Source of the DNA: an uncultured Calditrichaceae bacterium
GTDB taxonomy: Bacteria > Calditrichota > Calditrichia > RBG-13-44-9 > J075
Length of the DNA: 64,000 bases
NCBI GenBank assembly: GCA_964522165.1
Contig: CAZFVV010000001.1
Coordinates: 23,394 to 87,393 of the forward strand
Direction: 5' to 3'
Position 1 is the stretch's first letter; the number at the start of each line of letters is the position of its first letter. Shown here one piece after another: positions 1 through 64,000 of the stretch. The notes below the pieces were generated by a model, which did not search any database, was not told where the DNA came from, and saw only the letters and a program-made list of their open reading frames with translations. The position numbers were made by a program, and so were the translations under genes.

Positions 1-1
1 G

Positions 2-736
2 AATACCCGGGTTTTTCTGGAAGGAGCCTACCTGGGACACGACACCATGCGTACGACCCTGGCTGATAACGGGTGGCTGCCGATGGAACAGCCGTTTAAC
101 ACCGCTCCCTGGCATTACCCGGGAAACGAAGCGGTCGAAAGCCCACCGGAAGAGGTGGTCGATTGGGTTCTCCTGGCGTTGCGAACCTCTCCCGAAGGCC
201 CCAATGAAACCTTTCGCGCTGCTCTCCTCAAAAACGACGGAACGGTGGCGGATATAGGCGGGGCTGCCCCGGTCAGCTTTGTTGACCAGGCCCCGGGAGA
301 ATACTACATCGTGGTGTATCATCGCAATCACCTGACCATCATGAGCAGCTCTGCGGTGGCATTGGATGGCAATTCTCCCCTGTATGATTTTACAGCCGAC
401 CCGGCCATGGCGTATGGAACAGACGCTTTGAAAGAATTGGAACGGGAGATATATGGAATGTATTGCGGCGACGCGAACGCCGACGGGCGGGTAACCCTAG
501 AGGATAAAGAGCTTTCCTGGCGGCCGCAAAACGGGACCGCCTGGGAGTATGGTAAATACGGGGACCTTAACCTGGACGGCGGGATTGATGTAAAAGACCT
601 CAACCTGTGCTGGCGCCATAATATCGATCAAATCTCGCAGGTTCCCGAAGCAGCCGCCGCTGCAAAACCCGCCCGGCTTCCGGCGGCTCCCCGGCAAGGC
701 GAAGGCCGCGCCCGGGGCGGCAGACAGGAGCAGTGA
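2..736 (+). CDS. Dockerin-repeat protein, 3' part. The reading frame is open from the window edge, so the gene probably starts upstream.
   Basis: Frame is open from nt 2 with no stop before the first ATG at 47. Two dockerin type I-like Ca-binding repeats are present (GDANADGRVTLED and GDLNLDGGIDVKDL). Stop codon at 734-736. Confidence 0.55.
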   Translation, partial: NTRVFLEGAYLGHDTMRTTLADNGWLPMEQPFNTAPWHYPGNEAVESPPEEVVDWVLLALRTSPEGPNETFRAALLKNDGTVADIGGAAPVSFVDQAPGEYYIVVYHRNHLTIMSSSAVALDGNSPLYDFTADPAMAYGTDALKELEREIYGMYCGDANADGRVTLEDKELSWRPQNGTAWEYGKYGDLNLDGGIDVKDLNLCWRHNIDQISQVPEAAAAAKPARLPAAPRQGEGRARGGRQEQ

Positions 737-886
737 GCAGAAGCGGAAGCAGGGGCAGGAGCAGGTATAGATAGGAGTGCAAATTTTAATTTGCACTAAC
801 CACTCCCGCACTAACTCTGGCTGTCCCCGATCCTGCTCCTGCCCCTGCCGCCTGCAAAACTGAAGTTTTGCACTCCTGCCCCTGTT
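727..886. repeat. Composite intergenic repeat: GCAGG-rich tandem units, then the palindromes GTGCAAATTTTAATTTGCAC (777-796) and TGCAAAACTGAAGTTTTGCA (853-872), then a C-rich complement
   Basis: Perfect inverted repeats are readable in the sequence. The same motif recurs at 8815-8885, 21615-21665, 30482-30505, 54182-54532 and 57325-57385. Confidence 0.6.
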
Positions 887-1951
887 TCACGGGGCGCTCT
901 CTCCCGGTTTATGCTCGAACAGGCCCAGGTAAAATTCCTTCATCGCCTCCTCCATTTGGCGCACTAAGTTGTTGGCAATGGATTTTTCCGCCAATAGCAC
1001 TGCATTCATAATCGCCTTGGCTTTGGAGCGCCCGTGCGCTTTGATGATCAGCTTTTGGAAGCCCAGGATCGGCGCGCCGCCGTACTCGGAATAGTCCAGG
1101 CGCTTTTTGAGCTTTTTGAGCTTGGGCGCCAGCATCATGATGCCCACTTTGGAGAGAATGCCCCGTTTCCAGATTTGCTTGCCGGTTTGCAGGGTCAATT
1201 CCGCCATGCCTTCTAAGCTCTTCAGCACCGTGTTGCCGGTGTAGCCTTCGGTCACGATCACGTCGGCGATGCCGCGCAGCACGTCCTTCCCCTCCACGTT
1301 GCCGATGAAATTTACCTGCGGCGTGCGCCGTAAAGTCTGATGGGTTTCCACTAACACGCTGTGCCCCTTGGTCTCCTCCTCCCCGATGTTCAGCAAGCCC
1401 ACCCGGGGATTCTCGATGCCCAGCACTCCCCTGGCATAGTGCAAACCCATAATCGCAAAACTGACCAGTTGGTTGACGGTTCCGTGCAGGGTCGCCCCAA
1501 CGTCGAGCATCACCGTCTTGCCGGGGTCGCCGAGTTTATGCCTGACCGCCGGGAGCACCGCCGCCAGCACCGCCCGCTCGATGCTGCCGATGCGGGAAAT
1601 CGCGTTGGAGCAGGCCAGCAGGGTGGCCCCGGTGCTGCCCGCGCTCACCAGGGCCTCGCCGTAGCCGTCGCGCAGCAGCCGCGCCGCCACGTTGATGGAA
1701 GCGTTGGGTTTGCTTAGAATCGCATCTTTAGGCGGGTCTTCCATGGAGATCACCTCCGGGGCGTGGATGATCTCCCAGCGGCTCTCGCGCAGCTTCTCCT
1801 TCTTCAGCAGGCTGCGCACGCCTAATTCATCACCCACAAAAATGCAATGGATGGTGGAACTCTTCCGGCACGCCTCCGCCGCGCCTTTCACGATTTCCTC
1901 GGGAGCGTGGTCGCCGCCCATGGCGTCTATCACGATGCGATTCCATTTCAT
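887..1951 (-). CDS. plsX: Phosphate acyltransferase PlsX
   Basis: 354 aa ORF. N-terminal IVIDAMGGDHAPEEIVKGA and the overall PlsX architecture match (established family knowledge). Confidence 0.88.
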   Translation of the reverse strand: MKWNRIVIDAMGGDHAPEEIVKGAAEACRKSSTIHCIFVGDELGVRSLLKKEKLRESRWEIIHAPEVISMEDPPKDAILSKPNASINVAARLLRDGYGEALVSAGSTGATLLACSNAISRIGSIERAVLAAVLPAVRHKLGDPGKTVMLDVGATLHGTVNQLVSFAIMGLHYARGVLGIENPRVGLLNIGEEETKGHSVLVETHQTLRRTPQVNFIGNVEGKDVLRGIADVIVTEGYTGNTVLKSLEGMAELTLQTGKQIWKRGILSKVGIMMLAPKLKKLKKRLDYSEYGGAPILGFQKLIIKAHGRSKAKAIMNAVLLAEKSIANNLVRQMEEAMKEFYLGLFEHKPGESAP

Positions 1952-2332
1952 ACTCGGTTCCCCAGTTTTTTCTAAGCAATATACGATTGGTAAACTGATA
2001 TTTCAAGAGTAGCAGAAACCGAACCTAAAACACAGTAACTGAGGTAAGTCGGACAATAATCTAACTGCTATACTCGTTAAAGGTTAGTTTGTAGCACTCT
2101 GATATTACAAAAAATGCTTTAAAATATGGGTTTTATCAAAAGTGAGGTGTTACAAAATCACCCTTTTCTGGTATATTACAACTCTACTATTCACCACTCT
2201 ACCACTCACCGCTCTTCAATCATCCACCCACTACCGCTGTTTTTTATGACAAAAATCATATTTTAAGCTGATAAAAGTCATTGAAATTAGGGAGAAGGAT
2301 TAGTTACGCTTAATCGAAATCAGGAGAACAAA

Positions 2333-4420
2333 ATGCAATTCCTTCGCTTTATCTCATTTTTATTGGGTTTAATGCTGTTGATTGGTTGGAGTAATATATT
2401 GAAAGGCAATTGGGGAAAAGGAAATCATAGTAATCAGTATGTTGATATAGATCCGAGTTCTTGTTCAGTTTTATTTAAAGATGGGAGAGTTCATATAATA
2501 GAGAACAGATTATCTAACTCTCTGCATAAATCCGTTCATAATTCGACCAACGCTTTTACCATTGACTTATTCCCGTTGAAAATCATGTCTGATTTTATAA
2601 TGAGTTATCTCTGGTTTTATGATGAATTAGGAAACGGGAACGATACCCTCATCTTTTTGGAAGATTCAGTAGCAAGTGTATTACGGCCTGCTGGCCGGTA
2701 CAGTCTCTTTGCGGGATATTGGCCTGATCAATATCAACACACCCTCATCGTAAAAGATCATATTCATTTAAGTGCCCCATCACAAGTTCAGATAACGGAA
2801 GAAGAAGCGGATCAGGCGCTGAATTTCAATTTACGTAAAGAGACTGGTAACCCTTTGGGAATTAGTGTTATCTCGTTTTATTTTTACAGCAAAATGAATG
2901 ATTCTAAGTTCAGGATTACCAGCTTCAATGATGGTTATAATACTTTTAGGTTAAAATACAATTTTATGCCTCAGTCATTTGAAAAAGAATGGGCAGTTAA
3001 GGGTAAACAACTCCATAATGGAGGGAATTTATACTTGTTAAGTGGTGAAATAACGGATGACCTACCGCCGACTACTAATATTACTAACAACCCGGCTAAT
3101 TTAGTTCATGCCGATTTTTATTATCATTTTCCAGATTCCCTAACCAATGGAAGCTATTTTCAAATATCCACTTTATTTCCTGATTTCCATTGGGCGGGAG
3201 CCGGCGATCCAATTTACACCCATCCGATTCAGTTAAGAGTATACCAGGATACTACTCTTAGTATTGCATTTCGAGCTTCTACGTTCATTCAATTTGTCTC
3301 AAGTAATGCCCTTTTTTACATTACAACTCATGAAGTTCGAATTGATAATCAAATGGTTACAGGATATTTCCTTTCCGATAGAAATGCTAGTTCATTCATT
3401 ATTTCAAATAAATTGGAAAAAACAAATTTGGGGTTGACACCGACTTACTGGTTTGGAAAATTTATGAATCAAGCAGACACTATTAAGATTCGTTCACCTC
3501 ACGGGAAATTTCAACATCTTTTTCTATCTCAGAGTAACGATATACTACTGCATTACAACGTAGATTTCCAAATTTTTAGTAATGGAGTAATCATTAAGGA
3601 AGGGAAGTTTCCCTATGCTGCTGGGAGTCCTATTATGTTTCTCGGATTTAATCCAGATAGCCTTACCATCCCGGTTTCACCAGGAACTTACGAGATGGTG
3701 ATCACCGATAACGATTATGAACTCAACGCACAGCCAGGCATTTCCCGCGTCAAAGCGAGATTTAATCTTAATCAATTAGATAGAAACCCGCCCAACATAA
3801 CACTTTTCCAAATTCTGGCTGAAGATGAATTAACTTATGCTTTGAATCCTTTCAATAACAATAGAGTGCGATTTACTTTGGAAGAAGAGGGAGTCGTAAA
3901 TGGCATTCAACTATTCTATGGAGCATGGAATGATAGCATTTGGCATGAAATCCCTCTCAACCATAATGCACCCTTTTGGGATGGTTCAATTCCTTATTTA
4001 AGCGAGGGTTTATATTCGTTAAGATTACTCGCCTGTGATGGTTTTCAAAATTATATTGATTGTATAATGTCGCCTGCATTTGTGATGGAAGAGAGCACCG
4101 CTATAAAGAATAATTCTCTTGGGATAAATTCTTTACAACAAATTCAGCTTTATCCGAATTATCCTAATCCTTTTAATGAACAGACATTAATCTCTTACGT
4201 AATTCCCAATAACTTTTCCAGTGAAATACAAATTGCTATTTACAACCTGCTTGGGCAAAAAGTGGCGATTTTATATGAAGGAAGGACAACGTCGGGGCAT
4301 CATCAACTTTATTGGAACGGAACAGACAGTGATGATAAGCAAACTGCGTCAGGTATTTATTATTTAGTATTGAAAGGAGGTGATCTAATCATTAAACAAA
4401 AATTGATAGTGATTCATTGA
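2333..4420 (+). CDS. Secreted hypothetical protein with a T9SS (Por) C-terminal sorting domain
   Basis: RBS AGGAGA 8 nt upstream and an N-terminal signal peptide. C-terminus reads YPNYPNPFNEQTLISY...IYNLLGQKVAIL...SGIYYLVLK, typical of a T9SS CTD. The gene is clearly AT-rich relative to its flanks. Confidence 0.8.
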   Translation: MQFLRFISFLLGLMLLIGWSNILKGNWGKGNHSNQYVDIDPSSCSVLFKDGRVHIIENRLSNSLHKSVHNSTNAFTIDLFPLKIMSDFIMSYLWFYDELGNGNDTLIFLEDSVASVLRPAGRYSLFAGYWPDQYQHTLIVKDHIHLSAPSQVQITEEEADQALNFNLRKETGNPLGISVISFYFYSKMNDSKFRITSFNDGYNTFRLKYNFMPQSFEKEWAVKGKQLHNGGNLYLLSGEITDDLPPTTNITNNPANLVHADFYYHFPDSLTNGSYFQISTLFPDFHWAGAGDPIYTHPIQLRVYQDTTLSIAFRASTFIQFVSSNALFYITTHEVRIDNQMVTGYFLSDRNASSFIISNKLEKTNLGLTPTYWFGKFMNQADTIKIRSPHGKFQHLFLSQSNDILLHYNVDFQIFSNGVIIKEGKFPYAAGSPIMFLGFNPDSLTIPVSPGTYEMVITDNDYELNAQPGISRVKARFNLNQLDRNPPNITLFQILAEDELTYALNPFNNNRVRFTLEEEGVVNGIQLFYGAWNDSIWHEIPLNHNAPFWDGSIPYLSEGLYSLRLLACDGFQNYIDCIMSPAFVMEESTAIKNNSLGINSLQQIQLYPNYPNPFNEQTLISYVIPNNFSSEIQIAIYNLLGQKVAILYEGRTTSGHHQLYWNGTDSDDKQTASGIYYLVLKGGDLIIKQKLIVIH

Positions 4421-4514
4421 TTTACATTTTGGAGGTCAAACAAGAGAGGGGGAGAAAAAGCTTTTAGTCAGAAGCAGGGAAGATTCATTTAAAAGCGAAG
4501 TATCCAACACACAA

Positions 4515-4811
4515 ATGAATTCAAGAGAGATTACAATGAAAACTTTGTATTTTCAACTGATGGCTCTATTATGCATCTACCTTTCAGGTTACGCTCAAGG
4601 CACCATTACATCTGTGGTTCATCATGGCCCTTATAATGACTTTGATGCTGTAGTGGTTGATCTTACTCAAACGCAAATTATAATTTTTTTATCTATGTTT
4701 TTTATCGACCCCAAAAATGGGAGTCAGGGCAATGGAATGACTTATATGCGTGGGATTATTTTGGGCCTTTTTATACAGCGGGTTCCTGGAGTGTGGTCAA
4801 TAAACCAATAA
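4515..4811 (+). CDS. 5' fragment of a T9SS cargo gene carrying the signal peptide (MKTLYFQLMALLCIYLSGYAQG); likely the same gene as 4793-5611 after a frameshift
   Basis: Signal-peptide ORF in frame 0. Frame 2 opens at 4661 and continues into the next ORF. A T7 homopolymer lies at 4684-4690. Confidence 0.45.
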   Translation: MNSREITMKTLYFQLMALLCIYLSGYAQGTITSVVHHGPYNDFDAVVVDLTQTQIIIFLSMFFIDPKNGSQGNGMTYMRGIILGLFIQRVPGVWSINQ

Positions 4812-5611
4812 ACATCTTTCGGGGTGAAGATTATTCGGGAAATTTTGCTCCATTGTACATTAACCCTGCCGGAAATGGAACATATCGAATTCAGGTTGCT
4901 CTGTATGTAGATTTTGAGCCCGATATCACTGAATATTCCGGTTCGTTTACCGTGACCGATGTAGTCGCCCCTTCTGCTCCAACTGGCATCACTAGATCTA
5001 TTGTGGGTTCGCAGAACAATCCCCGTATTGACTGGAATCAGAACCCTGAAGGAGATATTCAAAACTATGAAATCTATAAAAGAGTGGGCAGTGATCCCTG
5101 GGGAACTTCTCCAATCGCTACTGTAAGTAACACTACAAAATATTACGTGGATCAGACAGTGACAGGGGCCAGTTTTTACCAATATAGCAATAATGTGGAG
5201 ATTCCCTACCGGGTAAAAGCAGTTGATTTTAACGCCAATAAATCGGCTCATTCCAGTTCAGTTAGTTTTAATGTGCAGGGCGGGGATCAGAGCAAAATTG
5301 TGGGTCCGAATCTGGTTGAACAAGTCATTCCGGACAATTATGTCCTAATGCAAAACTACCCAAATCCTTTTAACCCGGTTACAACCATTCAATTCGGGCT
5401 GAAAGAAGCCGGGCCGGCAGAAGTAGCGATCTATTCCATAGACGGGCGGAAAATCGCAACCCTGGTGAATGAATTCATGGAAGCGGGGACGTATCAAGTG
5501 CATTGGGATGGGACGGATCAACAAGGCAACCCGGCCAGCTCTGGCGTGTACCTCTATCAACTAAAAGCAGGGAATCAAAGGCTGGTGAAGAAGATGATGC
5601 TCGTCAGATAA
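4793..5611 (+). CDS. T9SS C-terminal-domain protein (3' part, or a separate ORF with a GTG start)
   Basis: C-terminus YPNPFNPVTTIQFGL...VAIYSIDGRKIATL...SGVYLYQLKAGN is a canonical T9SS CTD. The reading frame is open upstream back to 4661. Confidence 0.75.
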   Translation: MVNKPINIFRGEDYSGNFAPLYINPAGNGTYRIQVALYVDFEPDITEYSGSFTVTDVVAPSAPTGITRSIVGSQNNPRIDWNQNPEGDIQNYEIYKRVGSDPWGTSPIATVSNTTKYYVDQTVTGASFYQYSNNVEIPYRVKAVDFNANKSAHSSSVSFNVQGGDQSKIVGPNLVEQVIPDNYVLMQNYPNPFNPVTTIQFGLKEAGPAEVAIYSIDGRKIATLVNEFMEAGTYQVHWDGTDQQGNPASSGVYLYQLKAGNQRLVKKMMLVR

Positions 5612-5706
5612 ACTGCCAGTGATGCAGGCCGCTCCTTTAGAGCCGCTTTTTACGGACCCCACATAATCGGCCAACTTAGGAAAAGCTTCCGGCAGTCGGT
5701 TCGATC

Positions 5707-5758
5707 AATAAACTCCGCTCATCCCGGTTTCCGCCAGGGGGAGCGGAGTTTATTTCTT
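5707..5758 (+). terminator. Rho-independent terminator-like hairpin after the T9SS gene
   Basis: AATAAACTCCGCTC...GAGCGGAGTTTATT forms a 14 bp stem, followed by TCTT. Confidence 0.55.
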
Positions 5759-6055
5759 ATAAGCATTTATAAGCAGCTTATATTCGGCGTTTTGCTCGAA
5801 ACGTCATCCCGAATAAGTCGGGATGGCGGAAAAGCTGCTTCTTTCCGTAGAAATATTTCTCGAAGGAATCTAAGATCGGAGCACTCCCCGAAGCCTTGCA
5901 TTTTTTTATTTTTTTGCAAAGGGTAGGGGTAAGCATTAAATTTCTCACTTGTTTAAAAAAAAATCGAATTTTGATTCATCTATCACGGTTTTTTTGCTTG
6001 AATTATGCGTAATTGTTAATATTCAGATGCGAACGCGGTAAAAAAAGGAGATTCG

Positions 6056-8833
6056 ATGGCTAAGAAGTACGTCTATTATTTCGGTTCCAACGGCGCAGAT
6101 GGCCGCGCAGACATGAAAGAATTGTTGGGAGGCAAGGGCGCCAACCTGGCGGAGATGGTTAACTTAGGTATGCCGGTGCCTTCCGGTTTTACCATTTCTA
6201 CCGAAGTGTGTACTTACTACTACAAAAACAACCGCACCTACCCCAAGGAGCTTTCCGGCCAGGTGCTGCAAGCGCTGCGGAAAATGGAAAAAGAGATGGG
6301 CGCCAAATTCGGCGACAAAAACAATCCCCTGCTGATATCGGTTCGTTCCGGGGCGCGCAGCTCCATGCCCGGGATGATGGAAACGGTTCTGAACGTGGGA
6401 TTGAACGATACCACCCGCGAGGGATTGATCAAAAAGTCCAAAAATCCCCGCTTCGTGTACGATTCCCAGCGCCGCCTGATCCAGATGTATTCCGACGTGG
6501 TGATGGAAAAGGCCGCCGGCGTCGAGCCGAAAGAGGGCAAAGGTATTCGCCAGCAGTTGGAACACGAGTTGGAAAAGATGAAACACGCCAAAGGCTGCAA
6601 AAGCGACACGGACCTGACCGCCGATGATTTGCAAGAATTGATCGAAATTTACAAGCGGAAAGTGCGGGAAGTGCTCGGCAAACCCTTCCCGGAAGACGCC
6701 CTGGAGCAGTTATGGGGCGGGATCGGGGCGGTTTTCCAAAGTTGGAACGGCAAACGCGCCGTGGCCTACCGGCGGATCGAGGGCATCCCGGATTGGTGGG
6801 GCACCGCGGTCAACGTGCAGGCCATGGTGTTCGGAAACATGGGCGACTCCTCAGCCACCGGGGTGGGATTTACCCGCAACCCGGCCACCGGCGAGAACTA
6901 TTTCTACGGCGAATGGCTGCCCAACGCCCAGGGCGAAGACGTTGTCGCCGGCATTCGCACCCCCAACCCGGTCAACGAGGTGGGAAAATCCGAGCATACC
7001 CACCACCTGCCCTCCCTGGAAACCGCCATGCCCAAAGCGTATAAACAACTTCACCGGATTCAGAAGCAGTTGGAAAAGCATTACAAGGATATGCTCGACA
7101 TCGAATTCACCATCCAGGACGGCACGCTGTACATGCTGCAGTGCCGGGTGGGGAAACGGAACGGCCCCGCGGCGCTGAAAATGGCGTTGGACATGATGCA
7201 CGAAAAACTGATCGACGCAAAAACCGCGGTTGCCCGGGTGAAGCCGGAGCAATTGGATGAATTACTGCACCCGATTTTAGACCCCAAGGCGGAAAAAGCG
7301 GCTACCTCCATCGCCAAAGGTTTGCCTGCCGGCCCCGGCGGCGGAACCGGCAGGGTGGTGTTCAGCGCTAATGAGGCCGTGGAATGGGCTAAAAAAGGCG
7401 AAAAGGTCATTTTGGTGCGCGAAGAGACCAACCCGGAAGACATCGAAGGGATGCGCGCGGCGCAAGCCATCCTCACCGCCCGCGGGGGGATGACCAGCCA
7501 CGCCGCGCTGGTGGCGCGCGGCTGGGGAAAATGCTGCATCGTCGGCGCGAGCAGCATCAAGGTAAATTTCAAAGAGAAATATTTGATGGCCGGGGAGCAT
7601 AAGGTTAAAGAAGGCGACTGGATTTCCCTGAACGGCAGCAAGGGCGTGGTCTATCTCGGCCAGCTGGGCATGGTGAAGACCACCGAGGACAACCCCCTGT
7701 TCCAGGAGTTGATGAAACTGTGCGATAAATTCCGTCGCCTGAAAGTTCGCACCAACGCCGATACCCCGGAAGACGCCCGGAAGGCGCGGGCCTTCGGGGC
7801 GGAAGGAATCGGGCTGTTCAGAACCGAGCACATGTTCTACGGCAAAGGCTCCGAAGCTCCCTTGTTCAAGCTTCGCAAAATGATCATCTCCAAGACCGAA
7901 GCCGAACGCCGGGCGGCGTTGGAGGAGTTGTTTTCCCACGTGAAGAGCGACATCAAAGGCACCCTGGAAGCGATGGACGGCTTCCCGGTGACCATCCGCA
8001 CCCTGGATCCGCCTTTGCATGAATTTGTGCCCAATCACCACGAAGAGCAGGAAAAGCTCGCCAAAAGCCTCAATATCAGCCTGGAAGAATTCGAGAAACG
8101 CGCCAATGCGCTGCATGAAAACAACCCCATGATGGGGCATCGCGGGGTGCGGCTGGGCGTGACCTACCCGGAAGTGACCGAGATGCAAATCCGGGCGATC
8201 TTCGAGGCCACTGCGGAATTGCTGCAAAAAGGAAAAAAACCTTATCCCGAAATCATGATTCCGGTTACCTGCACCAGCGCTGAATTGAAGCACCAGTTCG
8301 ATCTGATTGCCCAGGTACACCAGGAGGTATGCGCGAAGTTCAAGATGAAAGCGATTCCCCACCTGGTGGGAACCATGATCGAAATTCCCCGCGCGGCGCT
8401 GACCGCGGATAAAATGGCCGAATATGCGCAGTTCTTCTCGTTCGGAACGAATGATTTGACCCAAATGACCTTCGGCTTCTCGCGGGACGACATCGGCGGG
8501 TTTTTACCCGATTACCTGGAGAAGCGCATCCTGCCGGGGGACCCGTTCCAACAGGTTGATCGCGATGCGGTGGGCGAGCTGATGAAGGTCGCCTGCGAAA
8601 AAGGGCGCAGCGCCCGGCCGGATATTAAACTGGGCATCTGCGGGGAGCACGGCGGCGACCCGGCTTCCGTGGAGTTTTGCCACCAATTAGGATTGTCGTA
8701 TGTCAGTTGCTCCCCCTTCCGGGTGCCGATTGCCCGGCTGGCCGCGGCGCAGGCGGCGCTGCGCGACTCCGCGCCGGCGCCCAAAAAGCAGAAAAAGGGG
8801 GCAGCGAGAGCCAGCCGGAGTGCAAAACTTTAG
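6056..8833 (+). CDS. ppdK: Pyruvate, phosphate dikinase
   Basis: 925 aa. RBS AGGAGA upstream. N-terminal KYVYYFGSNGADG...GGKGANLAEM, a central phosphohistidine region and the PEP-utilising C-terminal domain. Ends in a Lys/Arg-rich tail. Confidence 0.93.
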   Translation: MAKKYVYYFGSNGADGRADMKELLGGKGANLAEMVNLGMPVPSGFTISTEVCTYYYKNNRTYPKELSGQVLQALRKMEKEMGAKFGDKNNPLLISVRSGARSSMPGMMETVLNVGLNDTTREGLIKKSKNPRFVYDSQRRLIQMYSDVVMEKAAGVEPKEGKGIRQQLEHELEKMKHAKGCKSDTDLTADDLQELIEIYKRKVREVLGKPFPEDALEQLWGGIGAVFQSWNGKRAVAYRRIEGIPDWWGTAVNVQAMVFGNMGDSSATGVGFTRNPATGENYFYGEWLPNAQGEDVVAGIRTPNPVNEVGKSEHTHHLPSLETAMPKAYKQLHRIQKQLEKHYKDMLDIEFTIQDGTLYMLQCRVGKRNGPAALKMALDMMHEKLIDAKTAVARVKPEQLDELLHPILDPKAEKAATSIAKGLPAGPGGGTGRVVFSANEAVEWAKKGEKVILVREETNPEDIEGMRAAQAILTARGGMTSHAALVARGWGKCCIVGASSIKVNFKEKYLMAGEHKVKEGDWISLNGSKGVVYLGQLGMVKTTEDNPLFQELMKLCDKFRRLKVRTNADTPEDARKARAFGAEGIGLFRTEHMFYGKGSEAPLFKLRKMIISKTEAERRAALEELFSHVKSDIKGTLEAMDGFPVTIRTLDPPLHEFVPNHHEEQEKLAKSLNISLEEFEKRANALHENNPMMGHRGVRLGVTYPEVTEMQIRAIFEATAELLQKGKKPYPEIMIPVTCTSAELKHQFDLIAQVHQEVCAKFKMKAIPHLVGTMIEIPRAALTADKMAEYAQFFSFGTNDLTQMTFGFSRDDIGGFLPDYLEKRILPGDPFQQVDRDAVGELMKVACEKGRSARPDIKLGICGEHGGDPASVEFCHQLGLSYVSCSPFRVPIARLAAAQAALRDSAPAPKKQKKGAARASRSAKL

Positions 8834-8885
8834 TTTTGCCACTCACGTTGCCTGCCGACAGTGCAAAGCTGAAGCTTTGCACTCC
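8815..8885. repeat. Palindromic intergenic repeat GAGTGCAAAACTTTAGTTTTGCCACTC plus AGTGCAAAGCTGAAGCTTTGCACTCC
   Basis: Two imperfect palindromes of the TGCAAAAC-NNN-GTTTTGCA family sit immediately after the ppdK stop. Confidence 0.6.
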
Positions 8886-9038
8886 GGCGTACTTCATTTT
8901 CGGTTAGCGGTTCGTTGATCTTTATCAATTCAATTGCCGGTGATGGGAATAACTTGCGTGGCCGGTTTTTCTGTCGCCAGCACCGATTAAACCAGGGAAG
9001 TTATCGGCACTTTTCATCAATCTAACAAGGAGAGCAAG

Positions 9039-9494
9039 ATGGCGAAGAAGAAGGAACGTCAATTTGCCATTAAGCAGATCGTTCAAGAGGAACAGATTTC
9101 GAACCAATCCGAACTGCTATCCAGGCTGCAAGGCAAAGGTTACAACACCACCCAGGCCACATTGTCGCGGGACCTCCACGAGATGGGAATCATCCGGGTT
9201 CCAACCCCGGAGGGATACCGCTATGTTATTTCCGAGCAGGAGAGCAGCCACTCGTTTGTGAAGTTAGTGGGAATGGAAATTTTAGGAATTTACAATAACG
9301 AATCGGTTCTGGTGGTCAGAACCATCACCGGGCGAGCGACCGGGGTGGCCCTGTTTATCGATCAGATCAAACACCGCAACATCCTCGGCACCGTCGCGGG
9401 AGAAAATTCGATTATTGTAGTTCCGGATTCCGTGGCCAACCTGCCCAAGATTAAAACCGATCTGGAGAACATCGCCTGTCAGAAATGGAGCTAA
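9039..9494 (+). CDS. argR: Arginine repressor ArgR
   Basis: 151 aa. RBS AAGGAGAG upstream. The TQATLSRDL DNA-binding motif and the C-terminal oligomerisation domain with GTVAGENSIIVV are present. Confidence 0.85.
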   Translation: MAKKKERQFAIKQIVQEEQISNQSELLSRLQGKGYNTTQATLSRDLHEMGIIRVPTPEGYRYVISEQESSHSFVKLVGMEILGIYNNESVLVVRTITGRATGVALFIDQIKHRNILGTVAGENSIIVVPDSVANLPKIKTDLENIACQKWS

Positions 9495-12121
9495 AGGCCA
9501 GGATCGATACGGAATTCTTGCCCTTTGTCAGCAAGCCTGCGCGATACCTGGGAAACGAGTATAACGCCGTTCTGAAATCCCCCCGGCCGGGGGAACTGCG
9601 CGTGGCCCTGTGTTTTTCCGATTTGTACGAAGCGGGAATTCGCAATACTGCATTTGAGACGTTATACCACTGTTTGAACAGCCAGCCGAAAATTTCCGCG
9701 GAACGGGTTTATACTCCCTGGACCGACGCGGAAACGGTTCTGCACGCTGCCGCTATCCCACTGTTTTCGCTGGAATCCAAATTCCCCCTGAACAAGTTTG
9801 ATCTGCTCGTTTTCTACCTCCCGGATGTATTATCATTTACCAACCTCTTAACCATGTTGCATCTCGGCGGCGTTCCGCTTCGCTCCCGGGAGCGGAACGC
9901 CGGGGAACCGCCGGTGATTGGCGTCGGCCCCGCGCTCATCAATCCCGAACCGCCGGCTGTTTTCCTGGATGCGGCCGTTCCCGGGGACCCCGTAGCCGCC
10001 CTGTGGGAAATTGCCGCGGCGGCGGAACGCGCAAAGAGCGAGCGCCGAGACAGGCAGGAGTTCCTCCGGGCTATCGCGGCAATCCCCGGGGTGTATGTTC
10101 CTTCATTTTATGAGCCGTTGTATAACGATTTTAAGGAATTCCAGGGAATTACCCGCTTAGAGACTACCGCGCCGGAGCGTATCCGCAGCGCTGCCGCCGG
10201 GTCCGGCGCTAAGGATGAAAAAATCTGCCCGCTGAAACCGCTGCAGCCCCCGGGAGATTTGCCCAACAATCGCCCCGCGGCCGGCCAGTACGAACGCTTT
10301 ACGGGGGAAAATAACCGTTTCGCTCCCGGGCGGGTATTTCCCCCGGCGGTGCAGCAATCCGCGGAAAATTTGTACCGGGAATTGCAAAAATGCTTGCAGG
10401 GAAGCGGCGCGGAGCCGGCGGCGCGGTTATTATCCAATGATTCGCTTTTCCGGGAAACCGGTTGGGGATTCGCCAAGGAGAAATGCCTTGCAGAAGAGCA
10501 CCTGATAAGCGTCTCCGTTCCTTCTGCGGAATTAGCGCTGCGCCTGCCGGCAACCGGGGAGCTGGCCAACGCGCTGAAGGAGAATGGGTTCGCCCTCTCG
10601 CCCCTGGCTGGCAGCCCGCGCCTGCGCAGCGTGTTGAACCTGAACCTGCGCGACCAGGATATTTTAGACGCGGTCAAATTGGCGCTGGAGAGCGGCTGGC
10701 AAACCATCCGGCTGAATTTTATGCTCGGCCTGCCCGCCGAAAAGCCGGAAGATGCCGAGGCCATCGCCGCCCTGGCCAAAAAATGCCTGGATCTCGCCAA
10801 ATCCTATCCGGAAGCGCAGCTGCTGGTCTCGGCGCAGGGGTTTTCGCCGAAAGCTCATACGCCTTTCCAGTGGGAAAAACAGGAATCCGCGGCGCTGCTG
10901 GAAGAGAAATTCGAGCAGCTCCGGCAAAGCTTAGCCGACCTCCCGGTAAAAACCGTTTTTCAAAATCCCCGCCTGGCCAGCTTAGAAACCGCCCTCTCCC
11001 GGGGCGACCGCAGGATGGGCGAGGTGATCGAGAGCGCCTGGCAGCGGGGAGCGCGCCTCGACGCCTACAAGGAAACTTTTCGCGGGGAGGCCTGGGAGCG
11101 GGCGTTCCGGGAAAAGGAGATCGACTGGGAGGCCTGCCTCTCGCCCATCTCCGTTACCGTGGCGCTGCCCTGGGACCACATCGACCTGGGCGTCTCCAAA
11201 GCGGATCTCAAAGAAGAAAAGTTGCGGGCTTACCAGGGGCAGTTGCACCCCCGGAACAAGGATATGGTTTCGTTAGGCTACGGGGGATTGCCGCGAACGG
11301 AGTTCGAGGCGCTGCTGTGGAGCAATCTACCGGCGGAGCGGGGAAATAGCGCGGGGACGGTTTCCCGGCCCCGGCTCGAGGCGATGGCTGATTCGCAGGG
11401 GGAGGCCATCCAGTACGGCCGCCGGGAACGCAAGCGCCAGGCCCCAGTGCAGGTGATCAAGCGAAAAATCCGCATCCGCTATTCCAAATCCGGCCCGGCG
11501 CGGTTCCTTTCGCACCTGGACATCGTGCGGGTGTTCGACTTTTCCGCGCGGCTGGCGAAAATTCCCTTAGTATATTCACAAGGACTGCGCCCGAATCCCA
11601 AAATTTCGTACGCGCTTCCCCTAAGCCCCGGGGTCGCTTCCACTGCGGAGTACCTGGATATGGAAGTGGAAATCGGGCGGGAGACCGATATCCAGGGGCG
11701 TTTCAACCGGTTTTTGCCCGGCGGCATCCAGATTCTGCAATACCAGGGCATTTTCGCCAAAGTGCCGGCCCTGGCCGCGGTGATCAACCGCTCCACTTAT
11801 GAAACGCTGCTAACGGATTTCAGCCTGCCGGAAGAATGGGTTGCGGAGTGGCTGGCCCAACCGGAAGCGCCGGTTCGCCGGGAGACCAAGGAGGGGATGA
11901 AGGAGGTCGATATTCGCCCCTACGTACGCCAAATGAAGCGCACGCAGAGCAATTTAAATGTAACGATTGACATCATCGAAGGAAGAACTGCTAAAATAAC
12001 CGAAGTATTGGAATCGCTGCTTTCCCCCCGAGGGATCGAGTATCGAAAATTCCAGGTTCAGCGAACGGGACAATATATCGTCGAGAACGATTCGATTTTA
12101 ACACCTTTTGATATTATTTAG
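9485..12121 (+). CDS. Fusion protein: TIGR03960-like radical-SAM-family protein (N-terminal B12-binding-like domain) joined to a DUF2344/TIGR03936 'radical SAM-linked' domain. The canonical CX3CX2C motif is not detectable.
   Basis: N-terminus FVSKPARYLGNEYN...LRVALCFSDLYEAG matches TIGR03960. The C-terminal RIRYSKSGPARFLSHLDIVRVFDFSARLAKIPLVYSQGLRPNPKISYALPLSPGV matches DUF2344. The start overlaps the argR stop by 10 nt. Confidence 0.75.
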   Translation: MELKARIDTEFLPFVSKPARYLGNEYNAVLKSPRPGELRVALCFSDLYEAGIRNTAFETLYHCLNSQPKISAERVYTPWTDAETVLHAAAIPLFSLESKFPLNKFDLLVFYLPDVLSFTNLLTMLHLGGVPLRSRERNAGEPPVIGVGPALINPEPPAVFLDAAVPGDPVAALWEIAAAAERAKSERRDRQEFLRAIAAIPGVYVPSFYEPLYNDFKEFQGITRLETTAPERIRSAAAGSGAKDEKICPLKPLQPPGDLPNNRPAAGQYERFTGENNRFAPGRVFPPAVQQSAENLYRELQKCLQGSGAEPAARLLSNDSLFRETGWGFAKEKCLAEEHLISVSVPSAELALRLPATGELANALKENGFALSPLAGSPRLRSVLNLNLRDQDILDAVKLALESGWQTIRLNFMLGLPAEKPEDAEAIAALAKKCLDLAKSYPEAQLLVSAQGFSPKAHTPFQWEKQESAALLEEKFEQLRQSLADLPVKTVFQNPRLASLETALSRGDRRMGEVIESAWQRGARLDAYKETFRGEAWERAFREKEIDWEACLSPISVTVALPWDHIDLGVSKADLKEEKLRAYQGQLHPRNKDMVSLGYGGLPRTEFEALLWSNLPAERGNSAGTVSRPRLEAMADSQGEAIQYGRRERKRQAPVQVIKRKIRIRYSKSGPARFLSHLDIVRVFDFSARLAKIPLVYSQGLRPNPKISYALPLSPGVASTAEYLDMEVEIGRETDIQGRFNRFLPGGIQILQYQGIFAKVPALAAVINRSTYETLLTDFSLPEEWVAEWLAQPEAPVRRETKEGMKEVDIRPYVRQMKRTQSNLNVTIDIIEGRTAKITEVLESLLSPRGIEYRKFQVQRTGQYIVENDSILTPFDII

Positions 12122-12196
12122 TGTTCGAGTGTTATAGTGTTCTGGTGTTATAGTGCTTTAGTTTCTTCGCACTAAAACACTAAAACACCTGAACAC
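12121..12196. repeat. Long imperfect palindrome made of 8-nt periodic units: GTGTTCGA GTGTTATA GTGTTCTG ... AACACTAAAACACCTGAACAC
   Basis: Tandem GTGTTNNN units are mirrored by NNNAACAC units. Related copies lie at 13797-14052, 19648-19745, 35513-35595 and 62625-62660. Confidence 0.6.
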
Positions 12197-12261
12197 TTTT
12201 CCCCCGTTCTGTACCGTGATACAGCGACATCCGACGCCGCGGTTACCGCAATGAGGATACC

Positions 12262-13794
12262 ATGGCTATACGAAAAGAAATTGTTATCAATTCGACCAAT
12301 GAAGATACACGAATTGCGCTCCTGGAGGACGGGAAGTTAGTGGAGTTGTTTGTAGAACGCCCGGATAACGAACGCATGGTGGGGGACATTTATAAAGGGC
12401 GGGTAAGGAAAGTAGTGAAAGGAATGCAGGCGGCTTTTATAGATATCGGTTTTCAGCAGGACGGATTTCTGCACTTCTCGGACATGGGGAGTAACGTTAA
12501 CCAGCTCTTTGCCGATATCGAGGAAGAGGAAACCGAGGGAGGCGGCAAATCCCGCCCCGACATGGAACCTTCGGAGCTGCTGCGCAACGGGCAGGAAGTT
12601 TCCGTTCAAATCATCAAAGAACCGATCAGCAGCAAGGGTCCCCGGGTCACCACGGAATTGACCCTGCCGGGGCGCTTTTTGGTGCTGGTACCTAACCAGC
12701 ACCGGGTGGGGGTTTCCCGCAAGATCAGCACCAGCCAGGAACGGCGGCGGTTGCGCCAACTGGTGCGCAAAATGCTGCCGAAGAATTTCGGGTTGATCGT
12801 GCGCACCGTGGCGGAGGGAAAATCCGATGACGTGCTCAAGCAGGATTTGAACAGGCTGCTGAAAGAGTGGCAGGTCATCGAAGAAAAAATGCGCACCGCC
12901 AAACCGCCCATGCTGCTGTTCAAGGACTTAGGAATGGCCTCCAGCGTTATCCGCGACCTGTTTACCAGCGACGTTAAACGGGTGGTGGTAGATTCCCGGA
13001 AAATGCACCGCGAGATTACCCGCTACCTCAAGGAAGCCGGTTCGGAACTGCTGGAGCGGGTGGAATATTTCAAATCCAGGCGCCCGATTTTCGACGTCTT
13101 CAACGTCGAAGAAGAAATTCAAAAGAGCTTGCAGAAAAAAGTGTGGATGAAAAACGGCGGGTACGTCATTATCGAGCATACCGAGGCGCTTACCGTGGTG
13201 GACGTAAACAGCGGGCGGTATTTCGGAAGGAAAGACCACGAGAAGAATTCCCTGAAGATCAACCTGGAGGCGGCGCGGGAGATAGCCCGGCAATTGCGCC
13301 TGCGTGACGTCGGGGGATTGATCGTCATCGATTTCATCGACATGGAAGAAGAGGGAAACAAGCGCCGGTTATTTATGGAACTATTGAAAGAATTCAGCCG
13401 CGACCGCGCCGCCAGCAACATCCAGGAATTGAGCAAATTCAGCATCGTGGAAATGACCCGGGAGCGCATCCGCCCCAGCCTGATCTACAATATTACCGAG
13501 CCTTGCGCGGTGTGCGAAGGCACCGGGCTGGTGCCGACCCGGGGAACCGTGCTGGCGCACATCGAGCGCGCCCTTCGCCGCTACGTGGCTACCCGTTTGG
13601 ACCGGCGGGTGATTCTGCAAGTTCACCCGAGCATGGCGGAGTTCCTGAACAACAAGCCCTTCGGGCGGCGCTTCCGCTTGATGTGGAAATACTGGGTAAA
13701 GATCATTTTAGAACAAGATACAACCCTGGCGCCGCACCAGTTCCGGCTGCTGGTGAAGCGCAACCGCGAAGACGTGACCGGGAAATTCTCATAA
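12262..13794 (+). CDS. rng: Ribonuclease G (RNase E/G family)
   Basis: 510 aa. The S1 domain with GDIYKGRV...AAFIDIG, a DNase-I-like catalytic core and a C-terminal Zn-link CAVCEGTG are present. Confidence 0.88.
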   Translation: MAIRKEIVINSTNEDTRIALLEDGKLVELFVERPDNERMVGDIYKGRVRKVVKGMQAAFIDIGFQQDGFLHFSDMGSNVNQLFADIEEEETEGGGKSRPDMEPSELLRNGQEVSVQIIKEPISSKGPRVTTELTLPGRFLVLVPNQHRVGVSRKISTSQERRRLRQLVRKMLPKNFGLIVRTVAEGKSDDVLKQDLNRLLKEWQVIEEKMRTAKPPMLLFKDLGMASSVIRDLFTSDVKRVVVDSRKMHREITRYLKEAGSELLERVEYFKSRRPIFDVFNVEEEIQKSLQKKVWMKNGGYVIIEHTEALTVVDVNSGRYFGRKDHEKNSLKINLEAAREIARQLRLRDVGGLIVIDFIDMEEEGNKRRLFMELLKEFSRDRAASNIQELSKFSIVEMTRERIRPSLIYNITEPCAVCEGTGLVPTRGTVLAHIERALRRYVATRLDRRVILQVHPSMAEFLNNKPFGRRFRLMWKYWVKIILEQDTTLAPHQFRLLVKRNREDVTGKFS

Positions 13795-13796
13795 AA

Positions 13797-14052
13797 CTGT
13801 GTTCGGGTGTCATGGTGTTCGGGCGTTATAGTGTTCGAGTGTTTTAGTTTCGGGTTTTACGTTTTAAGTTTTGGTTCTCTATCATAATTTTACGTGAATT
13901 AAGGGTTGAAATATCTGATTGGATTCGGAGGGGACAGGGGGGAGGTCATAAACCGATTTTACGATAAGTTCTATACCGTGCTTCCAACCCTTAATTGGCA
14001 TTAAAACACCAAAACACTTGAACACTAAAACACTAAAACACCATAGCACCGC
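13797..14052. repeat. Nested composite repeat: a GTGTTNNN-type left arm (13797-13860), an inner element bounded by GAATTAAGGGTTG...CAACCCTTAATTGG (13888-14000) containing GGGGACAGGGGGGAGGTCATAA, and an NNNAACAC right arm (14000-14052)
   Basis: Read directly from the sequence. The inner element recurs at 62650-62800 attached to only a left arm. Confidence 0.6.
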
Positions 14053-14092
14053 AACACTTTTTATCAACCTTTTATCGAAGGAGATTTTTTTA

Positions 14093-15253
14093 ATGGATTA
14101 CTATCGTTTCGGAAGAGTGTTAGTGCCGGAAGGCGGCATATTCGATGATATTCAGAGCGCGCTCCAGTTTGCCGACCGGGTGGAGGCGGAGCCGCTTGCG
14201 GAGCAAATTCAGCAGCTGAGCTTCACCACCGACGAAGAGGGGCTTCTCACCGTGCTGATCAACAACAAACGCTATTTCATTACCCTCTCGGCCCTGAAGG
14301 AGTTGTGCAAACTGTTGAAAGTTCCGGCCAGTTACATCAACAAGTTCCCGGGGCGGAGCCTGGTGCTGGAAAATTTGAATAATAATCCCTATCTGAAAGA
14401 GAACGCCGATCCCATCAAACTGGTGATCTGGAACCATGAAGAGCAGCCGGTCATTGCCGGGGTGCTGCCGGGGAACGACCCGGGCATGTCATTGAAAGCG
14501 TATTTCGAGCTGCTGCACGATGAGAAAGTGTTCGAGCGGGAGAGCACCCAGCTCGACCAGATCGTCATCACCGGGGAAGAAGCGGCGCTCTACTTTTATT
14601 TGACCGATGAGATCACCCGGGAGGGTTTCGGGTTCAACCTCGGCTACGCTTTCCACTATTCGCCTACCCTCTCCGCGGATTTTGTGGTGCAGCCGTTTTG
14701 CAAAATGTCCGTGGTGGCGCCCAGTGGGGAGCCGTTCGATTTCGATTTCGAGAGCACGAAGAAACTGCACGCGGCCAAACGCAAAAAAGAGGATTTTTTG
14801 CAGAAAACCCTGGAGCTGAGCCAGACCTACCAGGGGCAGGACCTGGGCATGTACGCAGAAGAAGTGCTCAAATTCGGCACCGTGTCGCGCAACCTCGACA
14901 CCGTTAAATACGCCCTGCTGAAATATTTCAAATCCCGCGCCCTTTCCATCTACAATTACGGCGGGGTAAAGGTGGACGGCAACGAGGTGGCCCAGGAAGT
15001 GATCCCGGAGTACAAACAGTTCTACAGCGCCAACCAGGAGGACCTCAAGCAGATGGAAACCTACGCGGCCAACAACTTGCCGGTAAGTTTCTACCTGCCG
15101 GTCTATTTGAACCGCATTTTCACCTTCCAGGCCAATATCGAAAACCCCAATTTTCTGATTCGCTACCGCAAAGCCATCGGGGCGACCCTGAACAAGGTTT
15201 TAGATGAAGTGGGAGACGTGATGGTGGACGTGGAGAGAGACGAGGATAAATAA
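14093..15253 (+). CDS. Hypothetical protein (386 aa). The start is taken at MDYYRFGR with an AAGGAG RBS; the upstream ATG at 14018 lies inside the repeat.
   Basis: Long ORF with a good RBS (GAAGGAGATTTTTTTAATG). No recognisable motif. Confidence 0.65.
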   Translation: MDYYRFGRVLVPEGGIFDDIQSALQFADRVEAEPLAEQIQQLSFTTDEEGLLTVLINNKRYFITLSALKELCKLLKVPASYINKFPGRSLVLENLNNNPYLKENADPIKLVIWNHEEQPVIAGVLPGNDPGMSLKAYFELLHDEKVFERESTQLDQIVITGEEAALYFYLTDEITREGFGFNLGYAFHYSPTLSADFVVQPFCKMSVVAPSGEPFDFDFESTKKLHAAKRKKEDFLQKTLELSQTYQGQDLGMYAEEVLKFGTVSRNLDTVKYALLKYFKSRALSIYNYGGVKVDGNEVAQEVIPEYKQFYSANQEDLKQMETYAANNLPVSFYLPVYLNRIFTFQANIENPNFLIRYRKAIGATLNKVLDEVGDVMVDVERDEDK

Positions 15254-15332
15254 GTTGACCAACGATGTTTGAATTTTTCATCGGCGTGATTAATTGCCAA
15301 TTGGCAATTGGCAATTATGTCCTGGCCGGTTT

Positions 15333-15806
15333 TCAGGGCAGTTGGGCGGGGAAATTGGGGAATAACCGGGAACGGTCTGACTCTCCTCCCGGGCCAAAAA
15401 AGCGTAATTGGCCGGATTCATCGCACAGCCAGACCTCTTTTGCCCCGGCCTTGAAATACAATTGCATTTTGTGCTGCATTTCTTCAGGGGTGTTGGAAGG
15501 AGAGAGAATTTCGATGCAGAGTTCCGGGGCCTGCATGTATGGTGTATGATAGCCATGCGCCTTTAAAAATTGATCCGATACCCAGGCAGCATCCGCCACT
15601 TTAACGCCTTCAGGGGTTTGTACAGAGCATTCTGCAATAAGATCCCCTGCCGATATTTTCTGTCCTAGATAGCGGATAATCTTCGATTGGTAATGCCCGT
15701 GTTTATTGGACGCCGGCGTCATAACGATTTGCCCCCACTCGTTAAGCTCGATCTTGAAGGGGAGATCCTTCAAAAGCGGATTGTCGCACACTTCCTGCCA
15801 GTTCAT
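15333..15806 (-). CDS. Uma2-family (DUF820) putative restriction-endonuclease-fold protein
   Basis: 157 aa. The conserved block ELCIEILSPSNTPEEMQHKMQLYFKAGAKEVWLCD and the family's N-terminal layout match. Confidence 0.78.
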   Translation of the reverse strand: MNWQEVCDNPLLKDLPFKIELNEWGQIVMTPASNKHGHYQSKIIRYLGQKISAGDLIAECSVQTPEGVKVADAAWVSDQFLKAHGYHTPYMQAPELCIEILSPSNTPEEMQHKMQLYFKAGAKEVWLCDESGQLRFFGPGGESDRSRLFPNFPAQLP

Positions 15807-15933
15807 CTTTCCATTCCTTCCGAATTGATTCGCTTAAAGATAACCGCCCTGCCGGGCTTTTGCAATTCAAAAAACCGCTCCGCCGGAAATCTTCCGGAGA
15901 AAAAATTCCCGCTCAAAACTTAACGGCATATCT

Positions 15934-17010
15934 TCACTCCTCTTCCTCTTCTTCCCCCGCCTCGCCGGTTAACTCCGCATATTCTTCCCGGCACTCTTCG
16001 ATGCGCTCCAATACCGGCTCCGCCGCTTCCAGATATCCCATTTCCCTTGCAAACGTGAAAAAACCGGCGAAGGAATCCGGCAGGATCGCCTCGCCTTCCG
16101 GACGGTGCTCTACCTTGCGGAGGTAGTAATCTAACAGGTATTCCTCCACATGGTCGGCGGTGCAGTTCAACAGGGTGGCGCGGTGGGATTCTTTCAAGAA
16201 GGGATCGAGAAAAGGCTGTAAATTGCCCCGGTGCGCGGCAATCTCTTCCTCCGGCAGTTGGAGATATTCCAGGTAGCGCCGGAAGAGGTCTAACACCCGG
16301 TTTTGGAAATCCAGCGCTTTGGGCAGCACCGGGTTATCCGGGGCGATGAAGTCGATCTGCGAATAGTTGGCTTTCAAATAATCCTGCAACGCCGCCAGGT
16401 TCGCCTGTTCTTCCGGGCTGAGCAGGGAGCGCGCTGCTTCCGGATCCGGGGCGGGGATGGCGGTTGCGGCGCCGATTTCCCACTCCTGCGGAAATTCTCC
16501 TTCCGGCAAAAAGGTTGCAAGCTCCATGGCCGCCTTGAATTCCTCCGCGGTATAGCGGCTGCGCTCTTCCGGGTCGTGGGCCATGGGAAAAACCTGAATA
16601 TGGCGCTTGAGCAGCAACTCCGCCAACTCCTCGAAATCTTGTTCCGCGCGGGCCAGTTGGGAATAGGCTTCCCGCACCGGCAGCAGCAGGGATGCCCGCT
16701 TTTGCAGGTCCTTTTCGGAAAAGGCTTTATGGAAGCCCTGAACCACGAACGCGGTTCGCTCGGCCTGGGAGACGTCATTGGGGTCGCCGGCTAAAAACAG
16801 CGGCTGGGCAAAATCAAAAATTTTCTGCATTTGTCCCTGCATGGCCGGGGGAATACTGCCGGGCAGCCCTCCCGGCATACCGGGCATTCCCGGGAATTGC
16901 GGGGCTGCTTGCTTTGGCCGGAGTTTGCGCCACTCCTTTTTCTCGCTGCGCCGTTTCAGCGATTTGGCCTGGCGGCGTTTCTGGCTCTGCTTTTTGTTCT
17001 TCTTGCCCAT
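15934..17010 (-). CDS. Hypothetical protein with a Lys/Arg-rich N-terminus, a PGMPGMPGG repeat and a poly-Glu C-terminus
   Basis: 358 aa ORF with coding-like composition. No family recognised. Confidence 0.6.
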   Translation of the reverse strand: MGKKNKKQSQKRRQAKSLKRRSEKKEWRKLRPKQAAPQFPGMPGMPGGLPGSIPPAMQGQMQKIFDFAQPLFLAGDPNDVSQAERTAFVVQGFHKAFSEKDLQKRASLLLPVREAYSQLARAEQDFEELAELLLKRHIQVFPMAHDPEERSRYTAEEFKAAMELATFLPEGEFPQEWEIGAATAIPAPDPEAARSLLSPEEQANLAALQDYLKANYSQIDFIAPDNPVLPKALDFQNRVLDLFRRYLEYLQLPEEEIAAHRGNLQPFLDPFLKESHRATLLNCTADHVEEYLLDYYLRKVEHRPEGEAILPDSFAGFFTFAREMGYLEAAEPVLERIEECREEYAELTGEAGEEEEEE

Positions 17011-17088
17011 GTTCGCTCCTCTTTCGTCACTTTCGTAGCTGGCGAAGCCACCACTTTGTAGCCGGTTTAACCCCCCTGCCCCCCTCTT

Positions 17089-17793
17089 TCACCTTACCCG
17101 CCCGGTCATCTCTCTCATCCAATGGTGCAGGGGCGATAAATCTTTGAATTTAGCAAAGCAAAAATCCGCAAAAGCGGGAGAGTGCAGCTCCGCGGGGTGG
17201 CCGCCTTCCCAGTAGGCGTACAGCCCTTTGTAGAGCAGCCAATCTGCCAGGGGATGGCCGGCGTCGTAACCGCGGGGCGTTTTTTTATATTTGTCGCCGC
17301 CGATTTTGCAAGCGGGATGTTTGGCAACCGCCTGGGCCGCTTTTGCCAGCGCCGGGCCGTGAACGGGATGCACCACGGACTGGCGGTAGGTTTCCATGAT
17401 GTAAGGCGGAAACATGTACAGCCCCGCGCCTAAGAAAATTCCCGAACCGTCCAATTGAAAGTAGTACCCCGAATTTTCCATCTTTTTATGCGGCCCCTCC
17501 CAGAATAAGATGCCCAGGTGGGTTTTGAAAGGCGCTTTATCCTTGCTGAAGCGAACGTCGCGGTAGAGGCGGAAGATCGACTGGTCGATGCGGGGGTCGG
17601 CCACCACTTTCGGGGAGATGGCGGCCAGGCGCTTGCCCAGCGCAATCACGAACGCCTGCGCGGGAGCCAGCACCTGGGTTTCATACACTTTCCGGTGCGC
17701 CTCGAACCATTGTTTATCATTATTGCCGGAGAGGTCCCGGAAAAACTGCGCCGCTGCTTTCGGGAAGCCGGTGAATTCGGAAGATAGCGCCAT
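17089..17793 (-). CDS. DUF2461 / TIGR02453 family protein
   Basis: Start taken at MALSSEFTGF. Conserved FFRDLSGNNDKQWFEAHR and YRDVRFSKDKAPFKTHLGI blocks are present. The longer upstream ORF is a translation of the tandem repeat. Confidence 0.75.
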   Translation of the reverse strand: MALSSEFTGFPKAAAQFFRDLSGNNDKQWFEAHRKVYETQVLAPAQAFVIALGKRLAAISPKVVADPRIDQSIFRLYRDVRFSKDKAPFKTHLGILFWEGPHKKMENSGYYFQLDGSGIFLGAGLYMFPPYIMETYRQSVVHPVHGPALAKAAQAVAKHPACKIGGDKYKKTPRGYDAGHPLADWLLYKGLYAYWEGGHPAELHSPAFADFCFAKFKDLSPLHHWMREMTGRVR

Positions 17794-17810
17794 GGCAGGT
17801 TCCTCTTTAA

Positions 17811-17874
17811 TAGTTTCGAGTTTTGAGTTTTGAGTTTTGAGTTTTGGGTTTTGGGTTTTGGGTTTTGGGTTGGG
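17811..17874. repeat. Tandem 8-nt repeat (GTTTTGAG x3 then GTTTTGGG x4) immediately upstream of the DUF2461 gene
   Basis: Direct tandem array readable in the sequence. Confidence 0.75.
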
Positions 17875-17895
17875 AAACACCCCAATACTTTGAAT

Positions 17896-18606
17896 TCAGG
17901 CTCTAAAAACCTTCAAAACCGCTTCGGTGTCGGCAAAGTTCGGCAGCGCGGCGTCGGGGGAATGTTCCATTAAGTCGGCGACGCTCCAGGCGCTGGTGGC
18001 CACGGCCAGGCTGCGCAGCCGGTTCACTTTGGCGCACTCCACGTCTTTGGGCGTGTCGCCGATGATCCAGACGTTCTGCGGGGGAAAACTTTCTCCGCAG
18101 AGCGTTTCCGCCCGCCGCAGGGCAAACCCGGGCAGTTGATTGCGGTCGGCGTGGTCGTCTCCATAAGCGCCGAAAGAGAAAAAGGAATTCAATCCCGCCG
18201 CTTCCAATTTGATCCGCGCTCCCTGCTCGATATTGCCGGTGAGCAGCGCCGGCACGAATTCTCCGTTGTGCGAGACCGTTTCCAACAGGGTTTTTACCCC
18301 GGGCAGAATTTCCACGGTGTCGGGAGAGCTCATCAGCGGTTGCAGCTTTTCCAGGTAGCGCGCCAGCACCCGCTTCAGGGCAGTTTCCGGTTCCTCCACC
18401 TCGATGCCGTTTTTCGCCAGCATTTCGGCGATGATCCGGCGGTCGGTAGAGCCGGCAAAATCTTTGAACTCCATCCGGATCGAGCGCCCGAACTCCGCCT
18501 CCGCCGCGGCGACCATGGCCTGGCGCCCCCGCCCGCGGGTCAAAATCAGGGTTCCGTCAACATCGAACAGCAGCAACTTGCGCTGAGAGCGGTAAGAATT
18601 CATCAA
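17896..18606 (-). CDS. HAD-family hydrolase (phosphoglycolate phosphatase-like)
   Basis: LLLFDVDGTLI (motif I) and IIGDTPKDVECAKVNRL (motif IV) are present. Confidence 0.8.
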   Translation of the reverse strand: MMNSYRSQRKLLLFDVDGTLILTRGRGRQAMVAAAEAEFGRSIRMEFKDFAGSTDRRIIAEMLAKNGIEVEEPETALKRVLARYLEKLQPLMSSPDTVEILPGVKTLLETVSHNGEFVPALLTGNIEQGARIKLEAAGLNSFFSFGAYGDDHADRNQLPGFALRRAETLCGESFPPQNVWIIGDTPKDVECAKVNRLRSLAVATSAWSVADLMEHSPDAALPNFADTEAVLKVFRA

Positions 18607-18621
18607 ACTCCTTTCAGAAGT

Positions 18622-18712
18622 GAGACGTGATGCGTGAAGCGTAATGCATAAAAAACGGAATACGCAATACGGAATACTTATTACGAGTTACGCATCACGT
18701 TTCACGCTTCGG
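18622..18712. repeat. Hairpin repeat of the CGTGAAGCG/CGTAATGC family
   Basis: GTGATGCGTGAAGCGTAATGCAT...ACGAGTTACGCATCACGTTTCACGCTTC forms an inverted repeat. A related copy is at 49143-49240. Confidence 0.55.
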
Positions 18713-18717
18713 CTCCA

Positions 18718-19644
18718 TCAATACCCCATTCGCCGGAGCAGGCCCTCTTTGCGCCGCCAGTCCTCCGCCACTTTTACGAACAGTTCCAGGAAGACCGGCC
18801 GCCCCAAAAAGGTTTCGATCTCCTGGCGCGCCAGCGAACCCACTTTTTTCAACGCCTGGCCCTTCCTGCCGATCAGGATGCCCTTTTGGGAGGGCTTTTC
18901 CACCAGGATCAGCGCCCGGATGTAGTCTTTGCCCCCTTCCGGTTCCTCCGGCGAAGCGTCGGCTTCCCGGAATTCCTCGATCTCCACGTGGCAGGAATAG
19001 GGAATCTCCTCCCCGTAGAGCCTGAAAATTTTCTCCCGTACGATCTCCGCCACAAAAAAGCGCTCCTGCTGGTCGCTGATATAATCGCTGGGATAGAAGG
19101 GGTGGCCGGCCGGCAGGTATTTGGCAATTTCTTCAAGAAGCCGGCCTAAACCGTCGCTCTTCTCTGCGGAGATGGGAATGATAGCCTTGAAGGGGTGAAT
19201 TTTGGAGTACTGCTCAATGAGCGGCAAAAGCTGCCGTTTTTCGAGCAGGTCGATCTTGTTCAGCGCCAGGATTACTGCTTTGTTCTGGGTTAGCGCCATT
19301 TGCTTTTGCACTTCCTGCGGCGCTTGCCGCCGCTCCGCGACGTCCACCATGTACACTAACACATCCGCATCCGCTATAGCGGATTTAACGCTTTTGAGCA
19401 TCTTCTCCTGCAAAGTATAGCGCGGCTCCAGGATTCCCGGGGTGTCGATGAACACCATCTGGTAATGCGGAGCGTTGAGAATGCCCAGTACGTTTTTCCG
19501 GGTGGTTTGCGGCTTGGGGGTAACGATGGAAATCTTGAAATGCAGCAACCGGTTCAACAAAGTCGATTTGCCCACGTTGGGCAGGCCCACCACGGCAATG
19601 TAACCGGCGCGAAAATTTTCAACAGGGTTCATGGTTCTCAACAA
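18718..19644 (-). CDS. era: GTPase Era
   Basis: G1 motif GLPNVGKSTL, G3 DTPG, G4 NKID and a C-terminal KH domain are present. Confidence 0.88.
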   Translation of the reverse strand: MLRTMNPVENFRAGYIAVVGLPNVGKSTLLNRLLHFKISIVTPKPQTTRKNVLGILNAPHYQMVFIDTPGILEPRYTLQEKMLKSVKSAIADADVLVYMVDVAERRQAPQEVQKQMALTQNKAVILALNKIDLLEKRQLLPLIEQYSKIHPFKAIIPISAEKSDGLGRLLEEIAKYLPAGHPFYPSDYISDQQERFFVAEIVREKIFRLYGEEIPYSCHVEIEEFREADASPEEPEGGKDYIRALILVEKPSQKGILIGRKGQALKKVGSLARQEIETFLGRPVFLELFVKVAEDWRRKEGLLRRMGY

Positions 19645-19647
19645 TTT

Positions 19648-19745
19648 GCGTGTTCATGTGTTCGAGTGTTATAGTGTTCTTGTGTTTTAGTATTTGGGTA
19701 GGATTCGCAGGTGCTAAAACACTAAAACACTTGAACACCATCGCA
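19648..19745. repeat. GTGTTNNN/NNNAACAC 8-nt periodic palindrome
   Basis: GTGTTCATGTGTTCGAGTGTTATAGTGTTCTTGTGTTTTAG...CTAAAACACTAAAACACTTGAACAC. Confidence 0.6.
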
Positions 19746-20336
19746 CTATTCCAACGCCGCTTTCAATTGATACATCCCCTCGAATACCGGGCGCATGGCC
19801 TCTAATTTGGTATCATCCAAAATCCGCTGGGAGATGCGCTCTAATAGCATCCGGCTGTTGCCGATCAAAATGTAGGCAAAGGGAGGCAAATTGGCGACTA
19901 ACTTCTCGAAAATTGCCAGATCGACCTTTTTTAAGTCCGCGGAGCTTCTCGCTTCCAGCAAATATTGCCCGTTCAGGATCGAAAGGGTGCGCTCTTTCTG
20001 ATCTTCGGCCACTTCCTTTTTCCCCAGCCAATCGGTTGACTTGATAAAAAAGTTGAGCCGGGATGCGGCTTCCATGGAAACGGCGATATAGTAGCGGCGC
20101 TCCCCTTCAGTTTTCTCGGTGCTGATCGACACCACGATATCCTGCCCTTTGAACCTGCCGGCATAGCGGGGCCGCACCGCAAACCCGCCCCGGATTACCT
20201 GCCCGCCATAGGCGTCTTCCAAATCCAAAAAGTTCTGATGAATGGCGTCAAACTGGGCTTTGCGCAGGAAAAGCAGCATCAGGAGCACTAAAAAAATGGC
20301 CGTCATGGCCAGGGCGATGGCCCATAAAATCGTCAC
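19746..20336 (-). CDS. Hypothetical membrane-anchored protein (single N-terminal TM helix)
   Basis: 196 aa ORF. N-terminus ILWAIALAMTAIFLVLLMLLFL is hydrophobic. Confidence 0.6.
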   Translation of the reverse strand: MTILWAIALAMTAIFLVLLMLLFLRKAQFDAIHQNFLDLEDAYGGQVIRGGFAVRPRYAGRFKGQDIVVSISTEKTEGERRYYIAVSMEAASRLNFFIKSTDWLGKKEVAEDQKERTLSILNGQYLLEARSSADLKKVDLAIFEKLVANLPPFAYILIGNSRMLLERISQRILDDTKLEAMRPVFEGMYQLKAALE

Positions 20337-20352
20337 GAAAAGTCCTCCCCGG

Positions 20353-21351
20353 TTAAAAGTAGATCGGGAGCGGGATGAAACTGATCACAAAAATGAACAG
20401 GCACAGCCAGCCCAGGGAACGGCGGTCGGGGGTCAGCTCGATCTCGTCATTGTGGGTGGGGGGATGGCGGAAACCGATCAGGCTGAGGATGATCATCCAG
20501 GGCAGCCAGATCGTCCCGGCCGGCCCGCGCTGTAGGTAGAGGAAAATGGTCAACCCGGCCAGCCCGGCAAATACCGTCCAGCTCATCAGGCTGGCCCGGC
20601 GTCCCAACAGGGCATACATAATGTGCCCCCCGTCCAACTGCCCGATGGGCAGCAAATTGATGGCCGTGACCAGCAGCCCCACCCACCCGGCAAAGATGAA
20701 CGGAAAGTGGTACACCTCGCTCATGGGCAGCCGCCCCCCCCCGGCCAGGTCGTTGAAAAAATAGAACAGCAGCGATTTTCCCAGGATGAGCGTGGCCACG
20801 TCCTCCCCCGGGGAGGTGTCCCAGGGGTGAATGGTCTCCACGTGGGCGATGATGCCGTTCAAGCCCGGGAGGGTGAGGTATCCGTAAGCCAGAAATATCA
20901 AACTGACTGCGAATCCCGCCAGGGGGCCGCCCACGGCCACGTCCATCAACGCCCGGCGGTCCGGAATGGGCGATTTGATGCGGATGAATGCCCCCATGGT
21001 GCCGAAATGAAAGGCGTAGGGAATGGGCAGGGGAATGTAAAACGGCAGGGTCACGTTGATTTTATGCCAGCGCGCCGCCAGGTAATGCCCCATTTCGTGG
21101 CAGGTGAGGATCAGCAGCACGGCAAAGGAATATTGCCAACCCTTGAGCAGCAGGGAATAATCGCGCAGGATCGCGTCGATCTGGTAGCCCAACAGGCTGG
21201 CGCCCATCATCATGGTAGTTAGAATGGTTACGAGGAACAACAGCGCGTTCAGCCAGGGACGCTTATGCCGCACGGTCTCCCAGCGCGGCGGCGGAAGGGG
21301 AGGCAGGGCGGTGAGGTTGCCGTTATCATCGAATGAAGGATTTTTTTCCAT
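20353..21351 (-). CDS. Site-2 protease-like M50 family metallopeptidase
   Basis: HEMGHYLAARWH (HExxH) lies inside a polytopic membrane protein with M50-like topology. Confidence 0.8.
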   Translation of the reverse strand: MEKNPSFDDNGNLTALPPLPPPRWETVRHKRPWLNALLFLVTILTTMMMGASLLGYQIDAILRDYSLLLKGWQYSFAVLLILTCHEMGHYLAARWHKINVTLPFYIPLPIPYAFHFGTMGAFIRIKSPIPDRRALMDVAVGGPLAGFAVSLIFLAYGYLTLPGLNGIIAHVETIHPWDTSPGEDVATLILGKSLLFYFFNDLAGGGRLPMSEVYHFPFIFAGWVGLLVTAINLLPIGQLDGGHIMYALLGRRASLMSWTVFAGLAGLTIFLYLQRGPAGTIWLPWMIILSLIGFRHPPTHNDEIELTPDRRSLGWLCLFIFVISFIPLPIYF

Positions 21352-21435
21352 GCAAAAGCCTCAATGTAAGCGTCAATAATACAAAATGATTCCGCCGTTC
21401 TCAACCGCAAAAAGCGCGGGGAGCAGTGGAAGCCG

Positions 21436-21660
21436 GGGTGCCACGGACGCAGCACAAATTGCACTGGAGGCAGAGCCTCCAAGAGTGCGTTACACAGCAG
21501 AGCTGTGTAACGAGTAATTTGATATATCTCGTTCCAGTGCTCTGCACGGAACGGATTCTTTCGAGGTTCCGCCTCGAATTTGTGCAATTTGTGCTGCGCC
21601 CAGTGCCACGAAGTGGCTCCTTTGAAGCAAAACTTCAGTTTTGCCCCTGCCCCCGCTCCC
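21436..21660. repeat. Structured intergenic element flanked by CACAAATTGCACTG ... GTGCAATTTGTG inverted repeats; contains the perfect palindrome GTTACACAGCAGAGCTGTGTAAC and ends in the GCAAAACTTCAGTTTTGC palindrome
   Basis: Inverted repeats are readable. A second copy with the same ends is at 24690-24830. Confidence 0.5.
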
Positions 21661-21664
21661 GGCG

Positions 21665-23170
21665 TTACGCGCCATAGAGGTAATACACGCTCTCGCGCGG
21701 GACAATGGCGTCGAAAATCTCTTCGTTGTGAGAGATCATCAAAATCGCCTTTCCTTCCCGCTGCTTTTCCTGCAGGGCGGCGATCACTTTTTGAATGCTC
21801 AGGAAATCCAGCCCGTTGAGCGGCTCATCGAAGATCAGCAGGTCGGTGTCGAGCACCAGGGTGCGCAGCAGGTTGAGGCGCTGCTTCTGGCCCCCGCTGA
21901 GGTGGGCGACTTTTTTGTTCAAAAAAGCGCCGTCGATCTCCATGTCGAACAATTCCCGCAAGCGCATGCGAATGTAGGCGTCGTTCAGTTCTACCCGCGA
22001 GGGCAGCCCGCCGAATACCTCTTTGACCTTCGCTTTCAAGTTCAGGGCTTCGTCCGCGTGTTGAAAGGCCATCCCGGCCAGTTTTCCCCACACCAGCTTG
22101 CGCCAGGCGGCCCCGGGAGTTCGCTCGCTGAATTTCCAGCGCCCGATGACCATTTCCAGGTTTTTACACTCCTGCAATCCCATGATAATCTTCGCCAGGG
22201 TGGTTTTGCCCACCCCGCTGGCGGCTTTTAAATAGATGATTTCTCCCGGTAGAACGTGTAACATCCCGTAATCCTTGCGGCTGCCGTCGTTGGAGATGAT
22301 CATCTTTTTCCCGAAAACCTCGTAGCCGCCGCGGATTTGCAGCAGCGGCTTTGCTGCCGGATTTTGGGGCGCAGCGACCGGTTTTTCCGCCCGCAGCCAC
22401 TCTAAGTAGGCCCGGGGGGCGAAATCGCGCAGCGCCAGCCCGCCCCCCCGAAGGGATAATTCTTTATAAGCGATTTGTTCCCGCAGACCGGCATATTTTT
22501 CGTACACTTCGCTGATAATCGAATAATCGTGGGTGATCAGCAGGGCGGTAAACGGGAACCGCTGGAATTGTTCGAATAATAATTTCAGGAAGAGGTTGCG
22601 GAAATTGTTGTCGAGACTGCCGGTAGGCTCGTCGAAGATGAATAAATTGGTTTCACCGCCGCCGGAAGGCTGCGGATTGGACTGCGCCAGGCCGATCTTT
22701 TTGAAGGCCATGGCCAGCAGGATGCGCTGTTTTTCTCCCCCGCTGGGGCGGTACGGTTTGGGATAGACGTTCAGGATATTTTGAATGGGTTCATCGCGCC
22801 CGGTATTCCAGAGGCGGCGCAGGATTTCCTGCTCCCCGGGGGCGGTTTTCAGGCTGCCCTCTTTCAGTTGCTCGCTGAGCCGGAGCAGGGGATTCAGATG
22901 GGTGGAAGGCTCCTGGAACACGAAAAACCCGTTTTGCTGAATGCGCCGGGTGGATTCCTGCTCCAGGTAGGCGGGGTAATCCATGCCGTTGATCTGCACC
23001 TCTAAGAGCGCGGGATCCAGCAGTCCGAAAACCGCTTTGGAGAGGATGGTTTTGCCAATGCCGGATTCTCCGAACAAAAAGGTGATTTTATGATCGGGAA
23101 TATCGAACCGGTCGATGGAAACGATGGTCTTGTTCAGCCGGGCGATGTGAATTCGGAATTCCAGGGGCAT
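21665..23170 (-). CDS. ABC transporter ATP-binding protein with duplicated ATPase domains (YejF/OppDF-like)
   Basis: Two Walker A boxes (GESGIGKT and AASGVGKT) and two signature motifs (SGGEKQR and LSGGQKQR). Confidence 0.85.
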   Translation of the reverse strand: MPLEFRIHIARLNKTIVSIDRFDIPDHKITFLFGESGIGKTILSKAVFGLLDPALLEVQINGMDYPAYLEQESTRRIQQNGFFVFQEPSTHLNPLLRLSEQLKEGSLKTAPGEQEILRRLWNTGRDEPIQNILNVYPKPYRPSGGEKQRILLAMAFKKIGLAQSNPQPSGGGETNLFIFDEPTGSLDNNFRNLFLKLLFEQFQRFPFTALLITHDYSIISEVYEKYAGLREQIAYKELSLRGGGLALRDFAPRAYLEWLRAEKPVAAPQNPAAKPLLQIRGGYEVFGKKMIISNDGSRKDYGMLHVLPGEIIYLKAASGVGKTTLAKIIMGLQECKNLEMVIGRWKFSERTPGAAWRKLVWGKLAGMAFQHADEALNLKAKVKEVFGGLPSRVELNDAYIRMRLRELFDMEIDGAFLNKKVAHLSGGQKQRLNLLRTLVLDTDLLIFDEPLNGLDFLSIQKVIAALQEKQREGKAILMISHNEEIFDAIVPRESVYYLYGA

Positions 23171-23188
23171 ATTGGGATATGGTATTTT

Positions 23189-23959
23189 CTATTTCCCGGC
23201 CGCCTCTCTCAGGGCGTCGCACATGGAAAATTCGATCTCGAGGTTTTGGCTCTCCATCCACACGGTGATGTAAACCCGGTTTAAACATCCCCAGCCGGTA
23301 TAAGTAAAACGGAAACCGGTGGAAGGGTCTGTTGCGTCATTCTCTTTCCGGGCAAAACTGGGGTGGTTGAAGAAGTAGGTCACTTTTTGAACTTTGCCTT
23401 GAAGCTCCCGGGGAATATCTAACCAGAGGGAAAAATTATAGCGTTTGTCGCCGATTTTGGCATATTCCGTGTTGGGAACCACCCGGTAAACCGCGCCTAA
23501 CACGATCGGGGGGATTTCCCCCGGCGCGGAAATTTCCTGCTGCCAGACCTGCTGCCGCCAATCCCGCCCGGCCAGGTACACGCGCAGCAGATGCCGGCCT
23601 TCTTGCAACCCCTGGAAAGCATAACGCCCGTAAGCGTCGCTGATGCTGGGGCCGAGCCATTTTTTCGATTCCGAATGATAGAGATAGACCTCGTACCCCG
23701 CCAGGGGAATGGGAGCCTTTCCGGAGGCGTTATAGAGGTACAGCGAGCCGGTAACACTCAACGATTCGGATTGGGCCGTTAGCACCCCGCTGCACAGCAG
23801 TAAAAAGCTCACCCAGGCGGCAAGGAAAAAGCGCCCCGGGCGCCGGGTTTCTTTTTGGCGTTCAAATCCGCAGCCGCGCTTGCCTTCCCGGGACATCCCC
23901 CATCCCCGATCAGAAATCATAAATCCTCCATCCGCAATCTTAATCGTGCGTCTCATCAT
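23189..23959 (-). CDS. Secreted hypothetical protein with a carboxypeptidase-regulatory-like (Cna B-type) beta-sandwich
   Basis: A signal peptide comes after a charged N-region. GYEVYLYHSESKKWLGPSISDAYGRYAF resembles a CarbopepD_reg-like fold. The start codon is uncertain. Confidence 0.55.
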   Translation of the reverse strand: MMRRTIKIADGGFMISDRGWGMSREGKRGCGFERQKETRRPGRFFLAAWVSFLLLCSGVLTAQSESLSVTGSLYLYNASGKAPIPLAGYEVYLYHSESKKWLGPSISDAYGRYAFQGLQEGRHLLRVYLAGRDWRQQVWQQEISAPGEIPPIVLGAVYRVVPNTEYAKIGDKRYNFSLWLDIPRELQGKVQKVTYFFNHPSFARKENDATDPSTGFRFTYTGWGCLNRVYITVWMESQNLEIEFSMCDALREAAGK

Positions 23960-23961
23960 GT

Positions 23962-24666
23962 TTACCTCCCCTCCGGCGCTGAGAGCATGGCAGCTTCTTC
24001 CGGCGCGCCCGGCGAGGCCGGCTCTTCCATCTCCGCGCTGAGGCCGGGGGCTTCCGAGGGCCGGTTGGCCACGGTTTCCCCGGCCGGCGGCGCGATGGGC
24101 ATCAAGGTGATCCTCTGTTTCAGGGGGTAATTCCAGCGCCCCGGCTCCAATTTAATGGTTTCTTCTCCCAATTCGGCGTTGGAGAAGGTGACCGTCATCT
24201 GGTTGTTCTGCTTGTCCAGGGAGATGCTGATGGTCAAGGGCGCGTAGTAGAGGCTCTCGAAATTGATGGTCTGGCGCCGCCCGGTATAATTGACCGGCAG
24301 CTCGAACAGCCCGCTCTCTTCGATGCCCATCTCCTTGGGCGCCACGTACACTTTTTTATCCGGGTCTTTTTGAACCTGTCCGGAGAGGGAGATGATTTGA
24401 ACCTCCTGCTGAAGCTGCCAGAAAGAGAATACCGGCAAACCGATGGCCACGATGGCCGCCACCACGTATAATCCCACGATCGGGATGGTGGAGCTGAGCT
24501 TGACCTTGTCGAAGATCTCCAGCCGGATGGCCTCGGCATTCTCGAATTTCTGGGATTTCAGGATATCGCTGATAGTATTTCCCCGCCGGGTGGACAGCCA
24601 GGCCGCGATGCCGGCAAAGAGAATCCCGCTGGCCAGGCAGGAGACTAAAATCCATATAAAATTCAT
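23962..24666 (-). CDS. Hypothetical membrane protein (two TM helices; Pro/Ala/Glu-rich tail)
   Basis: 234 aa ORF, 3 nt upstream of the next gene. Confidence 0.6.
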   Translation of the reverse strand: MNFIWILVSCLASGILFAGIAAWLSTRRGNTISDILKSQKFENAEAIRLEIFDKVKLSSTIPIVGLYVVAAIVAIGLPVFSFWQLQQEVQIISLSGQVQKDPDKKVYVAPKEMGIEESGLFELPVNYTGRRQTINFESLYYAPLTISISLDKQNNQMTVTFSNAELGEETIKLEPGRWNYPLKQRITLMPIAPPAGETVANRPSEAPGLSAEMEEPASPGAPEEAAMLSAPEGR

Positions 24667-24689
24667 AATAAACCTCCGTGAAGGAGGGG

Positions 24690-24830
24690 CACGACAAATT
24701 GCACTGAATTGACTGATTTAATCAACACGCTGAAGCGTGGCAATCTATAATTATTTCGCTTCAGATTGCCTCACTTCAGTGAGCAGTACTCCAAAAATAT
24801 GCAATTTGTCATGCGCCCTGTGAAGGCTCT
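24690..24830. repeat. Second copy of the element flanked by GACAAATTGCACTG ... TGCAATTTGTC; has internal hairpins CTGAAGCG..CGCTTCAG and CTCACTTCAGTGAG
   Basis: Read directly from the sequence; see 21436-21660. Confidence 0.45.
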
Positions 24831-24835
24831 GATGG

Positions 24836-25363
24836 TTAAGAGTAAATTGCCATCCCTTCTTTTATCAAATGCTTATTCTCTTCCGTATTGAATGTTGCCA
24901 CCGGTTTTCCGTTCCGGAGGCAGTCCTGCACCAGCTTTTCAACGTTGCCCCCGGCGGCGGCATGGGCGACAAATACCCGGTCGGCCAAATCCGCCATCAA
25001 GCGGTTGCGCTTCAGCGCCCTTCCCGCGCTGACTCGCCTGACTGTTTCATCAAAAGGGGTAACAATCAGCAGCCGGTTTTCCCGGAGCGCCTGTTTTATT
25101 TCCGGCTCGATGCGCTGCTTTATTCCCCTGGCCAGGGCTAATATAATCGGCTGCCGGCCCTTGAGCAGGTAATGCAGCACGTCTCTCTCGATTTGGGAAT
25201 GAAAACCGGAGATAACGCAATGGCCCTTATCGCGCTGCTCGCTAGCCCAGTCGTAAGCTTTCAGGATAATGTGCGCCGGGCAGGCGCGGGAGCACAGGAA
25301 GGCAATTTTATGGTGCTTCAAAATTTCGGAATTGCCGTAGCTGTAGAAGTGGAAGGGTTTCAT
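24836..25363 (-). CDS. DprA/Smf-like Rossmann-fold (SLOG-type) protein, stand-alone, 175 aa
   Basis: KIAFLCSRACP...VISGFHSQIERDVLHYLL...LALARGI...KRNRLMADLADRVFV follows the DprA core layout (SG...ARGID...RNR). Its start overlaps the upstream PIN-like gene's stop by 4 nt. Confidence 0.65.
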   Translation of the reverse strand: MKPFHFYSYGNSEILKHHKIAFLCSRACPAHIILKAYDWASEQRDKGHCVISGFHSQIERDVLHYLLKGRQPIILALARGIKQRIEPEIKQALRENRLLIVTPFDETVRRVSAGRALKRNRLMADLADRVFVAHAAAGGNVEKLVQDCLRNGKPVATFNTEENKHLIKEGMAIYS

Positions 25364-25695
25364 TCATAAATTTCCATGCACGCTGTTTCTGGATCTGAAA
25401 TAAACTCTTCTATTTCAAGCGAGTGTTTTCGAAGCAATTCTGCAATGACCTCAGTGGGTTGGTTCCCGCATCGCAACCAGATGATCTTTGGGGGCGCGCC
25501 TCTCAGCAGGCTGAGTTCATAGAAATCGGCATCCAGGGTAACGATCACAAAATCGGTTTGGCGGGCGTATTCCCAAATTTGTAAATCTTCCGCGCGCGCC
25601 ATGTTTAACAATCGCACTTGCTGCGATCTGGGAAACATATCTTTCAATGCTGTACAGAGCCGGAAGCTTAGATTTTGGTCAAATAACAACTTCAT
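25360..25695 (-). CDS. DUF5615-family PIN-like protein (usual partner of DUF433)
   Basis: 111 aa. The MKLLFDQNLS start and acidic residues at D6, D48 and D66 match DUF5615. It overlaps the DUF433 gene by 4 nt. Confidence 0.72.
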   Translation of the reverse strand: MKLLFDQNLSFRLCTALKDMFPRSQQVRLLNMARAEDLQIWEYARQTDFVIVTLDADFYELSLLRGAPPKIIWLRCGNQPTEVIAELLRKHSLEIEEFISDPETACMEIYE

Positions 25696-25919
25696 CCAGC
25701 CACAACCCGGGCTTTGTTATGCCGATCCGCGGCAAACGCTAAACAGGCCAGGATGTCGTCTATAGTTAATTCCGGGAAATCCGCTAAAATTTCCTCATAG
25801 GTCATACCGGCGGAAAGCCAGCCTAACACGTCCCCCACGGTGATGCGCATCCCCCGGATACAGGGCTTGCCCCCCCGCTTGCCCGGCTCGATGGTAATAA
25901 TATCTTGATAGCGATTCAT
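25692..25919 (-). CDS. DUF433 domain protein (antitoxin-like)
   Basis: 75 aa. EPGKRGGKPCIRGMRITVGDVLGWLSAGMTYEEILADFPELTIDDILACLAFA is the canonical DUF433. Confidence 0.8.
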   Translation of the reverse strand: MNRYQDIITIEPGKRGGKPCIRGMRITVGDVLGWLSAGMTYEEILADFPELTIDDILACLAFAADRHNKARVVAG

Positions 25920-25948
25920 TTATATTGTCCTCATGCTTTTCAAATTTC

Positions 25949-26149
25949 CTAAACAACTTCAAATTGCAGCTTCTTCAAATTGTTTAATGGGACACGCGCA
26001 GTCACTTTTAAAATTTCGATGCCAACCACATGTTCCTTACCATCAAAATCGAAAATGATACCGTGTTTGATCTCCTCTGACTCGATTATTTTCGATTCAT
26101 CAAAGCAGATGTAGATTGCGTCGGCTTTTTCATCAAACATGACTTTCAT
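25949..26149 (-). CDS. DUF2283 domain protein
   Basis: MKVMFDEKADAIYICF...GKEHVVGIEIL matches DUF2283. Start chosen at the MKV with a GAAGGA RBS. Confidence 0.7.
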   Translation of the reverse strand: MKVMFDEKADAIYICFDESKIIESEEIKHGIIFDFDGKEHVVGIEILKVTARVPLNNLKKLQFEVV

Positions 26150-26386
26150 AGTATATCCTTCATTCATGAAGGGGCTTTCTGTCTTTGGCGGTGTAAATAT
26201 CTTTCTTTTAAAAAATTGACCGGCTAAAAGTTAGCCCGTAACCGGGGAGAATTGCAAGAAGTTTATTACCGCAGATTGGCGATGGGTTTCTGCGGCGTTT
26301 GCATACTAATCAAACAAACTCAACTGGCCGTGATCGTCCAGGGGAAGGTAGCGATAGCGCCTTTTGTTCCAGGCTCCCTCCCCGCC

Positions 26387-27250
26387 TCACAACTCATACC
26401 GCCGGGCAAATCCATTGGAAATTTTGTAAATGCACAAGAGGGTGAATACGATCAAAAACGCCGCGGTAACCCCCTGCAAGTGGGTAAAAAACAGGCGGCT
26501 GACGTAGCCGGGGTGGGTGAGGGTATGCCCGATGGCTAAGATATCCTGCTTGCTGTCGATTTTAGCCAGCAGGCTTCCCAGGGTTACCGGCAGGTTTACC
26601 GCGCTGACCTCGGTGGACAACCCCACGGAGACGATGAAATCGATACTGCACAATAGAAAAATGGTAATCCCGAAAACCGCAATCAGTTTGTTGACGATAT
26701 GCGCCAGACTGTTTTTCCAGAGAATTTCCCGGTTGATGATACGGCTTTCCCGGATGCCGCACACCAGCATGGCGTTGTAGAAATCCAGTTTTTTATAATA
26801 GTCGATCCGTTCCCGCACCAGGTCGGCGATTTCCAGGAAGATGAATACGCTGATGGTGAAGGCGATGAGCAGGATGATCGCCGCGGTGCTGCGCAACACC
26901 CCGCCCTGGATACCCAGGGTGATCAGCACGTACCCCAACAGGATGCCCACGATCTGGGGAACGGAGCGAATCAGGTTGAGCAAAAACGCAGCGGTGAGAT
27001 AGGGCGCGGGAGTGCGCAGCTTCTCCAGAAAGTACATTCCCAGCGCGGTTGACCAGCCTAACAACAGGGAGAAGACGATCCCGAACAGGGCGATTACCAG
27101 GGTATAGAAAAATCCCGCTTCGATCTTTTCCAACGCCGGGCGGTTGAGATGGAGGATGTTCCATAGCCACGCCAATCCCACCCCGGCCAGCCAGATCAGC
27201 AGCCAAAGCTTGTCTTTATCGCGATAAATGGTGGTTGCCAATGCTTTCAT
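26387..27250 (-). CDS. ABC transporter permease (Opp/Dpp/Yej-type inner membrane component)
   Basis: Six predicted TM helices and a permease-like conserved loop region. Start taken at MKALATT; the upstream extension is a translation of the repeat. Confidence 0.72.
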   Translation of the reverse strand: MKALATTIYRDKDKLWLLIWLAGVGLAWLWNILHLNRPALEKIEAGFFYTLVIALFGIVFSLLLGWSTALGMYFLEKLRTPAPYLTAAFLLNLIRSVPQIVGILLGYVLITLGIQGGVLRSTAAIILLIAFTISVFIFLEIADLVRERIDYYKKLDFYNAMLVCGIRESRIINREILWKNSLAHIVNKLIAVFGITIFLLCSIDFIVSVGLSTEVSAVNLPVTLGSLLAKIDSKQDILAIGHTLTHPGYVSRLFFTHLQGVTAAFLIVFTLLCIYKISNGFARRYEL

Positions 27251-27261
27251 TTTTGCCTCGG

Positions 27262-27354
27262 AAGGCGCATGGCGCAGAGCGCGGAGGGCAGAGCGCAAAA
27301 GGTAATGCGTACGGGGCGTGAAAAGCTTTCTCTATGCGCCATGCGCCATGCGCC
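27262..27354. repeat. GCGCATGGCGCAGAGCGC-family hairpin repeat
   Basis: GGCGCATGGCGCAGAGCGCGGAGGGCAGAGCGC ... TGCGCCATGCGCCATGCGCC; copies also at 29581-29752 and 32370-32485. Confidence 0.6.
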
Positions 27355-28554
27355 TCAACGGTTTTCATACTTCCGCGTTTCCGCCTCCAGCCAATAATCG
27401 GCGGCGATTTCCGTGGCCTTGACCACCCAGAAAATGCCTAACCCGATGGCGAACACCACGTCGAACTGCTTATAAAGGATATTTTGCAGCATTTCGTAGC
27501 ACAAGTGCCCCTGGATATTCAGCGCCATCTCGATGATCACCAGCCCGGTGATCAAAAAGGAGGCTTGCTCCTTGAGCGTGGATAGATATTGATAACGGGC
27601 GTTCAGGTAAATGTGCTGGAACACGTGCCCGGGGAACCGCTTTTCCCAGCGCAATATGGAGAGGGTAGAAATGCCCTCCGTGGCGCCGGGCAAGTAATTG
27701 TTGTTCAATCCCTTGACGATGGCGGTTTCTACGTACCCCTTGCGGCTTTCCGCCACTAAGAAGGTGTAAAATTTCTGGGCGTAGGTGATCAATAATCCGT
27801 TGGAAATAACGCCCAACAGCACCAGGAAGAAAAATGTATCGGTATTGAACCCGGTGCGGAAGGAATACGCGATCACGTACGCGGGGGAGAACAATACCAG
27901 GTAAGCGATGCCTTTCCCCGCGGCTTTGGCCAGCAGGCCGGCGGAACGGGCCAGGTCGCGGAGAATTTGCGGAAGGTCTTTTTGCCGGGGAATTCCGGCC
28001 AGGCAGGCCGCTAATTCCGCCAGGTAAGACGTACGGTTTTGCTTCATGCGCACGAAGCGCAGAACCGCCAGGGTTTGCACGCCGTAGTAGGTCAGCAGCA
28101 TCACCACCAGGTAGGCGAGGATGAATTTGAAATACATTCCGGTAAGCTGCCAGAGCTTGCCGCCGCTCAGCCCCTGGTACAATCCCGCTTTCCGGGCGAT
28201 TTCCTTCGCACGCCCGGCGCGATAGCGGTCGATGGCCCGCAGCAGGGAATCCGCTCGCCCGGGATGATCGGGATAGTACACATTCAGGGTCTCGCGCAGG
28301 AGCGCCCGGTGCAGGGGGTTGGTGATATCGAGGGACTCCAGCCTCAGCAGGGCCTCGATCTCCGCGTTTCCGGCGGGATTCCCAGGTTTATTCTCCGCTT
28401 CAACGCTGAAGATCAGCGCCAGAAAAATAAGCGAGACGAAAGCGATGCTGAGGAGGTGCTCGGTTAATTTGCGTTTCATGGAAAAGCCATTTGCTTGCGC
28501 GGCAATAGTGGTCATTTGCCCCTGCCGGGGCGTCAATTGCGCTGCGCGCGTCAT
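27355..28554 (-). CDS. ABC transporter permease (DppB/YejB-like)
   Basis: Polytopic membrane ORF with a C-terminal permease core. The start is ambiguous between 28554, 28515 and 28479. Confidence 0.7.
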   Translation of the reverse strand: MTRAAQLTPRQGQMTTIAAQANGFSMKRKLTEHLLSIAFVSLIFLALIFSVEAENKPGNPAGNAEIEALLRLESLDITNPLHRALLRETLNVYYPDHPGRADSLLRAIDRYRAGRAKEIARKAGLYQGLSGGKLWQLTGMYFKFILAYLVVMLLTYYGVQTLAVLRFVRMKQNRTSYLAELAACLAGIPRQKDLPQILRDLARSAGLLAKAAGKGIAYLVLFSPAYVIAYSFRTGFNTDTFFFLVLLGVISNGLLITYAQKFYTFLVAESRKGYVETAIVKGLNNNYLPGATEGISTLSILRWEKRFPGHVFQHIYLNARYQYLSTLKEQASFLITGLVIIEMALNIQGHLCYEMLQNILYKQFDVVFAIGLGIFWVVKATEIAADYWLEAETRKYENR

Positions 28555-28559
28555 TTATA

Positions 28560-28735
28560 GTCATTTTTACCCGGCATTACCGGGAAAAACTGTCTCACTT
28601 TTCACTGTTCACCCTTCGACCTGCTCGATTCGTCGTTCAGGCGGGCAAGCTCGGGGCATGTTTTTCACTTCCCATTTTTCACTTTTCATCCCCGCATTCG
28701 CGGGGACAAGCTTTGCACTTTCCACTTCCCTCACT
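28560..28735. repeat. TTTTCACTT-unit repeat region with two C-rich hairpins (CCCGGCATTACCGGG and CCCCGCATTCGCGGGG)
   Basis: Read directly; this is the only copy in the window. Confidence 0.45.
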
Positions 28736-29750
28736 CCTTCCCGCGCACTTCGATGGCGCCCTGGCGCCGGGAGACCCGGTAGGGCGCGCCGAGCAATGCG
28801 TTCTCCAAATGATCCACGAGTTGCCCGGCGCTTTCCGGGAAGACCTGGGGAGAGGGCGCGCCTTCCAAAACACAGTGAACCCGGTTCGCCTCTACCTCTA
28901 CGATCCAGCGGGGCGGGGTGCGGCGCTGGCCGGTTTGCGCGTTGAGATACGCAAAAAGCTCCGCCAGCACCCGGTTTGTTTCCGCAATCCGGCTTTCGAC
29001 CCTTTGCACGATTTCGGGGGGAATGCTCTCCGCGACCGCCGCAGTTCTGCGGTAGATGCGCCAGGAGCGCTCCCGGGATTCATTCGCCAGGTTCGACCAG
29101 CCATAGCGCGGTTCTCCGCCCGGATTTTTGACATACACCCGGCCGCGGTAAGCAAATAAGCGCAGCAGCCGCTCCCCCTTTTCCAGGTAGAATCGCTGCG
29201 CGCGCGGGGTGGATTCGGGCGCAGGATTTTGCGTGATAAACAACGCCTGGTTCGCCAACACCTCTACCGTATCCCGCAGCAGGGTGCAATTATCGAAAAC
29301 CCGGTGGAAACCGATGCGATCCGCGTGCATAAGCTGCCGGCGCTCGTCGGCGAGGAGGAAATAGAGCGAATGGTCGGCCTGCACCTTTATACAGGGAGTG
29401 AATCCGTCGCTCAAATACCCATCGGCGTCTATGATTTGCAAGGGCTGATAGGGTGCCAGGGGGGTTTCCTGCCGGGCATCGATGCGCTGCTGGAATTTGT
29501 CATAAATGACCAGCTCGCGGGGATTTTCAACGGTCAGGAAGTCTGCGGTCTGGGCGGGGAGAAGGCCGCTAAGCGCAAAGAGCAGGGCGCAGAGCGCAGA
29601 GCGCAGAGTGCATGGCGCATAGCGCATGGAGCAAGGAGCAGAACGCAGAGTGCATGGTGCAAAGGGGGAATCGGAGAGCCGGCAGCACGTACGCCCCACG
29701 CTCTGCGCCATGCGCCATACGCTCTGCGTCATGCGCTTTGCTCCCCTCAC
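28731..29750 (-). CDS. Hypothetical secreted protein. The first roughly 40 codons, including a plausible signal peptide (LCALLFALSGLLPAQTADF), are encoded by the GCGCATGG repeat.
   Basis: Long ORF. A believable start is the ATG near 29624 (MRYAPCTLRSALCALLFAL...). Confidence 0.5.
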   Translation of the reverse strand: MRGAKRMTQSVWRMAQSVGRTCCRLSDSPFAPCTLRSAPCSMRYAPCTLRSALCALLFALSGLLPAQTADFLTVENPRELVIYDKFQQRIDARQETPLAPYQPLQIIDADGYLSDGFTPCIKVQADHSLYFLLADERRQLMHADRIGFHRVFDNCTLLRDTVEVLANQALFITQNPAPESTPRAQRFYLEKGERLLRLFAYRGRVYVKNPGGEPRYGWSNLANESRERSWRIYRRTAAVAESIPPEIVQRVESRIAETNRVLAELFAYLNAQTGQRRTPPRWIVEVEANRVHCVLEGAPSPQVFPESAGQLVDHLENALLGAPYRVSRRQGAIEVRGKE

Positions 29751-29752
29751 TT
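29581..29752. repeat. GCGCATGGCGCAGAGCGC-family repeat, largest copy
   Basis: GCGCAGAGCGCAGAGCGCAGAGTGCATGGCGCATAGCGCATGG ... CGCTCTGCGCCATGCGCCATACGCTCTGCGTCATGCGC. Confidence 0.6.
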
Positions 29753-30403
29753 CAACATCCTCTTTAGAAAGTTCAGGTTTTCCTCGGGGCTGAAAATCGC
29801 CGGGATGGGAATCTCGAACCCGTCGATTACCAGGCTTTTCACCGTTCCCGATCCGGATTTGCTGAGCAGTTGGTACTCCTCGCCTTTCAGAACGTATTGC
29901 TCTAAGATTTGCTGATCCGGGTCGATGATCCAGTACTCGCCGACGCCGTGGGCGGCGTAATCCTCGAATTTGATCTCGCGGTCGAAATGCTCAGTGCCGG
30001 GGGACAATACTTCCGCGATAAAATCCGGCGCCGGGAACTTAACCTGGTTTGGCTGGAAGAATTTAGATTTCTCGCGCTTAAAAAAGCAGATATCCGGTTC
30101 GTAATCATTGCGAGTAAATGAAACCATGATTTTTTCGATTCCTACGTAACCGAGATCGTTGATTCGAGCGTAGTTGTCAAGGAGAATTGCCAGTAGTTTT
30201 ACTGCGTTATTGTGGCTCAACCTTACCGGGGTATGATAGACAATTTCCCCGTTGATAAATTCAGCCTTATCATCTTCCTTGATTTGCCGGTAAAACTGTT
30301 TCCGCTTTTCCTGCTCCGCGGAAAGAATCTCCTGGATTTCCTCCAGGTAGAGTTTCAGCTTTGGAGAGTTGCGCAGTTTTTCTAACAAAGCGGTTTCCAT
30401 CAT
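29747..30403 (-). CDS. Uma2-family (DUF820) endonuclease-fold protein, second copy
   Basis: 218 aa. AEFINGEIVYHTP...PDICFF...PDFIAEVLSPGTEHFDREIKFEDYAAHGVGEYWIIDP is the Uma2 core. Confidence 0.8.
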   Translation of the reverse strand: MMETALLEKLRNSPKLKLYLEEIQEILSAEQEKRKQFYRQIKEDDKAEFINGEIVYHTPVRLSHNNAVKLLAILLDNYARINDLGYVGIEKIMVSFTRNDYEPDICFFKREKSKFFQPNQVKFPAPDFIAEVLSPGTEHFDREIKFEDYAAHGVGEYWIIDPDQQILEQYVLKGEEYQLLSKSGSGTVKSLVIDGFEIPIPAIFSPEENLNFLKRMLK

Positions 30404-30481
30404 TCAACTCCCTGGCTTATGTATGCTGATGTAACAGAAATCCTTCGCCGAAGACGAAATCTGCCTCCCGGCCCCTGCCCC

Positions 30482-30505
30482 GGCAAAACTGAAGTTTTGC
30501 ACTCC
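30482..30505. repeat. Palindrome GGCAAAACTGAAGTTTTGCACTCC
   Basis: Same family as 853-872 and 54184-54204. Confidence 0.6.
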
Positions 30506-30599
30506 TAATCCACCCGCTCACGCCATTTGAGTCTGGAAGACGAAATCCCGACATGCGGCCAGGGAAGGCCGCGTCTTTGTCGGGATTCTCACCCAGCCC

Positions 30600-32339
30600 C
30601 TAATCCACCCGCTCTCTCCATTTCTCAATCGTAGAAAGCTGCGAGGCCACCCCGTAGAGATCGATGCTGCCGGCCTCGAACTGGGTGCGAAAATAGGCCA
30701 GTGAGGGCAGGGAGAATAACCACGCGCCCAGGGCCAGCTCCTGTTCGACCTGGTCCACGTACTGGGCGTACACCTGTTTGTCGCCGATATGGTTGGTGTG
30801 CATAAATCCGTACGTGTATTCCAAGAATTTCAGGGTCGCTTCCTGTTCGGGGCCGCCGCGGGCGGCGTCGAGGCGGCAGAAATTGTTGTTCGCCTGTAAC
30901 GATTGGGGAGCGGCGACGGAAGCGCCTTTAGCGTCCATCTGGGTCGCCAGGCTGATTTTGTAGGTTTCCAAATCCGGTTCCCGCAAAAAGATATTGTAGA
31001 GATCGAACAAAAAGGTGCTGCGATAGCCGTCGATGGCGATCAGCAGGGCGTCGTAATCGCCCTGTTTGACGGCGTCGTTGGTCACCGCCAGGGCGCGAAC
31101 CCGTCCACGGGTCAGGGCCGGGTCGTTCAGGATATCGAGCAAATCCGCGTATTCCTCGCGGTGGCCGTAATTCAGGCATCCCACGATACGCAAAGTGTCC
31201 GGCAGCAGGGAGAAGTCCGGCGAGGAGGTATCCTGTGGCGGCGGCAATACGATTTCTTCTTCCACGTAATAGGTGGTGGAGGGGAAAACGCTGCGGTTCA
31301 GATAGTCGGAATAATTATCGGAGTTGCCTTTATAGTCGGTGATATGGCGCTGCTGGGGCGTGTTCACCTTGTAGAAGCGCTCCACAATAGCGCGGTTGTT
31401 GAAGAGCTTTCGCGCTTCTTTCCGTTGCGCCTGGTTCAGGCGCTGGGTGTTGAACAGCAGGGCGAAAAAAGTGGTGCTGATATTGGATTTATAGAAATAC
31501 TTCTCGGGATTTTCCAGAATCGGGGAAAGGCTACCGAAGGGAGTGCTCAACAGCACGTTGAAGTTATTGTTTTTGAATTCCGTGGTATAGGTGCTGTTGT
31601 CGATATAGGGTTTCAGGTTTACCCGGGTGATGGTGGCGCTGCCGGCGGGGCTGCGGTAGTAATTGGAGGTTTCGGCCAGTGGCGTGAGGGCCAGGTACGG
31701 GCCGCTGCCGTTATAGAAATTCAGGGCGTTCAGATCGGAGTTGGCCGGGATGATTTTAAAAGAGAGCACTTCCATGATGTCCGCGTCGGTCCAAATCCGG
31801 TCGCTCTTGAATTGGAAGCGAATCTCCCCATTGGCGTCCGGCCCCTCGAAATCCCAGGATTGTAGCGCCTGGGAAACCAGGATGTAATCCGGCGACAGGC
31901 TTCCTAAGTCACGGATACGCCGCAGGGTAAAGCGCAAATCTTCCGCGGAAAAATAACGATCCTGCGCATCGGTGATCGTCACCTCATCATCTTTCACCTG
32001 CACGTTAAAACTGCTGTGCCATTTTTTCTTGATATTCAGACGTACGGTAACGACGTTGTTCGCGTCAATGCCGATGAATTCTCCTAAGCCGTCCTCGTAA
32101 ATGATGCCGCTGGGGTTGGCGGAAATATTGAACAGCCCGTCGAAGAGCACCTCATCTAACTTGTCGGAGAGGTCCACCGCATGGGGCAGGTGCGGATCGA
32201 TGACCGGTTTCTGGTGCGAAATGTAAGGAATGGCGATCTGGTCCGATAAATCCTTGCGCAATACCAGCCAGAGAACCAACACTAACAATGCCACCCCCAG
32301 TACGGTCCCCCCGATGATGAAAATGTTCTTTTTCTGCAT
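30600..32339 (-). CDS. ABC transporter substrate-binding protein, family 5 (peptide/oligopeptide-binding), membrane-anchored
   Basis: 579 aa, N-terminal TM anchor, size and layout of SBP_bac_5. Permeases lie downstream on the same strand. Confidence 0.72.
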   Translation of the reverse strand: MQKKNIFIIGGTVLGVALLVLVLWLVLRKDLSDQIAIPYISHQKPVIDPHLPHAVDLSDKLDEVLFDGLFNISANPSGIIYEDGLGEFIGIDANNVVTVRLNIKKKWHSSFNVQVKDDEVTITDAQDRYFSAEDLRFTLRRIRDLGSLSPDYILVSQALQSWDFEGPDANGEIRFQFKSDRIWTDADIMEVLSFKIIPANSDLNALNFYNGSGPYLALTPLAETSNYYRSPAGSATITRVNLKPYIDNSTYTTEFKNNNFNVLLSTPFGSLSPILENPEKYFYKSNISTTFFALLFNTQRLNQAQRKEARKLFNNRAIVERFYKVNTPQQRHITDYKGNSDNYSDYLNRSVFPSTTYYVEEEIVLPPPQDTSSPDFSLLPDTLRIVGCLNYGHREEYADLLDILNDPALTRGRVRALAVTNDAVKQGDYDALLIAIDGYRSTFLFDLYNIFLREPDLETYKISLATQMDAKGASVAAPQSLQANNNFCRLDAARGGPEQEATLKFLEYTYGFMHTNHIGDKQVYAQYVDQVEQELALGAWLFSLPSLAYFRTQFEAGSIDLYGVASQLSTIEKWRERVD

Positions 32340-32369
32340 ATTTTTCCTTTCTATCGCTCAGTTTTTTTT

Positions 32370-32485
32370 CGCATGGCGCATGGCGCAGAGTGCATAGCGC
32401 ATAGTGTAGAATTTTCATACGCCACAAGCCCTGCCCCATGCGCTCTGCTGTATGCTCTATGCGCCACGCGCTTTGCGCTATGCTA
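32370..32485. repeat. GCGCATGGCGCAGAG-family hairpin repeat
   Basis: GCATGGCGCATGGCGCAGAGTGCATAGCGCATAG ... CATGCGCTCTGCTGTATGCTCTATGCGCCACGCGC. Confidence 0.6.
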
Positions 32486-34843
32486 ATTTTTCTTGATCAA
32501 CGGGCGCTGGCACATCACGCTCACTTCCAACACCTTGAACGCGGAGTGCTTGAAGCGCACTTCCAGAATGTTGTCGCGGTTTTTGACCATTTGCACCGGG
32601 GTAAGCTGGCACTCATAGTCGTTGTCCGGGGTGGGGGAGGTGATGGTAAAGCGCCCTTCGTTTTTCAGCACGTTGCCGTTCATGGTGATGCGTTCGTACC
32701 ACTGCTCCTGCCCGGCCCGGCTTGCAACCTCCCGGGGCAGTTTGATGTTCACGTCGAAGACCGGGAACTGGGCGTCGGATTCGATCTGGATGTTCAACTT
32801 GAACATGTATTCATTGCCGGCCTGCGAATTGGCGTTCACCGGGAGCACGTAGATTTTGCGGTACTCCGTAGGTTTGGTGATCCACTTGGCGGCCTGGGGA
32901 TCGCATTCCGCCACCAGGTTGCGGATTTTCCGGTCGCTGCCCTTGTAATATTTGCCGTGGGTGACAATCGCCCGCGCCCTTGCAACCCCGTTATCGCCGG
33001 GATTGCGCTCGAATTCCCGGTAGAGGTTTTCAATCGACATTTTCGGGAATTGATCGTACTTGAAGGAGTCTAAGTAATTCTGAATCCGTTTTTTGTTCGC
33101 TTCCAGAACGGAAGCGCCGCCGGAAGAAAAGGTCAATTCATGTACCGGGCTGAACGCCGGGTTTGCATAGAGGGAGTCCACCTTCTGGTACACCGCCTTG
33201 TTGGCCTCGATGAAAACGTTGATGCGCTTGCGGGATTCCTCTTCCACGGTGCTGACCAGGCGCTCCTCGGCGTTTTTCACGGTCTGGTTTTTTCGCGGCA
33301 GCGCGGCGTCATAATCCAGGAAGTTGCGGTCTTCGTATAACGCCCGGATTTTACTCTCCGCGACGCTCCACAACTGGTTCTCCAGGGCGATGTTGATGTC
33401 GCTTTCCTGCTGCTGGAGCGAAAGCTGGTCGATGTTGCCGTACTGCCGGGTTAGAAAATCCAGGCCGGGGTTCAGTTTCAGCAACCGGATAATTTCGCTG
33501 TAATTCGATTGGGCTTTCAGACGGTTGATTTGCGGAACCAGGGCTGCGGCGGTCTGGAAACCGAGCTGCAAAGTGCGAATTTCTTCGCCGGTGGCGCGGG
33601 CGGCCTGGTCTAACCGGGTAACGCAGCGGTAAGCGGCAAATTTCCCGTAGGTGGTTGCGGAAACCCGCGGCAGCGACGCCGCCAGTTTGTCGATTTGCGA
33701 CTGCAAGCGGGGATAAAAGTTGTCCGAAGGCCATTCCCCGGTTCCTTCGAGGCTTGCCTTGATATCCTCCAGGCCGCCGCGGGCGTTTGCCACCGCCTCC
33801 GCGTCGCGGTTAAAAGTTCGGATCGCGCCGGACACGGCTTTAAAACGGGCGTCGGGCTGCTGGTTGCACTCCCGGAAAAGCGCCTCGGCTTTATCTAACG
33901 GGTAATCGACCGGGGAAATGTCGGTTTTCTGTTGCAGCACTTTTTCCAGGTACGGGGCAAGCTCCGGCAGCCGGTTGCCGATATTCTGCCGCGCTTCCTG
34001 CACCACGTTTTCCGCAAACTCATCTTTGCGCTCAAAAAAAGCCATAAAATCCGGCACCGCCAGGGCAAAGGCGTCGGCATCGGAGCGGCTTGCGCTCTCT
34101 TTGTTGAGGGCGTTCAGCATCACCTGGTAATTTTCCTGGAAACGCAGCTCGCTTTCCAGCTCGTTTTTCAGCCCCACGTAATCCAGGTACGCCTTGTCAT
34201 CGGAATTTTTGATTTCCGGGGGAAAGATGGCTTCGATTTTCTGCAATTCGCTTTGCAGCGATTTCAGGGTTTGATTTTTCCGGCGGGTATCGGCCAACTC
34301 CTCATCGAAGCGTAAATCCTGCGCCCGGAGGGTGCTGCCCAGGGCCTCGTAATTTCCCCGGTCCACTTTGTTCCTCGCCAGGGTAAGCTGAAATTCGGCG
34401 CTGCGAGTTTCGAACTGGTAGCGCCAGATCGGCACGTAACGGTAATCCAGGGTGAGTTCCAGGTTTTGCCGAACATCTTCCACCACCCAGTAGTAAGCAG
34501 TGGCCGCCCGCCCGATTTTATACACATTGACATTGTCATCTGCGGCGCTCTCATCGTTTACCGGGATGTCGCCTTTGCCCTTGGTGAATTGTTCCGTCAG
34601 GTGGGAAGTGAGCGAGGGGAGATCATTTCCCCGCAAGACCAGGTACATGTTGTCCGCCTGGGTGCCGGGGAAAATCATGTAATATTTTTTTCCTTTTTTG
34701 AGCTTGAAGCGTTTATCCTTATTGAGTAATTGAATGTATTCGCCTTCCCGGGAAAAAATTTCCGGTTTTGGCGTCAGTTGCTTGTAGGGGCTGCATGAAC
34801 TCAAAAAAATCAGAATAGCCAATAATGCAACGCTCAGTTTCAT
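32483..34843 (-). CDS. Large lipoprotein (787 aa, lipobox LSSC), hypothetical, coiled-coil rich
   Basis: Start taken at MKLSVALLAILIFLSSC. No known domain recognised. Confidence 0.68.
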   Translation of the reverse strand: MKLSVALLAILIFLSSCSPYKQLTPKPEIFSREGEYIQLLNKDKRFKLKKGKKYYMIFPGTQADNMYLVLRGNDLPSLTSHLTEQFTKGKGDIPVNDESAADDNVNVYKIGRAATAYYWVVEDVRQNLELTLDYRYVPIWRYQFETRSAEFQLTLARNKVDRGNYEALGSTLRAQDLRFDEELADTRRKNQTLKSLQSELQKIEAIFPPEIKNSDDKAYLDYVGLKNELESELRFQENYQVMLNALNKESASRSDADAFALAVPDFMAFFERKDEFAENVVQEARQNIGNRLPELAPYLEKVLQQKTDISPVDYPLDKAEALFRECNQQPDARFKAVSGAIRTFNRDAEAVANARGGLEDIKASLEGTGEWPSDNFYPRLQSQIDKLAASLPRVSATTYGKFAAYRCVTRLDQAARATGEEIRTLQLGFQTAAALVPQINRLKAQSNYSEIIRLLKLNPGLDFLTRQYGNIDQLSLQQQESDINIALENQLWSVAESKIRALYEDRNFLDYDAALPRKNQTVKNAEERLVSTVEEESRKRINVFIEANKAVYQKVDSLYANPAFSPVHELTFSSGGASVLEANKKRIQNYLDSFKYDQFPKMSIENLYREFERNPGDNGVARARAIVTHGKYYKGSDRKIRNLVAECDPQAAKWITKPTEYRKIYVLPVNANSQAGNEYMFKLNIQIESDAQFPVFDVNIKLPREVASRAGQEQWYERITMNGNVLKNEGRFTITSPTPDNDYECQLTPVQMVKNRDNILEVRFKHSAFKVLEVSVMCQRPLIKKN

Positions 34844-35084
34844 AATCAACCCTTTCTGTATGTGGTTTACGGGCGCTTCCGGCGCATTTCCGGATGCTTT
34901 GCAATCGTGCTTGTTCCTGGCGCATGTCAAATTGCACGCGGTCTAATAAGAAGCTGTTTACGAGCAAAAAGTTTACCAACTGGCTGAGCTTCTGCAATTT
35001 GGACGACTCCACCCCCGAACCCTACGAAATTCAAATATACTTAATAAATCAAGGGCGGAATAGCAACTTGATAATAAAAATCGA

Positions 35085-35165
35085 GGGTGGGGAGCGTGGG
35101 GCGGGAGGGGTAGGCAGTGGCAATAGGCAGTAGGCAATTACTCCTGCTAACTGCTCCTGCGCCTT
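35085..35165. repeat. Hairpin repeat GGTAGGCAGTGGCAATAGGCAGTAGGCAAT ... CTCCTGCTAACTGCTCCTGC
   Basis: 8-nt periodic units; read directly. Confidence 0.45.
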
Positions 35166-35512
35166 AAAAACGAGGAAAAACATTTTGTCGTTTGCAACAC
35201 AATTGTCAAGTAATAATTCACGTACTTGAATAAAAATTGAACGCGGATTAGGCTTTAGTCAGTTAACCGGGAGAAACCGGGTGAGAACGGGAATGCCGGT
35301 CAGCAAATACAAAATTTCATTGAAAGCTTCTCAAAACCATATCCATCGGAACGTTTTGGAAAGCGCACGGAAGGCGGGAGTTCGGTTCCGTCCCCTGCGG
35401 AGTGGGTTGCTGCGAGATTTTTCGCGTGGCGGAAATCACGTATTGAATTTATAAAAATCAATTTTCATTAACCGAAGCTCCCCGCCTGGCCGGCACGGGA
35501 AATATGCAAAAA

Positions 35513-35595
35513 AGTGTTATGGTGTTTTGGTGTTATAGTGTTTGGGTAATTGAACATCTGTACACCGGAACACCATCGCACTAAAATATTACATC
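35513..35595. repeat. GTGTTNNN/NNNAACAC periodic palindrome
   Basis: GTGTTATGGTGTTTTGGTGTTATAGTGTTTGG ... ACACCGGAACACCATCGCAC. Confidence 0.55.
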
Positions 35596-35669
35596 ACTAT
35601 AACCCGAATTTTCTTCAAAACGTCACATAAGCCATAACGGTATTCTACACAAACAGCGAGGTTCGGATC

Positions 35670-36143
35670 ATGGAGCAGTATCACTCGACGATTGGCAGTG
35701 TTGCCCGGGAAATGTTACAAAATTTCACCCGGAAAGAAACCGGTAACGGGGCGCCGTTCTGGGATTTGCGGGAAAATGTAGCCTGGCAGCATCAATTAGT
35801 GATGGATGCCTGCGGAGAAAGGGTAGCGGGGCCGGCAGTGTATTCCGCGGTGTTCAAAATCTTGCTGGAAATTTACCTTGCGGAAAACAAGGAACAGGCG
35901 GAAGATTTCCTGTATGAGATCGACCCCTGCACCGAGGTTTCCGAATTGACCGCCTGGCTGCACATTTCGGACCGGAATATGGATTATCTCAACCGGGTGC
36001 TCTACCATGGGAAACCGGCAGACGCTCGCAATATGTTGGCGGAAGCGCACAAATTGTATCTCCAGGATATTGGCGCTCGCTTAATCGAAGCGATTGACGG
36101 CTACATCCTTCAATATATCTATAATGGAAGGGCGGCGAATTAG
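35670..36143 (+). CDS. Hypothetical protein (157 aa)
   Basis: ORF with an RBS-like GCGAGG upstream. No recognisable motif. Confidence 0.5.
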   Translation: MEQYHSTIGSVAREMLQNFTRKETGNGAPFWDLRENVAWQHQLVMDACGERVAGPAVYSAVFKILLEIYLAENKEQAEDFLYEIDPCTEVSELTAWLHISDRNMDYLNRVLYHGKPADARNMLAEAHKLYLQDIGARLIEAIDGYILQYIYNGRAAN

Positions 36144-36527
36144 CCGCAGTGGAATGGGTGTTCGAGCGGTGCGGCGAACAATGATGTTCGTCGCACCTCC
36201 ATAAGTTTGACGCTGAATGGCATCTCAATCTTAATCGATTTTAAATTTGCAAATCGTGATCTGGCTGCCATGATAAACTATATCCATTTGTTCTCTTAAA
36301 ATCGCCAGGGGACTTTGATGTCCGAAAAAAATGGCATATTGAGCGCCTTCCCGGTGTTGTTCTAAAAGCAGTTCGGCATCCACATTTTTAGGAAATCGCC
36401 ACCCGAAACGACCCACCCGGTATAATTGGATGGCCGGCAAGGGTCTTCCACCGTCACCCTTGCACTTTGAGGAACATATTGATCAATCAGCTTTCGCGTA
36501 GCGATGAAATCTTTTTCCGAATAATCA

Positions 36528-37070
36528 TCATACCAGGGTCAAAGAGAATATTAAATATTTATTAGATTTTTGCATTTCGGCTTTGATGAAAAAGTATAAA
36601 GCCCAAACCGTGGCGGTTAGAATGATAATATCGGGTTGGATTTTCCGGGTATAGAAAAAGAATAGCGGTGAGCAGGCAGTTAAATAAACGGCTAAAAGTG
36701 CGCCTTTGCCATGGAGGTAGAGTTTAGACAGCTTATAGATACCCCATAGTCCTGATATTCCGATGAACACCGAAAGAAGCCGGGGCACTAAATGGCGAAA
36801 TCCGAATACATGATACAGTAAGCCGGTAATATAGTTGTAAACCGGAAACTCCATCCCGGTAATGCCAATCTTGTCTTTTCGTTGATGGGTTCTCGGCTCA
36901 AAGATGTTCTTGCTTTCTCTATAGAAAGCTTCCGCAACTGCCGCAGTATCGGATTCACGCCAGGTGTGATAACCGTTCGGAGGATCGGTAATTCCATATA
37001 GATGGCTTAGAAGGTGAAAAAATAGCATTCCTGCCAAGATTGGCCTTTCTTTTTGTACGGCACTCGGCAT
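36528..37070 (-). pseudogene. Truncated GT39/ArnT-PMT-like glycosyltransferase: N-terminal 180 aa only
   Basis: The N-terminal TM helices and periplasmic loop (PNGYHTWRESDTAAVAEAF) resemble the GT-C ArnT/PMT family. The ORF ends after about 4 TM helices; full-length members are about 500 aa. The surrounding DNA is AT-rich. Confidence 0.45.
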
Positions 37071-37120
37071 ATGATCAAGACCTCAAACCTGCAGCAAGGG
37101 AAGTAATTAAATCAGTAACC

Positions 37121-38086
37121 TTAAAACACTTCGATCTTCACATAGCGCCCGGGGTTCTTCTTCAAATCTGTGCTCAGGGAGTCCAGGGAGCGGCTCAGGT
37201 TCACCAGGTTTTGATACAACTGCTTGTCGTTCAACAACTGCGCCGCGGTTCCGCCGCCGTACTGCAGCCGGTAGAGCAGGGAATCGGTTTTAGTTGAGAT
37301 CGCCTTGACCCGGGGGAAAAACGCGGTGTCCGCCAGCAATTGCGCGAAGGTTCCTTTGCCGTTGTGCAAACTGTCTAAAATCGCCTGGAAGTTCGCGGAG
37401 CTGCGGTTCAGGCGGGCGTAGAGGGTGGTGTCCTGCAGGATTTTGCCGGCCGTGCCCTCCCCGCGCGCCAGCCGCCCGGAAATTTTGTCCACATTGGCCA
37501 TCAGGTGCATGAAATTGCCTTCCGCCGCCGGGTCCTTGAACAGCTTCCCGATAATCCCCTTTCCTTGCTTCGCTTCCGCGGTCAGGGAATCCACGTTGTA
37601 AAGGGTTCTCTTCAATCCGGTAAGCATTTCCGAGGCGTCATCGAAAAACGCATAGGGATCTACACCGGGATCGCTGGTAATAAAAGTTTCCGGCTGCAGC
37701 GCCGGCTCCTCGGGGTTGCCGATGTCGATATCCACGTATTTGTCGCCTAAAATGCCCATGGTTTTGATCATGGCCACGGAAGAGGCGGTAATGTGATGGG
37801 AATATTCCTGACCGATTTTCAGCTCCGCGATGATTCCCCGCCGCCCCTCTTCCAGGCTGATGTGCATTTTTCCCACCACCCCGATCTTCAAGCCGGAAAG
37901 GGACACGAACGCGCCGCTATTCAGCCCCTGGGCGTTGGGCAAATACATGTACAGGGAATACTTTTTGTCGAGCAATTTCTGGTTCTTGGCAATGATGAAC
38001 ACGATGAACCCGATCAGGAGAAAACCGAGCAGGAACATCAGGAATACGCCAAGGGAAACGTTGCGGTCTTTACGTGCGAAGGCCAT
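37121..38086 (-). CDS. mlaD: MCE/MlaD-family protein
   Basis: N-terminal TM anchor, then an MCE domain (LSGLKIGVVGKMHISLEEG) and a long C-terminal helical region. Confidence 0.78.
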   Translation of the reverse strand: MAFARKDRNVSLGVFLMFLLGFLLIGFIVFIIAKNQKLLDKKYSLYMYLPNAQGLNSGAFVSLSGLKIGVVGKMHISLEEGRRGIIAELKIGQEYSHHITASSVAMIKTMGILGDKYVDIDIGNPEEPALQPETFITSDPGVDPYAFFDDASEMLTGLKRTLYNVDSLTAEAKQGKGIIGKLFKDPAAEGNFMHLMANVDKISGRLARGEGTAGKILQDTTLYARLNRSSANFQAILDSLHNGKGTFAQLLADTAFFPRVKAISTKTDSLLYRLQYGGGTAAQLLNDKQLYQNLVNLSRSLDSLSTDLKKNPGRYVKIEVF

Positions 38087-38107
38087 GGGGACTGCGCTCC
38101 ACTGGTT

Positions 38108-38830
38108 TCAATTTTGGACGTTTTTGAAGTGGGGATCTTCATACCATTCGTGAATATCCGCCACGGGCGCCCCGTCGTACACGATGCGGCCGTCTTTCAA
38201 CATCATCAGCCGCTTCACTTTGTTCAGGAAGAAATGAATTTCATGAGTCACCACCACGGAGGTAATGTTGAGCTGCCGGTGCAGGTCGCTGATCAAATCG
38301 ACCACTCGCTGCGCGGCAATGGGGTCCAGCCCGGCAGTAGGCTCATCGTAAAGCATGATGCGGGGGTTGGCGATGGCCGCCCGCGCCACCGCGACGCGCT
38401 TTTTCATTCCCCCGCTCAACTGGGACGGATAGTAATGCAGAAAGTCCTCTAAGCCTAAGAAAGCCAATTCCTCCACCACCTGTTTGTGCACCTCTTCCTC
38501 CGGCATGTTGAGGTTTTCTTTGAGAAAAAAGCCCACGTTCTCTTCCACGGTGAGGGAGTCGAACAGCGCGCCCTCCTGAAAAACGATCCCGCAATCCCGG
38601 CGCACTTTCAGCAAGTGGCGCTCCCGCATGGAAGCAATTTCCTGCCCGTTGATATAAATTTCCCCCTTTTCCGGCCTTGCCAATCCTAAGATCAGCTTCA
38701 AAATGGTGCTCTTGCCGCTGCCGCTGCCCCCCACCAGGAGGATCAACTCCCCCGTTTCGATGGTAAAGGAGACGTTGTCGAGCACCTTTCGCTCGCCCAG
38801 GGTCAGGGTAACGTCTTTGAACCGGATCAT
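38108..38830 (-). CDS. mlaF: ABC transporter ATP-binding protein (MlaF-like)
   Basis: Walker A GGSGSGKST, signature LSGGMKKR, Walker B MLYDEPTAGLD. Confidence 0.85.
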   Translation of the reverse strand: MIRFKDVTLTLGERKVLDNVSFTIETGELILLVGGSGSGKSTILKLILGLARPEKGEIYINGQEIASMRERHLLKVRRDCGIVFQEGALFDSLTVEENVGFFLKENLNMPEEEVHKQVVEELAFLGLEDFLHYYPSQLSGGMKKRVAVARAAIANPRIMLYDEPTAGLDPIAAQRVVDLISDLHRQLNITSVVVTHEIHFFLNKVKRLMMLKDGRIVYDGAPVADIHEWYEDPHFKNVQN

Positions 38831-38839
38831 CAGGCTATC

Positions 38840-39643
38840 CTAATACAGTGCGATCACCAGTTTGGTCAACACAAAATCCATCAATAATACCGAAAGAGAG
38901 GTAAACATGGCCGTGAGAGTGGCTGCTTTTCCCAATCCTACCGATCCGCCCCTGACGGTGTAGCCCATGTAACAACCCACCAGCCCCACCAGCAATCCGT
39001 AAAAGGGCGGTTTAAGCCCGCCCACAAACAGATCTTTAAAGGTCAATCCGTTGAAGACCGACAACCAGAAAAATTCCGAATCCACCGCCAGGGTGTTTAC
39101 CGCGATGAACCAGCCGGCAATGATGCCCACGGCGTCAGCGAGGGCGGTGAGGGGGGCCATCAGCAGCACCGAGGCGAACACCCGGGGCACGATCAGGCGT
39201 TTGATGGGATCGGTGCCGAAGGCGCGCAGGGCGTCCACCTGCTCGGTAAGCACCATGTTGCCGATCTCCGAGACCAGCTTGGCCCCGCTGCGGGCGGCGA
39301 TCATCAGCCCGGTAATGGTGGGGCCGATCACCCGGATCACCGAGATCGCCACCATTCGCCCGGTCATCAGTTTGGCGCCGAACTGCTCCAGCTTGGTGCC
39401 CCATTCCAGGGTCATCACCATCCCGATGCTGGCCGCGGCGGCGAGCACCAGCGGGAGGGCCTGGTTGCCCATGATGTGCATTTGCGCCAGGGTATCCTGC
39501 CAGTACACGAAGACGTACTTCACGCCCCGGAGGGTGCGGAAAGAGAACCGCATGAAGCGAATGCACTCAATAGCCGCAGTTTTGATTTTTCCCGGAATTG
39601 CCAGTAACATGAATGCTCTTTTTACCCCCAAGTGATTCAGCAA
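38840..39643 (-). CDS. mlaE: ABC transporter permease (MlaE-like)
   Basis: 267 aa MlaE-family permease topology and conserved motifs. Confidence 0.82.
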   Translation of the reverse strand: MLNHLGVKRAFMLLAIPGKIKTAAIECIRFMRFSFRTLRGVKYVFVYWQDTLAQMHIMGNQALPLVLAAAASIGMVMTLEWGTKLEQFGAKLMTGRMVAISVIRVIGPTITGLMIAARSGAKLVSEIGNMVLTEQVDALRAFGTDPIKRLIVPRVFASVLLMAPLTALADAVGIIAGWFIAVNTLAVDSEFFWLSVFNGLTFKDLFVGGLKPPFYGLLVGLVGCYMGYTVRGGSVGLGKAATLTAMFTSLSVLLMDFVLTKLVIALY

Positions 39644-39702
39644 ATCAGCGATAAAGTTAAGAGAAAAGCGGGAATAATCAAAATTGTATTTGGGCGGCGC
39701 GT

Positions 39703-41223
39703 TCAGGGTGTATTCGCGAGCACCCGCCCCTGCCGGGCGGGAATGTTAACCTCGATCTTCCCGCTTTTTCCGGTTTTGAGATGCGCATCTTCTCCCCACA
39801 CGGTCCGGAACACCTCTCCCGCCCCGGAAAAATCGCCCAAAGGCAGGGAGAGTGATTTCGCTTTTTGGCGGGTATTGAAGAGGATGATCATGCGCCGGGC
39901 TTTTAGCTTGCGGCCCAAAGCCAGTATCCCTTCCCCGGCGTGGAGCAGGTGATATTCCCCGCTGCGCAGGCAGGGGTGCTGATGGCGCAGGGCGATTGCT
40001 TCGCGGTAAAATTTCAGCAAATCCTTATCCCAAACGCTCTCGTCCTGCCAGGGGAAAGCCCCGCGGCAGCCGGGATCGTGTCCCCCGCTCATCCCGATCT
40101 CGTCCCCGTAATAGATGCAGGGCGCGCCGGGCATGGTCATTTGGAAGAGGGCGCAGAGGCGCAGGGCGCTTTTATCGCCGCCCAACATCCAGAGGGCCCG
40201 GGCGGTGTCGTGGCTGTCGAGCAGGTTGAGCTGCGCCTGGCTGGCTTCCCAATCGTAGGCGGCGTGGGTGGCTTCGATCCGCCGGGAAAACCGCCCCGCG
40301 TCCAGGGCGCGCAGCTTTTTGCCCCCGGCGCGGTAGTGTTTGGCCAGGGTTTTCGCGCCGAAGAACCCTAACGCGGCAAATCCTAACGGGTAATTCATCA
40401 GCGCGTCGAAGCGGTCGCCTTGCAGCCATTTGGGAGCTAATTTCCAGATTTCCCCGCACAAGTAGGCCTCCGGATTTGCCTCCTTCACGGTGCGGCGGAA
40501 TTCCTGCCAGAAGGTTTTATCTTTGATCTCTTCCGCCACGTCCAACCGCCAGCCGTCGATGCCGAACTCGATCCAGTGCCGGGCAGCTCTCAGCAAATAT
40601 TCCCGCACTCCGGGATTTTTAATGTTGAATTTTGGCAGCGCCGGCAACCCCCACCAGCAGGCGTAATTAGGAGGATTCGCCTTGTCGCTGTGATAAGCGC
40701 GCAGGGGCCAGTCCCGGACGAGAAACCAGTCTAAGTAGGGAGAGTTCCCTTTGGTTTCCAATATGTGGTGAAATGCCCAGAAGCCCCGGCTGGCGTGGTT
40801 GAACACCCCGTCCAATATGATGCGGATGTTCCGGGCGTGCGCCACATCCAACAGCTCCCGCAGCGCCTCGTTGCCGCCCAACAGCGGGTCCACCTGGAAA
40901 TAATCGTAAGTGTGGTAGCGGTGGTTGGAAGCGGAAGCGAAGATGGGATTGAGATAAATGGCGTTGATGCCTAACGCCTGCAAGTAATCAAGTTTTTCAA
41001 TGATTCCCCACAAATCGCCGCCCTGGAAGCCCTGCTCCTCCGGGGGCGTTCCCCAGGGTTTCAGGGTGAGGCCCGGGGGAAGATGGCTGCGGGCGCCGCG
41101 GGCGAAGCGGTCCGGGAAAATCTGGTAAAAAACGGCGTGTTTGGCCCAGTCGGGGGTGTGGATTGGCAAGGGGAGCCTCCTGTATGCTGGTATATATAGT
41201 GGTGTATGGACGGTCGGCAGCAA
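39703..41223 (-). CDS. Glycoside hydrolase family 13 alpha-amylase-family enzyme
   Basis: FYQIFPDRFA, GGDLWGIIEKLDYLQALGINAIYLNPIF, ILDGVFNHAS and GWRLDVA are GH13 conserved regions. Confidence 0.85.
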   Translation of the reverse strand: MLPTVHTPLYIPAYRRLPLPIHTPDWAKHAVFYQIFPDRFARGARSHLPPGLTLKPWGTPPEEQGFQGGDLWGIIEKLDYLQALGINAIYLNPIFASASNHRYHTYDYFQVDPLLGGNEALRELLDVAHARNIRIILDGVFNHASRGFWAFHHILETKGNSPYLDWFLVRDWPLRAYHSDKANPPNYACWWGLPALPKFNIKNPGVREYLLRAARHWIEFGIDGWRLDVAEEIKDKTFWQEFRRTVKEANPEAYLCGEIWKLAPKWLQGDRFDALMNYPLGFAALGFFGAKTLAKHYRAGGKKLRALDAGRFSRRIEATHAAYDWEASQAQLNLLDSHDTARALWMLGGDKSALRLCALFQMTMPGAPCIYYGDEIGMSGGHDPGCRGAFPWQDESVWDKDLLKFYREAIALRHQHPCLRSGEYHLLHAGEGILALGRKLKARRMIILFNTRQKAKSLSLPLGDFSGAGEVFRTVWGEDAHLKTGKSGKIEVNIPARQGRVLANTP

Positions 41224-41264
41224 CCTCCCGGAGGTTCCGAACCTCCGGGAGGGTTTAAATCAAT

Positions 41265-44200
41265 TCATCGCATCAACAGCATTTTGCGGGTCTCCACAAA
41301 ACCCTGCCCTGGGCCGCTCGAAGGGGCCGCCGTGAGCCGGTAGAAATACACTCCTGAAGCCGCACCGCTGCCATCCCACTGTACGCTGTGGTAGCCCGCT
41401 GCTTTGCGCTCGTCAACTAACAGGGCTACCCCCTGGCCGAGGATGTTGAAGATTTCCAGTTTCACCTGCGCTGTTTTAGGCAGGCCGAAGCGGATGGTGG
41501 TGGCCGGGTTGAAGGGGTTGGGGTAGTTCTCGACTGTAAAGCTCTGCGGCACGTTTTCCATGGCCGGGACAGAACCTTGGTCGGATAGTTTTAGATAAGG
41601 CAACAAGTCCGTAAATGTACCCGCCGCAGCCATGGCGCTGAAGCTGAGAGAAACCGGCTTGTCGGGAAGCGACGGGGCGTTGCCCAGTATCTTGAACTTC
41701 AGGTTCAAGATGTTCACCACTCCAACGGCGCCGTGCGGATAGGCGTGGGCGGCCGCCAGCCGACCTTCTTTCACTTTCAAGTCATTGATCATTGGTGCGG
41801 CAAAACCTTCGGTGGTGCCGCTGCTGTAACCGGTGAGTTGCAGCAGAGAGGGGTCCCAACTCAGGGCGACGGTATAGCTGCCCAGCTTTTCGCCGGTTTT
41901 GGTCATGTCGATCATCACCGGAACTTCTAGTACCTGCCCGGTAAGGTTCGGAGCCGCGTAAGCCTGTACTTCATTTCCTTTCGCTGGCGGGGCAACGGTT
42001 GACTTACCGGGAGCAACCGGCGCGGGCAGGCATACCACCGTTCCAATCGGGAAGGGTACCGGGAGTCCGACTTCCCAGGTCAGGGTCACCAGTGCATCGG
42101 TAGAGTTGGTCAAACCGTCATCGTTCACGTCGCCAAATCCGATGGCAATACGATCCAGAAACGGCTGGGGAAGCGGTAAGCCAGCGTCGTAGGATAGGAG
42201 CACTAGGGCGTCGATGGAGTTGGTTGCGCCGTCACCGGTAACGTCGCCCAGCACGCCGCTCAGTTGGTCAGCACCGCAAACCAGCATATGCGCAGTGACC
42301 ACATCGGAGGGATTATTCGGATCGTTGCCGCTCACCATAATGTCAGTGGAGTAATCGCCTGGCAGGGTGTCGGCGTTGAAGGTTACCGTCACATCCATGC
42401 TGCCGCCTGCGGGAACCGTGCCGGCCGTAGAGGCTACCTCCAACCACTCAACCATCGGAACCACGCTGATGCTCCAGATCAGCTCGCCTCCCCCGGAATT
42501 GAAGATGGTGATGGTCTCATCCCCGGTTTGGCCCTGCGAGAGAGCAACATTCAGCATTTGCGGGCTCACCACCATCACCCCAGCGGACTGTAACGCGCTG
42601 ATCCCGGCAATTCCGGCATGGGGCAAATTACCTATGCGGATAAACGCTCCCCCGGCATATACCGTGGAACCGCTCACCGCCAGGGCATCTACCCCGGGGT
42701 AGGCATTGGGATCCCAGGCGGTAGCGCTGCCGGTAGCGGCATTCAGCGCGGCAATGTAGTTGCGCTCCTGCCCGCCGATGCTGCCAAAAGATCCCCCGGC
42801 ATAGACCGTAGAGCCGCTCACCGCCAGGGCAGATACCCAGTTGTTGGCATTGGGATTCCAGGCCGTGGCGCTGCCGGTCGTGGCATCCAGCGCGGCAATG
42901 TAGTTTCGCGCCTGCCCGCCAATGCTGGTAAACCCTCCCCCGGCATAGACCGTGGAGCCGCTCACCGCCAGGGTCACTACTTCGCCATTGGCATCAGGAT
43001 TCCAGGCGGTGGCGCTGCCAGTAGCGGCATCCAGCGCAGCGATGTAGTCTCGCGGCTGCCCGCCGATGTGGTGAAAGTTTCCCCCGGTATAGACCGTGGA
43101 GCCGCTCACCGCCAGGGCAAGAACCGGACCGAAGATGGAGTTGGGATTCCAGGCGGTTGCGCTGCCGGTAGCGGAATCCAGTGCCGCAATGCGGCTGCGC
43201 TGCTGCCCGCCAATATTGAAAAAGTCTCCCCCGGCATAGACTGTGGAGCCGCTCACCGCCAGAGCGGTTACTAGTTCATCGGCATCTGGATTCCAGGCGG
43301 TGACGCTGCCGCTAACGGCATCCAGCGCGGCAATGCGGTTGCGCTCCTGCCCGCCAATGCTGGTAAACCCTCCCCCGGCATAGACCGTGGAGCCACTCAC
43401 CGCCAGGGCCAATACCCCGATATTGGCATTGGGATTCCAGGCGGTGGCGCTGCCAGTAGCGGCATCTAACGCGGCAATGCGGTTACGTGCCTGCCCGTCG
43501 ATGCTGGTAAATTCTCCCCCGGCATAGACCGTGGAGCCGCTCAGCGCCAGGGCCCATACCACGCTGTTGGCATTGGGATTCCAGGGGGTAGCGCTGCCGG
43601 TAGCAGCATCCAGCGCGGCAATGCGGTTTCGCGGCTGCCCGCCAATATTAGTAAAATACCCCCCGGCATAGGCCGTGGAGCTGCTTACTGCCAGGGCACT
43701 TACAGGGTTGTTGGCATTAGGATTCCAGGGGGTAGCGCTGCCGGTAGCGGCATCCAGCGCGGTGATGTAGTTTCGCGCTTGCCCCCCGATGCTGGTAAAA
43801 AATCCCCCGGCATAGATGGTGGAGCCGCTCACTGCCAGGGCATTTACAGGGTTGTTGGCATTAGGATTCCAGGGGGTAGCGCTGCCGCTAACAGCATCCA
43901 GCGCGGTGATGTAGTTTCGCGGCTGCCCGCCGATGCTGGTAAACCCTCCCCCGGCATAGACCGTGGAGCCGCTCACCACCAGGGTCCATACTCCGTCGTT
44001 AGCATCGGGATTCCAGGTTGTGGCGCTGCCGGTAGCGGCATCCAGTGCGGCAATGTAGTTTCGCGCCTGCCCGCCAATGCTGATAAAGGCTCCCCCGGCA
44101 TAGATGGTGGAGCCGCTCACCGCAAGGGTTGCTACCGGACCGTTGGCATCAGGATCCCAGGGAGAGAGGGTATGGTCCGCCTGAATATGGGCGATGTTAT

Positions 44201-44528
44201 TGCGCGGTACCCCGTTTACATGGGTAAATATTCCTCCGATATACCAACCGCCCATCCCGTCTGGAACCACCGCATTCACAGTTCCTAGCACCTTCGGCAG
44301 AGAAATATCTGGCGCGCCGGTAACAACGTCGATGGCCGCCCCGCCGCCCGTGGCGGGACCCACTTCGGTAAAGTCTCCCCCAATGTAGATGGTGCTTCCC
44401 GAAACCACCAATGCTCTCACCGGAGCATTGGTGATCCACAAATTGGGGTCAATGGTCTGCGCCGCTCCCGGCAGGCTGCCCAGGAGCAATGCGCCCAGCG
44501 TGAACCAGAGCCGGATTATGCGTTTCAT
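41265..44528 (-). CDS. Large secreted protein (1087 aa): about 17 tandem delta-60-type repeats, two dockerin-like modules and a T9SS C-terminal sorting domain
   Basis: Repeated SGSTVYAGGxFTSIGGQxRNYIAALDAATGSATxWNPNAN blocks. Dockerin-like modules GDVTGDGATNSIDALVLLSYDAG and GDVNDDGLTNSTDAL. C-terminal YPNPFNPATTIRFGLP...ILGQGVALL...SGVYFYRL. Confidence 0.8.
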   Translation of the reverse strand: MKRIIRLWFTLGALLLGSLPGAAQTIDPNLWITNAPVRALVVSGSTIYIGGDFTEVGPATGGGAAIDVVTGAPDISLPKVLGTVNAVVPDGMGGWYIGGIFTHVNGVPRNNIAHIQADHTLSPWDPDANGPVATLAVSGSTIYAGGAFISIGGQARNYIAALDAATGSATTWNPDANDGVWTLVVSGSTVYAGGGFTSIGGQPRNYITALDAVSGSATPWNPNANNPVNALAVSGSTIYAGGFFTSIGGQARNYITALDAATGSATPWNPNANNPVSALAVSSSTAYAGGYFTNIGGQPRNRIAALDAATGSATPWNPNANSVVWALALSGSTVYAGGEFTSIDGQARNRIAALDAATGSATAWNPNANIGVLALAVSGSTVYAGGGFTSIGGQERNRIAALDAVSGSVTAWNPDADELVTALAVSGSTVYAGGDFFNIGGQQRSRIAALDSATGSATAWNPNSIFGPVLALAVSGSTVYTGGNFHHIGGQPRDYIAALDAATGSATAWNPDANGEVVTLAVSGSTVYAGGGFTSIGGQARNYIAALDATTGSATAWNPNANNWVSALAVSGSTVYAGGSFGSIGGQERNYIAALNAATGSATAWDPNAYPGVDALAVSGSTVYAGGAFIRIGNLPHAGIAGISALQSAGVMVVSPQMLNVALSQGQTGDETITIFNSGGGELIWSISVVPMVEWLEVASTAGTVPAGGSMDVTVTFNADTLPGDYSTDIMVSGNDPNNPSDVVTAHMLVCGADQLSGVLGDVTGDGATNSIDALVLLSYDAGLPLPQPFLDRIAIGFGDVNDDGLTNSTDALVTLTWEVGLPVPFPIGTVVCLPAPVAPGKSTVAPPAKGNEVQAYAAPNLTGQVLEVPVMIDMTKTGEKLGSYTVALSWDPSLLQLTGYSSGTTEGFAAPMINDLKVKEGRLAAAHAYPHGAVGVVNILNLKFKILGNAPSLPDKPVSLSFSAMAAAGTFTDLLPYLKLSDQGSVPAMENVPQSFTVENYPNPFNPATTIRFGLPKTAQVKLEIFNILGQGVALLVDERKAAGYHSVQWDGSGAASGVYFYRLTAAPSSGPGQGFVETRKMLLMR

Positions 44529-44941
44529 GGCTTTCCTCCGTTTTGTTTGTTTCTTCTGACAATGGTTGTTGCTGCAAACTTACGGAAAGCAAAGGGAGGG
44601 TTCAAGGGGAATTTGTGGCATAATAATACCGCCGGGGGGGATTCCAATTAAACTGATCGATAACGAAGTTGCATCCAGGCGCAGCTATACTTAGATTTGC
44701 ACCGGCATCTCAATTTCAGCAAATGGAGGATTCGATGTATATCGCCATCAGAGGGCTTTTTAGATAAAATGACTTGAAATTTGCCAGGAAACTCCGGACC
44801 CAATGGGAAAGAGACCATGAAAGATAAAGTCAGGAGCATTGTTTGGTAAATATTATTACGGTTGTAGAATTGTACTGTGGATAGGTTTTCCCTCCTTGAT
44901 TTCCCTGGATATTTGAAATATTTTACCAACGGGCGAAAATT

Positions 44942-45331
44942 ATGAAACTTCAAGAACATATCGATTATTGGCTGAAATCAGCCGCCCATGACCTGGAGAG
45001 TGCTGAGACGCTGTTTGAGCACGGACGCTACGATTGGTGTCTGTTCCTGGGGCACCTGGTAATTGAAAAAATGCTGAAAGCCTTTTTTGTGCGAGACACT
45101 CAGAATCAAACCCCACCCTTTACCCACAATCTTTCCATGATAGCCGCCCACACCAGCCTGAACCTCACATTACAACAAGAAAATTTACTGCTTGAGCTAA
45201 ACCAGTTTAACCTGCGAACCCGTTATCCAGACTATAAGTTAGAATTCTACCAAAAGTGTACCCGGCAGTTTGCCGAACCATATTTTGCCAAAATCAAGGA
45301 GCTATACCAATGGCTGTTGCAACAGATATAG
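44942..45331 (+). CDS. HEPN domain protein (PF05168 type)
   Basis: WLKSAAHDLESAETLFEHGRYDWCLFLGHLVIEKMLKAF...THNLSMI...RTRYPDY matches the HEPN layout of HEPN/MNT pairs. Confidence 0.78.
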   Translation: MKLQEHIDYWLKSAAHDLESAETLFEHGRYDWCLFLGHLVIEKMLKAFFVRDTQNQTPPFTHNLSMIAAHTSLNLTLQQENLLLELNQFNLRTRYPDYKLEFYQKCTRQFAEPYFAKIKELYQWLLQQI

Positions 45332-45621
45332 ACAACAAGGTTCACTTGTTTCTCGATCTCATCTCCAAAAAAATCGAGATTGTTCAGGCATATCTTTTTG
45401 GTTCATCCGTAAAAGGCAAATCGCACGAATGGAGCGACATCGACTTGGCCATCGTGTCGCCAGATTTTTCCGGCGATAGTTTTGAAGACAGCAAAATGCT
45501 GTTCCCTTTTATCCTGCAAATAGATCGCTCCATCGAAGTGCATCCTTTCCGCCCGGGCGATTTTTCCCTTGACAATCCTTTCATCAAAGAAATTGTTGAA
45601 ACCGGCCTGAGAATTGTTTAG
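45310..45621 (+). CDS. Nucleotidyltransferase (MNT) domain protein, partner of the HEPN gene
   Basis: AYLFGSSVKGKSHEWSDIDLAIV (GS...DxD) is a minimal nucleotidyltransferase. The start overlaps the HEPN gene's end by 22 nt. Confidence 0.78.
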   Translation: MAVATDIDNKVHLFLDLISKKIEIVQAYLFGSSVKGKSHEWSDIDLAIVSPDFSGDSFEDSKMLFPFILQIDRSIEVHPFRPGDFSLDNPFIKEIVETGLRIV

Positions 45622-45739
45622 CGCAGAAAAAACCTTCCCTGGCATGCCGAGGTCATCCGGGATTCGGAAGGTTTACTTGAACATTTGCGCACCTTAACAC
45701 CCTGCCTGCCTGAAATCCGGCAGTCAGGCAGGCAAAATC

Positions 45740-47713
45740 CTACAGTCTTTCCTTCACCCAATTCTCCAACCCCCCGGCCAGCACCAGCTCCTGCGCGGCA
45801 ATTCCCACCGGATCGATGGGGTAGCTTTTACCGCCCGCCTCTACCACGGATTTGCGGAAATTCACCTTCGCGGGGATGCCGCTGCGCACGGTCAGTTTTT
45901 CTTTTCCGAAGCGCTGTTTGAGATCGTTCACCAGATCCGGCGCTTCCACGGCCAGGTAGCCGTTGTTCAGGGCGTTGCGCTTGTAGGTTTCGTTGAAAGA
46001 ACCGGCCAGCACCAATTGCAATCCGCGGTATTTCAGGGCCGTGGCGGCCTGCTCCCGGGAGCTGCCGGTACCGAAGTTGAAACCGCCTACTAAAATATCC
46101 CCTTCCCTGGCGATTTTGCCGAATTCGGGATCGTAGTTCTCCATCACCACCTGCGCCTGCTGCTGCGGGGTGAAATCGTCGATGTAAGTGTATTTGCCGG
46201 GGAAGATGCCGTCGGTGTTGAGATTATCCTGGTGGCAGAAGATCAACTCTCCTTCCAGCGTTTCCGGGAACCCCTTCAGGATGCGCACTTCCCCGCCCGC
46301 CGCGGTTTTTTTGAGATTCACCCGGATTTCTCCCCGGGGCATTTCCGAAGCCCATTCCCCGGGAAAGTCGATCTTTCCGGCGATGGCGGAGGCGGCCACC
46401 ACCGCGGGAGATGCCAAATAGGCCTGCGCGTTGGGAGAGCCCATGCGCCCCTTGAAATTGCGGTTAGTGGCGGAGATGCCCACCTCGCCATCCTGCAGCA
46501 GCCCCCGCCCTAACCCGATGCAAGGCCCGCAGCCGGGCGGCAGGGGAATTGCCCTCGCCGCTAACAGTTTTTGCCAGTCGCCCCGTCTTTCGCTCTCCGC
46601 CTGCACCTCGCTGGAGGCCGCGGCGATGTAGAATTCCACTCCCTCCGCCACCTTTTTTCCGGCCACCACCCGCGCCGCTTCCGCGAGGTCTTCCACCCGG
46701 CTGTTGACGCAGGAAACCAGGTAGGCTTTGTGGATTTTGAGATTCTTCCGGCGCAGCTCTCCCACCCCGGCCATCACCTTGACCCCGTTGGGGCCGGAGA
46801 CGAACGGCTGCACCGCGGAGAGATCCAATGCCAATTCCTTCGCGTAATAGGCATCTTTGTCCGCCCGCAGCTCCGGCAGCCGTTTTTCCAGCTCCACGAT
46901 GCGTTTCTCGTTCAGGCGGGGGTGAATTCCGTTTCCGTCGGCGTCCGAGGGCGCGCCCGCCAGCCCGCGCCGGGCGATGAACGCGGCGCGCTCCCGCAGC
47001 CAGGCCAGGGTGATTTCATCCACCGGGAAAACCCCGGCCAGCGCGCCCCATTCCGTGCTCATGTTGGCGATGGTCAGGCGCTCGTCGATGCTCAGGCTCT
47101 TCACGCCCTCGCCCACGAATTCCACCGCGTGGTTGAGCACTTCATCTTTGTTGAACACCCCGCACAGGGCGATGATCACGTCTTTTCCGGTTACGCCGGC
47201 GCGCAGTTTTCCCTGCAATTCCACCTTTGCCGCCGGGGGAACCTGCCACCAGGTGCGCCCGGTGGCCCAGAGGGCCGCGGCGTCGGTGCGCACGATGGGC
47301 GTGCCTAAGCAGCCCAGCCCGCCGTACATGTTGGAGTGGCTGTCCGAGGCCACCACCAGGGTTCCTGGCCAGGCGTAGCCTTCCTCGCACATGATCTGGT
47401 GCCCGATGCCCCTTCCGGCGGGATAGAAATCCACGCCCATCTGTTTGGCAAACGCTTCGATCTTTCCATATTTTTGCAGGTTCTGCTCGCTGGTATCCTG
47501 CACATTATGATCGAGGGTAAAAACCGGCTGGCGGGGATTGGCGATTTTGCTTGCCCCGATGCTGCGGAATTTGGGGATCACCGCGCCGGTGTTGTCGTGA
47601 GTCATCACGTAAGCGGGCTGGATGGACAGGTAGTCGCCGCTGCGCACGGTGTGGCCTTCTTCCAATCCCACCGCGAAGGCCCGGGCGATTTTCTCGACAA
47701 AGTTTTGCGACAT
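45740..47713 (-). CDS. Aconitase-family hydro-lyase with fused large and small subunits (3-isopropylmalate dehydratase / homoaconitase-like)
   Basis: 657 aa. Aconitase catalytic-domain motifs (VASDSHSNMYGGLGCLGT, cluster Cys in CVNSR and GCGPCIGLG) plus a C-terminal swivel domain. Confidence 0.82.
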   Translation of the reverse strand: MSQNFVEKIARAFAVGLEEGHTVRSGDYLSIQPAYVMTHDNTGAVIPKFRSIGASKIANPRQPVFTLDHNVQDTSEQNLQKYGKIEAFAKQMGVDFYPAGRGIGHQIMCEEGYAWPGTLVVASDSHSNMYGGLGCLGTPIVRTDAAALWATGRTWWQVPPAAKVELQGKLRAGVTGKDVIIALCGVFNKDEVLNHAVEFVGEGVKSLSIDERLTIANMSTEWGALAGVFPVDEITLAWLRERAAFIARRGLAGAPSDADGNGIHPRLNEKRIVELEKRLPELRADKDAYYAKELALDLSAVQPFVSGPNGVKVMAGVGELRRKNLKIHKAYLVSCVNSRVEDLAEAARVVAGKKVAEGVEFYIAAASSEVQAESERRGDWQKLLAARAIPLPPGCGPCIGLGRGLLQDGEVGISATNRNFKGRMGSPNAQAYLASPAVVAASAIAGKIDFPGEWASEMPRGEIRVNLKKTAAGGEVRILKGFPETLEGELIFCHQDNLNTDGIFPGKYTYIDDFTPQQQAQVVMENYDPEFGKIAREGDILVGGFNFGTGSSREQAATALKYRGLQLVLAGSFNETYKRNALNNGYLAVEAPDLVNDLKQRFGKEKLTVRSGIPAKVNFRKSVVEAGGKSYPIDPVGIAAQELVLAGGLENWVKERL

Positions 47714-47739
47714 GAAACTCTCCTTTGGTTGCGATAATG

Positions 47740-47815
47740 GATGCGGGTATAGGGTATAAGGCGTTGCTCTCCTTATACCCTATACCTCTATACCCTATAC
47801 CTTATACCTAAACCT
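47740..47815. repeat. GGTATAGGGTATAAGG-family hairpin repeat
   Basis: GGGTATAGGGTATAAGGCG...CCTTATACCCTATACCTCTATACCCTATACCTTATACC; a related copy is at 60210-60335. Confidence 0.6.
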
Positions 47816-47816
47816 C

Positions 47817-49094
47817 TCACCCCGCAAAGCGGTTCAGTTTTTTCAAGAACAGTAGCACTAACAGCGAGGCGGCGAAGAGCAGCCCCGCCAGGAGCATGAA
47901 ATATTCATGGTGCGCCAGGGAGCTGTAAAACCGCCCTAACAGCCCCGAGGAATAAGCGCCCAGGGCGGTAGCGCCAAACCAGCAGCCCATCATCAGCCCG
48001 CCCATGCGCGGGGGGGCGACTTTGGAAACGTAAGAAAGCCCCATGGGGCTGACCAGGATTTCCGCTACCGTGATCACCAGGTACGAGCTGATCAGCCAGG
48101 CGGGGGACATGATGTTTTGATCCAGGTTCCCGCCCATCAAAGAGGCGAATACCATCACGATCAGCGAGGCCCCGGCGATAAAAATACCCAGGAAAATCTT
48201 GCTCGCGCTGGAAGGCTCCTTCCCGCGCTTGCGCAAGGCGTTGAAAATCGAGACGATCACCGGGGTCAGGATCACGATGAAAAAGGGGCCGAAAAACTGG
48301 TAGGTTTCCGGGCGCAGAAAGGAGTATTCAACCGTGGAGCGCTGGGCGAAGAGGGTCAGGGCGAAACCGTTCTGGTAAAAAGCCATCCAGAAGAAAATCG
48401 CGATCAAAAACAGGATGCCCAGGGAGGCCAGCCGCTCCCACTCTTCCTTTTTGCTCATGGCCGCCTGCTGCTGGGGGTTGGAAACGGTCGCAGCAGGGGA
48501 TTCCGGCGCTTCGCTGACCTGGTAGGTTCCCCGTCCCAGTTGAAAAATGGCCATGGAAACGATCATACCCAGGGAAGCCGTCCCGAAAGAGACATTGTAG
48601 TTTTCGAACCGGTTGTGCAGCGCGGTGGCGGCCAGGGGCGCGATGAACGCGCCGATATTGATCCCCATGTAGAAAATATTATATCCCACGTCCTTCAGTT
48701 TGCTGCCCGGCGGGTAGAGCTTGCCCACCAGCACGGAGATGTTGGCCTTGAACAGCCCGTTGCCAAAGGCGATCATTACCAGCCCGCCGTAAAACAGCGC
48801 CAGGCGGTTCAGGGCCGAAAAAGCCAGCAGCGCGTAACCGCACATCATAATCACCGCTCCCACCCGGATGGTATTGCGATAACCGAGGAACTTATCGGCG
48901 ATCCACCCGCCTAAGATGGGGAAGAAATATACCGCCCCTAAAAACAGGCCGTACACGTCCGCCTTGTCCGCGTCGCTCCATTTGAAACTCTCGTCCATGT
49001 ACAGCGTGAACACCGCCATCATGGTATAAAATCCGAACCGCTCCCACATCTCGGTAAAGAACAGGGTGGTCAATCCCCGGGGGTGATTTTTGAA
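47817..49094 (-). CDS. POT/PTR2-family di-/tripeptide:proton symporter (MFS)
   Basis: TLFFTEMWERFGFYTMMAVFTLYM is the POT signature. Start taken at MFKNHPRG with an AAGGAG RBS; the upstream extension crosses the repeat. Confidence 0.85.
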   Translation of the reverse strand, partial: FKNHPRGLTTLFFTEMWERFGFYTMMAVFTLYMDESFKWSDADKADVYGLFLGAVYFFPILGGWIADKFLGYRNTIRVGAVIMMCGYALLAFSALNRLALFYGGLVMIAFGNGLFKANISVLVGKLYPPGSKLKDVGYNIFYMGINIGAFIAPLAATALHNRFENYNVSFGTASLGMIVSMAIFQLGRGTYQVSEAPESPAATVSNPQQQAAMSKKEEWERLASLGILFLIAIFFWMAFYQNGFALTLFAQRSTVEYSFLRPETYQFFGPFFIVILTPVIVSIFNALRKRGKEPSSASKIFLGIFIAGASLIVMVFASLMGGNLDQNIMSPAWLISSYLVITVAEILVSPMGLSYVSKVAPPRMGGLMMGCWFGATALGAYSSGLLGRFYSSLAHHEYFMLLAGLLFAASLLVLLFLKKLNRFAG

Positions 49095-49142
49095 CATAGG
49101 GTCTCCTTCTGAGAGTTCATCGCCGACTGTTTTTAGTGTGTA

Positions 49143-49240
49143 ATTCGTTAAAGCGTAATGCATGAAACGTGAAGCGGGGAGCGGGAAGCGTAAAAGCCTT
49201 ACCCCAAAGACATCACGCATTACGCAACGCGCTTCACGCC
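49143..49240. repeat. CGTGAAGCG/CGTAATGC-family hairpin repeat
   Basis: GCGTAATGCATGAAACGTGAAGCG...CACGCATTACGCAACGCGCTTCACGC. Confidence 0.55.
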
Positions 49241-50622
49241 CCCGCCAGCCCCTCCACTTCTTCAATGGTTTTAGGAATGGGCTTGCCTAACACCCGGTTT
49301 CCGGTATCGGTGATCAGGATGTTGTCTTCTACCCGGATGCCCCCGAAGCTGCGGTATTTTTCCACTGCTTCATAATTGATGAATTGGGGAAACTTGTTCT
49401 CCGCTTTCCAGCGGTCGATCAGTTGCGGGATGAAATACAGCCCCGGCTCCACGGTGAGTACGAAGCCGGGCTCCAGGGCCCTGGCTAAGCGCAGGGAGCG
49501 GATGCCGAATTGAGGATTGCGTTGGATGGTCTCCGTGTAACCGACGTATTCCTCTCCCAGCCCCTCCATGTCGTGCACGTCTAACCCTAACATGTGGCCC
49601 AGCCCGCACTGGAAAAACAGCGCGTGCGCCCCGGCGGGAACCGCTTCTTCCGGGTCGCCTTTCATCAATCCTAACGCTTTTAAGCCGCTGGCGAGGCGCT
49701 TGCAGGCGAGCAGGTGCACGCTGCGGAACTCCACCCCCGGCTTGCAGGCTTCGATGGCCTTTTGCTGGGCGTCGAGCACGATTTCATACACCTCCCGCTG
49801 GCGCGGATCGAATTTGCCGCCGATGGGAATGGTGCGGGTGATGTCCCCCGCGTAATGGCGAGCGGATTCCGCGCCGGAATCGTTTACCGCCATGTCCCCT
49901 GCTTTCATGCGGTTGCCGTGGTAGTGGTTGTGCAGGGTCTCCCCGTGAATGGAAAAAATGATCGGAAAGGAGAGCCGCCCGCCTAAGGCATAGGCGATTC
50001 CTTCCATCAACCCGGCGACCTCGCGCTCGTACACCCCCGGGCGAGCCTGTTTCATGGCCAGCAGGTGCATTTCCCGGGTAATCTCCAGCGCGGCTTCGAT
50101 CTCGGCCACTTCTTCCGCGGATTTGCGGGAGCGCTGCGCCACCATCGCCTTGATGAAGGGAGCGGAAGCCTGTTGATCGGCCGCGTCCGGGTGCAGCCCC
50201 AATAGTTTTTGCAGCTTGATAACGTTCTCCGCGCGATACTGGGGCAGAAAATGGATCTTCTTCCCGGCCTGAAGCGCTTTTTTCAGGGCATCTTCCAATT
50301 GGCGCATCGGGGCGCTCTCTTTCACCCCCGCCTGGCGGCTTTTTTCCGCGATGGTGGGCTGCGGCCCCATCCAGACGATCTCTTCCACGGTCAGGTCGTT
50401 TCCGAAGACGATCTCCCGGTCTTCCTCCACGTCGATCAGCGCTGCCAGGCCCGGTGCATCGATGCCCCAGAAGTAGAGGAAGGAGCTGTCCTGCCGGAAA
50501 TGAAAGGCGTTGTCGGCGTAATTCATGGGGCTTTCCTCATTGCCGAGGAACAAGAGCACCCCGGAACCAAGCTGCTGTTTCAGGCGGTTTCTGCGTTCGA
50601 TATAGGTTTGGGCGGGGAACAT
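49234..50622 (-). CDS. pepP: Xaa-Pro aminopeptidase (M24B)
   Basis: N-terminal AMP_N-like domain, then an M24 core with HGLGHMLGLDVHD and other metal-ligand blocks. Confidence 0.82.
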   Translation of the reverse strand: MFPAQTYIERRNRLKQQLGSGVLLFLGNEESPMNYADNAFHFRQDSSFLYFWGIDAPGLAALIDVEEDREIVFGNDLTVEEIVWMGPQPTIAEKSRQAGVKESAPMRQLEDALKKALQAGKKIHFLPQYRAENVIKLQKLLGLHPDAADQQASAPFIKAMVAQRSRKSAEEVAEIEAALEITREMHLLAMKQARPGVYEREVAGLMEGIAYALGGRLSFPIIFSIHGETLHNHYHGNRMKAGDMAVNDSGAESARHYAGDITRTIPIGGKFDPRQREVYEIVLDAQQKAIEACKPGVEFRSVHLLACKRLASGLKALGLMKGDPEEAVPAGAHALFFQCGLGHMLGLDVHDMEGLGEEYVGYTETIQRNPQFGIRSLRLARALEPGFVLTVEPGLYFIPQLIDRWKAENKFPQFINYEAVEKYRSFGGIRVEDNILITDTGNRVLGKPIPKTIEEVEGLAGA

Positions 50623-50665
50623 GCGCGTCTCCTGGTTGGGATTTTAGAGAATATGAGCAGAGTGA

Positions 50666-51256
50666 TTATTTTTTGAGAGGAAACGCCTTCTGCACCGTGT
50701 AAATCGCGCCCCGGGGGGTGAGGTCGCTTTTCATCACCAATACGTTGCCGGCGGCGAATTCGACCTCCGGGAAGGGGTATTCCATAAAGGTTTTGGAAAC
50801 CGTTTCGATGTTTTTCATCCCCTTCACCCTCCCGACCGTTAAATGGGGTTTGAAGCCGCGTTCCTCCTTGGGGAAGCCGGCGAGGTGCAACTCTTCCTCG
50901 ATTTTTCGTTGCAGGGCCGTTAAATGATCGCCGCCCGGTTCCGCCAGTCCCACCCAGAATACCCGCGGGCGCTGCAAAGAGGGGAACGCGCCTTTGCTTG
51001 CGGCTTTCAGGGAAAAGGGGGGGATTCCGTTTGCCGCCCGCTCCACGGCGGCAAATACTTCCCGCGCCTGTGCCGGGGTAATCTCTCCCAAAAATTTCAA
51101 GGTAAGGTGAATGGATTTAGGGTCCACCCAGCGCACCTCCCCGGGAAGTTTGCGCATTGCGCGCGCCAGCGCTTCGAAGGCGGTTTCTAATTCGGGAGAA
51201 ATTTTGATGGCGACGAAGGTTCTGATGGCGGGCATGGTTGAAGGGCCTTTGGTCAA
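50666..51256 (-). CDS. thpR: RNA 2',3'-cyclic phosphodiesterase (2H family, ThpR/LigT-like)
   Basis: Two H-x-T-x motifs (HLTLKFLG and HLTVGRV). Confidence 0.8.
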   Translation of the reverse strand: MTKGPSTMPAIRTFVAIKISPELETAFEALARAMRKLPGEVRWVDPKSIHLTLKFLGEITPAQAREVFAAVERAANGIPPFSLKAASKGAFPSLQRPRVFWVGLAEPGGDHLTALQRKIEEELHLAGFPKEERGFKPHLTVGRVKGMKNIETVSKTFMEYPFPEVEFAAGNVLVMKSDLTPRGAIYTVQKAFPLKK

Positions 51257-51266
51257 AATTCATTAA

Positions 51267-52457
51267 TTATGTCTCAATTGTATCAAAATCTATTTCGAGC
51301 TTTTTACATAAATCACTCAATATTTTAAGCCCTCTCTCTCGACCATAATGACTTTCCATGGTATATCCTTCATACTTCACAGGATAAAAAAATTCTCTGC
51401 CATTTGGATGAACGGGCGGAATTTCATTTGTTACGATATATCTGTGCTTGCTGCTTCCCCAGGGAAGTGGAAGTTTCAAGATATATTTTTTTTCAACGAT
51501 ATACTTCAGAATATCTCCGAAAAGTAGGCGTAAAGTTTCATTAGAAAAAACTTTGTTATCAAGCTTAACAGCTATTCTTCCAGTGGTTCGCCCCTTAGTA
51601 TCTGCAACATCCGAAGTACTATAATCGATGGTTCCTGTTGCTACTAAGACATCATAAATCGAATCAAACACATCATTGTATTTCTCGTAAAGAGCAATAG
51701 CCATTTTCTTTTCTTCATTCGTAATTGCCATTTTGATTCCCTTATATCTAATCTTCAGGTTTTTAATATATTGAATAATGAAAGGTTTAACTTTATCATT
51801 TAGATTGGGGTGGTCGAGCAATGGCATTAATAGTTTATCATTCAACAATTGATAATCCAAACAGTACCATCTCATATCCCCAACCGTAGATTTAGAATCC
51901 AATGAAAGATTTGGCGTTAAATATATTAACAAGTTTACATCATTGGGGTGACTTTTATAGAGCCAATCTGCATACTTTTTTGACTGTTTCCCATCAGGTT
52001 TTGAATCAATTTTTAATTCAAATACAATGTTTAGCTTACCTTTATTGCCCAAACTGTCTTCAAAATTTGCTGTGAGAAAGATGTCAAATCTACCTACGCC
52101 AATAATACTGGTCTCATTTGGAGTATTCTCATTCGGTGTAACTTCCACGTCATAAAACTCAACAGTTGGAAGTATCGTTAATAAAAACTGCTTTGAATGA
52201 TCACTCGCTTTAAGACATCGTTCGTCAAAGAGCAACAACAAAAACCTTTTTAGAGAATAATCTGAAAGTAAATGTGAACCACTGGGATCCAATAACCACC
52301 CGAAAAAACATGAATGCCATCTTTCATAATGAGTTCTGCCGACTATTTTAAAAAAATTCGGTTCGCTAAGGATGTTTTCAAACTTTATGAACGCTGGTTC
52401 TGAGATTAAACTCAATAGTCTTTGTGTAAAGCTGGCTTTCGTTTTTTCCCTTGGCAC
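51267..52457 (-). CDS. PD-(D/E)xK nuclease-superfamily protein (396 aa), stand-alone, in an AT-rich islet
   Basis: N-terminal E..HS..FGWLLDP..SH block, then GRFDIF...VFELKIDSK (D...E-x-K). GC is far below the flanks. Confidence 0.65.
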   Translation of the reverse strand: MPREKTKASFTQRLLSLISEPAFIKFENILSEPNFFKIVGRTHYERWHSCFFGWLLDPSGSHLLSDYSLKRFLLLLFDERCLKASDHSKQFLLTILPTVEFYDVEVTPNENTPNETSIIGVGRFDIFLTANFEDSLGNKGKLNIVFELKIDSKPDGKQSKKYADWLYKSHPNDVNLLIYLTPNLSLDSKSTVGDMRWYCLDYQLLNDKLLMPLLDHPNLNDKVKPFIIQYIKNLKIRYKGIKMAITNEEKKMAIALYEKYNDVFDSIYDVLVATGTIDYSTSDVADTKGRTTGRIAVKLDNKVFSNETLRLLFGDILKYIVEKKYILKLPLPWGSSKHRYIVTNEIPPVHPNGREFFYPVKYEGYTMESHYGRERGLKILSDLCKKLEIDFDTIET

Positions 52458-52692
52458 TCTTCACCTTCAGTGATCAGGATTCTACTTGAAAAAACTATGG
52501 ACTCCAATGTATCAACTTTTCAATTTCCCTACAATTGAGGAAAAATTTAATCCAATTTCTCTTTGATGACAATTCAAAGATTCATAATGATTTATTTTGT
52601 AGCGTGTCGTTAATCAGGTTGATTTTCACAGCGAAGACTGATATATTTCTTACGTTTTACGTAATACGTGGCAAAAACATCCAGAGAAGGCT

Positions 52693-54171
52693 ATGCCCTC
52701 ACAAAATCCCTACCAGGCGCTTTTATCCATCAGCGAGCAAATCAACGCCGTGCACGACACCTCCACGCTGTTCGACCGCATCATGGACCTCGCCATGGAG
52801 GCGCTAAAGGCGGAGCGGGGGTTTATCCTTCTGAAATCTCCCGCCGGCAAGAAAGAGTTTGAGGCGGTCACCGCCCGGAATATCAGCAAGGAGACCATCT
52901 CCTCCATCCGGGAGCTGTCCAGCAGCGTGGTGAACCAGGTGCTGGAGAAAGGGGAGCCGGTGCTGACCATGGATGCCCGGGCGGATGAGCGCTTTTCCGG
53001 GGCGGAGAGCGTGCTGCTGCAAAATATCCGCTCCGTGGTATGCACCCCGCTGCTGCGCCAGGATGAGCTGATCGGGGCGATTTATATGGATAACCGCGCC
53101 GGCGCCGGGCATTTCGATGAAGAGAGCCTGCGCTTTCTGCAAGCCTTTGCCGGACAGGCCGCCATCGCCATCGAGAACGCCCGGCTATTCGAGAAATTGC
53201 AATCGGAAAACCAGCGTTTGAAGCAGCAGATTTCGCTCAACACTATCTTCCCGGAGATCATCGGGACAAGCGCCCCCATCGTACACATCCTGGAAATGGT
53301 GCGCGACGTGGCCGGTTCCACGGCCACGGTGCTGATCGAAGGGGAAAGCGGCACCGGCAAGGAGTTGGTCGCCAGGGCGCTGCACTATCACTCTCCCCGA
53401 AAGGAGAATCTCTTCATCCCGATTTTCTGCGGCAGCCTCTCGGAAAATTTGTTAGAGAGCGAGCTTTTCGGCCACAAAAAAGGCGCTTTTACCGGGGCCA
53501 TCGAAAACAAGGCCGGCCTCTTCGAGCAGGCGCACCAGGGCACCCTGTTTCTCGATGAAATCGCGGACATCAACAAGAACATCCAAACCAAGCTGCTGCG
53601 GGTGCTGCAGGAAGGGGAGATCAAGCGGGTGGGCGAGACCGCCATCCGCAACGTGGACGTACGGATTATCTCCGCGGCCAATAAGGATCTCTGGCAGGAA
53701 GTGCAGGCGGGAAATTTCCGGGAAGACCTCTATTACCGCCTGAACGTCATCAATATCAAAATGCCCCCGCTGCGGGAACGGAAGGATGACATTCCCCTGC
53801 TGGCGGAGCATTTTTTGCAAAAATTCGCCTTGCAGAACAAGAAAAAAATCAGCGGGTTCACCATGGAGGCGCTGGAATTGCTCAAAAGTTATCACTGGCC
53901 GGGGAACATCCGGGAGCTGGAAAATTCCATCGAGCGGGCGGTGATCCTGGCCCGGGAGCCGAAAATTCCCGCCGGCCTGTTCAATTTGCACCGCCCCCGC
54001 CCGGAATCCGACCTGGCCGGCAAACCGCTGCAGGAAATCGAGAAATACGCCATCCTGAAAACCTTAGAGCTGACCGGGAATAATCGCACCAAAACCGCCC
54101 AGATGCTGGACGTTTCCCGTCGCTGGCTGCAATACCGCCTGAAAGAGTGGGGGATTGGGGAGGATCTATAG
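52693..54171 (+). CDS. Sigma-54-dependent transcriptional activator with an N-terminal GAF sensor domain
   Basis: GAF region, then AAA+ with GESGTGKELVARALH and the GAFTGA loop, then a C-terminal Fis-type HTH. Confidence 0.88.
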   Translation: MPSQNPYQALLSISEQINAVHDTSTLFDRIMDLAMEALKAERGFILLKSPAGKKEFEAVTARNISKETISSIRELSSSVVNQVLEKGEPVLTMDARADERFSGAESVLLQNIRSVVCTPLLRQDELIGAIYMDNRAGAGHFDEESLRFLQAFAGQAAIAIENARLFEKLQSENQRLKQQISLNTIFPEIIGTSAPIVHILEMVRDVAGSTATVLIEGESGTGKELVARALHYHSPRKENLFIPIFCGSLSENLLESELFGHKKGAFTGAIENKAGLFEQAHQGTLFLDEIADINKNIQTKLLRVLQEGEIKRVGETAIRNVDVRIISAANKDLWQEVQAGNFREDLYYRLNVINIKMPPLRERKDDIPLLAEHFLQKFALQNKKKISGFTMEALELLKSYHWPGNIRELENSIERAVILAREPKIPAGLFNLHRPRPESDLAGKPLQEIEKYAILKTLELTGNNRTKTAQMLDVSRRWLQYRLKEWGIGEDL

Positions 54172-54181
54172 GCAGAAGCAG

Positions 54182-54532
54182 GAGTGCAAAACTTCAGTTT
54201 TGCAGGGGCAGGAGCAGTGGGCAGGGACAAGAGCAGGAGGCAGGGGCAGGGGCGGCAGGAGCAGGAGGCAGGGGCAGGAGCAGGAGGCAGGGGCAGGGGC
54301 AGGAGTAGGGGCAGGGGCAGGAGTAGGGGCAGGAGTAGGGGCAGGGGCAGGAGTAGGGGCAGGGGCAGGAGTAGGGGCAGGAGCAGGGGCAGGAGCAGGG
54401 GCAGCCGCGTTAGCGGTGGTTTACCCCTTTTCCAAAGGAAGCACTTTGTGCCGGGGCTTCGCCATAGGCAATATTTGTGCTCCTTCCCTGCCACCTGCCT
54501 CCGCTCCTGCCCCTGCCTACTGCTCCCTTTTC
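54182..54532. repeat. Palindrome GAGTGCAAAACTTCAGTTTTGCA, then about 200 bp of GGGGCAGGAG(C/T)A tandem repeats (54205-54410), then a complementary C-rich copy (54478-54530)
   Basis: Tandem 12-mers are readable. Many GGGG runs lie on the + strand between the activator and kinase genes. Confidence 0.7.
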
Positions 54533-54552
54533 GCCATTAGAATTAGAAACCG

Positions 54553-56280
54553 ATGAAGATCGAAGGCTACGAAATCCTCAAAGAGATCAGCCGGGGGCCG
54601 ATTACCACGGTATTCCTGGGGAAGCAGTTGGCGTTGGAACGCCTGGTGCTCATCAAGCTGCTGAACGCCCAGTGGCAGCGAGAGGCGGACCTGATCGAGC
54701 GTTTTCGCCGCGAAGCAATTATATGCGCCCGCCTGAAGCATCCCAATATCGTCAGCATCTATGATGTCGGTACCCATTCCGACAACCTCTACCTGGTAAT
54801 CGAATATATCGAAGGGGAGGATTTAGGGCAGTTTCTGAAACGGCATCATCCCCTGCCGGTTGAGCTGGCGCTGTTCATCAGCAGAGAGCTGATCGCCGGG
54901 CTGGCTTACGCCCATTCCCAGGGAATCATCCACCGCGACATCAAGCCGGGCAATATTATGGTGAGCCGGGAGGGCGCGGTCAAAATCACCGATTTCGGGC
55001 TGGCGCGCACGGAGGATTTGCCTTCGATCACCGCGCAGGGGGGAACGGTGGGCACCCCGGCGTATATGTCGCCGGAGCAAACCCGGGGGGAGAAGCTGGA
55101 TCAGCGTTCGGATATTTTCAGCTTAGGCGCTACCCTCTACGCGCTGGCCAGCGGGGAATCGCCTTTCCGGGGAGAAAATTTCGCCGATTCCATCCAAAAA
55201 GTATTGAGAAACAATCCCCCGCCTCTCCGGCAAATCCGGCCGGACATTCCCGACTGGTTCTCCGGCCTGGCGGCGGGAATGCTGCACAAAGATCCCCGGA
55301 AGCGCCCCGCTTCCGCCAAAGAGGTTCTCAGCCATTTCGGTTTTCATAACCTGCCGGCCAATCGCGACCGCCTGGCGGCTTTCATCATTGATCCCGCGGG
55401 TTTCCGGCCGCGCGAAAAAGCTGCTGACAAAACGGGCAGGAGTTCCTTTCTGCGCCCCTCTTACCGGCTGCCGGCAGTGATTTTGGGAGCAATGATCATA
55501 GCGCTGGTCATCCTGTTCAGCCGCAATGGAGGGCAAGAACCGTCCGCCGGGAAGCAACCCCTGGGGAATCCGGCGGCGCCCGCCCGGCTTCCCGACTCGT
55601 TGAATTCAAGTGATACTTTTTTCTCCTCGCTGGAACAAGATAGCACAGGCCAACCCTCATCAATCGCCCGTAATTCTGCTGCGAAAAATCGCCGTGGCGA
55701 TATACCGGCGCAAACGCTTTCTCGCGGCGCTGCCGGGAGCGACCATCAAGAGGCTCGACCGGGGACGACATCCCCCGCGGGAAATTTATCCCCGGAAAGC
55801 GATAGCGCAGAGCGCCCGCCAGCGTTGCGGGATTCTCTGGCGGAAAGCGCCTCCGCTGGCCCGGGCGGGCTTTTTATCGTCTGCGCTCCCTGGGCGGATA
55901 TATTTATCGACGGGCAGAAAAAGGATACTACCCCGCTGCGCCAGCCGCTGTTGTTGCCGCCCGCAGTATATAACCTGGAATTGAAGAATCCCGGCTTCGA
56001 GACCTACCGCCGCCAGGTGGCCGTTGAACCCGGTAAAACCGATTCCCTGGTGGTCAATCTCCGGCCCCGGGCCGGTTACCTGGCCCTGCGGGTAACTCCC
56101 TGGGCGGAGGTGTACCTCAACGGAGAATATTACGACACCACTCCCCTGAAACACCCCATTTCCCTGCCCTCCGGAAAGTACGAAATCAAACTGGTCAACC
56201 CCAATTTCTCCGCCTGGGCCGACAGCGTGGTAATTACCGCCGGAGAAACGGCCTCCCGCCAGGTAACGTTGAGCAAATGA
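54553..56280 (+). CDS. Serine/threonine protein kinase with a TM segment and C-terminal PEGA domains
   Basis: Kinase subdomains (HRDIKPGNIM, DFGLA, GTPAYMSPE), a TM helix near residue 300 and two PEGA-like repeats. Confidence 0.88.
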   Translation: MKIEGYEILKEISRGPITTVFLGKQLALERLVLIKLLNAQWQREADLIERFRREAIICARLKHPNIVSIYDVGTHSDNLYLVIEYIEGEDLGQFLKRHHPLPVELALFISRELIAGLAYAHSQGIIHRDIKPGNIMVSREGAVKITDFGLARTEDLPSITAQGGTVGTPAYMSPEQTRGEKLDQRSDIFSLGATLYALASGESPFRGENFADSIQKVLRNNPPPLRQIRPDIPDWFSGLAAGMLHKDPRKRPASAKEVLSHFGFHNLPANRDRLAAFIIDPAGFRPREKAADKTGRSSFLRPSYRLPAVILGAMIIALVILFSRNGGQEPSAGKQPLGNPAAPARLPDSLNSSDTFFSSLEQDSTGQPSSIARNSAAKNRRGDIPAQTLSRGAAGSDHQEARPGTTSPAGNLSPESDSAERPPALRDSLAESASAGPGGLFIVCAPWADIFIDGQKKDTTPLRQPLLLPPAVYNLELKNPGFETYRRQVAVEPGKTDSLVVNLRPRAGYLALRVTPWAEVYLNGEYYDTTPLKHPISLPSGKYEIKLVNPNFSAWADSVVITAGETASRQVTLSK

Positions 56281-56300
56281 CATTTACTGGGGTAAATCAA

Positions 56301-56340
56301 AGACCTCAAAGGTTTTCAAAACCTTTGAGGTCTTTTTTTA
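56301..56340 (+). terminator. Rho-independent terminator
   Basis: AGACCTCAAAGGTTTT-C-AAAACCTTTGAGGTCT forms a 16 bp stem, followed by TTTTTTT. Confidence 0.8.
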
Positions 56341-56415
56341 TTGGCCGTATCTCGTCCAACCGTTGTTTATAATCCCATAATTGCTTAGATTCCCGCTCAT
56401 CGAAATAAACTACGA

Positions 56416-57258
56416 ATGATACCGATGCGAATGAATTTAGCCCGATCCCATGGCCCATTTCGATCTGCCGGCTTGCTTTCCACTTTCCTCCTGGCTTTTG
56501 CCTTTTACCTTTTTCCTTTTTCCTTCCTCGCGCTTCAAGCCCAATCTTCTACCGCGGATATTTTGCAGGTAAAATTCTATTACGATGCGGTGGAGTTTGA
56601 AAAAGCAATCTCTACCGGCAAGGAAATACTAACCTCCGGCCAACCATTCGCCCCTGACGAATTGTTGTTTTTGCACCGTTACGTCGCGCTCTCCTATTAC
56701 AACGTCGGGCAGGTGGATTCCGCGCGAACCCATTTCCTGAGCCTGCTCTCGGTCGATCCCGGTTACGAGTTGGACCCGGTGACGGTATCTCCTAAAATCA
56801 TCGATTTCTTCAACGACATCAAAAAAGATTACCAGGCGCTGGCCGGTTCGGGGCCGGGGGCGGCTTATACCCGCTACGTTTTTGTGGAGGACCTGCGCCC
56901 CGGCGCGGCCTGGCGCTCCATGATCCTCCCCGGCTGGGGGCAGTTTTACAAACATCAGAAAACTAAGGGATATTTATTGGGAGGGGCGTTTTGGGGCAGT
57001 TTGCTGGCCACGGGAATTTCACTGCTTCAAGAGAATGCCGCTCGTGAGAAATACCTGGACAGCAACACCCCGGAAGATATCGAGCGCACTTATTCCGATT
57101 ACGACCAATGGCACAAAACCCGCCAGGTATTCACCATCGCCAGTGCGGCGCTCTGGGCGGTGGCGGTGGGCGACGCGCTGTGGAGCCCTTATTCCCGGGC
57201 CTCCCTGGCCGCCCGCCCGGAAGGCGGCGTACTGATGACCCTGCAAATTCAGTTTTGA
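56416..57258 (+). CDS. DUF5683-like membrane protein
   Basis: N-terminal signal/TM, then ILPGWGQFYKHQKTKGYLLGGAFWGSLLATGI and a second TM, resembling DUF5683. Confidence 0.6.
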   Translation: MIPMRMNLARSHGPFRSAGLLSTFLLAFAFYLFPFSFLALQAQSSTADILQVKFYYDAVEFEKAISTGKEILTSGQPFAPDELLFLHRYVALSYYNVGQVDSARTHFLSLLSVDPGYELDPVTVSPKIIDFFNDIKKDYQALAGSGPGAAYTRYVFVEDLRPGAAWRSMILPGWGQFYKHQKTKGYLLGGAFWGSLLATGISLLQENAAREKYLDSNTPEDIERTYSDYDQWHKTRQVFTIASAALWAVAVGDALWSPYSRASLAARPEGGVLMTLQIQF

Positions 57259-57324
57259 GAAACGATCGCCTGGGCTATGGCCGCAATTTATTTAGCCGGG
57301 TAATGCCGGCTTGCAGGCAGAAAA

Positions 57325-57385
57325 CAGGAGTGCAAAATTTATTTTGCACCCCCAGCGCCAGTGCAGAATCAATTCTGCACTCCTG
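57325..57385. repeat. Two palindromes: GGAGTGCAAAATTTATTTTGCAC and GTGCAGAATCAATTCTGCACTCC
   Basis: Same family as 777-796 and 853-872. Confidence 0.6.
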
Positions 57386-57440
57386 ATTTTGTACTCGCGC
57401 AGTATTTTGGCAACTTCGCAACCCGCAACTTCAACCCTTC

Positions 57441-58808
57441 CTACTTCACGTACACCGTTTTGATGTTCACGAATTCCTTGATGCCGTAATGGGAGAGCTC
57501 CCGGCCGTAGCCGCTTTCTTTGACGCCCCCGAAGGGCAGGCGCGGGTCGGATTTGATAAAGGCGTTGACGAAGCAGCTGCCCGCCTCCAGTTCTTCCGCC
57601 GCGATGCGCTCGCCCCTCTCAACGTCGCGGGTGAAGATGGCCGCCCCCAACCCGAAAACGGAATTATTCGCCGTGCGGATCGCCTCCGCCTCATCCTTCA
57701 CCCGGATGATCGCCGCGGCCGGGCCGAAAAGCTCCTCGTCGAACGCGGGCATCCCCTCGCGCACCGCGCTGAGCACCGTGGGGGGATAAAACGCGCCGTC
57801 CCCCGGGGGAATTTCCCCGCCTAAAAGGCATTTAGCGCCCAACTTGATGCTTTCCGCCACCTGGCGGTGCAAATCGTCGCGCAAATCGCGGCGCGCCTGG
57901 GGGCCGACCTCGGTATCCTCTTCTAAAGGATCGCCCATCTTTTTAACGCGCATTTTTTCCACGTAAAGACGCTCGAATTCATCGGCGATGGATTGGGGAA
58001 CGATGAAGCGCTTGGCGGCGATGCAGCTTTGCCCGGAATTGATCAAGCGGCTGTTTACGCAGGCGCTCACCGCCGCCTCCAGGTCCGCGTCTTCCAGCAC
58101 GATGTAGGGATCGCTGCCGCCCAATTCCAAAACCGACTTTTTGAGCATTTCCCCGGCTTTTTTCGCAACCGCCCTGCCCGCGGGGGTGCTGCCGGTGAGG
58201 GTAACCGCCGCCACCAGGGGATTTTCGATAATCGCGGAAACCTGCCCGCTGCCCACCGGCAGTGTGGTAAAGCAATGTTCGGGGAAACCGGCCTCGCGGA
58301 AAACCGCCTCGATGGCCAGGGCGCAGCCGGTCACGTTGGAAGAGTGCTTCAGCAGACCTACGTTGCCGGCCATCAGCCCCGGGGCGGCAAAGCGGAACAC
58401 CTGCCAGAAAGGGAAATTCCAGGGCATCACCGCCAGCACCACTCCCAACGGCTGGAAGGTGACGAAACTTTTGCGGGCGTCGGTCGCGATGATTTCCGGC
58501 TGCAAGAATTTCTCCCCGTTTTCCGCGTAGTACTCGCACACCCAGGCGCATTTTTCCGCCTCGGCGCGCCCTTCCCGCACCGGCTTGCCCATCTCCTCGG
58601 CCATCAGGCGGGCGTACTCCGCGCTTTTGTGGCGCAGCAGCAGGGCTGATTTTTTCAGCAGCAACGCACGATCGGAAAAGCCGCTTCGCCTCCATTCCAA
58701 AAAGGTGCGATGGGCTTGCCGGATATTTTTTTCCACTGCCTGCGGCGACATTTCTTCGTAGGTTTTAATGGTTTTTCCCGTTGCCGGGTTGATGGACATG
58801 AGCGCCAT
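57441..58808 (-). CDS. NAD(P)-dependent aldehyde dehydrogenase (succinate-semialdehyde dehydrogenase-like)
   Basis: Start taken at MALMSINPATGK. ALDH glutamate (LELGGSDP) and catalytic Cys (GQSCIAA) regions are present. Confidence 0.85.
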   Translation of the reverse strand: MALMSINPATGKTIKTYEEMSPQAVEKNIRQAHRTFLEWRRSGFSDRALLLKKSALLLRHKSAEYARLMAEEMGKPVREGRAEAEKCAWVCEYYAENGEKFLQPEIIATDARKSFVTFQPLGVVLAVMPWNFPFWQVFRFAAPGLMAGNVGLLKHSSNVTGCALAIEAVFREAGFPEHCFTTLPVGSGQVSAIIENPLVAAVTLTGSTPAGRAVAKKAGEMLKKSVLELGGSDPYIVLEDADLEAAVSACVNSRLINSGQSCIAAKRFIVPQSIADEFERLYVEKMRVKKMGDPLEEDTEVGPQARRDLRDDLHRQVAESIKLGAKCLLGGEIPPGDGAFYPPTVLSAVREGMPAFDEELFGPAAAIIRVKDEAEAIRTANNSVFGLGAAIFTRDVERGERIAAEELEAGSCFVNAFIKSDPRLPFGGVKESGYGRELSHYGIKEFVNIKTVYVK

Positions 58809-59112
58809 AGCTCCTCCGCGTGTTTTGGGGTGTTTGAAAAATCTCCTGCATAAAAACCTTCGACTCCTGATTGGCATTTAAGATAAAAAGGAACGTTGCG
58901 GCAGATAAAGGAGATAAAAATTTTGCATAACGGTTCGGGTTGTTTTTCGGGTTGTGGTTAAGTTTTGATTGATGAAAGAGTGATTGCCACATCTCCGTCG
59001 GATAAGACGGATCAAGCGGCCGATTAAATTTCCGATAATGGGGAAGTGCAGAGTATCACAGTAAAAACGGCATTTAACGCCGATTATTGCGTTTCGTAAA
59101 TAAGGAAGGAAT

Positions 59113-60207
59113 ATGAAACGAATTTTGAACGTGGTGGGCGCGCGGCCCAATTTTATGAAGATCGCCCCGATCCAGCGCGCCATGCAGCAATATCCCCGGG
59201 AGTTCGAGCCGCTGCTGGTGCATACCGGCCAGCATTACGACGAGCGCATGAGCAAGCTGTTCTTCGAAGATTTGCAGCTTCCTCAGCCGGATATTTATTT
59301 GGGGGTAGGCTCCGGTTCCCACGCGGAACAGACCGCCCGGATTATGATCGATTTTGAAAAAATCTGCTTAGAACGGAAGCCGGACCTGGTGCTGGTGGTG
59401 GGCGACGTGAATTCCACGGTGGCGTGCAGCCTGGTGGCCTCCAAATTGTGGATTCCGGTGGCGCACGTGGAAGCGGGCCTGCGCAGCTACGACCGGAAAA
59501 TGCCCGAGGAGATCAACCGGCTGATGACCGACGCGGTCTCGGATTATCTGTTCGTCACTGAACAGAGCGGGATCGACAACCTGCTGAAAGAGGGCATCGA
59601 CCGGGGCAAAATCCATTTCGTGGGCAACGTGATGATCGATTCCCTGGCCTATTTCTTAGAAAAGGCCAACGGCTCCCCGGTGCTGAAGCACTTAGAATTG
59701 CAGCCCCGCGGCTACGCCCTGGTGACCCTGCACCGCCCCTCCAACGTGGATGAACCGGGGAACTTCCTGAAAATTATCTCTGCTTTCGAGGAAATTCAGC
59801 GCCATTTGCCGATCATCTTTCCCATCCATCCCCGCACCGAGAAAAATATCAAGCTGTTCGGGCTGGAAGAGAAAGTCAAATCCCTGAAGAATTTGAAACT
59901 GCTGCCCCCGGTCGGCTACCTGGACTTCATGCAGTTGACCCAGAAGTGCAAATTCGTGATGACCGATTCCGGCGGCATCCAGGAGGAAACCACTTACTTA
60001 GGCATTCCTTGCCTCACCCTGCGGGAAAACACCGAGCGCCCGGTTACCGTGGAGGTGGGCACTAACGAGATCGTGGGCACGGATACGGAGAAAATCATCG
60101 CGTTGGGCGAGCGGATTCTCGCCGGCAAATGGAAAGCCGGACGCGTGCCGGAGTTGTGGGACGGCCGGGCCGCGGAGCGGATTGTGGAAGTGTTGCGGAA
60201 GGGGTAG
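59113..60207 (+). CDS. wecB: UDP-N-acetylglucosamine 2-epimerase (non-hydrolysing)
   Basis: RBS AAGGAAGGA upstream. ILNVVGARPNFMKIAPI...HTGQHYDERMS...HVEAGLRSYD are conserved WecB blocks. Confidence 0.9.
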   Translation: MKRILNVVGARPNFMKIAPIQRAMQQYPREFEPLLVHTGQHYDERMSKLFFEDLQLPQPDIYLGVGSGSHAEQTARIMIDFEKICLERKPDLVLVVGDVNSTVACSLVASKLWIPVAHVEAGLRSYDRKMPEEINRLMTDAVSDYLFVTEQSGIDNLLKEGIDRGKIHFVGNVMIDSLAYFLEKANGSPVLKHLELQPRGYALVTLHRPSNVDEPGNFLKIISAFEEIQRHLPIIFPIHPRTEKNIKLFGLEEKVKSLKNLKLLPPVGYLDFMQLTQKCKFVMTDSGGIQEETTYLGIPCLTLRENTERPVTVEVGTNEIVGTDTEKIIALGERILAGKWKAGRVPELWDGRAAERIVEVLRKG

Positions 60208-60209
60208 AT

Positions 60210-60335
60210 GAGGGGGAAAGGTAAAAGGTATATGGCATAAGGTATAGGGGTTGGGGTCAGAGAAATTACCCTGCACCCCACTCCCCACTCCCTACTCCCT
60301 TAATACCCTATACCTTATACCCTCCATCCCCCCAT
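60210..60335. repeat. GGTATAGGGTATAAGG-family repeat
   Basis: GGTAAAAGGTATATGGCATAAGGTATAGGGG...CCCTTAATACCCTATACCTTATACCC. Confidence 0.55.
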
Positions 60336-60371
60336 GCTTATTTAAGTCAACCATACTAACCCAAACTAACC

Positions 60372-62621
60372 ATGTCGGTATTGAAATACGCCAGCAAATT
60401 GCGCAAAATGTCCTCTGCGGAGATCTCTTTCCGGCTGCGCCAGCAGGCCCGCAACCGCGCGGAGACTTTGAAGTGGAAGAAAAACGGCAATAATCGCGAG
60501 GCCTTCGTTCCCGCGCACATCCGGGGTTGGGATTTGCGCCAGCATCCTTTCCCGGCCCCGGGGGTGCGCTTTTTCGGGCTGGCAGAGGACGCCGAAGGTT
60601 TGCGGAATGAATTTTCCCGGCTTTTCCCCGGGAAGCTTGCCTCCCTGCAACAGCAGGCCGATCAATTGCTGGGGAACCGTTTCCGTTTTTTAGGCCTGGC
60701 GGTGGAATTGCCCGACCCCATCCCCTGGAACCGCAATCCCCAGACCAGAGCCGAGTATCCGCGCCAGCATCACGCTTTGATGGATACCTTCAATACTGAA
60801 AAATATGGCGACGTGAAATACGCCTGGGAGCTAAACCGCCAGCAGTTTTTCATCGAAGTTGCGAAAGCTTACTTTTTGACCGGGGAAGAAAAATACGCCG
60901 CGAAAATCTGGGCGTGGTTAGAAAGCTGGATTCGCGATAATCCCCACAAGATCGGGATCAACCACACCTCGGTGCTGGAGCACGCGGTGCGGATTTTTTC
61001 CTGGCTGTGGGCCTATTTTTTCACCCGGGAATCCGCGGTATGGACCCCGGAGCGCGTGGAAGTTTTGGCCCGCAACCTGCTGTTGCAGGGAGAGATGATC
61101 GAGGAAAATCTCTCGTATTATTACAGTCCCTACAACCACCTGATCGGGGAATTGGCCGCGCTGGCCTTCCTGGGCACGGTGTACGGCAATTCCCCCAAAA
61201 CCCAAACCTGGCGCGACCGTTACTGGCAGAAGTTGGAGGCGCAGGCCGAAAAACAGTTCCACTCCGACGGGTTCACGGTGGAGCAGGCCGGCTATTACCA
61301 CCATTTTACCCTGGGGTTTTATCTGATGGTAGCCGTGCTGCGGGAGCAAAACGGCCTGCCGGTCTCCGCCCGCTTGTGGGAGATACTGGAACGCGCCATC
61401 GAATTGCCCATGCACCTCACCCGCCCGGACGGGCAATTGCCCATGTCGGGCGACATCGACAGCGCCCGCTCGCTCTATTTTTATGATCCTGAGCCGAAGT
61501 GGGATTTGCGGGCCTTTTTGGCGCTGGGCGCGGCCATTTTTCGCCGCGGCGACATGAAATTCGTGGCCGGGAGCGCCGGGGAAGAGATTCTCTGGCTTTC
61601 CGGTAGCGCGGGTGTGCAGGCATTCGAGCGGTTGAAAGCGGAGAAACCGGCGCAGTTTTCGCGCCAATTTCCCGGCAGCGGCTACGCCGTCATGCGCGAC
61701 GGCTGGGAGAGCGGCAGCAATTACTGCTGCTTCGATTGCGGCGAGATCGCCCATGGAGTTTTCCGCGACGAAACCCCCTCCGCCGCCCACGGCCACGCCG
61801 ACATCCTCTCCTTTGAACTCTGTATCGAGGGCCGACCGCTGGTGATCGATCCCGGTTTTTACACCTATTTCGGGCCCCTGGAGTGGCACCGCTATTTCCG
61901 CTCCACCCGCGGCCACAACGCCATCGAAGTAAACGGGGCCGGGCAGGCGCAGCACCAGGGGCGGCTGGGCTGGTCGAACGTCTCCCTGCCCAAAACGGAA
62001 ATCTTCAAAACTTCCCCGGAGTGGGAATTCGCCGGGGGAGCCATCGACCGCTTTGCCGGGCTGGGGGAGAAGGTTTTCCATCGCCGTTATATCCTGTTCC
62101 GCAAGGGAAAGTATTTCCTGGTAATGGATGAAGTGGCCGGGGAAGGGGGTAAGCCCTTCCGGGTGGAATCCTCGCTGCACTTTTCGCCCGGCAACCTGAT
62201 GTTCCGCAACGACCGCCTGGTGCGCAACGGGCAGGAAGCGGCCCTGCTGGCGCTTCCCGATACCGCGAAAGTGAGCATCGCCGCCGGGGGAGCCGCGCCC
62301 GACCAGGGCTGGATGGCGCAGGGCTACGGCGAAAGAGCGCCGGCCCCGGTCGTGAGAATCACCCTGCAAAAACCCCTCCCGGTGCGGTTGGGAATGCTCT
62401 TTCCCCTGCCGGCGCTGCGCAACCGGGTCAGCCGCCTGCACATCGAGCATGGTGGGGAGAATATTACCGTGTACCGGGTCGCTACAGAGGAGGGGGAAGA
62501 GCGGGTGCATTTGAACCCCCGCCGTAAAAAATTCTGGATCGGCTCCGAAGAAACCGACGCGGTTTGCGTGATCGAAACCAGCGGCCCGGGCAAAGAAAAA
62601 CGCATGATGCTGATTCGATAG
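60372..62621 (+). CDS. Heparinase II/III-family protein (alginate-lyase-superfamily N-domain plus Hepar_II_III C-domain)
   Basis: 749 aa. The central NHTSVLEHAVRIFSWLW region and later HGHADILSFEL are typical of heparinase II/III-like proteins in polysaccharide clusters. Confidence 0.72.
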   Translation: MSVLKYASKLRKMSSAEISFRLRQQARNRAETLKWKKNGNNREAFVPAHIRGWDLRQHPFPAPGVRFFGLAEDAEGLRNEFSRLFPGKLASLQQQADQLLGNRFRFLGLAVELPDPIPWNRNPQTRAEYPRQHHALMDTFNTEKYGDVKYAWELNRQQFFIEVAKAYFLTGEEKYAAKIWAWLESWIRDNPHKIGINHTSVLEHAVRIFSWLWAYFFTRESAVWTPERVEVLARNLLLQGEMIEENLSYYYSPYNHLIGELAALAFLGTVYGNSPKTQTWRDRYWQKLEAQAEKQFHSDGFTVEQAGYYHHFTLGFYLMVAVLREQNGLPVSARLWEILERAIELPMHLTRPDGQLPMSGDIDSARSLYFYDPEPKWDLRAFLALGAAIFRRGDMKFVAGSAGEEILWLSGSAGVQAFERLKAEKPAQFSRQFPGSGYAVMRDGWESGSNYCCFDCGEIAHGVFRDETPSAAHGHADILSFELCIEGRPLVIDPGFYTYFGPLEWHRYFRSTRGHNAIEVNGAGQAQHQGRLGWSNVSLPKTEIFKTSPEWEFAGGAIDRFAGLGEKVFHRRYILFRKGKYFLVMDEVAGEGGKPFRVESSLHFSPGNLMFRNDRLVRNGQEAALLALPDTAKVSIAAGGAAPDQGWMAQGYGERAPAPVVRITLQKPLPVRLGMLFPLPALRNRVSRLHIEHGGENITVYRVATEEGEERVHLNPRRKKFWIGSEETDAVCVIETSGPGKEKRMMLIR

Positions 62622-62624
62622 GTA

Positions 62625-62810
62625 ATGCGGTGTTCAGGTGTTCGTGTGTTTAAGTGAATTAAGGGTTGGAGCCATAGTATTGAATTCGGAGAGAACTCAG
62701 GGTTTAACATCCCCCCTGTCCCCCCCTTCAAAGGGGGGAACTACCCATTCGCCCTTGACTTTCCCCCCTTTGAAGGGGGGACAGGGGGGATGTCATAAGC
62801 CGCTCTTAAA
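62625..62810. repeat. GTGTTNNN left arm, then an AATTAAGGGTTGG inner element containing CCCCCCTTCAAAGGGGGG / CCCCCCTTTGAAGGGGGG hairpins and GACAGGGGGGATGTCATAAGCC
   Basis: Shares both the arm and the inner element with 13797-14052. Confidence 0.6.
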
Positions 62811-62824
62811 ATAAATCCGATTTT

Positions 62825-63901
62825 ATGAACCCTAAAAAGCGCGTCAAAATATTAGAAATCAGTTCCTACCCGCCCCCGCGGGCCGGATGGGGGGTGCGGG
62901 TGGCGTTTGTCAAAGAGGCGCTCATCGAAGCGGGGCACGTTTGCGAGGTGCTCAACATCGCCCCGGAGAGCCGGAAAATCCCCAGCCCGGAGTATTTGAC
63001 GTCGTTGAACGGGCTGGATTACGCCTGGAAGGTGTTCAGCCGCTGCCTGCGCGGCTACCGGGTACACATGCACCTGAACGGCAACTCTCCGAAAGGATTC
63101 GTGCTTACCATTTTAGCGGAAGCGCTCAGCCTGCTCACCTTCAAGCGCCCGGCGCTGACCCTGCACGCCGGGCCGGAGCAGTTGTATTTTCCCAAAACCC
63201 GCGCCCCGCGCTTGATTCCCATGTTCAAATTCATCTTTGGGGTTGCCGGGAAAATTATCTGCAACAACGAGGCGGTGAAGGAGAAGATCGTGGAGTACGG
63301 CGTCAACCCGGAAAAAATCGTACCCATCCAGGCTTTCAGCCGCCAATACCTGCGTTTCGAGCCGGCGCGGTTGAACGGTGCTTTGGCGGGGTTCATGGCG
63401 CAGCGCAAACCCCTGATTAGCTCTTACGTGTTCTTCCGCCCGGAATTTTTCATCGACCGGATGGTGAAAGGCATTGCGGAGCTGGCCAAAACCCACCCCG
63501 AAGTGGGCCTGCTGATCTTAGGTTCGGATGACGGGTCGGAAGAAATCCGCAAGCTGGTGAAAGAGCTAGGAATCTCCGCCAACGTCTATTTTGCCGGCGA
63601 TTTGGAGCACGACGCTTTCCTGACCGCGCTCTCCCGCTCGGATATTTTCCTGCGCACCCCCATCCGCGACGGGGTCAGCTCCTCGGTATTAGAGGCGCTG
63701 GCGCTGCAAGTGCCGGTGGTGGCCAGCGAGAATCGCCGCCGCCCGGAGAGCGTGATCACTTACGACCACGAAGATATTTCCGATATGGTGCAGGCGTTGA
63801 ATACCACCATTGCGAATTTGGCGGCGGTCAAAGCGCAGGTGGTCAAACCGCTCATTAAGGATACCGTGGCGGAAGAAGTTAGAGTGCTGACGGAAAAATA
63901 A
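62825..63901 (+). CDS. Glycosyltransferase family 4 (GT-B, group 1)
   Basis: The C-terminal GT4 motif with ...SSSVLEALALQVPVVASE... and two Rossmann halves. Confidence 0.83.
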   Translation: MNPKKRVKILEISSYPPPRAGWGVRVAFVKEALIEAGHVCEVLNIAPESRKIPSPEYLTSLNGLDYAWKVFSRCLRGYRVHMHLNGNSPKGFVLTILAEALSLLTFKRPALTLHAGPEQLYFPKTRAPRLIPMFKFIFGVAGKIICNNEAVKEKIVEYGVNPEKIVPIQAFSRQYLRFEPARLNGALAGFMAQRKPLISSYVFFRPEFFIDRMVKGIAELAKTHPEVGLLILGSDDGSEEIRKLVKELGISANVYFAGDLEHDAFLTALSRSDIFLRTPIRDGVSSSVLEALALQVPVVASENRRRPESVITYDHEDISDMVQALNTTIANLAAVKAQVVKPLIKDTVAEEVRVLTEK

Positions 63902-63960
63902 TGTAAAACCAGACCTCAAAGGTTTTAGAAACCGAGGTCTTATGCCGCGAAAGAAGATAA

Positions 63961-64000
63961 ATGGCTACGAAACCCTTGAAAGTCTTATTCCTGTCGCAGC
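63961..64000 (+). CDS. 5' end of a further gene (MATKPLKVLFLSQ...); continues beyond the window
   Basis: ATG with an upstream AAGAAG and an open frame to the window end. Only 13 codons are visible. Confidence 0.3.
   Translation, partial: MATKPLKVLFLSQ

Follow-up and report, generated by a model that had tools for sequence, protein, structure and literature searches.

Repetitive extragenic palindromes (REPs) are short hairpin-forming DNA repeats; those considered here flank, in related genomes, the gene of a domesticated REP-associated tyrosine transposase (RAYT). To our knowledge, work on REPs and on the transposases domesticated with them has dealt almost solely with Proteobacteria and cyanobacteria, the GTAG tetranucleotide being their hallmark. 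The present analysis concerns a family of palindromes dispersed over 64,000 nucleotides of a contig from an uncultured Calditrichaceae bacterium, a stretch that is referred to below as the window.

The closest described counterparts are the Group 3 REPtrons of Stenotrophomonas maltophilia, Pseudomonas and Marinomonas, together with the REPINs of Pseudomonas (PMC8266576, PMC3116915, PMC2817692). As in the window, their REPs are short perfect palindromes (stems of 5-8 bp, loops of 3-4 nt) placed behind a conserved tetranucleotide, and they are extragenic, present in many copies and in part arranged as inverted pairs able to form a long hairpin. Among the relatives of the window organism the likeness extends to the transposase, with REPs of its own on either side of the RAYT gene and a REP sequence that co-varies with the RAYT. 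The Group 3 elements differ by their GTAG or GTGG head and GC-rich stem, whereas the head is GGAG(T) and the stem A/T-rich here. The hosts also differ, being here Calditrichaceae-like bacteria and other non-model lineages, as does the RAYT clade, the motifs of which match no subclass signature tabulated in PMC6006769. The REP/BIME elements of E. coli and their TnpA_REP (RayT/YafM; PDB 4ER8; PMC3479197) are comparable by a homologous RAYT, by a 5' tetranucleotide and hairpin that are read on single-stranded DNA and by the location of copies at gene 3' ends. The E. coli REPs are however ~35 nt long, GC-rich and imperfect, with a GTAG head and a functionally required bulge, while the palindromes described here are perfect over 16-18 bp.

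The ends of the IS200/IS605 elements (IS608, ISDra2) provide another parallel. An HUH/Y1 enzyme recognises their subterminal hairpins on single-stranded DNA, and a tetranucleotide 5' of the hairpin guides the cleavage site (PMC8266576). These elements are autonomous multi-copy IS in which tnpA, often accompanied by tnpB, lies between two different hairpins; here, in contrast, the short repeat is dispersed alone and the transposase is found at one syntenic locus in two related genomes (L052 and L184). In the Calditrichota themselves, Caldithrix abyssi carries an 18-nt palindrome, aAACCGTTgaAACGGTTt, which was compared with REPs by its authors and left unexplained (PMC5317091). It is alike in its host phylum, in its 8 + 2 + 8 nt organization with a directional GA/TC centre, and in its intergenic placement, being found in convergent regions and avoiding divergent ones. 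Its sequence is different, however, and it is described with 38 exact copies, no conserved flank (head) and no link to a transposase (PMC5317091). A strand bias, of the kind that would suit action on the lagging-strand template, is also reported for it. The C. abyssi motif AACCGTTNNAACGGTT gave no match when searched in all fetched loci, so that a relationship between the two elements is only a lead.

Described REPs are defined by a GT[AG]G head (PMC3733652, PMC6006769), and the REP finder of PMC6006769 required GTAG or GTGG. The GTAG- and CGTC-tagged palindromic superfamilies (PMC3733652) are also short stem-loops with a fixed tetranucleotide at one end and a frequent RAYT association, but the tag is GGAG here, and the GGAG-tagged class has 0 occurrences in PMC3733652. 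The GTAG/GTGG head of the canonical GTAG-tagged superfamily (Nunvar 2010, Di Nocera 2013) is not the one borne by the present palindromes. A GGAG-tagged class of REPs was encountered neither in PMC3733652, PMC5581495 and PMC6006769 nor in a literature search on REPtrons and TnpAREP, and GGAG appears in PMC2817692 only within longer GTGG-headed REPs such as TGTGGGAGCGGG.

A family of GGAG-headed palindromes

The original prediction had reported a recurring palindrome, and every site that it listed is present in the window sequence. A hairpin scan limited to stems of the form GCA...TGC gave nine copies of 16-18 bp spread over six intergenic regions of the 64-kb window, where ~0 are expected by chance. 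They are listed below with the hairpin found by the scan in brackets.

774-796, plus strand: REP copy 1, short-stem variant GGAGTGCAAATTTTAATTTGCAC, GGAG and a perfect 8-bp hairpin (779-794); left doublet member in the convergent intergenic region 737-886
853-876, minus strand: REP copy 2, canonical GGAGTGCAAAACTTCAGTTTTGCA (854-871); directly downstream of plsX (887-1951, minus strand)
8817-8839, plus strand: REP copy 3, GGAGTGCAAAACTTTAGTTTTGC (8822-8839)
8862-8885, minus strand: REP copy 4, compensatory variant GGAGTGCAAAGCTTCAGCTTTGCA (8863-8880); inverted, REPIN-like doublet with copy 3
21600-21644, plus strand: composite variant, hairpin CCAGTGCCACGAAGTGGCTCC, TTT, then GAAG-CAAAACTTCAGTTTTG-C (21627-21644)
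30483-30505, minus strand: REP copy 6, single, GGAGTGCAAAACTTCAGTTTTGC then CGGGGCAGGGG (30483-30500)
54181-54204, plus strand: REP copy 7, single, canonical (54186-54203)
57327-57348, plus strand: REP copy 8, variant GGAGTGCAAAATTTATTTTGCA (57332-57347); left doublet member in the convergent region 57259-57440
57362-57383, minus strand: REP copy 9, compensatory variant GGAGTGCAGAATTGATTCTGCA (57363-57378); right member of the same doublet

The consensus of the repeat is GGAGT-GCAAAACT-TC-AGTTTTGC-A. The unit consists of a 5' GGAG(T) head, an A/T-rich perfect stem of 8-9 bp and a 2-nt centre (effectively a 4-nt loop); its length is 22-24 nt and the perfect stems range from 7 to 9 bp. This head is one-sided and present on eight of the nine window copies. 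The symmetric GGAG...CTCC flanks initially proposed are thus retained in part: the 5' GGAG(T) is conserved, but single copies keep only this head, and CTCC stands on the far side mainly where two copies are in inverted orientation. When the window and the related loci are taken together, GGAGTGCA occurs 108 times and is followed by the palindrome in ~98 cases.

The frequency of the motif is far above what composition would produce. In its strict form, TGCAAAAC-N2-8-GTTTTGCA, the pattern is found twice, at 853-872 and at 54185-54204, for an expectation of 0.00 (100 shuffles). An unbiased scan of the window, in which GGAG had to precede a perfect hairpin of any sequence with 7 bp or more, returned eight sites, all of them members of the palindrome family, whereas 30 Markov shuffles gave 0.7 on average.

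The neighbouring genes had been named correctly, with copies downstream of ppdK, of the sigma-54 activator and of the DUF5683 gene. The gene of the sigma-54 activator (52693-54171) ends 10 nt before copy 7, and copy 6 lies downstream of a minus-strand gene (30600-32339) whose orientation it shares. The composite variant is downstream of an ABC-F type ATPase gene (21665-23170, minus strand), and its sequence GGAGCGCCACGAAGTGGCTCCTTTGGAGCAAAACTTCAGTTTTGC is also present in L013, L019, L039, L055 and L068. The GAAG head of this copy is a degenerated GGAG.

The palindrome is not restricted to this contig either. The same repeat, always with the GGAGT flank, was found on at least 11 contigs of the PRO9 MAG and on at least 34 segments of MAG_33, a Calditrichaceae MAG with the element on many of its contigs. 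PRO9 is near-conspecific with the window organism and its lineage is related to the Calditrichaceae. Its contig L045 is 94-97% identical to window positions 29878-36534 and keeps REP copy 6 at the orthologous site; no polymorphism of REP insertion or absence was seen at this single site compared. A 95-bp insertion at 30528-30622 is unique in the window, in which further copies of it were sought. The conserved genes of genomes sharing the repeat have ~68% DNA identity.

Stem pairing, doublets and genomic placement

The stem variants retain their pairing by means of compensatory changes. Over 22 distinct 24-mers, 95.5% of the cells pair, and none of 500 shuffles reached this result for pairing and mirrored changes. 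Two stem positions are altered on both arms, from A-T to G-C in nine sequences and from A-T to T-A in three, and pairing is also perfect in the shorter variants GCAAATT/AATTTGC and GCAGAAT/ATTCTGC. These mirrored mutations of the arms point to a selection for pairing, not for a protein half-site.

The DNA fold of a single unit reaches only -5 to -7 kcal/mol. Inverted doublets, present at three of the six window loci, fold as one long hairpin, with -25.5 kcal/mol (z = -5.3) for 8812-8890 and -17.6 kcal/mol (z = -6.4) for 57322-57388. All three adjacent pairs of the window are oriented head-out (+-), an orientation also observed in 17 of the 26 adjacent MAG_33 pairs among the matches listed.

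Coding sequence makes up 88% of the window; seven of the nine copies nevertheless overlap no ORF, and every one of the six loci sits just 3' of a stop codon. Copies are found in two of the four convergent regions of the window and in none of the four divergent ones; their density is ~1 per 7 kb and the genes beside them are unrelated. By a stricter stop-free-stretch test, the copies that are not deep inside long open frames number, among the matches listed, 57 of 61 in MAG_33 and 12 of 16 in PRO9. A first stop-free-stretch heuristic for assigning copies to the inside of a gene was uninformative, since the repeat contains open frames through which ORFs continue.

Association with a RAYT gene in related genomes

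The search for a RAYT gene, which had been suggested together with the palindromes, was successful in relatives and found none in the window. Positions 3551-4096 of the MAG_33 contig L052 encode a 181-aa protein, with GGAGTGCAAAACTTCAGTTTTGCA standing on either side of the gene. The protein scores 98.4 bits against the NCBIfam equivalog NF047646 REP_Tyr_transpos (cut-off 80) and 23.2 bits against Pfam Y1_Tnp, and it matches E. coli TnpA_REP (PDB 4ER8) with E = 3.9e-9, the HUH and Tyr motifs being aligned. These matches place the predicted protein in the TnpA_REP family and not with IS200 TnpA.

For the orthologues of the L052 protein at 78% (L182/L183), 75% (L184/L185) and 61% (L106) identity, the identical REP brackets the gene, and those at 70% and 69% are accompanied by altered stems with an unchanged head. 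The L184/L185 gene is syntenic with that of L052, between M16 and M1 peptidase genes; the other homologues have different neighbour genes. In total, a repeat-bracketed RAYT was observed in five independent loci, and no other gene type was found bracketed. In this RAYT clade, the foot of a perfect hairpin next to the gene is GGAG in 73 of 94 loci, CGTC in 5, GTAG in 3 and GTGG in 3. NHYH and NYLLxNP are invariant in 20 homologues, and the clade has an invariant P(I/V)WWNYWDYCPR and a C-terminal EAEDDDF. The source labels of the GGAG clade are Calditrichaceae-like bacteria, Desulfonema, Anaerolineales, Methylococcaceae and Candidatus Vecturithrix.

No RAYT gene was found in the 64-kb window (best tblastn E = 7.6) or in the 11 PRO9 segments. 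A tblastn search of the window and of the first 101 loci matched only L052 itself; a weak match in L097 (E = 0.18) corresponds to an ORF without RAYT features and was attributed to chance. The closest homologues (P0002, P0003, P0004, P0006, P0007, P0010, P0022 and P0025) all come from other samples than those of the window organism (3300009873, SRR152378xx), from which no RAYT was recovered, so that the link between the repeat and the RAYT is one of relatedness, not of co-residence. By analogy with its relatives, the window genome presumably encodes a RAYT that would act on these copies.

Origin of the palindromes

Two suggestions of the original prediction agree with these results: a REP-type element, by the one-sided tetranucleotide head, the hairpin, the extragenic and dispersed copies and the inverted doublets, and the target of a REP-associated transposase, by the identical sequence flanking a gene that passes NF047646 in related genomes. 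The linkage of the repeat to the RAYT, its anatomy and the foot counts of the clade therefore support a REP/RAYT interpretation, in which the palindromes are very probably the REPs of a REP/RAYT system (REPtron), half of the loci holding REPINs.

The position of all six loci just past a stop codon would also suit hairpins acting primarily as RNA elements at mRNA 3' ends, either terminators or barriers to 3'-exonucleases, and repeated since many genes need them. E. coli REPs indeed stabilise the upstream mRNA (cited in PMC5317091), and the canonical single copies at 30483-30505 and 54181-54204 point the same way as the gene before them. The doublet at 57325-57381 is T-rich on both outer sides and flagged as terminator-like on both strands, TTTTCTG following copy 8 in the minus-strand reading. 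These T-rich tails are however the only instance of the stable stem with T/U run of an intrinsic terminator: in seven of the nine copies no run of T follows the stem, and these are unflagged, and the organism possesses ordinary terminators, such as the 17-bp stem followed by TTTTT at 56299-56335. Terminators preserve a structure; they do not preserve 24 nt of sequence, one-sided head included, between genomes with conserved genes that are ~68% identical in DNA, and they give no account of the identical sequence bracketing RAYT genes. An RNA element as the primary nature of the palindromes is accordingly judged unlikely; a role at 3' ends may be a secondary use rather than the origin, and such a host role as 3'-end RNA hairpins, even if possible, is not required by the data. 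A gathering-threshold Rfam scan of the whole window gave 0 matches, so no described RNA family is present, and no tRNA or tmRNA was found by a dedicated scan.

A protein-binding operator had also been put forward. The palindrome would in this case be bound as duplex DNA by a dimeric transcription factor or by a nucleoid-associated protein, and the perfect dyad symmetry of the 8-nt half-sites as well as the location of the pair 8817-8885, ~150 nt upstream of argR, are in its favor. This claim is disfavored by the placement of the copies, absent from all four of the promoter-rich divergent regions and present in two of the four convergent ones, and by mutations that are mirrored in both arms as compensatory stem changes instead of half-site drift. 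With GGAG(T) conserved on one side only, ~1 copy per 7 kb beside unrelated genes, and a RAYT but no regulator as the linked gene, an operator is very improbable. Still less credence, close to none, is given to doublets that would be MITEs, namely non-autonomous deletion derivatives of a conventional DDE-transposase IS with the palindromes as terminal inverted repeats. The doublets 8817-8885 and 57327-57383 do resemble inverted termini separated by a short spacer, but no target-site duplication is visible around them when the flanks are inspected by eye, and single units are as common as doublets. Each unit is moreover a hairpin with a 5' tetranucleotide foot, the type of substrate used by HUH/Y1 enzymes, and the sole gene found bracketed, in five independent loci, is the RAYT. 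A CRISPR array was rejected, the copies being single or in inverted pairs over 57 kb with no regular array, and an attC-like element was ruled out on anatomy.

For the REP/RAYT system, a mechanism can be proposed by homology with the TnpA_REP of E. coli, Stenotrophomonas and Marinomonas. The unit would fold into a hairpin on single-stranded DNA. This hairpin, together with its GGAG foot, would be recognised by an HUH/Y1 tyrosine transposase with a single gene copy at another place in the genome; the enzyme would cut at a dinucleotide beside the REP via a 5'-phosphotyrosine intermediate and rejoin the strands. Over evolutionary time, REPs and doublets would thereby have spread into non-essential DNA at gene ends. 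The cleavage position is placed by analogy with these homologues; in the flanks inspected by eye, neither a conserved CT nor another dinucleotide that could serve for cleavage is evident beside the copies. In Stenotrophomonas, a change at position 2 of the head nearly abolishes cleavage (PMC8266576), and with a GGAG head the mechanism is therefore transferred to the present system by inference.

GCAGG hexamer arrays beside the palindromes

GCAGG-type tandem units had been noticed next to the palindromes, and this is well founded: GCAGGRGCAGG occurs 18 times in the window for 0.18 expected and is confined to 749-848 and 54202-54516. The arrays are the following.

725-765, plus strand: array of GCAGG-type hexamers whose plus strand is G-rich
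832-855, minus strand: inverse partner array that reads CCTGCC along the plus strand and adjoins REP copy 2
54202-54404, plus strand: hexamer array of ~34 GCAGGG/GCAGGA/GTAGGG units (TRF), starting in the last bases of REP copy 7
54486-54517, minus strand: short inverse partner array that reads CCCTGC along the plus strand

The array at 725-765 pairs with 832-855 to form a ~17-bp stem around REP copy 1, the hairpin of which is nested within this GCAGG/CCTGC stem in the DNA fold. The 3' GCA of REP copy 7 is the first unit of the long array; the short partner lies ~80 nt past the latter, upstream of a Ser/Thr kinase gene (54553-56280). Comparable arrays of ~200 nt abut a REP in L070 and stand 27 nt from one in L066. 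The GCAGG arrays are a real and recurrent companion of the REPs, often beginning at the REP 3' end. Their repeat can be written (GGGGCAGGAGCA)n.

Implications for REP classes and for annotation

The element is of a known kind, with an unusual GGAG head and in a barely studied lineage; its novelty is modest and it involves no new mechanism. A broader proposal, to which slightly less than even chances are given, is that the GGAG(T) palindromes and the clade of 181-aa RAYTs constitute a third tag superfamily beside GTAG and CGTC, missed by finders requiring GT[AG]G. It could explain the C. abyssi palindrome, and the GCAGG arrays, with their start exactly at the REP 3' end, could be a by-product of nicking or strand transfer by the RAYT. 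In the latter case, the arrays could represent a microsatellite growth seeded by REPs, not an independent repeat.

A guide tetranucleotide changed at position 2 and kept at positions 3-4 is a natural experiment on the reading of the head and on the choice of the cleavage site. The exact conservation of the 24-nt repeat while the transposase drops to 61% identity fits long-lived, vertically inherited REPIN-RAYT pairs. At a more practical level, these repeats break the short-read assemblies of the lineage and lead to spurious ORFs and altered gene ends, so that annotators of Calditrichota-like MAGs should mask them. Four short-read Logan contigs (L002-L005) all terminate at window base 855, within REP copy 2, and the stop codon TAG of the ppdK ORF (6056-8833) falls in the hairpin loop of REP copy 3.

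A family of short directional palindromes

All the palindrome sites of the original prediction are present in the window sequence, and their frequency exceeds chance, the strict form TGCAAAAC-N-GTTTTGCA occurring twice where 0.00 are expected. A scan for GCA...TGC hairpins gave nine copies of this family of repetitive extragenic palindromes (REPs), numbered 1 to 9 along the window:

779-794 and 854-871: two REP hairpins
8822-8839 and 8863-8880: two REP hairpins
21627-21644: REP hairpin
30483-30500: REP hairpin
54186-54203: REP hairpin
57332-57347 and 57363-57378: two REP hairpins

A stem-blind scan, which asked for GGAG and then, no more than two bases on, a perfect hairpin of 7 bp or longer, returned eight sites in the window against a mean of 0.7 in Markov shuffles. 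All eight are copies of the REP family.

In one orientation, the unit reads GGAGT-GCAAAACT-TC-AGTTTTGC-(A). The palindrome is polar in two respects: its central TC is GA on the opposite strand, and GGAG(T) is kept on one side only, the opposite flank being free. The octamer GGAGTGCA occurs 108 times in the window and related loci, and in about 98 of these cases the palindrome comes next. Stem variants are still paired (GCAAAGCT/AGCTTTGC, GCAATGCT/AGCATTGC, GCAAATT/AATTTGC and GCAGAAT/ATTCTGC); pairing holds in 95.5% of cells over 22 distinct 24-mers, two positions are altered on both sides, and the observed covariation was reached by none of 500 shuffles.

Inverted head-out doublets occupy three of the six window loci (774-876, 8817-8885 and 57327-57383), and this orientation also predominates in the related Calditrichaceae genome MAG_33 (17 of 26 adjacent pairs). 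As single strands, 8817-8885 (-25.5 kcal/mol, z = -5.3) and 57327-57383 (-17.6 kcal/mol, z = -6.4) each fold into one long hairpin with the two units mutually paired, which is the arrangement of a REPIN (inverted REP doublet). The units of 774-876 form separate hairpins.

A RAYT gene in related genomes

The original prediction hesitated between a protein-binding operator and a REP-type element, and proposed a search for a REP-associated tyrosine transposase (RAYT) gene elsewhere in the genome. The REP-type reading is borne out by the hairpin with its one-sided head, the REPIN doublets and the linkage to RAYT genes in relatives. The gene itself was found in those relatives, flanked by the same REP; the 64-kb window holds no RAYT homologue, and that of the window's own species was not found via the contigs encoding the closest homologues.

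On a MAG_33 segment (L052), eight exact cores lie inside 1.4 kb with a 181-aa gene (3551-4096) between them. Its product scores 98.4 bits on the NCBIfam equivalog NF047646 'REP-associated tyrosine transposase' (cut-off 80) and 23.2 bits on Pfam Y1_Tnp, and matches E. coli TnpA_REP (PDB 4ER8) at E = 3.9e-9 with the HUH (NHYH) and tyrosine (NYLLWNP) motifs in register. A minus-orientation REP ends about 10 nt upstream of the start codon, and a plus-orientation REP, preceded by a truncated partial copy, stands shortly after the stop. The identical 24-nt REP flanks both sides of RAYT orthologues at 78% (L182/L183), 75% (L184/L185) and 61% (L106) identity, that of L184/L185 lying between M16 and M1 peptidase genes as in L052. 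At a 70% identical orthologue the stem is one A shorter (GGAGTGCAAACTTCAGTTTGC), and at a 69% identical one it is GGAGTGACAAACT...

A perfect hairpin lies within 300 nt of the RAYT gene in 89 of 94 clade loci, and the hairpin 5' foot at these 94 loci is GGAG in 73, CGTC in five, GTAG in three and GTGG in three. From these counts and the altered stems, it follows that the head is constant in the clade and that the stem co-varies with the RAYT protein. The clade comprises at least 399 members at E <= 1e-30, with source labels including Desulfonema, Anaerolineales, Methylococcaceae and Candidatus Vecturithrix, and one member already carries the NCBI name REP-associated tyrosine transposase. Its invariant motifs are WVILDNHYH, P(I/V)WWNYWDYCPR and NYLLxNPxxHGY, and most members end in an acidic EAEDDDF tail (alignment of L052 3551-4093 with homologues P0002-P0096). 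This tail resembles the C-terminal tip of bacterial SSB (DDDIPF). It may serve as an interaction motif of importance when the RAYT acts on single-stranded DNA.

BIME-like clusters were also seen in MAG_33 and PRO9 loci (L052 2860-3440, beside the RAYT gene, L011, L059 and L079). In these, REP units take turns with degenerate ones such as GGAGCGCAACACTTCAGTTTTGC inside longer tandem arrays whose periods are about 47/94 and 126 nt.

Comparison with known REP/RAYT systems

In functional terms, the system is of the REP/RAYT kind with 'short perfect palindrome' units, comparable to group 3 REPtrons and Pseudomonas REPINs. The window REPs differ from the GTAG superfamily in lacking its defining GT[AG]G head and belong to neither tag class (GTAG, CGTC) of PMC3733652; the REP finder of PMC6006769 demanded GTAG/GTGG. 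No GGAG-tagged class was found in the REP literature searched, and the GGAG-headed REPs are a variant of an already known kind.

By homology with studied systems (PMC3479197, PMC8266576), the REP unit would fold on single-stranded DNA, and the RAYT would recognise the hairpin with its 5' tetranucleotide, cleave at a dinucleotide close by, forming a 5'-phosphotyrosine link, and, by strand transfer, spread REPs and REPINs. For the GTAG of those systems, it has been proposed that positions 3-4 (AG) choose a CT cleavage site. Since this AG is retained in GGAG, CT would be a first guess here as well; no conserved CT was seen in the flanks of the copies.

The Caldithrix abyssi genome contains an unexplained, directional, intergenic 18-nt palindrome (PMC5317091). 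It shares the 8 + 2 + 8, GA/TC-centred architecture of the window REPs but has another sequence and no reported head, and this parallel is therefore a lead only.

Genomic position

About 88% of the window is coding, and seven of the nine copies are wholly intergenic, according to ORF lists rather than curated gene calls. Copy 3 (8817-8839, plus strand) overlaps the last 17 nt of the ppdK ORF (6056-8833). Another copy lies inside an ORF that consists solely of a GCAGG array; this ORF shares sequence with the sigma-54 activator gene, too, and is very likely spurious. Within the window, copies are found in two of four convergent, four of 38 co-directional and none of four divergent regions, and a stop codon lies shortly upstream of every copy. 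Only the doublet 57325-57381 has T-rich tails; the remaining copies are not terminator-like in the window terminator check.

The ppdK stop is a TAG from the TTTA loop variant of copy 3, and the final codons (..S-A-K-L-stop) are REP-encoded, lying beyond the Pfam PEP-utilizers_C match, which ends at residue 900 of 925. An ordinary intrinsic terminator (56299-56335; 17-bp stem, 3-nt loop, TTTTT tail) follows the Ser/Thr kinase/PEGA gene 54553-56280 and is a useful internal control for terminator appearance in this organism.

Spread across genomes

The window PlsX protein is also found on contigs of one JGI metagenome and four Logan assemblies. All four Logan contigs terminate at window base 855, within copy 2 (853-876, minus strand), as would be expected where a genome-wide repeat breaks a de Bruijn graph. 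An 18-mer core scan with one genome per species matched at least 96 stretches. Most of the matches listed come from three MAGs, MAG_33 (at least 34 segments), PRO9 (WYBG01, labelled 'Deltaproteobacteria bacterium PRO9'; at least 11 contigs) and 'bacterium SD8033', all with the GGAGT flank, so the motif is not confined to the window's contig.

Window positions 29878-36534 are 94-97% identical to the PRO9 contig L045, and the window therefore comes from the same species as PRO9 or a sister species. L045 retains the 30483 copy at the orthologous site. At about 68% DNA identity in one conserved gene, MAG_33 stands much further off; it has the RAYT-clade repeat in common with PRO9. Because Por_Secre_tail/T9SS-type domains are encoded by neighbouring genes (L001) and DUF5683 by the near-identical window, an FCB-group/Calditrichota lineage would fit PRO9 better than its NCBI label, which is probably misassigned.

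A 95-bp segment of the window (30528-30622) is missing from L045. Its edges are formed by a direct repeat of 24 bp, CTAATCCACCCGCTC(A/T)C(G/T)CCATTT, and within it a GCGGCC...GGCCGC hairpin is enclosed by the inverted repeat AATCCCGACA...TGTCGGGATT. The segment has no further copy within the window and may represent a duplication or a different element inserted on a small scale.

In termite-gut Treponema/Spirochaetaceae MAGs (L007, L016, L017, L027, L029, L036, L053, L069, L072, L082, L083, L091, L092 and L097), the same 18-nt core, GCAAAACTTCAGTTTTGC, occurs within a different repeat, AGAGGC-nnnn-core-nnnn, whose outer four bases are complementary and co-vary between copies, usually with GC-AACCGyTGAAAAAyGC next. 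It is without the GGAGT head, and no RAYT homologue was found in the segments examined.

Associated and other tandem repeats

The GCAGG-type flanks of the original prediction are real: GCAGGRGCAGG occurs 18 times in the window against 0.18 expected, only at 749-848 and 54202-54516, beside REP copies. Arrays, one of which has about 34 hexamers, often start exactly at the REP 3' GCA (window 54202, L070, L061), and a short array of the inverse type is frequently present at a distance of 70-130 nt:

749-765 with 832-848: array and inverse partner
54202-54404 with 54486-54517: array and inverse partner

In the window and related loci, 13 of 23 arrays have a REP no more than 100 nt away, others being kilobases off, and in 10 of these 13 the G-rich strand is that of the adjacent REP head. 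The association is only suggestive, because the related loci were selected for having REPs. Slippage seeded by the REP end is a possible origin, and the arrays are possibly G-quadruplex-prone.

A second intergenic family consists of tandem octamers GTGTTCGA/GTGTTATA, on the plus strand throughout, with 13 matches where 0.01 would be expected. Behind three of its four arrays, at a distance of about 5-150 nt, come inverse-type arrays (CACTAAAA, TAAAACAC, CTAAAACA), a layout like that of the GCAGG/CCTGC pairs. In addition, many heptamer arrays (AGTTTTG x8.6, GCGCAGA/ATGCGCC, AGCGCAG/TGCGCCA, CGCATAG/ATGCGCT, CCTTATA) sit on gene boundaries or span them in this genome, unusually rich in tandem repeats of 6-8 nt:

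12119-12166, 13799-13855, 19650-19691 and 35514-35547, plus strand: octamer arrays
12170-12188, 14002-14041 and 19714-19731: inverse-type octamer arrays
17812-17871, 27272-27354, 29572-29741, 32370-32483 and 47771-47817: heptamer arrays

Follow-up and report, generated by a model that had tools for sequence, protein, structure and literature searches.

The gene at 9485..12121 of the window, by which we mean the whole stretch of 64,000 nucleotides analysed, encodes a TIGR03960-like protein fused to DUF2344 in which all three cysteines of the [4Fe-4S]/SAM loop have been substituted, together with the four cysteines of a second metal-binding motif. It is probably a cluster-less, pseudo-radical-SAM orthologue that now does without radical chemistry, and a role linked to RNA and RNase G is the likeliest for it. 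An earlier note on this DNA had reported the loss of the first motif; the loss of the second, a collapse of constraint in the half-barrel only, and the phylum-wide adjacency to argR are new.

The locus and the domains of the protein

The features discussed below are the following, all on the + strand.

9039..9494, +: argR, arginine repressor, 151 aa (Arg_repressor and Arg_repressor_C matches)
9485..9494, +: overlap of argR and the fusion gene, 10 nt, ATGGAGCTAA, from argR stop to fusion-gene start
9485..12121, +: fusion gene (cluster-less TIGR03960-like / TIGR03936 (DUF2344)), ATG start, 878 aa
9653..10102, +: Radical_SAM_N2, Rossmann-like (B12-binding-like) N-terminal domain, residues 57-206 (PF19864, E 4e-42)
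10160..10840, +: degenerate radical-SAM half-barrel, residues 226-452 (partial PF04055; distal part 373-452 recognisable, proximal part 263-372 almost unconstrained in sequence)
10292..10330, +: remnant of the CX3CX2C loop, ERFTGENNRFAPG, residues 270-282 (in-frame alignment; three Cys positions substituted)
10841..11284, +: C-terminal part of the TIGR03960 region (family motifs FSPKAHTPFQWE at 453-464, RGDRR at 505-509 and LPWDH at 561-565 kept)
11255..11323, +: lost second Cys motif, residues 591-613 (Cys positions 591/596/599/613; column comparison with canonical sequences)
11414..11440, +: basic motif YGRRERKRQ, within the otherwise disordered inter-domain linker 616-656 (pLDDT <50)
11465..12118, +: DUF2344 / TIGR03936 domain, residues 661-878 (PF10105, E 3e-43, match 661-834; TruA/Pus1-type pseudouridine-synthase fold predicted)
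12120..12197, +: long imperfect hairpin of 8-nt GTGTTNNN repeat units, then UUUUCCCCC, between the fusion gene and rng
12262..13794, +: rng (RNase G/E family), 510 aa (RNase_E_G match), 140 nt downstream of the fusion gene

The gene order is the one given in the earlier note, with a 10-nt overlap with argR and rng next. Both domains of ArgR were found in Pfam (PF01316, Arg_repressor, E 3e-22; PF02863, Arg_repressor_C, E 1e-13), and its NCBIfam score against TIGR01529, 126.5 bits, is marginally below the cut-off of 130.45. Rng matched PF10150 (RNase_E_G, E 4e-101) and S1 (E 2e-7) in Pfam and passed the NCBIfam cut-off for TIGR00757 (499.9 bits, cut-off 325.95). The argR ATG is preceded by an AGGAG 8 nt upstream, and that of rng by a GAGGA 5 nt upstream. 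The fusion-gene start has no well-spaced Shine-Dalgarno site, the nearest GGAG being 17 nt upstream; this, together with the 10-nt overlap, suggests that its translation is probably coupled to that of argR. Between the fusion gene and rng, the predicted folding of 12115-12262 has an energy of -46 kcal/mol (z = -4.6), and the GTGTTNNN repeat family counts 23 matches for 0.32 expected. No genuine Rfam match was obtained for this hairpin region.

Profile searches bore out the three domains recognised in the earlier note. The N-terminal B12-binding-like domain is the PF19864 match listed above; PF02310 was not detected in the fusion protein by the Pfam search. The distal half of the radical-SAM part is likewise recognisable, but PF04055 matched residues 292-430 only (profile positions 29-165 of 166), with 21.4 bits for a gathering threshold of 29.5, and the part of the profile that covers the Cys loop was left unmatched. 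Alignment to the NCBIfam profile TIGR03960 runs from end to end (residues 11-591 to positions 3-588 of 605), yet its score, 383 bits, falls below the cut-off of 462.3. The C-terminal domain passed both of its thresholds (PF10105, 148.4 bits for 23.8; TIGR03936, 158.4 bits for 71.9), and it is fused to a TIGR03960-like region, as TIGR03936 membership requires.

Loss of both cysteine motifs in one Calditrichota clade

The hallmark of the radical SAM superfamily is a set of three cysteines (CX3CX2C or a variant) that ligate the SAM-binding [4Fe-4S] cluster. In the fusion protein, cysteines stand at positions 43, 63, 248, 303, 334, 434 and 551. The pattern C-x(2-7)-C-x2-C is absent from every + frame across 9000-12500, and its single match in this interval lies on the minus strand, in a frame that stop codons interrupt, and is due to chance. 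With the sub-threshold PF04055 and TIGR03960 alignments, this confirms that CX3CX2C is missing, as the earlier note had claimed. The note also had the loop replaced by a Pro/Gly-rich segment. Residues 245-295 do contain 9 Pro and 4 Gly out of 51 (25%, versus 13% for the protein), but this is not the most Pro/Gly-rich stretch, and the word "replaced" has to be given up: the loop aligns in frame (ERFTGENNRFAPGRVFPP in the window protein versus MRGCTEGCRFCNAGMIYRP in canonical ones), with R, E and RF kept and F/T, N and F/A in the three former Cys columns. By this alignment, the cluster loop is one that decayed in frame by substitution, and not a foreign replacement.

The second motif, whose loss the earlier note overlooked, reads DC[KR]xxxCxGCG...x14...C in canonical sequences versus NKDMVSLGYGG...LLWS in the window protein. 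Its columns hold Cys in 64-82% of canonical and 0-5% of degenerate sequences, N591 and S596 being fixed in 86% of the degenerate lineages. At the three columns of the first loop, canonical proteins have a Cys fraction of 1.00, which falls to 0-0.05 in the degenerate clade.

The loss is a property of a whole clade. The triad is absent in 16 of 120 homologues, all belonging to one clade, and CX3CX2C is present in the other 104 (104/104). At 50% identity, the cluster-less proteins recovered in an exhaustive search reduce to about 14 representatives, all named members being Calditrichota, and in the tree the cluster-less protein nests inside this phylum beside canonical members. Support for the degenerate clade is 99% in the protein's own tree; monophyly of the same lineages with the Rng marker reached only 54%. 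The order argR-X-rng is common to canonical and degenerate Calditrichota genes, so that the two are to be regarded as orthologues; judged by sequence and gene order, the TIGR03960-TIGR03936 fusion has its syntenic orthologue in the window gene. The -10 nt argR overlap is identical in all degenerate-clade loci (L005, L006, L007, L017, L018), and canonical genes of one sub-clade (L008, L014, L032) have a -4 nt ATGA overlap with argR. The argR coupling, called unusual in the earlier note, is indeed lineage-specific, but adjacency to argR extends over the Calditrichota, motif-bearing canonical orthologues included, and we conclude that it is unrelated to the loss of the motif.

An indel around 10100-10500, resulting from a sequencing or assembly error, could have hidden a canonical CX3CX2C by frameshift. 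The region is GC-rich (about 0.57-0.64), and its other frames contain long, overlapping ORFs that are spurious, as such an explanation would have it. However, the motif appears in none of the + frames, and an identical 878-aa protein is present in one JGI metagenome and three Logan runs, which are independent assemblies from different samples. Moreover, relatives ranging from 91% to 36% identity are without exception devoid of CX3CX2C, the remnant loop keeps its R, E and RF in frame, and the second Cys motif, some 320 residues downstream, is gone too. The artefact can be considered as refuted for practical purposes.

Constraint and predicted fold

Among the 162 columns that are invariant in canonical proteins, 96 are kept in the degenerate clade and 37 are lost, the latter clustering at 241-322 and 370-411. 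The losses include S316, L317, D321, Y322, E374, K409 and Y411, family-invariant in canonical proteins and placed in beta2-beta4 and part of beta5. The canonical-invariant residues 52-56, 109, 114-115 and 147 of the N-domain are gone as well, and GLPxE (415-419) is kept. In the core 263-372, pairwise identity is 0.18-0.22 (0.19) within the degenerate clade versus 0.70-0.83 (0.72) among canonical Calditrichota, and conserved columns number 5/110 versus 66/110. For DUF2344, identity is the same within both clades (0.57), with Rng more divergent in the degenerate lineages (identity 0.68 versus 0.80), and the invariant polar residues R663, K668, H677, D679, R682, S719, E722 and D725 are kept. Retention at the FSPKAHTPFQWE, RGDRR and LPWDH columns is at least 80% in the degenerate clade, with a pLDDT of about 90 or higher. 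In the linker, Y644, G645 and R646 are invariant in the two Calditrichota alignments (A2 and A4), and the YGR motif is also found in most of the other canonical sequences aligned. The collapse of constraint is confined to the catalytic half-barrel, DUF2344 being no less conserved than in canonical relatives.

These figures also bear on whether the whole gene is drifting as a decaying pseudogene. A half-barrel down to about 19% identity is what decay would produce, and part of it is deleted in one representative, P0128. Against this, the full-length ORF is intact across the degenerate clade (about 855-910 aa) although its Rng proteins are only about 68% identical. The dN/dS ratio is 0.21 for the whole gene and 0.09 for DUF2344 (0.22 for the degenerate core, on small counts of 13 non-synonymous and 18 synonymous changes). 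The degenerate proteins conserve DUF2344 and many family motifs just as well as canonical ones do, and the 10-nt argR overlap has been maintained. The fusion gene is under purifying selection, and a pseudogene is extremely improbable.

The AF2 model of the whole protein (mean pLDDT 86.8, pTM 0.88) shows alternating beta/alpha elements across 246-452, which were also predicted from degenerate-clade sequences only. A partial (beta/alpha)6 TIM-barrel fold is thus predicted to be retained, in answer to a check suggested in the earlier note. The best Foldseek matches are radical-SAM enzymes, MgmA, TokK, CysS and AprD4 (E 7e-7 to 2e-3), still retrieved with the degenerate-only model; those with MgmA, TokK and CysS extend across the N-terminal Rossmann-like domain. 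The class B (cobalamin-dependent) enzymes MgmA (9ccb), TokK (7kdx) and CysS (9n1b), as well as AprD4 (6fd2), a B12-domain radical-SAM enzyme, all resemble the N-domain and half-barrel of the window protein. Identity to these four is only 11-13%, and the window protein has no cluster cysteines, so that the resemblance is one of fold only. The former Cys loop is of low confidence (pLDDT <50 at 264-267 with AF2, and at 254-277 in the degenerate-only model).

With such a barrel, radical-SAM activity might persist through an unconventional cluster, held by non-canonical ligands of the Dph2/ThiC type, at an inter-subunit site, or supplied by a partner. C43 and C434 are newly conserved, each in 95% of the degenerate clade (11% and 29% in canonical proteins), and they are its only conserved cysteines: the degenerate-clade alignment contains no alternative set of conserved Cys beyond them. 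Two cysteines cannot ligate the cluster, since the site requires three ligands; the surroundings of the former site retain 5 conserved columns out of 110, disorder is predicted for the former loop, and E374, K409, Y411, S316, D321 and Y322, among others, are gone from strands that bind SAM in radical-SAM enzymes. An active enzyme of this kind is very unlikely, and the complete non-canonical motif that could have overturned the earlier note was not found. The fusion protein would rather be catalytically dead. Loss throughout a deep clade, purifying selection and a predicted fold that is kept all side with the earlier suggestion of a pseudo-enzyme, dead or repurposed, and speak against an artefact.

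A possible role without radical chemistry

Pseudoenzymes commonly regulate active paralogues, and the dead copy might accordingly form a heteromer with an active TIGR03960 paralogue encoded elsewhere, or titrate its substrates. Yet it occupies the orthologous argR-X-rng slot and not a duplicate locus. There is no paralogue of the fusion gene within the 64-kb window, and no second locus from degenerate-clade assemblies (including the complete 6.28-Mb chromosome OZ245730.1) was present among the best 80 loci listed, to about 30% identity, by a genome scan which, being pattern-based, argues weakly. A regulatory partner of this sort seems quite unlikely.

DUF2344 itself is placed in the Pfam pseudouridine-synthase clan (PMC7955657). 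Its Foldseek matches are PUS3, TruA and Pus1 (E 3e-6 to 1e-4, TM about 0.5 on target), and a profile search of PDB sequences reached only Pus1, weakly, and elsewhere than the expected GRTD place. The protein might then remain an enzyme through this domain, as a pseudouridine synthase or with another RNA-directed activity, the radical-SAM part having become unnecessary, perhaps upon a move to habitats richer in oxygen. In favour of this are the complete TruA-type fold predicted, the invariant polar residues kept, and a constraint at least equal to that of canonical relatives. On the other hand, at about 12-15% identity to TruA, Pus1 and Pus3, the consensus YSQGFxPxPK lacks a conserved Asp at the place of the catalytic GRTD of TruA, a judgement made at the sequence level; our literature searches on TIGR03960/DUF2344 proteins found nothing on function or on a DUF2344 activity, and the habitat argument, by which a cluster sensitive to oxygen would be a handicap under more oxic conditions, is speculation. 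Such an enzyme is unlikely, and DUF2344 probably serves to recognise RNA, not to make pseudouridine.

The preferred explanation remains a pseudo-radical-SAM protein with an RNA-linked role. With both Cys motifs lost and selection still acting, the protein probably has a non-catalytic role adjoining RNase G. The ancestor of one Calditrichota sub-clade would have lost radical-SAM chemistry in the TIGR03960-TIGR03936 fusion protein, which would persist through functions that it already held and that are independent of this chemistry. Fold and gene neighbourhood suggest that the retained function is the binding or presentation of RNA by the pseudouridine-synthase-like DUF2344 and the basic linker. 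In rRNA/tRNA processing, the protein would act together with RNase G or at a step before it, the dead half-barrel being kept as a structural spacer. TruB and KsgA/Dim1 are RNA-modification enzymes whose chaperone or assembly role needs no catalysis, and the proposed role may be likened to theirs; they are catalytically competent in nature, whereas the degenerate clade has lost its catalytic apparatus throughout.

The parent family is widespread, the TIGR03960/DUF2344 pair forming 3,377 clusters at 50% identity with E <= 1e-30, from many phyla. It often stands upstream of rng or rne: of 54 loci from outside the Calditrichota, 30 have rng downstream in the same orientation, and over half of the loci examined have RNase G/E next to the pair. 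The window protein shares with the family its three-part architecture, full-length alignment and position before rng, and keeps FSPKxHTPFQWE, RGDRR, LPWDH and the DUF2344 invariants; it is devoid of the RGCxxGCRFC loop, the downstream SLLSLSxxDY and FAPEAGS, and the C-terminal four-Cys motif. Canonical Calditrichota orthologues (e.g. P0014-P0017, L008-L015, L032), 41-48% identical to it and with the same synteny, keep both Cys motifs, whereas the degenerate clade lost both.

The impact of these observations is limited, as the parent family has no described function in the literature searched. Transfer of domain names easily labels such proteins "radical SAM" even though, to judge from their residues, they would bind no cluster, and the cluster-less proteins are ready-made negative controls for biochemistry. 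The lineage shows which parts matter without catalysis, namely DUF2344, the basic linker, the C-terminal TIGR03960 motifs and the N-domain scaffold. For the family as a whole, the hypothesis is that these radical-SAM enzymes are directed at RNA and have, in addition, a separable role in RNA handling that is linked to RNase G. We tentatively propose that a second, radical-independent function, most plausibly RNA binding or presentation to RNase G/E via DUF2344, is the main reason why the gene is kept beside rng/rne. If so, the cluster-less clade would be a natural separation-of-function experiment, in which two metal sites and the SAM pocket were discarded and the RNA-handling scaffold was kept.

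Domain matches and the fate of the cysteine loop

The fusion gene lies between argR and rng, in the following arrangement:

9039..9494, + strand: argR, an ORF of 151 aa in which both ArgR domains were matched
9485..12121, + strand: the fusion ORF, 878 aa
12262..13794, + strand: rng, an RNase G/E family ORF of 510 aa, 140 nt past the fusion gene

With Pfam, Radical_SAM_N2 was matched at residues 57-206 (E 4e-42) and DUF2344 at residues 661-834 (E 3e-43). The PF04055 match was partial and below threshold (21.4 bits, for a gathering score of 29.5), pairing residues 292-430 with profile positions 29-165; since it begins at position 29, the Cys-loop part of the profile is left unmatched. Among NCBIfam models, TIGR03960 aligned end to end with 383 bits, under its cut-off of 462.3, and TIGR03936 scored well over its own. 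None of the seven cysteines of the protein (43, 63, 248, 303, 334, 434 and 551) forms CX3CX2C. The window protein lacks the Cys triad and stays below the Pfam gathering score, which are the defining tests for radical SAM, as well as below the TIGR03960 cut-off, and lies above those of TIGR03936 and DUF2344. Together with the frame scan below, these matches bear out the domain layout and the missing triad described in the earlier note. Its term “Pro/Gly-rich” for the stretch is only moderately apt, proline and glycine amounting to 25% against 13% overall.

A six-frame scan of positions 9000-12500 found no C-x(2-7)-C-x2-C in any frame of the + strand, and exactly the same protein is found on contigs from a JGI metagenome and from each of three separate Logan runs. 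Moreover, the loop in the window's sub-clade can be aligned in frame, as ERFTGENNRFAPGRVFPP versus the canonical MRGCTEGCRFCNAGMIYRP. A sequencing or assembly frameshift hiding the canonical motif, which had been proposed for checking, is therefore vanishingly improbable. In the aligned loop R, E and RF are retained and all three cysteine positions are substituted, so that the loop was not “replaced”, as first thought, but has decayed by substitution.

The closest relatives, drawn from a search of 5.8 billion proteins, also lack the E[IV]xRGCxxGCRFCxAG loop in the alignment, as well as the SLLSLSxxDY and GFTFAPEAGS segments, all of which are kept in canonical (triad-bearing) Calditrichota proteins at about 45% identity. 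No precomputed PF04055 match exists for the homologues P0002-P0013 (91-48% identity) and P0018-P0020, and nearly all remoter relatives have one. The triad is missing in 16 of the 120 best homologues, every one a member of the degenerate clade, that is, the Calditrichota relatives without the triad. When 1.84 billion representatives were searched exhaustively with a profile, the family came to 3,377 representatives at E <= 1e-30, among which about 14, clustered at 50% identity, lack the cluster motif (P0007, P0010, P0018, P0121, P0123-P0130, P0138 and P0144). Outside the degenerate clade, the homologue P0157 (845 aa) is canonical, auxiliary Cys motif included, except for a change at its third cluster cysteine (RGCTRGCRFRQAG), explained either by a sequencing error or by a recent inactivation that arose independently.

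Towards the end of their TIGR03960 region, canonical proteins carry a second four-Cys motif, DC[KR]xxxCxGCG followed by another cysteine about 14 residues on (for example in proteins P0014-P0017 and loci L008-L015), which may serve as an auxiliary site for Fe-S or zinc. Of the 120 retrieved homologues, 69 have a similar CxnCxxCG pattern. The motif maps to window residues 591, 596, 599 and 613 (nt 11255-11323), where cysteine is found in 64-82% of canonical sequences and, at any of the four positions, in at most 5% of degenerate-clade proteins. Both metal-type motifs are therefore gone from this clade, the second having been lost together with the triad. The sole cysteines conserved in the clade are C43 (nt 9611-9613) and C434 (nt 10784-10786), at 95%, compared to 11% and 29% in canonical proteins. 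These two are too few to ligate a cluster, which makes unconventional cluster binding by a still active enzyme very unlikely.

Orthology and the number of losses

A scan of GTDB species representatives assigns the window to Calditrichota: it returned the locus of Calditrichaceae MAG_33 (L006, 91% identical), with further Calditrichia and Calditrichota MAGs next. A contig assigned to “Deltaproteobacteria bacterium isolate PRO9” (L005, WYBG01000402.1) encodes a fusion protein 95% and an ArgR 99% identical to those of the window, and is probably mis-binned, mis-assigned or contaminated. Among the best 80 loci of the genome scan, argR is directly upstream and rng downstream in every Calditrichota locus, canonical or degenerate, and no locus outside Calditrichota has an argR neighbour. 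This shared position between argR and rng indicates that the degenerate gene is the syntenic orthologue of the canonical gene, and no spare paralogue. Within the 64-kb window, no canonical paralogue was found by tblastn with three canonical proteins or by a motif scan of ORFs of at least 150 aa; that the protein acts as regulatory partner of such a paralogue is quite improbable.

In neighbour-joining bootstrap trees based on Kimura distance and non-core columns, the degenerate proteins form one clade, sister to canonical Calditrichota, with 99% bootstrap. Synteny and phylogeny together derive the window protein from the TIGR03960-TIGR03936 family. With Rng as an independent marker, an uncorrected neighbour-joining tree suggested that the degenerate clade is paraphyletic, hence that the loss occurred several times, but corrected distances with bootstrap gave 54% for degenerate monophyly against 29% for the alternative, a compatible albeit weak result. 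N591 and S596, derived states that 86% of the degenerate lineages share, likewise favour one loss in a common ancestor, and multiple losses were kept only as a less favoured alternative.

Regional constraint and predicted structure

Mean pairwise identity by region, computed for loci also carrying Rng (degenerate clade versus canonical Calditrichota; the core is the radical-SAM half-barrel)
N-terminal domain, residues 1-225: 0.45 versus 0.65
Core, proximal, residues 263-372: 0.19 versus 0.72
Core, distal, residues 373-440: 0.42 versus 0.71
C-terminal part, residues 441-600: 0.41 versus 0.60
DUF2344, residues 656-878: 0.57 versus 0.57
Rng, divergence proxy: 0.68 versus 0.80

DUF2344 is equally conserved in both groups although Rng divergence is larger among the degenerate lineages. 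In core positions 263-372, columns conserved at 85% or more number 5 of 110 in the degenerate clade versus 66 of 110 in canonical proteins. Judged by residue conservation, the relaxation of constraint is specific to the catalytic half-barrel. Columns near-invariant in canonical proteins were lost in the degenerate clade in 37 cases out of 162, clustered at 241-322 and 370-411, with a few in the N-terminal domain (52-56, 109, 114-115 and 147). Another 96 persist at a level of at least 80%, among them FSPKxHTPFQWE (453-464), RGDRR (505-509), LPWDH (561-565) and the polar invariants of DUF2344. A neo-functionalised core with a new active site was also considered, and rejected because the clade-specific conserved residues, only 13 and mostly conservative changes, form no new motif in the dead core.

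Measured against two close relatives, the whole gene had a dN/dS of 0.21-0.23; the value was about 0.2 in the degenerate core, on small counts, and 0.09-0.18 in DUF2344. Values around 0.2 indicate that the gene is under purifying selection, and a dead pseudogene is therefore extremely unlikely.

AlphaFold2 run on a mixed alignment gave a model with pLDDT 86.8 and pTM 0.88, with low-confidence dips at 238-243, 264-267 (in the one-time Cys loop) and the linker 616-656. The model made from the degenerate clade only had the same beta/alpha elements over 290-452 (pLDDT 71-94), and a pLDDT below 50 in the one-time loop (254-277). In Foldseek searches of the PDB, the N-terminal part matched the B12-radical-SAM enzymes MgmA, TokK, CysS and AprD4. 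Since the degenerate-only model still retrieved the same enzymes first (MgmA, E 7e-7), a partial TIM barrel, whose retention the earlier note had left to structure prediction, is kept as a scaffold in the predicted models.

The C-terminal domain matched PUS3, TruA and Pus1 in the same searches (E 3e-6 to 1e-4), and Pfam places DUF2344 in its pseudouridine-synthase clan (PMC7955657). Read at the sequence level, the DUF2344 consensus YSQGFxPxPK shows no conserved Asp at the position expected from TruA's GRTD. By sequence, the full-length protein had no meaningful match in the PDB, and the DUF2344 profile reached Pus1 alone, with E ~1 and elsewhere in the domain. Because no conserved Asp is apparent and the sequence similarity to Pus1 is weak, we infer that DUF2344 serves to recognise RNA and is not itself an active pseudouridine synthase; that the protein is an enzyme acting through DUF2344 is unlikely.

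Operon context and a probable retained role

The fusion gene overlaps argR by 10 nt (…AAATGGAGCTAA), a layout found in all degenerate-clade loci, even below 50% protein identity. The canonical loci L008, L014 and L032, from one sub-clade, have a 4-nt ATGA overlap with argR, and in the remaining canonical Calditrichota the two genes are 90-568 nt apart. The presence of overlaps in the degenerate clade and in one canonical sub-clade argues that tight argR coupling is old and not tied to cluster loss. Unlike argR and rng, the fusion gene has no well-spaced SD, the nearest GGAG being 17 nt upstream; the arrangement is consistent with its translational coupling to argR. Outside Calditrichota, 30 of the 54 loci whose flank is long enough have rng downstream on the same strand; it comes next in line or, if the two halves are encoded separately, behind the gene for DUF2344.

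A family of intergenic repeats made of 8-nt units (GTGTTNNN) occurs at 12121-12188, 13807-14049, 19658-19738 and 35514-35605, forward units being followed by reverse-complement units to give long imperfect hairpins. GTGTTATAGTGTT was matched 23 times with at most 2 mismatches (0.32 expected), and the copy upstream of rng lies within a stretch folding at z = -4.6. An Rfam scan of 8700-14200 had no match above threshold, only look-alikes of miRNA hairpins at the intergenic hairpins. These repeats may act as terminators or attenuators, or be REP-like elements. Just past rng, the ORFs 14018-15253 (+, 411 aa) and 15934-17010 (-, 358 aa) gave no match in Pfam at E <= 0.001; both are called as genes in the independent JGI contig L001, again with no Pfam match recorded. 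An Era-type GTPase (MMR_HSR1 + KH_2) is encoded at 18718-19644 (-), about 5 kb from rng and on the opposite strand, Era being a 16S rRNA maturation factor. The proteins encoded at 2333-4420 (+) and 4793-5611 (+) carry Por_Secre_tail, the C-terminal sorting domain of type IX secretion, consistent with an FCB-group organism.

The window protein is an orthologue without the cluster, full-length and under selection, whose TruA-fold domain is intact and whose rng operon is conserved. The canonical family would be an RNA-directed radical-SAM enzyme, given that its nearest folds are cobalamin-type radical-SAM methylases, that its recognition domain is RNA-enzyme-like and that it is linked to RNase G/E. 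Radical chemistry may have become dispensable in this Calditrichota branch, where an RNA-binding, presentation or assembly role would have been kept. We consider it likely that a non-radical protein has been retained for a pre-existing non-catalytic function; a specific RNA-handling role linked to RNase G is a more tentative proposal, possible rather than probable. TruB and KsgA/Dim1 are modification enzymes with a catalysis-independent chaperone role, and would parallel such a retained role.

Literature searches on the DUF2344/TIGR03960 family, on radical SAM proteins with RNase E/G and on radical-SAM pseudoenzymes found nothing informative on function. Pseudoenzymes as such are no rarity, and the present case is most aptly classed as a variant, new and cluster-less, of a parent family already known yet uncharacterised. 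Such proteins should not receive the label “radical-SAM enzyme” by domain transfer. The degenerate clade represents a natural separation of function, which makes the family's non-catalytic role testable.

Follow-up and report, generated by a model that had tools for sequence, protein, structure and literature searches.

Intergenic palindromes built from mirrored GTGTT octamer arrays in a Calditrichota genome, and their counterparts in other phyla

What are the long palindromes, phased in steps of eight nucleotides, that follow several stop codons in this Calditrichota genome, and how does one of them come to hold a second palindromic element between its arms? An earlier note on the window (the whole 64-kb stretch of DNA analysed here) had described such imperfect intergenic palindromes at six loci. 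Our analysis confirms that the 8-nt phasing is real: at one mismatch or fewer, GTGTTNNNGTGTT matches the window 33 times, against a mean of 1.7 and a maximum of 6 in dinucleotide shuffles, and nearly all of these matches fall within 12121-12196, 13799-14057, 19650-19747, 35514-35573 and 62630-62650. Five of the six loci are upheld, as four two-armed hairpins of the form (GTGTTNNN)n-loop-(NNNAACAC)n (A to D in Table 1) and, near 62650 as claimed, a lone left arm. The sixth, at 35085-35165, is a heptamer array of another family, and the second locus, said to end at 14052, has a right arm that reaches 14057.

The repeated unit can be written RGTGTTNN, with RGTGTT plus two to three free bases common to the units. 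Elements are 70-260 nt long, begin with AGTGTT and end with AACACCATCGCACT, the copies sharing the terminal motif AGTGCGATGGTGTT / AACACCATCGCACT. The arms of hairpin C are 85-86% identical to those of hairpin A, while the loops of the two are unrelated. In hairpin B, decayed GTTTT-type units continue from the left arm to 13893, and the Logan contigs L002-L004 break at 14000-14003. Short-read assemblies break at the arms, as dispersed repeats would make them do.

Table 1. Periodic elements and nested elements of the window, in order of position
Feature	Position	Build	Surroundings	Folding
Hexamer hairpin	725-855	(CAGGAG)n...(CCTGCC)n; G-rich arm first		
GTGTT hairpin A	12119-12198	left arm 12121-12166 (~6 units, inner ones decayed); right arm 12170-12196 (3-4 units)		MFE -30.8, z -5.9
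GTGTT hairpin B, left arm	13799-13851	6-7 units	starts 4 nt past RNase G stop	whole element B: MFE -91.3, z -7.5
Inner element, copy 1	13894-13998	13-nt terminal inverted repeats	between the arms of hairpin B	
GTGTT hairpin B, right arm	14000-14057	7 NNNAACAC units ending in terminal motif AACACCATAGCACCGCAACAC	TTTTT next	
One-armed heptamer array	17812-17871	(GAGTTTT/GGGTTTT) x8.6		
Heptamer hairpin	18620-18705	(CGTGATG)n...(mirror); G-rich arm first		
GTGTT hairpin C	19650-19747		between stop of a 196-aa gene (19746, minus) and era start (19632, minus)	
GCGCAGA-family heptamer hairpin	27262-27356		occupies whole stop-to-start spacer	
GCGCAGA-family heptamer hairpin	29556-29752		abuts Uma2 gene stop	
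GCGCAKR-family heptamer hairpin	32366-32483		occupies whole stop-to-start spacer	
GTAGGCA-type heptamer array	35085-35165	partial mirror	adjoins G-rich stretch	
GTGTT hairpin D	35513-35583	4 + 3-4 units; right end AACACCATCGCACT		z -8.3
Hexamer hairpin	54202-54526	left arm (GCAGGR) x34, right arm (CCCTGC) x5		
GTGTT lone left arm	62630-62653	3 units	8 nt past stop of heparinase-like gene	
Inner element, copy 2	62654-62803	no closing inverted repeat	adjoins the lone left arm	

When the copies were folded, as the earlier note had proposed, each of the four two-armed loci formed a long hairpin (z between -5.9 and -8.3 relative to shuffles), and all window elements proved far more stable than shuffled sequence. 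At the variable bases, the two arms are no better matched than shuffled units: complementarity, position by position, was 0.574 against 0.577, and the transcribed strand showed no folding advantage over the antisense strand (6 of 10 cases). The five-base GTGTT core, on the other hand, is much better kept than the spacer bases, where three positions vary freely. Variable bases that pair no better than shuffled ones, together with a conserved core, fit better with recognition of the core by some factor than with selection for the hairpin as such. Within each element, the cores decay towards the loop and the centre is unique.

The placement of the hairpins relative to genes is equally regular. 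All 35 GTGTT hairpins surveyed are intergenic (25 in co-directional, 6 in convergent and 4 in divergent spacers), at a median of about 4 nt from the incoming stop codon, and they are somewhat depleted rather than enriched in the divergent (promoter) spacers. This tight abutment to stop codons suggests constraint or targeting. In the window, the hairpins occupy stop-to-start spacers, and beyond them lie a Shine-Dalgarno sequence and a start codon. The claim that all copies lie right after stop codons is accurate for those at 12121, 13799, 19650 and 62630 (0-8 nt from the stop), and fails for the one at 35513: this copy lies between divergent genes, in a spacer of 739 nt, with a start codon 96 nt downstream. 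At hairpin A, the TAG stop of a radical-SAM gene (12119-12121) overlaps the first unit and the RNase G start lies 65 nt downstream.

A T-run follows the hairpin only at A (TTTT) and B (TTTTT), so that most copies do not qualify as classical intrinsic terminators. Hairpin C runs instead into a Shine-Dalgarno sequence and a start codon, as do the heptamer hairpins at 27262 and 32366, and a simple terminator scan did not place the hairpins above shuffled sequence. As a family, the elements do not fit the definition of an intrinsic (Rho-independent) terminator, a G+C-rich stem with a directly following U-tract. Nor did the Rfam 15 covariance models match the window at gathering score; the only hit was a chance hairpin match (E 0.62) at 13806-14050.

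The GTGTT family is not alone in the window. Fifteen of its 32 spacers show a 6-8 nt periodicity above that of all 46 coding controls, mostly in arrays mirrored into hairpins, and these arrays fall into at least six families, GTGTT and at least five others. Some of the periodic elements also create spurious ORFs, such as the one at 54155-54556. We conclude that the GTGTT palindromes are one family of a widespread but barely described class of intergenic hairpins, made of two mirrored arrays of a 6-9 base unit.

The second element that had been noticed between the arms at 13797-14052, and again beside the lone left arm at 62650-62800, is present at both sites. In the first copy, the terminal repeats GAATTAAGGGTTG (13896-13908) and CAACCCTTAATTG (13985-13997) surround a GGGGACAGGGGGGAGGTCATAA core (13930-13951). 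GAATTAAGGGTTG is found at 13896 and 62656 and, in inverted form, at 13985; GGGGACAGGGGGGA is found at 13930 and 62777 and, inverted, at 62710. The second copy contains an additional 87 nt in which its own G-rich core is repeated in inverted orientation, with arms at 62707-62740 and 62760-62793. The genes downstream of the two copies are unrelated; the inner element is therefore dispersed as a repeat rather than duplicated as the leader of a gene. No Rfam family corresponds to it. Our comparison yielded no empty site for it either: the closest relative compared (L124, whose RNase G is 96% identical) carries a different periodic hairpin, of another unit family, in the spacer downstream of RNase G.

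Comparison with relatives, which the earlier note had also proposed, showed that sites are gained, lost and swapped between close relatives. Hairpin A differs from its L124 ortholog by three units and is only 60% identical to it, while the flanks are 88% identical; in the more distant relatives (RNase G identity 81% and 78%), the GTGTT hairpin is absent both there and downstream of RNase G. Even within the species, a contig with flanks 98-99.7% identical lacks 15 units (90 nt) of the (GCAGGR)n left arm of the 54202 hairpin, whose right arm is unchanged. The two arms of an element differ in unit number and change independently. Arms within the genome are more alike than orthologous arms in a sister species. 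In the paralogous arms of A and C, the variable triplets follow one another in a common order, and this implies copying between sites rather than independent birth.

The earlier note would have taken confinement to this window, as a single local duplication, as counting against its reading, but the same architecture is found in many other genomes. The GTGTT pattern matched more than 119 genome stretches, against about one expected by chance according to our own estimate from the size of the collection. Thirty of these stretches are two-armed, and nearly all come from Bacteroidota, Balneolaceae/Rhodothermales or Calditrichota, cultured strains included. Cultured carriers of periodic hairpins of this class include Gracilimonas mengyeensis DSM 21985, Ohtaekwangia kribbensis and Nostoc punctiforme. 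In the GTGTT carrier genomes, the GTGTT pentamer accounts for 25% of additional octamer arrays, against about 1.6% expected by our estimate, and a related family in other metagenomes likewise has conserved arms and variable loops. One Saprospiraceae copy holds a C-terminal IS256-type transposase fragment between its arms.

A further regularity concerns the order of the arms. The G-rich array forms the 5' arm in nearly all cases seen and stands on the 5' side of both strands. The GTGTT arm comes first in all 30 two-armed GTGTT loci, and the G-rich arm leads by about 14:2 in the other unit families and by 9:1 in the heptamer hairpins of Nostoc plasmids, whereas ordinary inverted repeats in the same DNA (125:83, 25:28 and 76:104) follow no such rule. 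Among 120 viral loci with GTGTT arrays, none had a mirrored partner. To our knowledge, cyanobacteria lack Rho, and the fact that the polarity holds in them points to a cause at the DNA level.

The reading that we favour, tentatively and at slightly less than even confidence, takes the GTGTT palindromes to be palindromic repeats of a REP-like kind, prone to slippage, which form stem-loops where cistrons meet and have a putative role at the RNA level. In each member, a unique centre is flanked by two arrays of a 6-9 nt unit that are inverted relative to each other. The arrays would be resized by slipped-strand mispairing or unequal recombination, and the arms homogenised or re-seeded among sites by copying, either through gene conversion between arrays or through some unknown form of mobilisation. 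Breakage and repair may revise the centres, and so may other small palindromic elements that insert there, which would explain the nesting seen here. Transcribed from either strand, such an element would give a 25-45 bp imperfect stem-loop at the cistron boundary, and this stem-loop, at a 3' end or between cistrons, could act as enterobacterial REP/BIME do, by stabilising the upstream message, offering a processing site to a double-strand RNase or attenuating read-through. Its role would be general and not a gene-specific regulation; our search for a link to particular gene functions gave none. We infer the RNA-level role from the geometry of the elements alone. The model leaves the G-rich-arm-first rule unexplained, and our searches returned no mobilising enzyme, target-site duplication or empty site.

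The same observations may be read otherwise. The hairpins might be functionless by-products of replication or repair, in arrays that arise and grow by slippage and acquire a mirror image either through synthesis that folds back or switches template or through break repair with synthesis of repeats, with only one polarity produced or surviving (for example through the GT-rich 3' tails of a central break). The unit-number polymorphism and fast turnover, the many unit families in one genome and the inverted duplication inside the 62654-62803 element would all follow, as would a polarity limited to periodic hairpins (30:0, about 14:2 and 9:1) and the absence of mirrored partners from all 120 viral loci; the loopward decay of the cores and the unique centres look as if the centres had been repeatedly broken and revised. 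Neutral slippage, however, should homogenise or decay all eight positions alike, and here the pentamer is kept and the spacer is free. Given also the shared triplet order of paralogous arms, the tight abutment to stop codons and the failure of our analysis to identify an enzyme or pathway, we regard this origin as rather unlikely. In another reading, with which the conserved core agrees, each 8-nt unit, a GTGTT/AACAC core with a free spacer, would be one site for a sequence-specific protein that binds cooperatively to DNA or single-stranded RNA, the arms being inverted clusters of sites that need no hairpin. Proteins that bind contiguous 7-8 bp tandem sites have precedents in the MetJ metboxes and the omega-protein heptads. 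The identical pentamer at identical 8-nt spacing across phyla, variable bases that are not position-wise complementary beyond composition, arms kept while loop length and sequence vary, and the 24 paired octamer clusters of Geobacter metallireducens, read as binding sites of IHF/HU or a global regulator, agree with it as well. What makes it unlikely in our view is the coexistence of at least six unrelated unit families with one architecture within 64 kb, which would require as many proteins, together with the gain, loss and swapping of sites between close relatives, the unit-number polymorphism within a species, the lack of a tie to particular gene functions and the slight depletion in divergent (promoter) spacers.

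Mobile DNA offers another account, in which the hairpins are MITE-like non-autonomous transposons, the arms being terminal inverted repeats of reiterated transposase-binding units and the variable centre a cargo. Dispersed copies with a common terminal motif, similarity within the genome exceeding that between orthologs, and variable centres between conserved arms are what one would expect of such elements, and inverted termini are indeed present (the arms themselves and the 13-nt terminal inverted repeats of the inner element). The four window copies examined (12121, 13799, 19650 and 35513) nevertheless lack a target-site duplication, no transposase was found between or beside the window arms or among the ~45 window proteins scanned, and no full-length autonomous partner appeared in ~1.1 Mb of fetched loci. 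Arms that differ in unit number and change independently, and one architecture shared by many unrelated units, also speak against transposition, which we consider very unlikely. The transposase fragment of the Saprospiraceae copy, and ISGme8 and ISGme9 at a fixed distance from G. metallireducens arrays, would equally fit insertion sequences that target hairpins; insertion sequences reportedly target REP elements.

As for the polarity, it may point to a conserved and so far unrecognised DNA-level process that builds or selectively keeps palindromic arrays of short units in which the polarity is obligate, with the G-rich strand running 5' to 3' toward the dyad centre, across Bacteroidota, Calditrichota, Rhodothermota and Cyanobacteria, with the GTGTT octamer as its preferred substrate or recognition core in the FCB group. 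We put this proposal forward as improbable. It could take the form of repeat synthesis on the 3' ends of a break, of fold-back self-priming of GT-rich nascent strands, or of the survival only of those palindromes whose GT-rich post-cleavage 3' tails load RecA well.

Periodic elements hold nearly half of the spacers in this Calditrichota window, and many genomes of Bacteroidota, Rhodothermota and Cyanobacteria show the same architecture. If the RNA stem-loops of our favoured REP-like model are true, they would constitute a major unannotated layer of operon punctuation in phyla whose RNA biology has been little studied. If the polarity rule instead reflects how long palindromes are made or survive, it would give a clean, testable handle on palindrome metabolism in bacteria and bear on the long-standing question of the origin of STRR-type repeats. 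Experiments are feasible, since cultured carriers exist.

How do these elements compare with known systems? CRISPR arrays, which have direct repeats of 23-50 nt with unique spacers of similar length and usually lie near cas genes, were ruled out by the 8-nt period, the inverted arms and the lack of unique 25-40 nt spacers and of cas genes. REPs are single imperfect palindromes of 20-40 nt with a GTAG or CGTC head and a RAYT transposase, often lie within a few bases of stop codons and are hot spots for the nested insertion of other elements. Their effects at the RNA level are probably of the same kinds as those proposed here for the periodic hairpins. Like REP/BIME/REPIN, the GTGTT elements are extragenic (35/35), hairpin-forming and multi-copy (five in 64 kb), and they lie inside operons as well as at the ends of genes; REPs, however, have neither internal tandem periodicity nor variation in unit number. 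Classical REP/BIME was ruled out, the elements having no GTAG/CGTC head and being 70-260 nt long with 8-nt units, and no RAYT (IS200/IS605-type Y1) gene was found among the ~45 window proteins scanned against Pfam. The earlier claim of a difference from CRISPR and classical REP/BIME is therefore sound, given the inverted arms, the missing head and the lack of a RAYT gene among the window proteins scanned.

To call the elements unlike anything known would be an overstatement, as close analogues have been published (STRRs and the G. metallireducens sites). STRRs (short tandemly repeated repetitive heptamer arrays of cyanobacteria) and the wider class of long simple sequence repeats (Mrazek 2007, as summarised in PMC4679880) share with the GTGTT elements the intergenic tandem arrays of 5-11 nt units, longer than chance, the many unit families per genome, the variation in unit number and the patchy spread that includes Bacteroidota. 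The heptamers and hexamers that co-reside in the window are of this kind, and in Nostoc, heptamer arrays likewise often occur as mirror-image pairs that make a hairpin; in 9 of 10 of these the G-rich arm leads. Strictly, however, STRRs are heptamer repeats of heterocystous cyanobacteria that reiterate an identical unit, whereas the GTGTT unit has 8 nt, joins a fixed pentamer to free spacer bases and occurs in Calditrichota or elsewhere in the FCB group (Fibrobacterota-Chlorobiota-Bacteroidota). The mirrored two-arm architecture and the polarity rule are not part of the published STRR definition, as far as we found in the literature.

The paired architecture has its nearest match in G. metallireducens (Aklujkar et al. 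2009, PMC2700814), whose sites comprise three to five tandem 7-9 nt units, some of their positions degenerate, in classes 1-3. Among them are 24 pairs in which four tandem GTTGCTYN octamers on one strand face four on the other, at a distance that varies; the other units are TCTCCGTS[Y] and MTYCTGA. These sites number in the tens per genome and are likewise intergenic, also inside operons (proBA); they are not found in the sister species, and insertion sequences adjoin some of them. The consensus and the phylum differ from those of RGTGTTNN, and the paper, which catalogues the sites in supplementary figures and reads them as IHF/HU or global regulator sites, describes no polarity rule, turnover or cross-phylum spread. 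Finally, the TAACTGA heptamer repeats of Beggiatoaceae, cyanobacteria and some Bacteroidetes (MacGregor 2015, PMC4679880) are also short tandem units near coding boundaries, with a comparably odd spread over cyanobacteria and Bacteroidetes, one-unit steps between close relatives and a tendency of assemblies to break within the repeats. Their place is directly upstream of start codons, where a role in translation was proposed, and they occur in 169 direct sets against 1 indirect set, whereas the GTGTT elements are inverted and abut stop codons.

The earlier note on this DNA had described long palindromes built of GTGTT octamers in 8-nt phase, and these are real. We found 33 matches to GTGTTNNNGTGTT (at most one mismatch) in the window, grouped at five loci, against a mean of 1.7 and a maximum of 6 in shuffled sequences. 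The unit consists of RGTGTT and two or three free bases, the arrays being printed in 8-nt register, and several copies end alike, with GTGYSATGGTGTT to the left and AACACCATMGCAC to the right. RNA folding, which had been proposed as a check, gave long imperfect hairpins for the two-armed copies, with a minimum free energy of -30.8 to -36.9 kcal/mol for those of 77-105 nt, -91.3 for the composite copy with its nested inner element, and z-scores of -5.9 to -8.3. A T-run lies 3' of only two of the window copies. On the other hand, the looser GTGTT locus reported at 35085-35165 is actually a GTAGGCA heptamer array, and the claim that all copies lie right after stop codons fails for the one at 35513. 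Hairpin D and the GTAGGCA array are both found in an unusually long (739 nt) divergent spacer, 34931-35669, which also holds about 300 nt of structured-looking sequence.

Repeat features of the window; the search is named where a feature came from the combined tandem- and inverted-repeat analysis
Feature	Coordinates	Structure	Search
GTGTT hairpin A	12121-12196	two-armed, GTGTTNNN array then NNNAACAC array	
GTGTT hairpin B	13799-14057	two-armed, GTGTTNNN array then NNNAACAC array	
GTGTT hairpin C	19650-19747	two-armed, GTGTTNNN array then NNNAACAC array	
GTGTT hairpin D	35514-35583	two-armed, GTGTTNNN array then NNNAACAC array	
Lone GTGTT arm	62630-62653	one-armed, three-unit left arm alone	
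Inner element, first copy	13894-13998	13-nt inverted repeat GAATTAAGGGTTG/CAACCCTTAATTG flanking GGGGACAGGGGGGAGGTCATAA core	
Inner element, second copy	62654-62803	without closing repeat	
(CAGGAG)n/(CCTGCC)n	725-855	hairpin	TRF + inverted-repeat search
(CGTGATG)n	18620-18705	array and mirror	TRF + inverted-repeat search
GCGCAGA-type heptamers	27262-27356, 29556-29752, 32366-32483	hairpins	TRF + inverted-repeat search
(GCAGGR)x34/(CCCTGC)x5	54202-54526	hairpin	TRF + inverted-repeat search
One-armed arrays	17812-17871, 47771-47817, 60276-60371	one arm	TRF + inverted-repeat search
GGAGTGCAAAACTTNAGTTTTGCAC small hairpins	8814-8888, 54172-54203, 57321-57389	REP-like, often inverted pairs	

The second element that had been noticed between the arms at 13797-14052, and again near 62650-62800, was recovered in both places. 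Its second copy stands beside the lone left arm, which is likewise present as described; within this copy, the G-rich core is duplicated in inverted orientation over 87 nt. Since the two copies are followed by genes for unrelated proteins (E 0.56), the inner element is a dispersed element rather than a duplicated leader, and we reject its reading as a common leader of paralogous genes.

GTGTT is one family among several with the same architecture in the window. Among spacers longer than about 80 nt, 15 of 32 showed, over a 40-nt stretch, a 6-8 nt periodicity higher than in any of 46 coding control windows. The (GCAGGR)n array gives rise to a spurious 133-aa ORF (54155-54556), a pure translation of the repeat, and arrays of this kind will inflate gene calls in such genomes. 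The GGAGTGCAAAACTTNAGTTTTGCAC hairpins form a separate family, with three copies in the closest relative (L124, 2450-2580) at the orthologous PPDK-ArgR spacer. A 144-nt tandem repeat (42634-44128, 10.4 copies, 81% identity) bears no relation to the intergenic arrays: it codes for a 48-aa repeat inside ORF 41265..44528 (minus), a 1087-aa T9SS-sorted protein with DUF5122 beta-propeller, Ig-like, dockerin and Por_Secre_tail domains.

The top named homologs of the window RNase G ('Calditrichaeota bacterium', 79%; Caldithrix abyssi, 56%) place the DNA in Calditrichota, and the hairpins are flanked by ordinary genes, including those for PPDK, ArgR, a radical-SAM protein, RNase G, Era, PlsX, type IX secretion (T9SS) cargo proteins, aconitase, the mla genes and others. 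Independent assemblies (JGI, Logan) contain this DNA as well, which excludes an artefact arising in the assembly of a single data set. Three Logan contigs end at 14000-14003, the start of the right arm of hairpin B, and one more ends within the 62654 element; such breaks are expected of dispersed repeats. Against a 99.8%-identical JGI contig (L001), the sole difference within a GTGTT hairpin is a C/T at 13824, which turns the variant core GCGTT into the canonical GTGTT.

Other parts of the window deserve mention in their own right. A run of minus-strand genes at 21665-34930, with GCGCAGA heptamer hairpins between them, encodes an ABC-type ATPase, a prokaryotic YEATS protein, DprA-like, DUF5615 and Uma2 proteins and several large proteins without a Pfam match; this cluster resembles a defence or mobile island. 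At 44942..45331 there is a HEPN gene. The stretch 51261-52606 is an island differing between strains: the corresponding part of a conspecific JGI contig (L267, 1035-2907) carries an EcoO109I-like restriction enzyme and an N6/N4 methyltransferase, the window a PD-(D/E)XK (PDDEXK_4) nuclease gene. Finally, the block 2001-6000 is low in G+C (36-41% vs about 55% elsewhere), carries genes for two proteins that have T9SS sorting domains at the C-terminus, and may have been horizontally acquired.

The GTGTT arrays are not confined to the window and occur in many other genomes. With each GTDB species represented by a single genome, a scan for four exact units returned at least 119 stretches, where by our estimate, based on the size of the collection, about one would be expected by chance. 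Among the matches listed, roughly 60% belong to Bacteroidota, notably Saprospiraceae, Lewinellaceae, Cytophagales and Cyclobacteriaceae, and the others to Balneolaceae/Rhodothermales, Calditrichota, Ignavibacteriae and scattered groups, these proportions being indicative only. A mirrored partner array lies within 300 nt in 30 of the 118 loci among the matches listed; Gracilimonas mengyeensis DSM 21985 and Ohtaekwangia kribbensis are cultured carriers of such mirrored arrays. Closed genomes are among the carriers too, for instance Calditrichales OZ254086.1 and Balneolaceae OZ245886.1. The pentamer is constant across arrays and the spacer triplet is array-specific (TTG or TTA in many Saprospiraceae; GAT, ACG and GAA elsewhere). 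With the triggering match excluded, 825 kb of the listed loci contained 202 additional arrays of 5-9 nt units, heptamers being commonest, and GTGTT recurred in 12 of the 48 additional octamer arrays, where we would expect roughly 1.6% by our own estimate. A metagenome scan with three units and the CATNGCAC end yielded 16 loci, all from other organisms and none a further copy from the source organism; several have common arms, GTGTTACAGTGCGATGGTGTTACGGTGTTAT ... ATAACACCGTAACACNNNAACACCATCGCAC, around unrelated loops. In a contig of a Saprospiraceae MAG (JAEUUR010000417.1, L072, 1965-2110) we observed the C-terminal fragment of an IS256/mutator-type transposase (…IYTTNPVEALRRVMRKVTKTKGAWKGDKALLKQLYLTLQ) between GTGTT arms of 13 units each, truncated at the right arm.

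All placeable two-armed GTGTT hairpins (35/35, among the matches listed and in the window) are intergenic. The genes around them are co-directional in 25 cases, convergent in 6 and divergent in 4, against a spacer background of 64/18/18% at the same loci. The stop codon of the incoming gene is usually only a few bases away, the first unit often being overlapped by TAG. Within the window, the hairpins typically occupy the whole spacer between co-directional genes, starting 0-8 nt past the preceding stop codon; the next gene's Shine-Dalgarno sequence and start codon come 17-65 nt later.

Orthologous sites, which the earlier note had proposed to compare, differ between relatives both in the presence of a GTGTT hairpin and in its arrays. 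In L124, whose RNase G is 96% identical, a GTGTT hairpin likewise occupies the radical-SAM/RNase G spacer; it is 60% identical to hairpin A and 24 nt (3 units) longer, with flanks 88% identical. The next spacer in L124 holds a GCGGATT-type family instead of GTGTT arms and inner element, and a GTGTT hairpin is absent from both sites in relatives with 81% and 78% RNase G identity. In a conspecific contig, the (GCAGGR)n left arm is shorter by 90 nt (15 units), and neither the right arm nor the loop differs. The paralogous arms at 12121 and 19650 are 85-86% identical around unrelated loops. These comparisons show arrays that vary in steps of a whole unit, two arms that vary independently of one another, rapid turnover of sites, and arms that stay similar within a genome.

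The arms follow a strict order. The GTGTT array is the 5' arm in all two-armed elements among the matches listed (30:0 loci, 45:0 arm pairs), and this holds on both strands because the element is, in outline, its own reverse complement. Other unit families show the same tendency, with about 14 G-rich-first against 2 at window, genome and metagenome loci. Cyanobacterial heptamer (STRR-type) arrays are also often mirrored into hairpins (L269-L278; pNPUN01, pCC7120alpha), such as (GAGTAAT)n...(ATTACTC)n at pNPUN01 44801-44883; on the plasmids of Nostoc punctiforme and Nostoc PCC 7120 (500 kb) the G-rich array comes first in a ratio of 9:1, and 6:0 on pNPUN01 under strict criteria. Perfect non-periodic inverted repeats from the same DNA have no comparable bias (125:83, 25:28, 76:104). 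Avoidance of an exposed C-rich, Rho-loading (rut) 5' arm is weakened as a cause by the 9:1 ratio in Nostoc, cyanobacteria having, to our knowledge, no Rho. Stop codons supplied by a GT-rich arm fail as a general cause for the T-free units GCAGGG and GCGCAGA. We considered as a candidate cause at the DNA level that a central break would leave GT-rich 3' tails on G-first palindromes, GT-rich composition being preferred by RecA and Chi-type signals. Self-priming by folded-back GT-rich nascent strands would be another such candidate.

Several familiar readings do not account for the hairpins. No Rfam match reached the gathering score in the window, nor was there a real match at E<=1 on 13780-14100 or 34900-35700, and the window has no tRNA or tmRNA. 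A consensus terminator scan does not pick out the hairpins, most of which lack a T-run, and we therefore reject classical terminators. Selection for RNA structure on the transcribed strand is not supported, sense and antisense folds being equally good (6/10), and compensatory position-wise mirroring is not seen either (variable bases in register, 0.574 vs 0.577 for shuffled units). Growth by fold-back, with the youngest and best-paired units at the loop, predicts the opposite of the observed trend: pairing and core quality drop toward the loop (0.69 at the apex vs 0.88 in outer units), to which stem delimitation may contribute. Two Uma2 genes lie in the window, but across 1.1 Mb of other loci Uma2 is not enriched near GTGTT arrays, and an association with this nuclease was discarded. 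None of the 120 viral loci with a four-unit GTGTT array has a mirrored partner, so mirroring is not automatic for such arrays, and we reject a phage origin; the gapped two-arm pattern occurs in one viral contig with the polarity of the cellular hairpins, the reversed pattern in none.

We conclude that the description that fits the elements best is REP-like palindromic simple-sequence repeats. Slippage-prone inverted arrays would colonise spacers and become homogenised within genomes, and upon transcription would form long stem-loops at cistron boundaries. From this geometry, and by analogy with REP/BIME elements and the RNase III sites between phage cistrons, an RNA-level role as stabiliser, processing site or attenuator may be proposed. 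The polarity rule and the rapid turnover would also suit a purely mechanistic origin of the hairpins, which we regard as rather improbable. That a protein recognises the arrays would fit the strongly conserved pentamer, the free spacer bases and the arms lacking position-wise complementarity, and seems to us slightly more doubtful still. A MITE model is the least supported and very unlikely; no transposase, RAYT or reverse transcriptase gene lies near the window copies.

In the literature, of which our coverage is incomplete, we came across neither GTGTT-octamer hairpins nor an account of how they are distributed in the FCB group, nor the polarity rule. The nearest published descriptions concern the STRR heptamers of cyanobacteria, together with long simple sequence repeats (summary in PMC4679880), Nostoc heptamer repeats that were shown to affect recF/recO expression (preprint), and, in Geobacter metallireducens, 'global regulator sites' made of paired tandem octa- and heptanucleotides (supplementary figures, PMC2700814).
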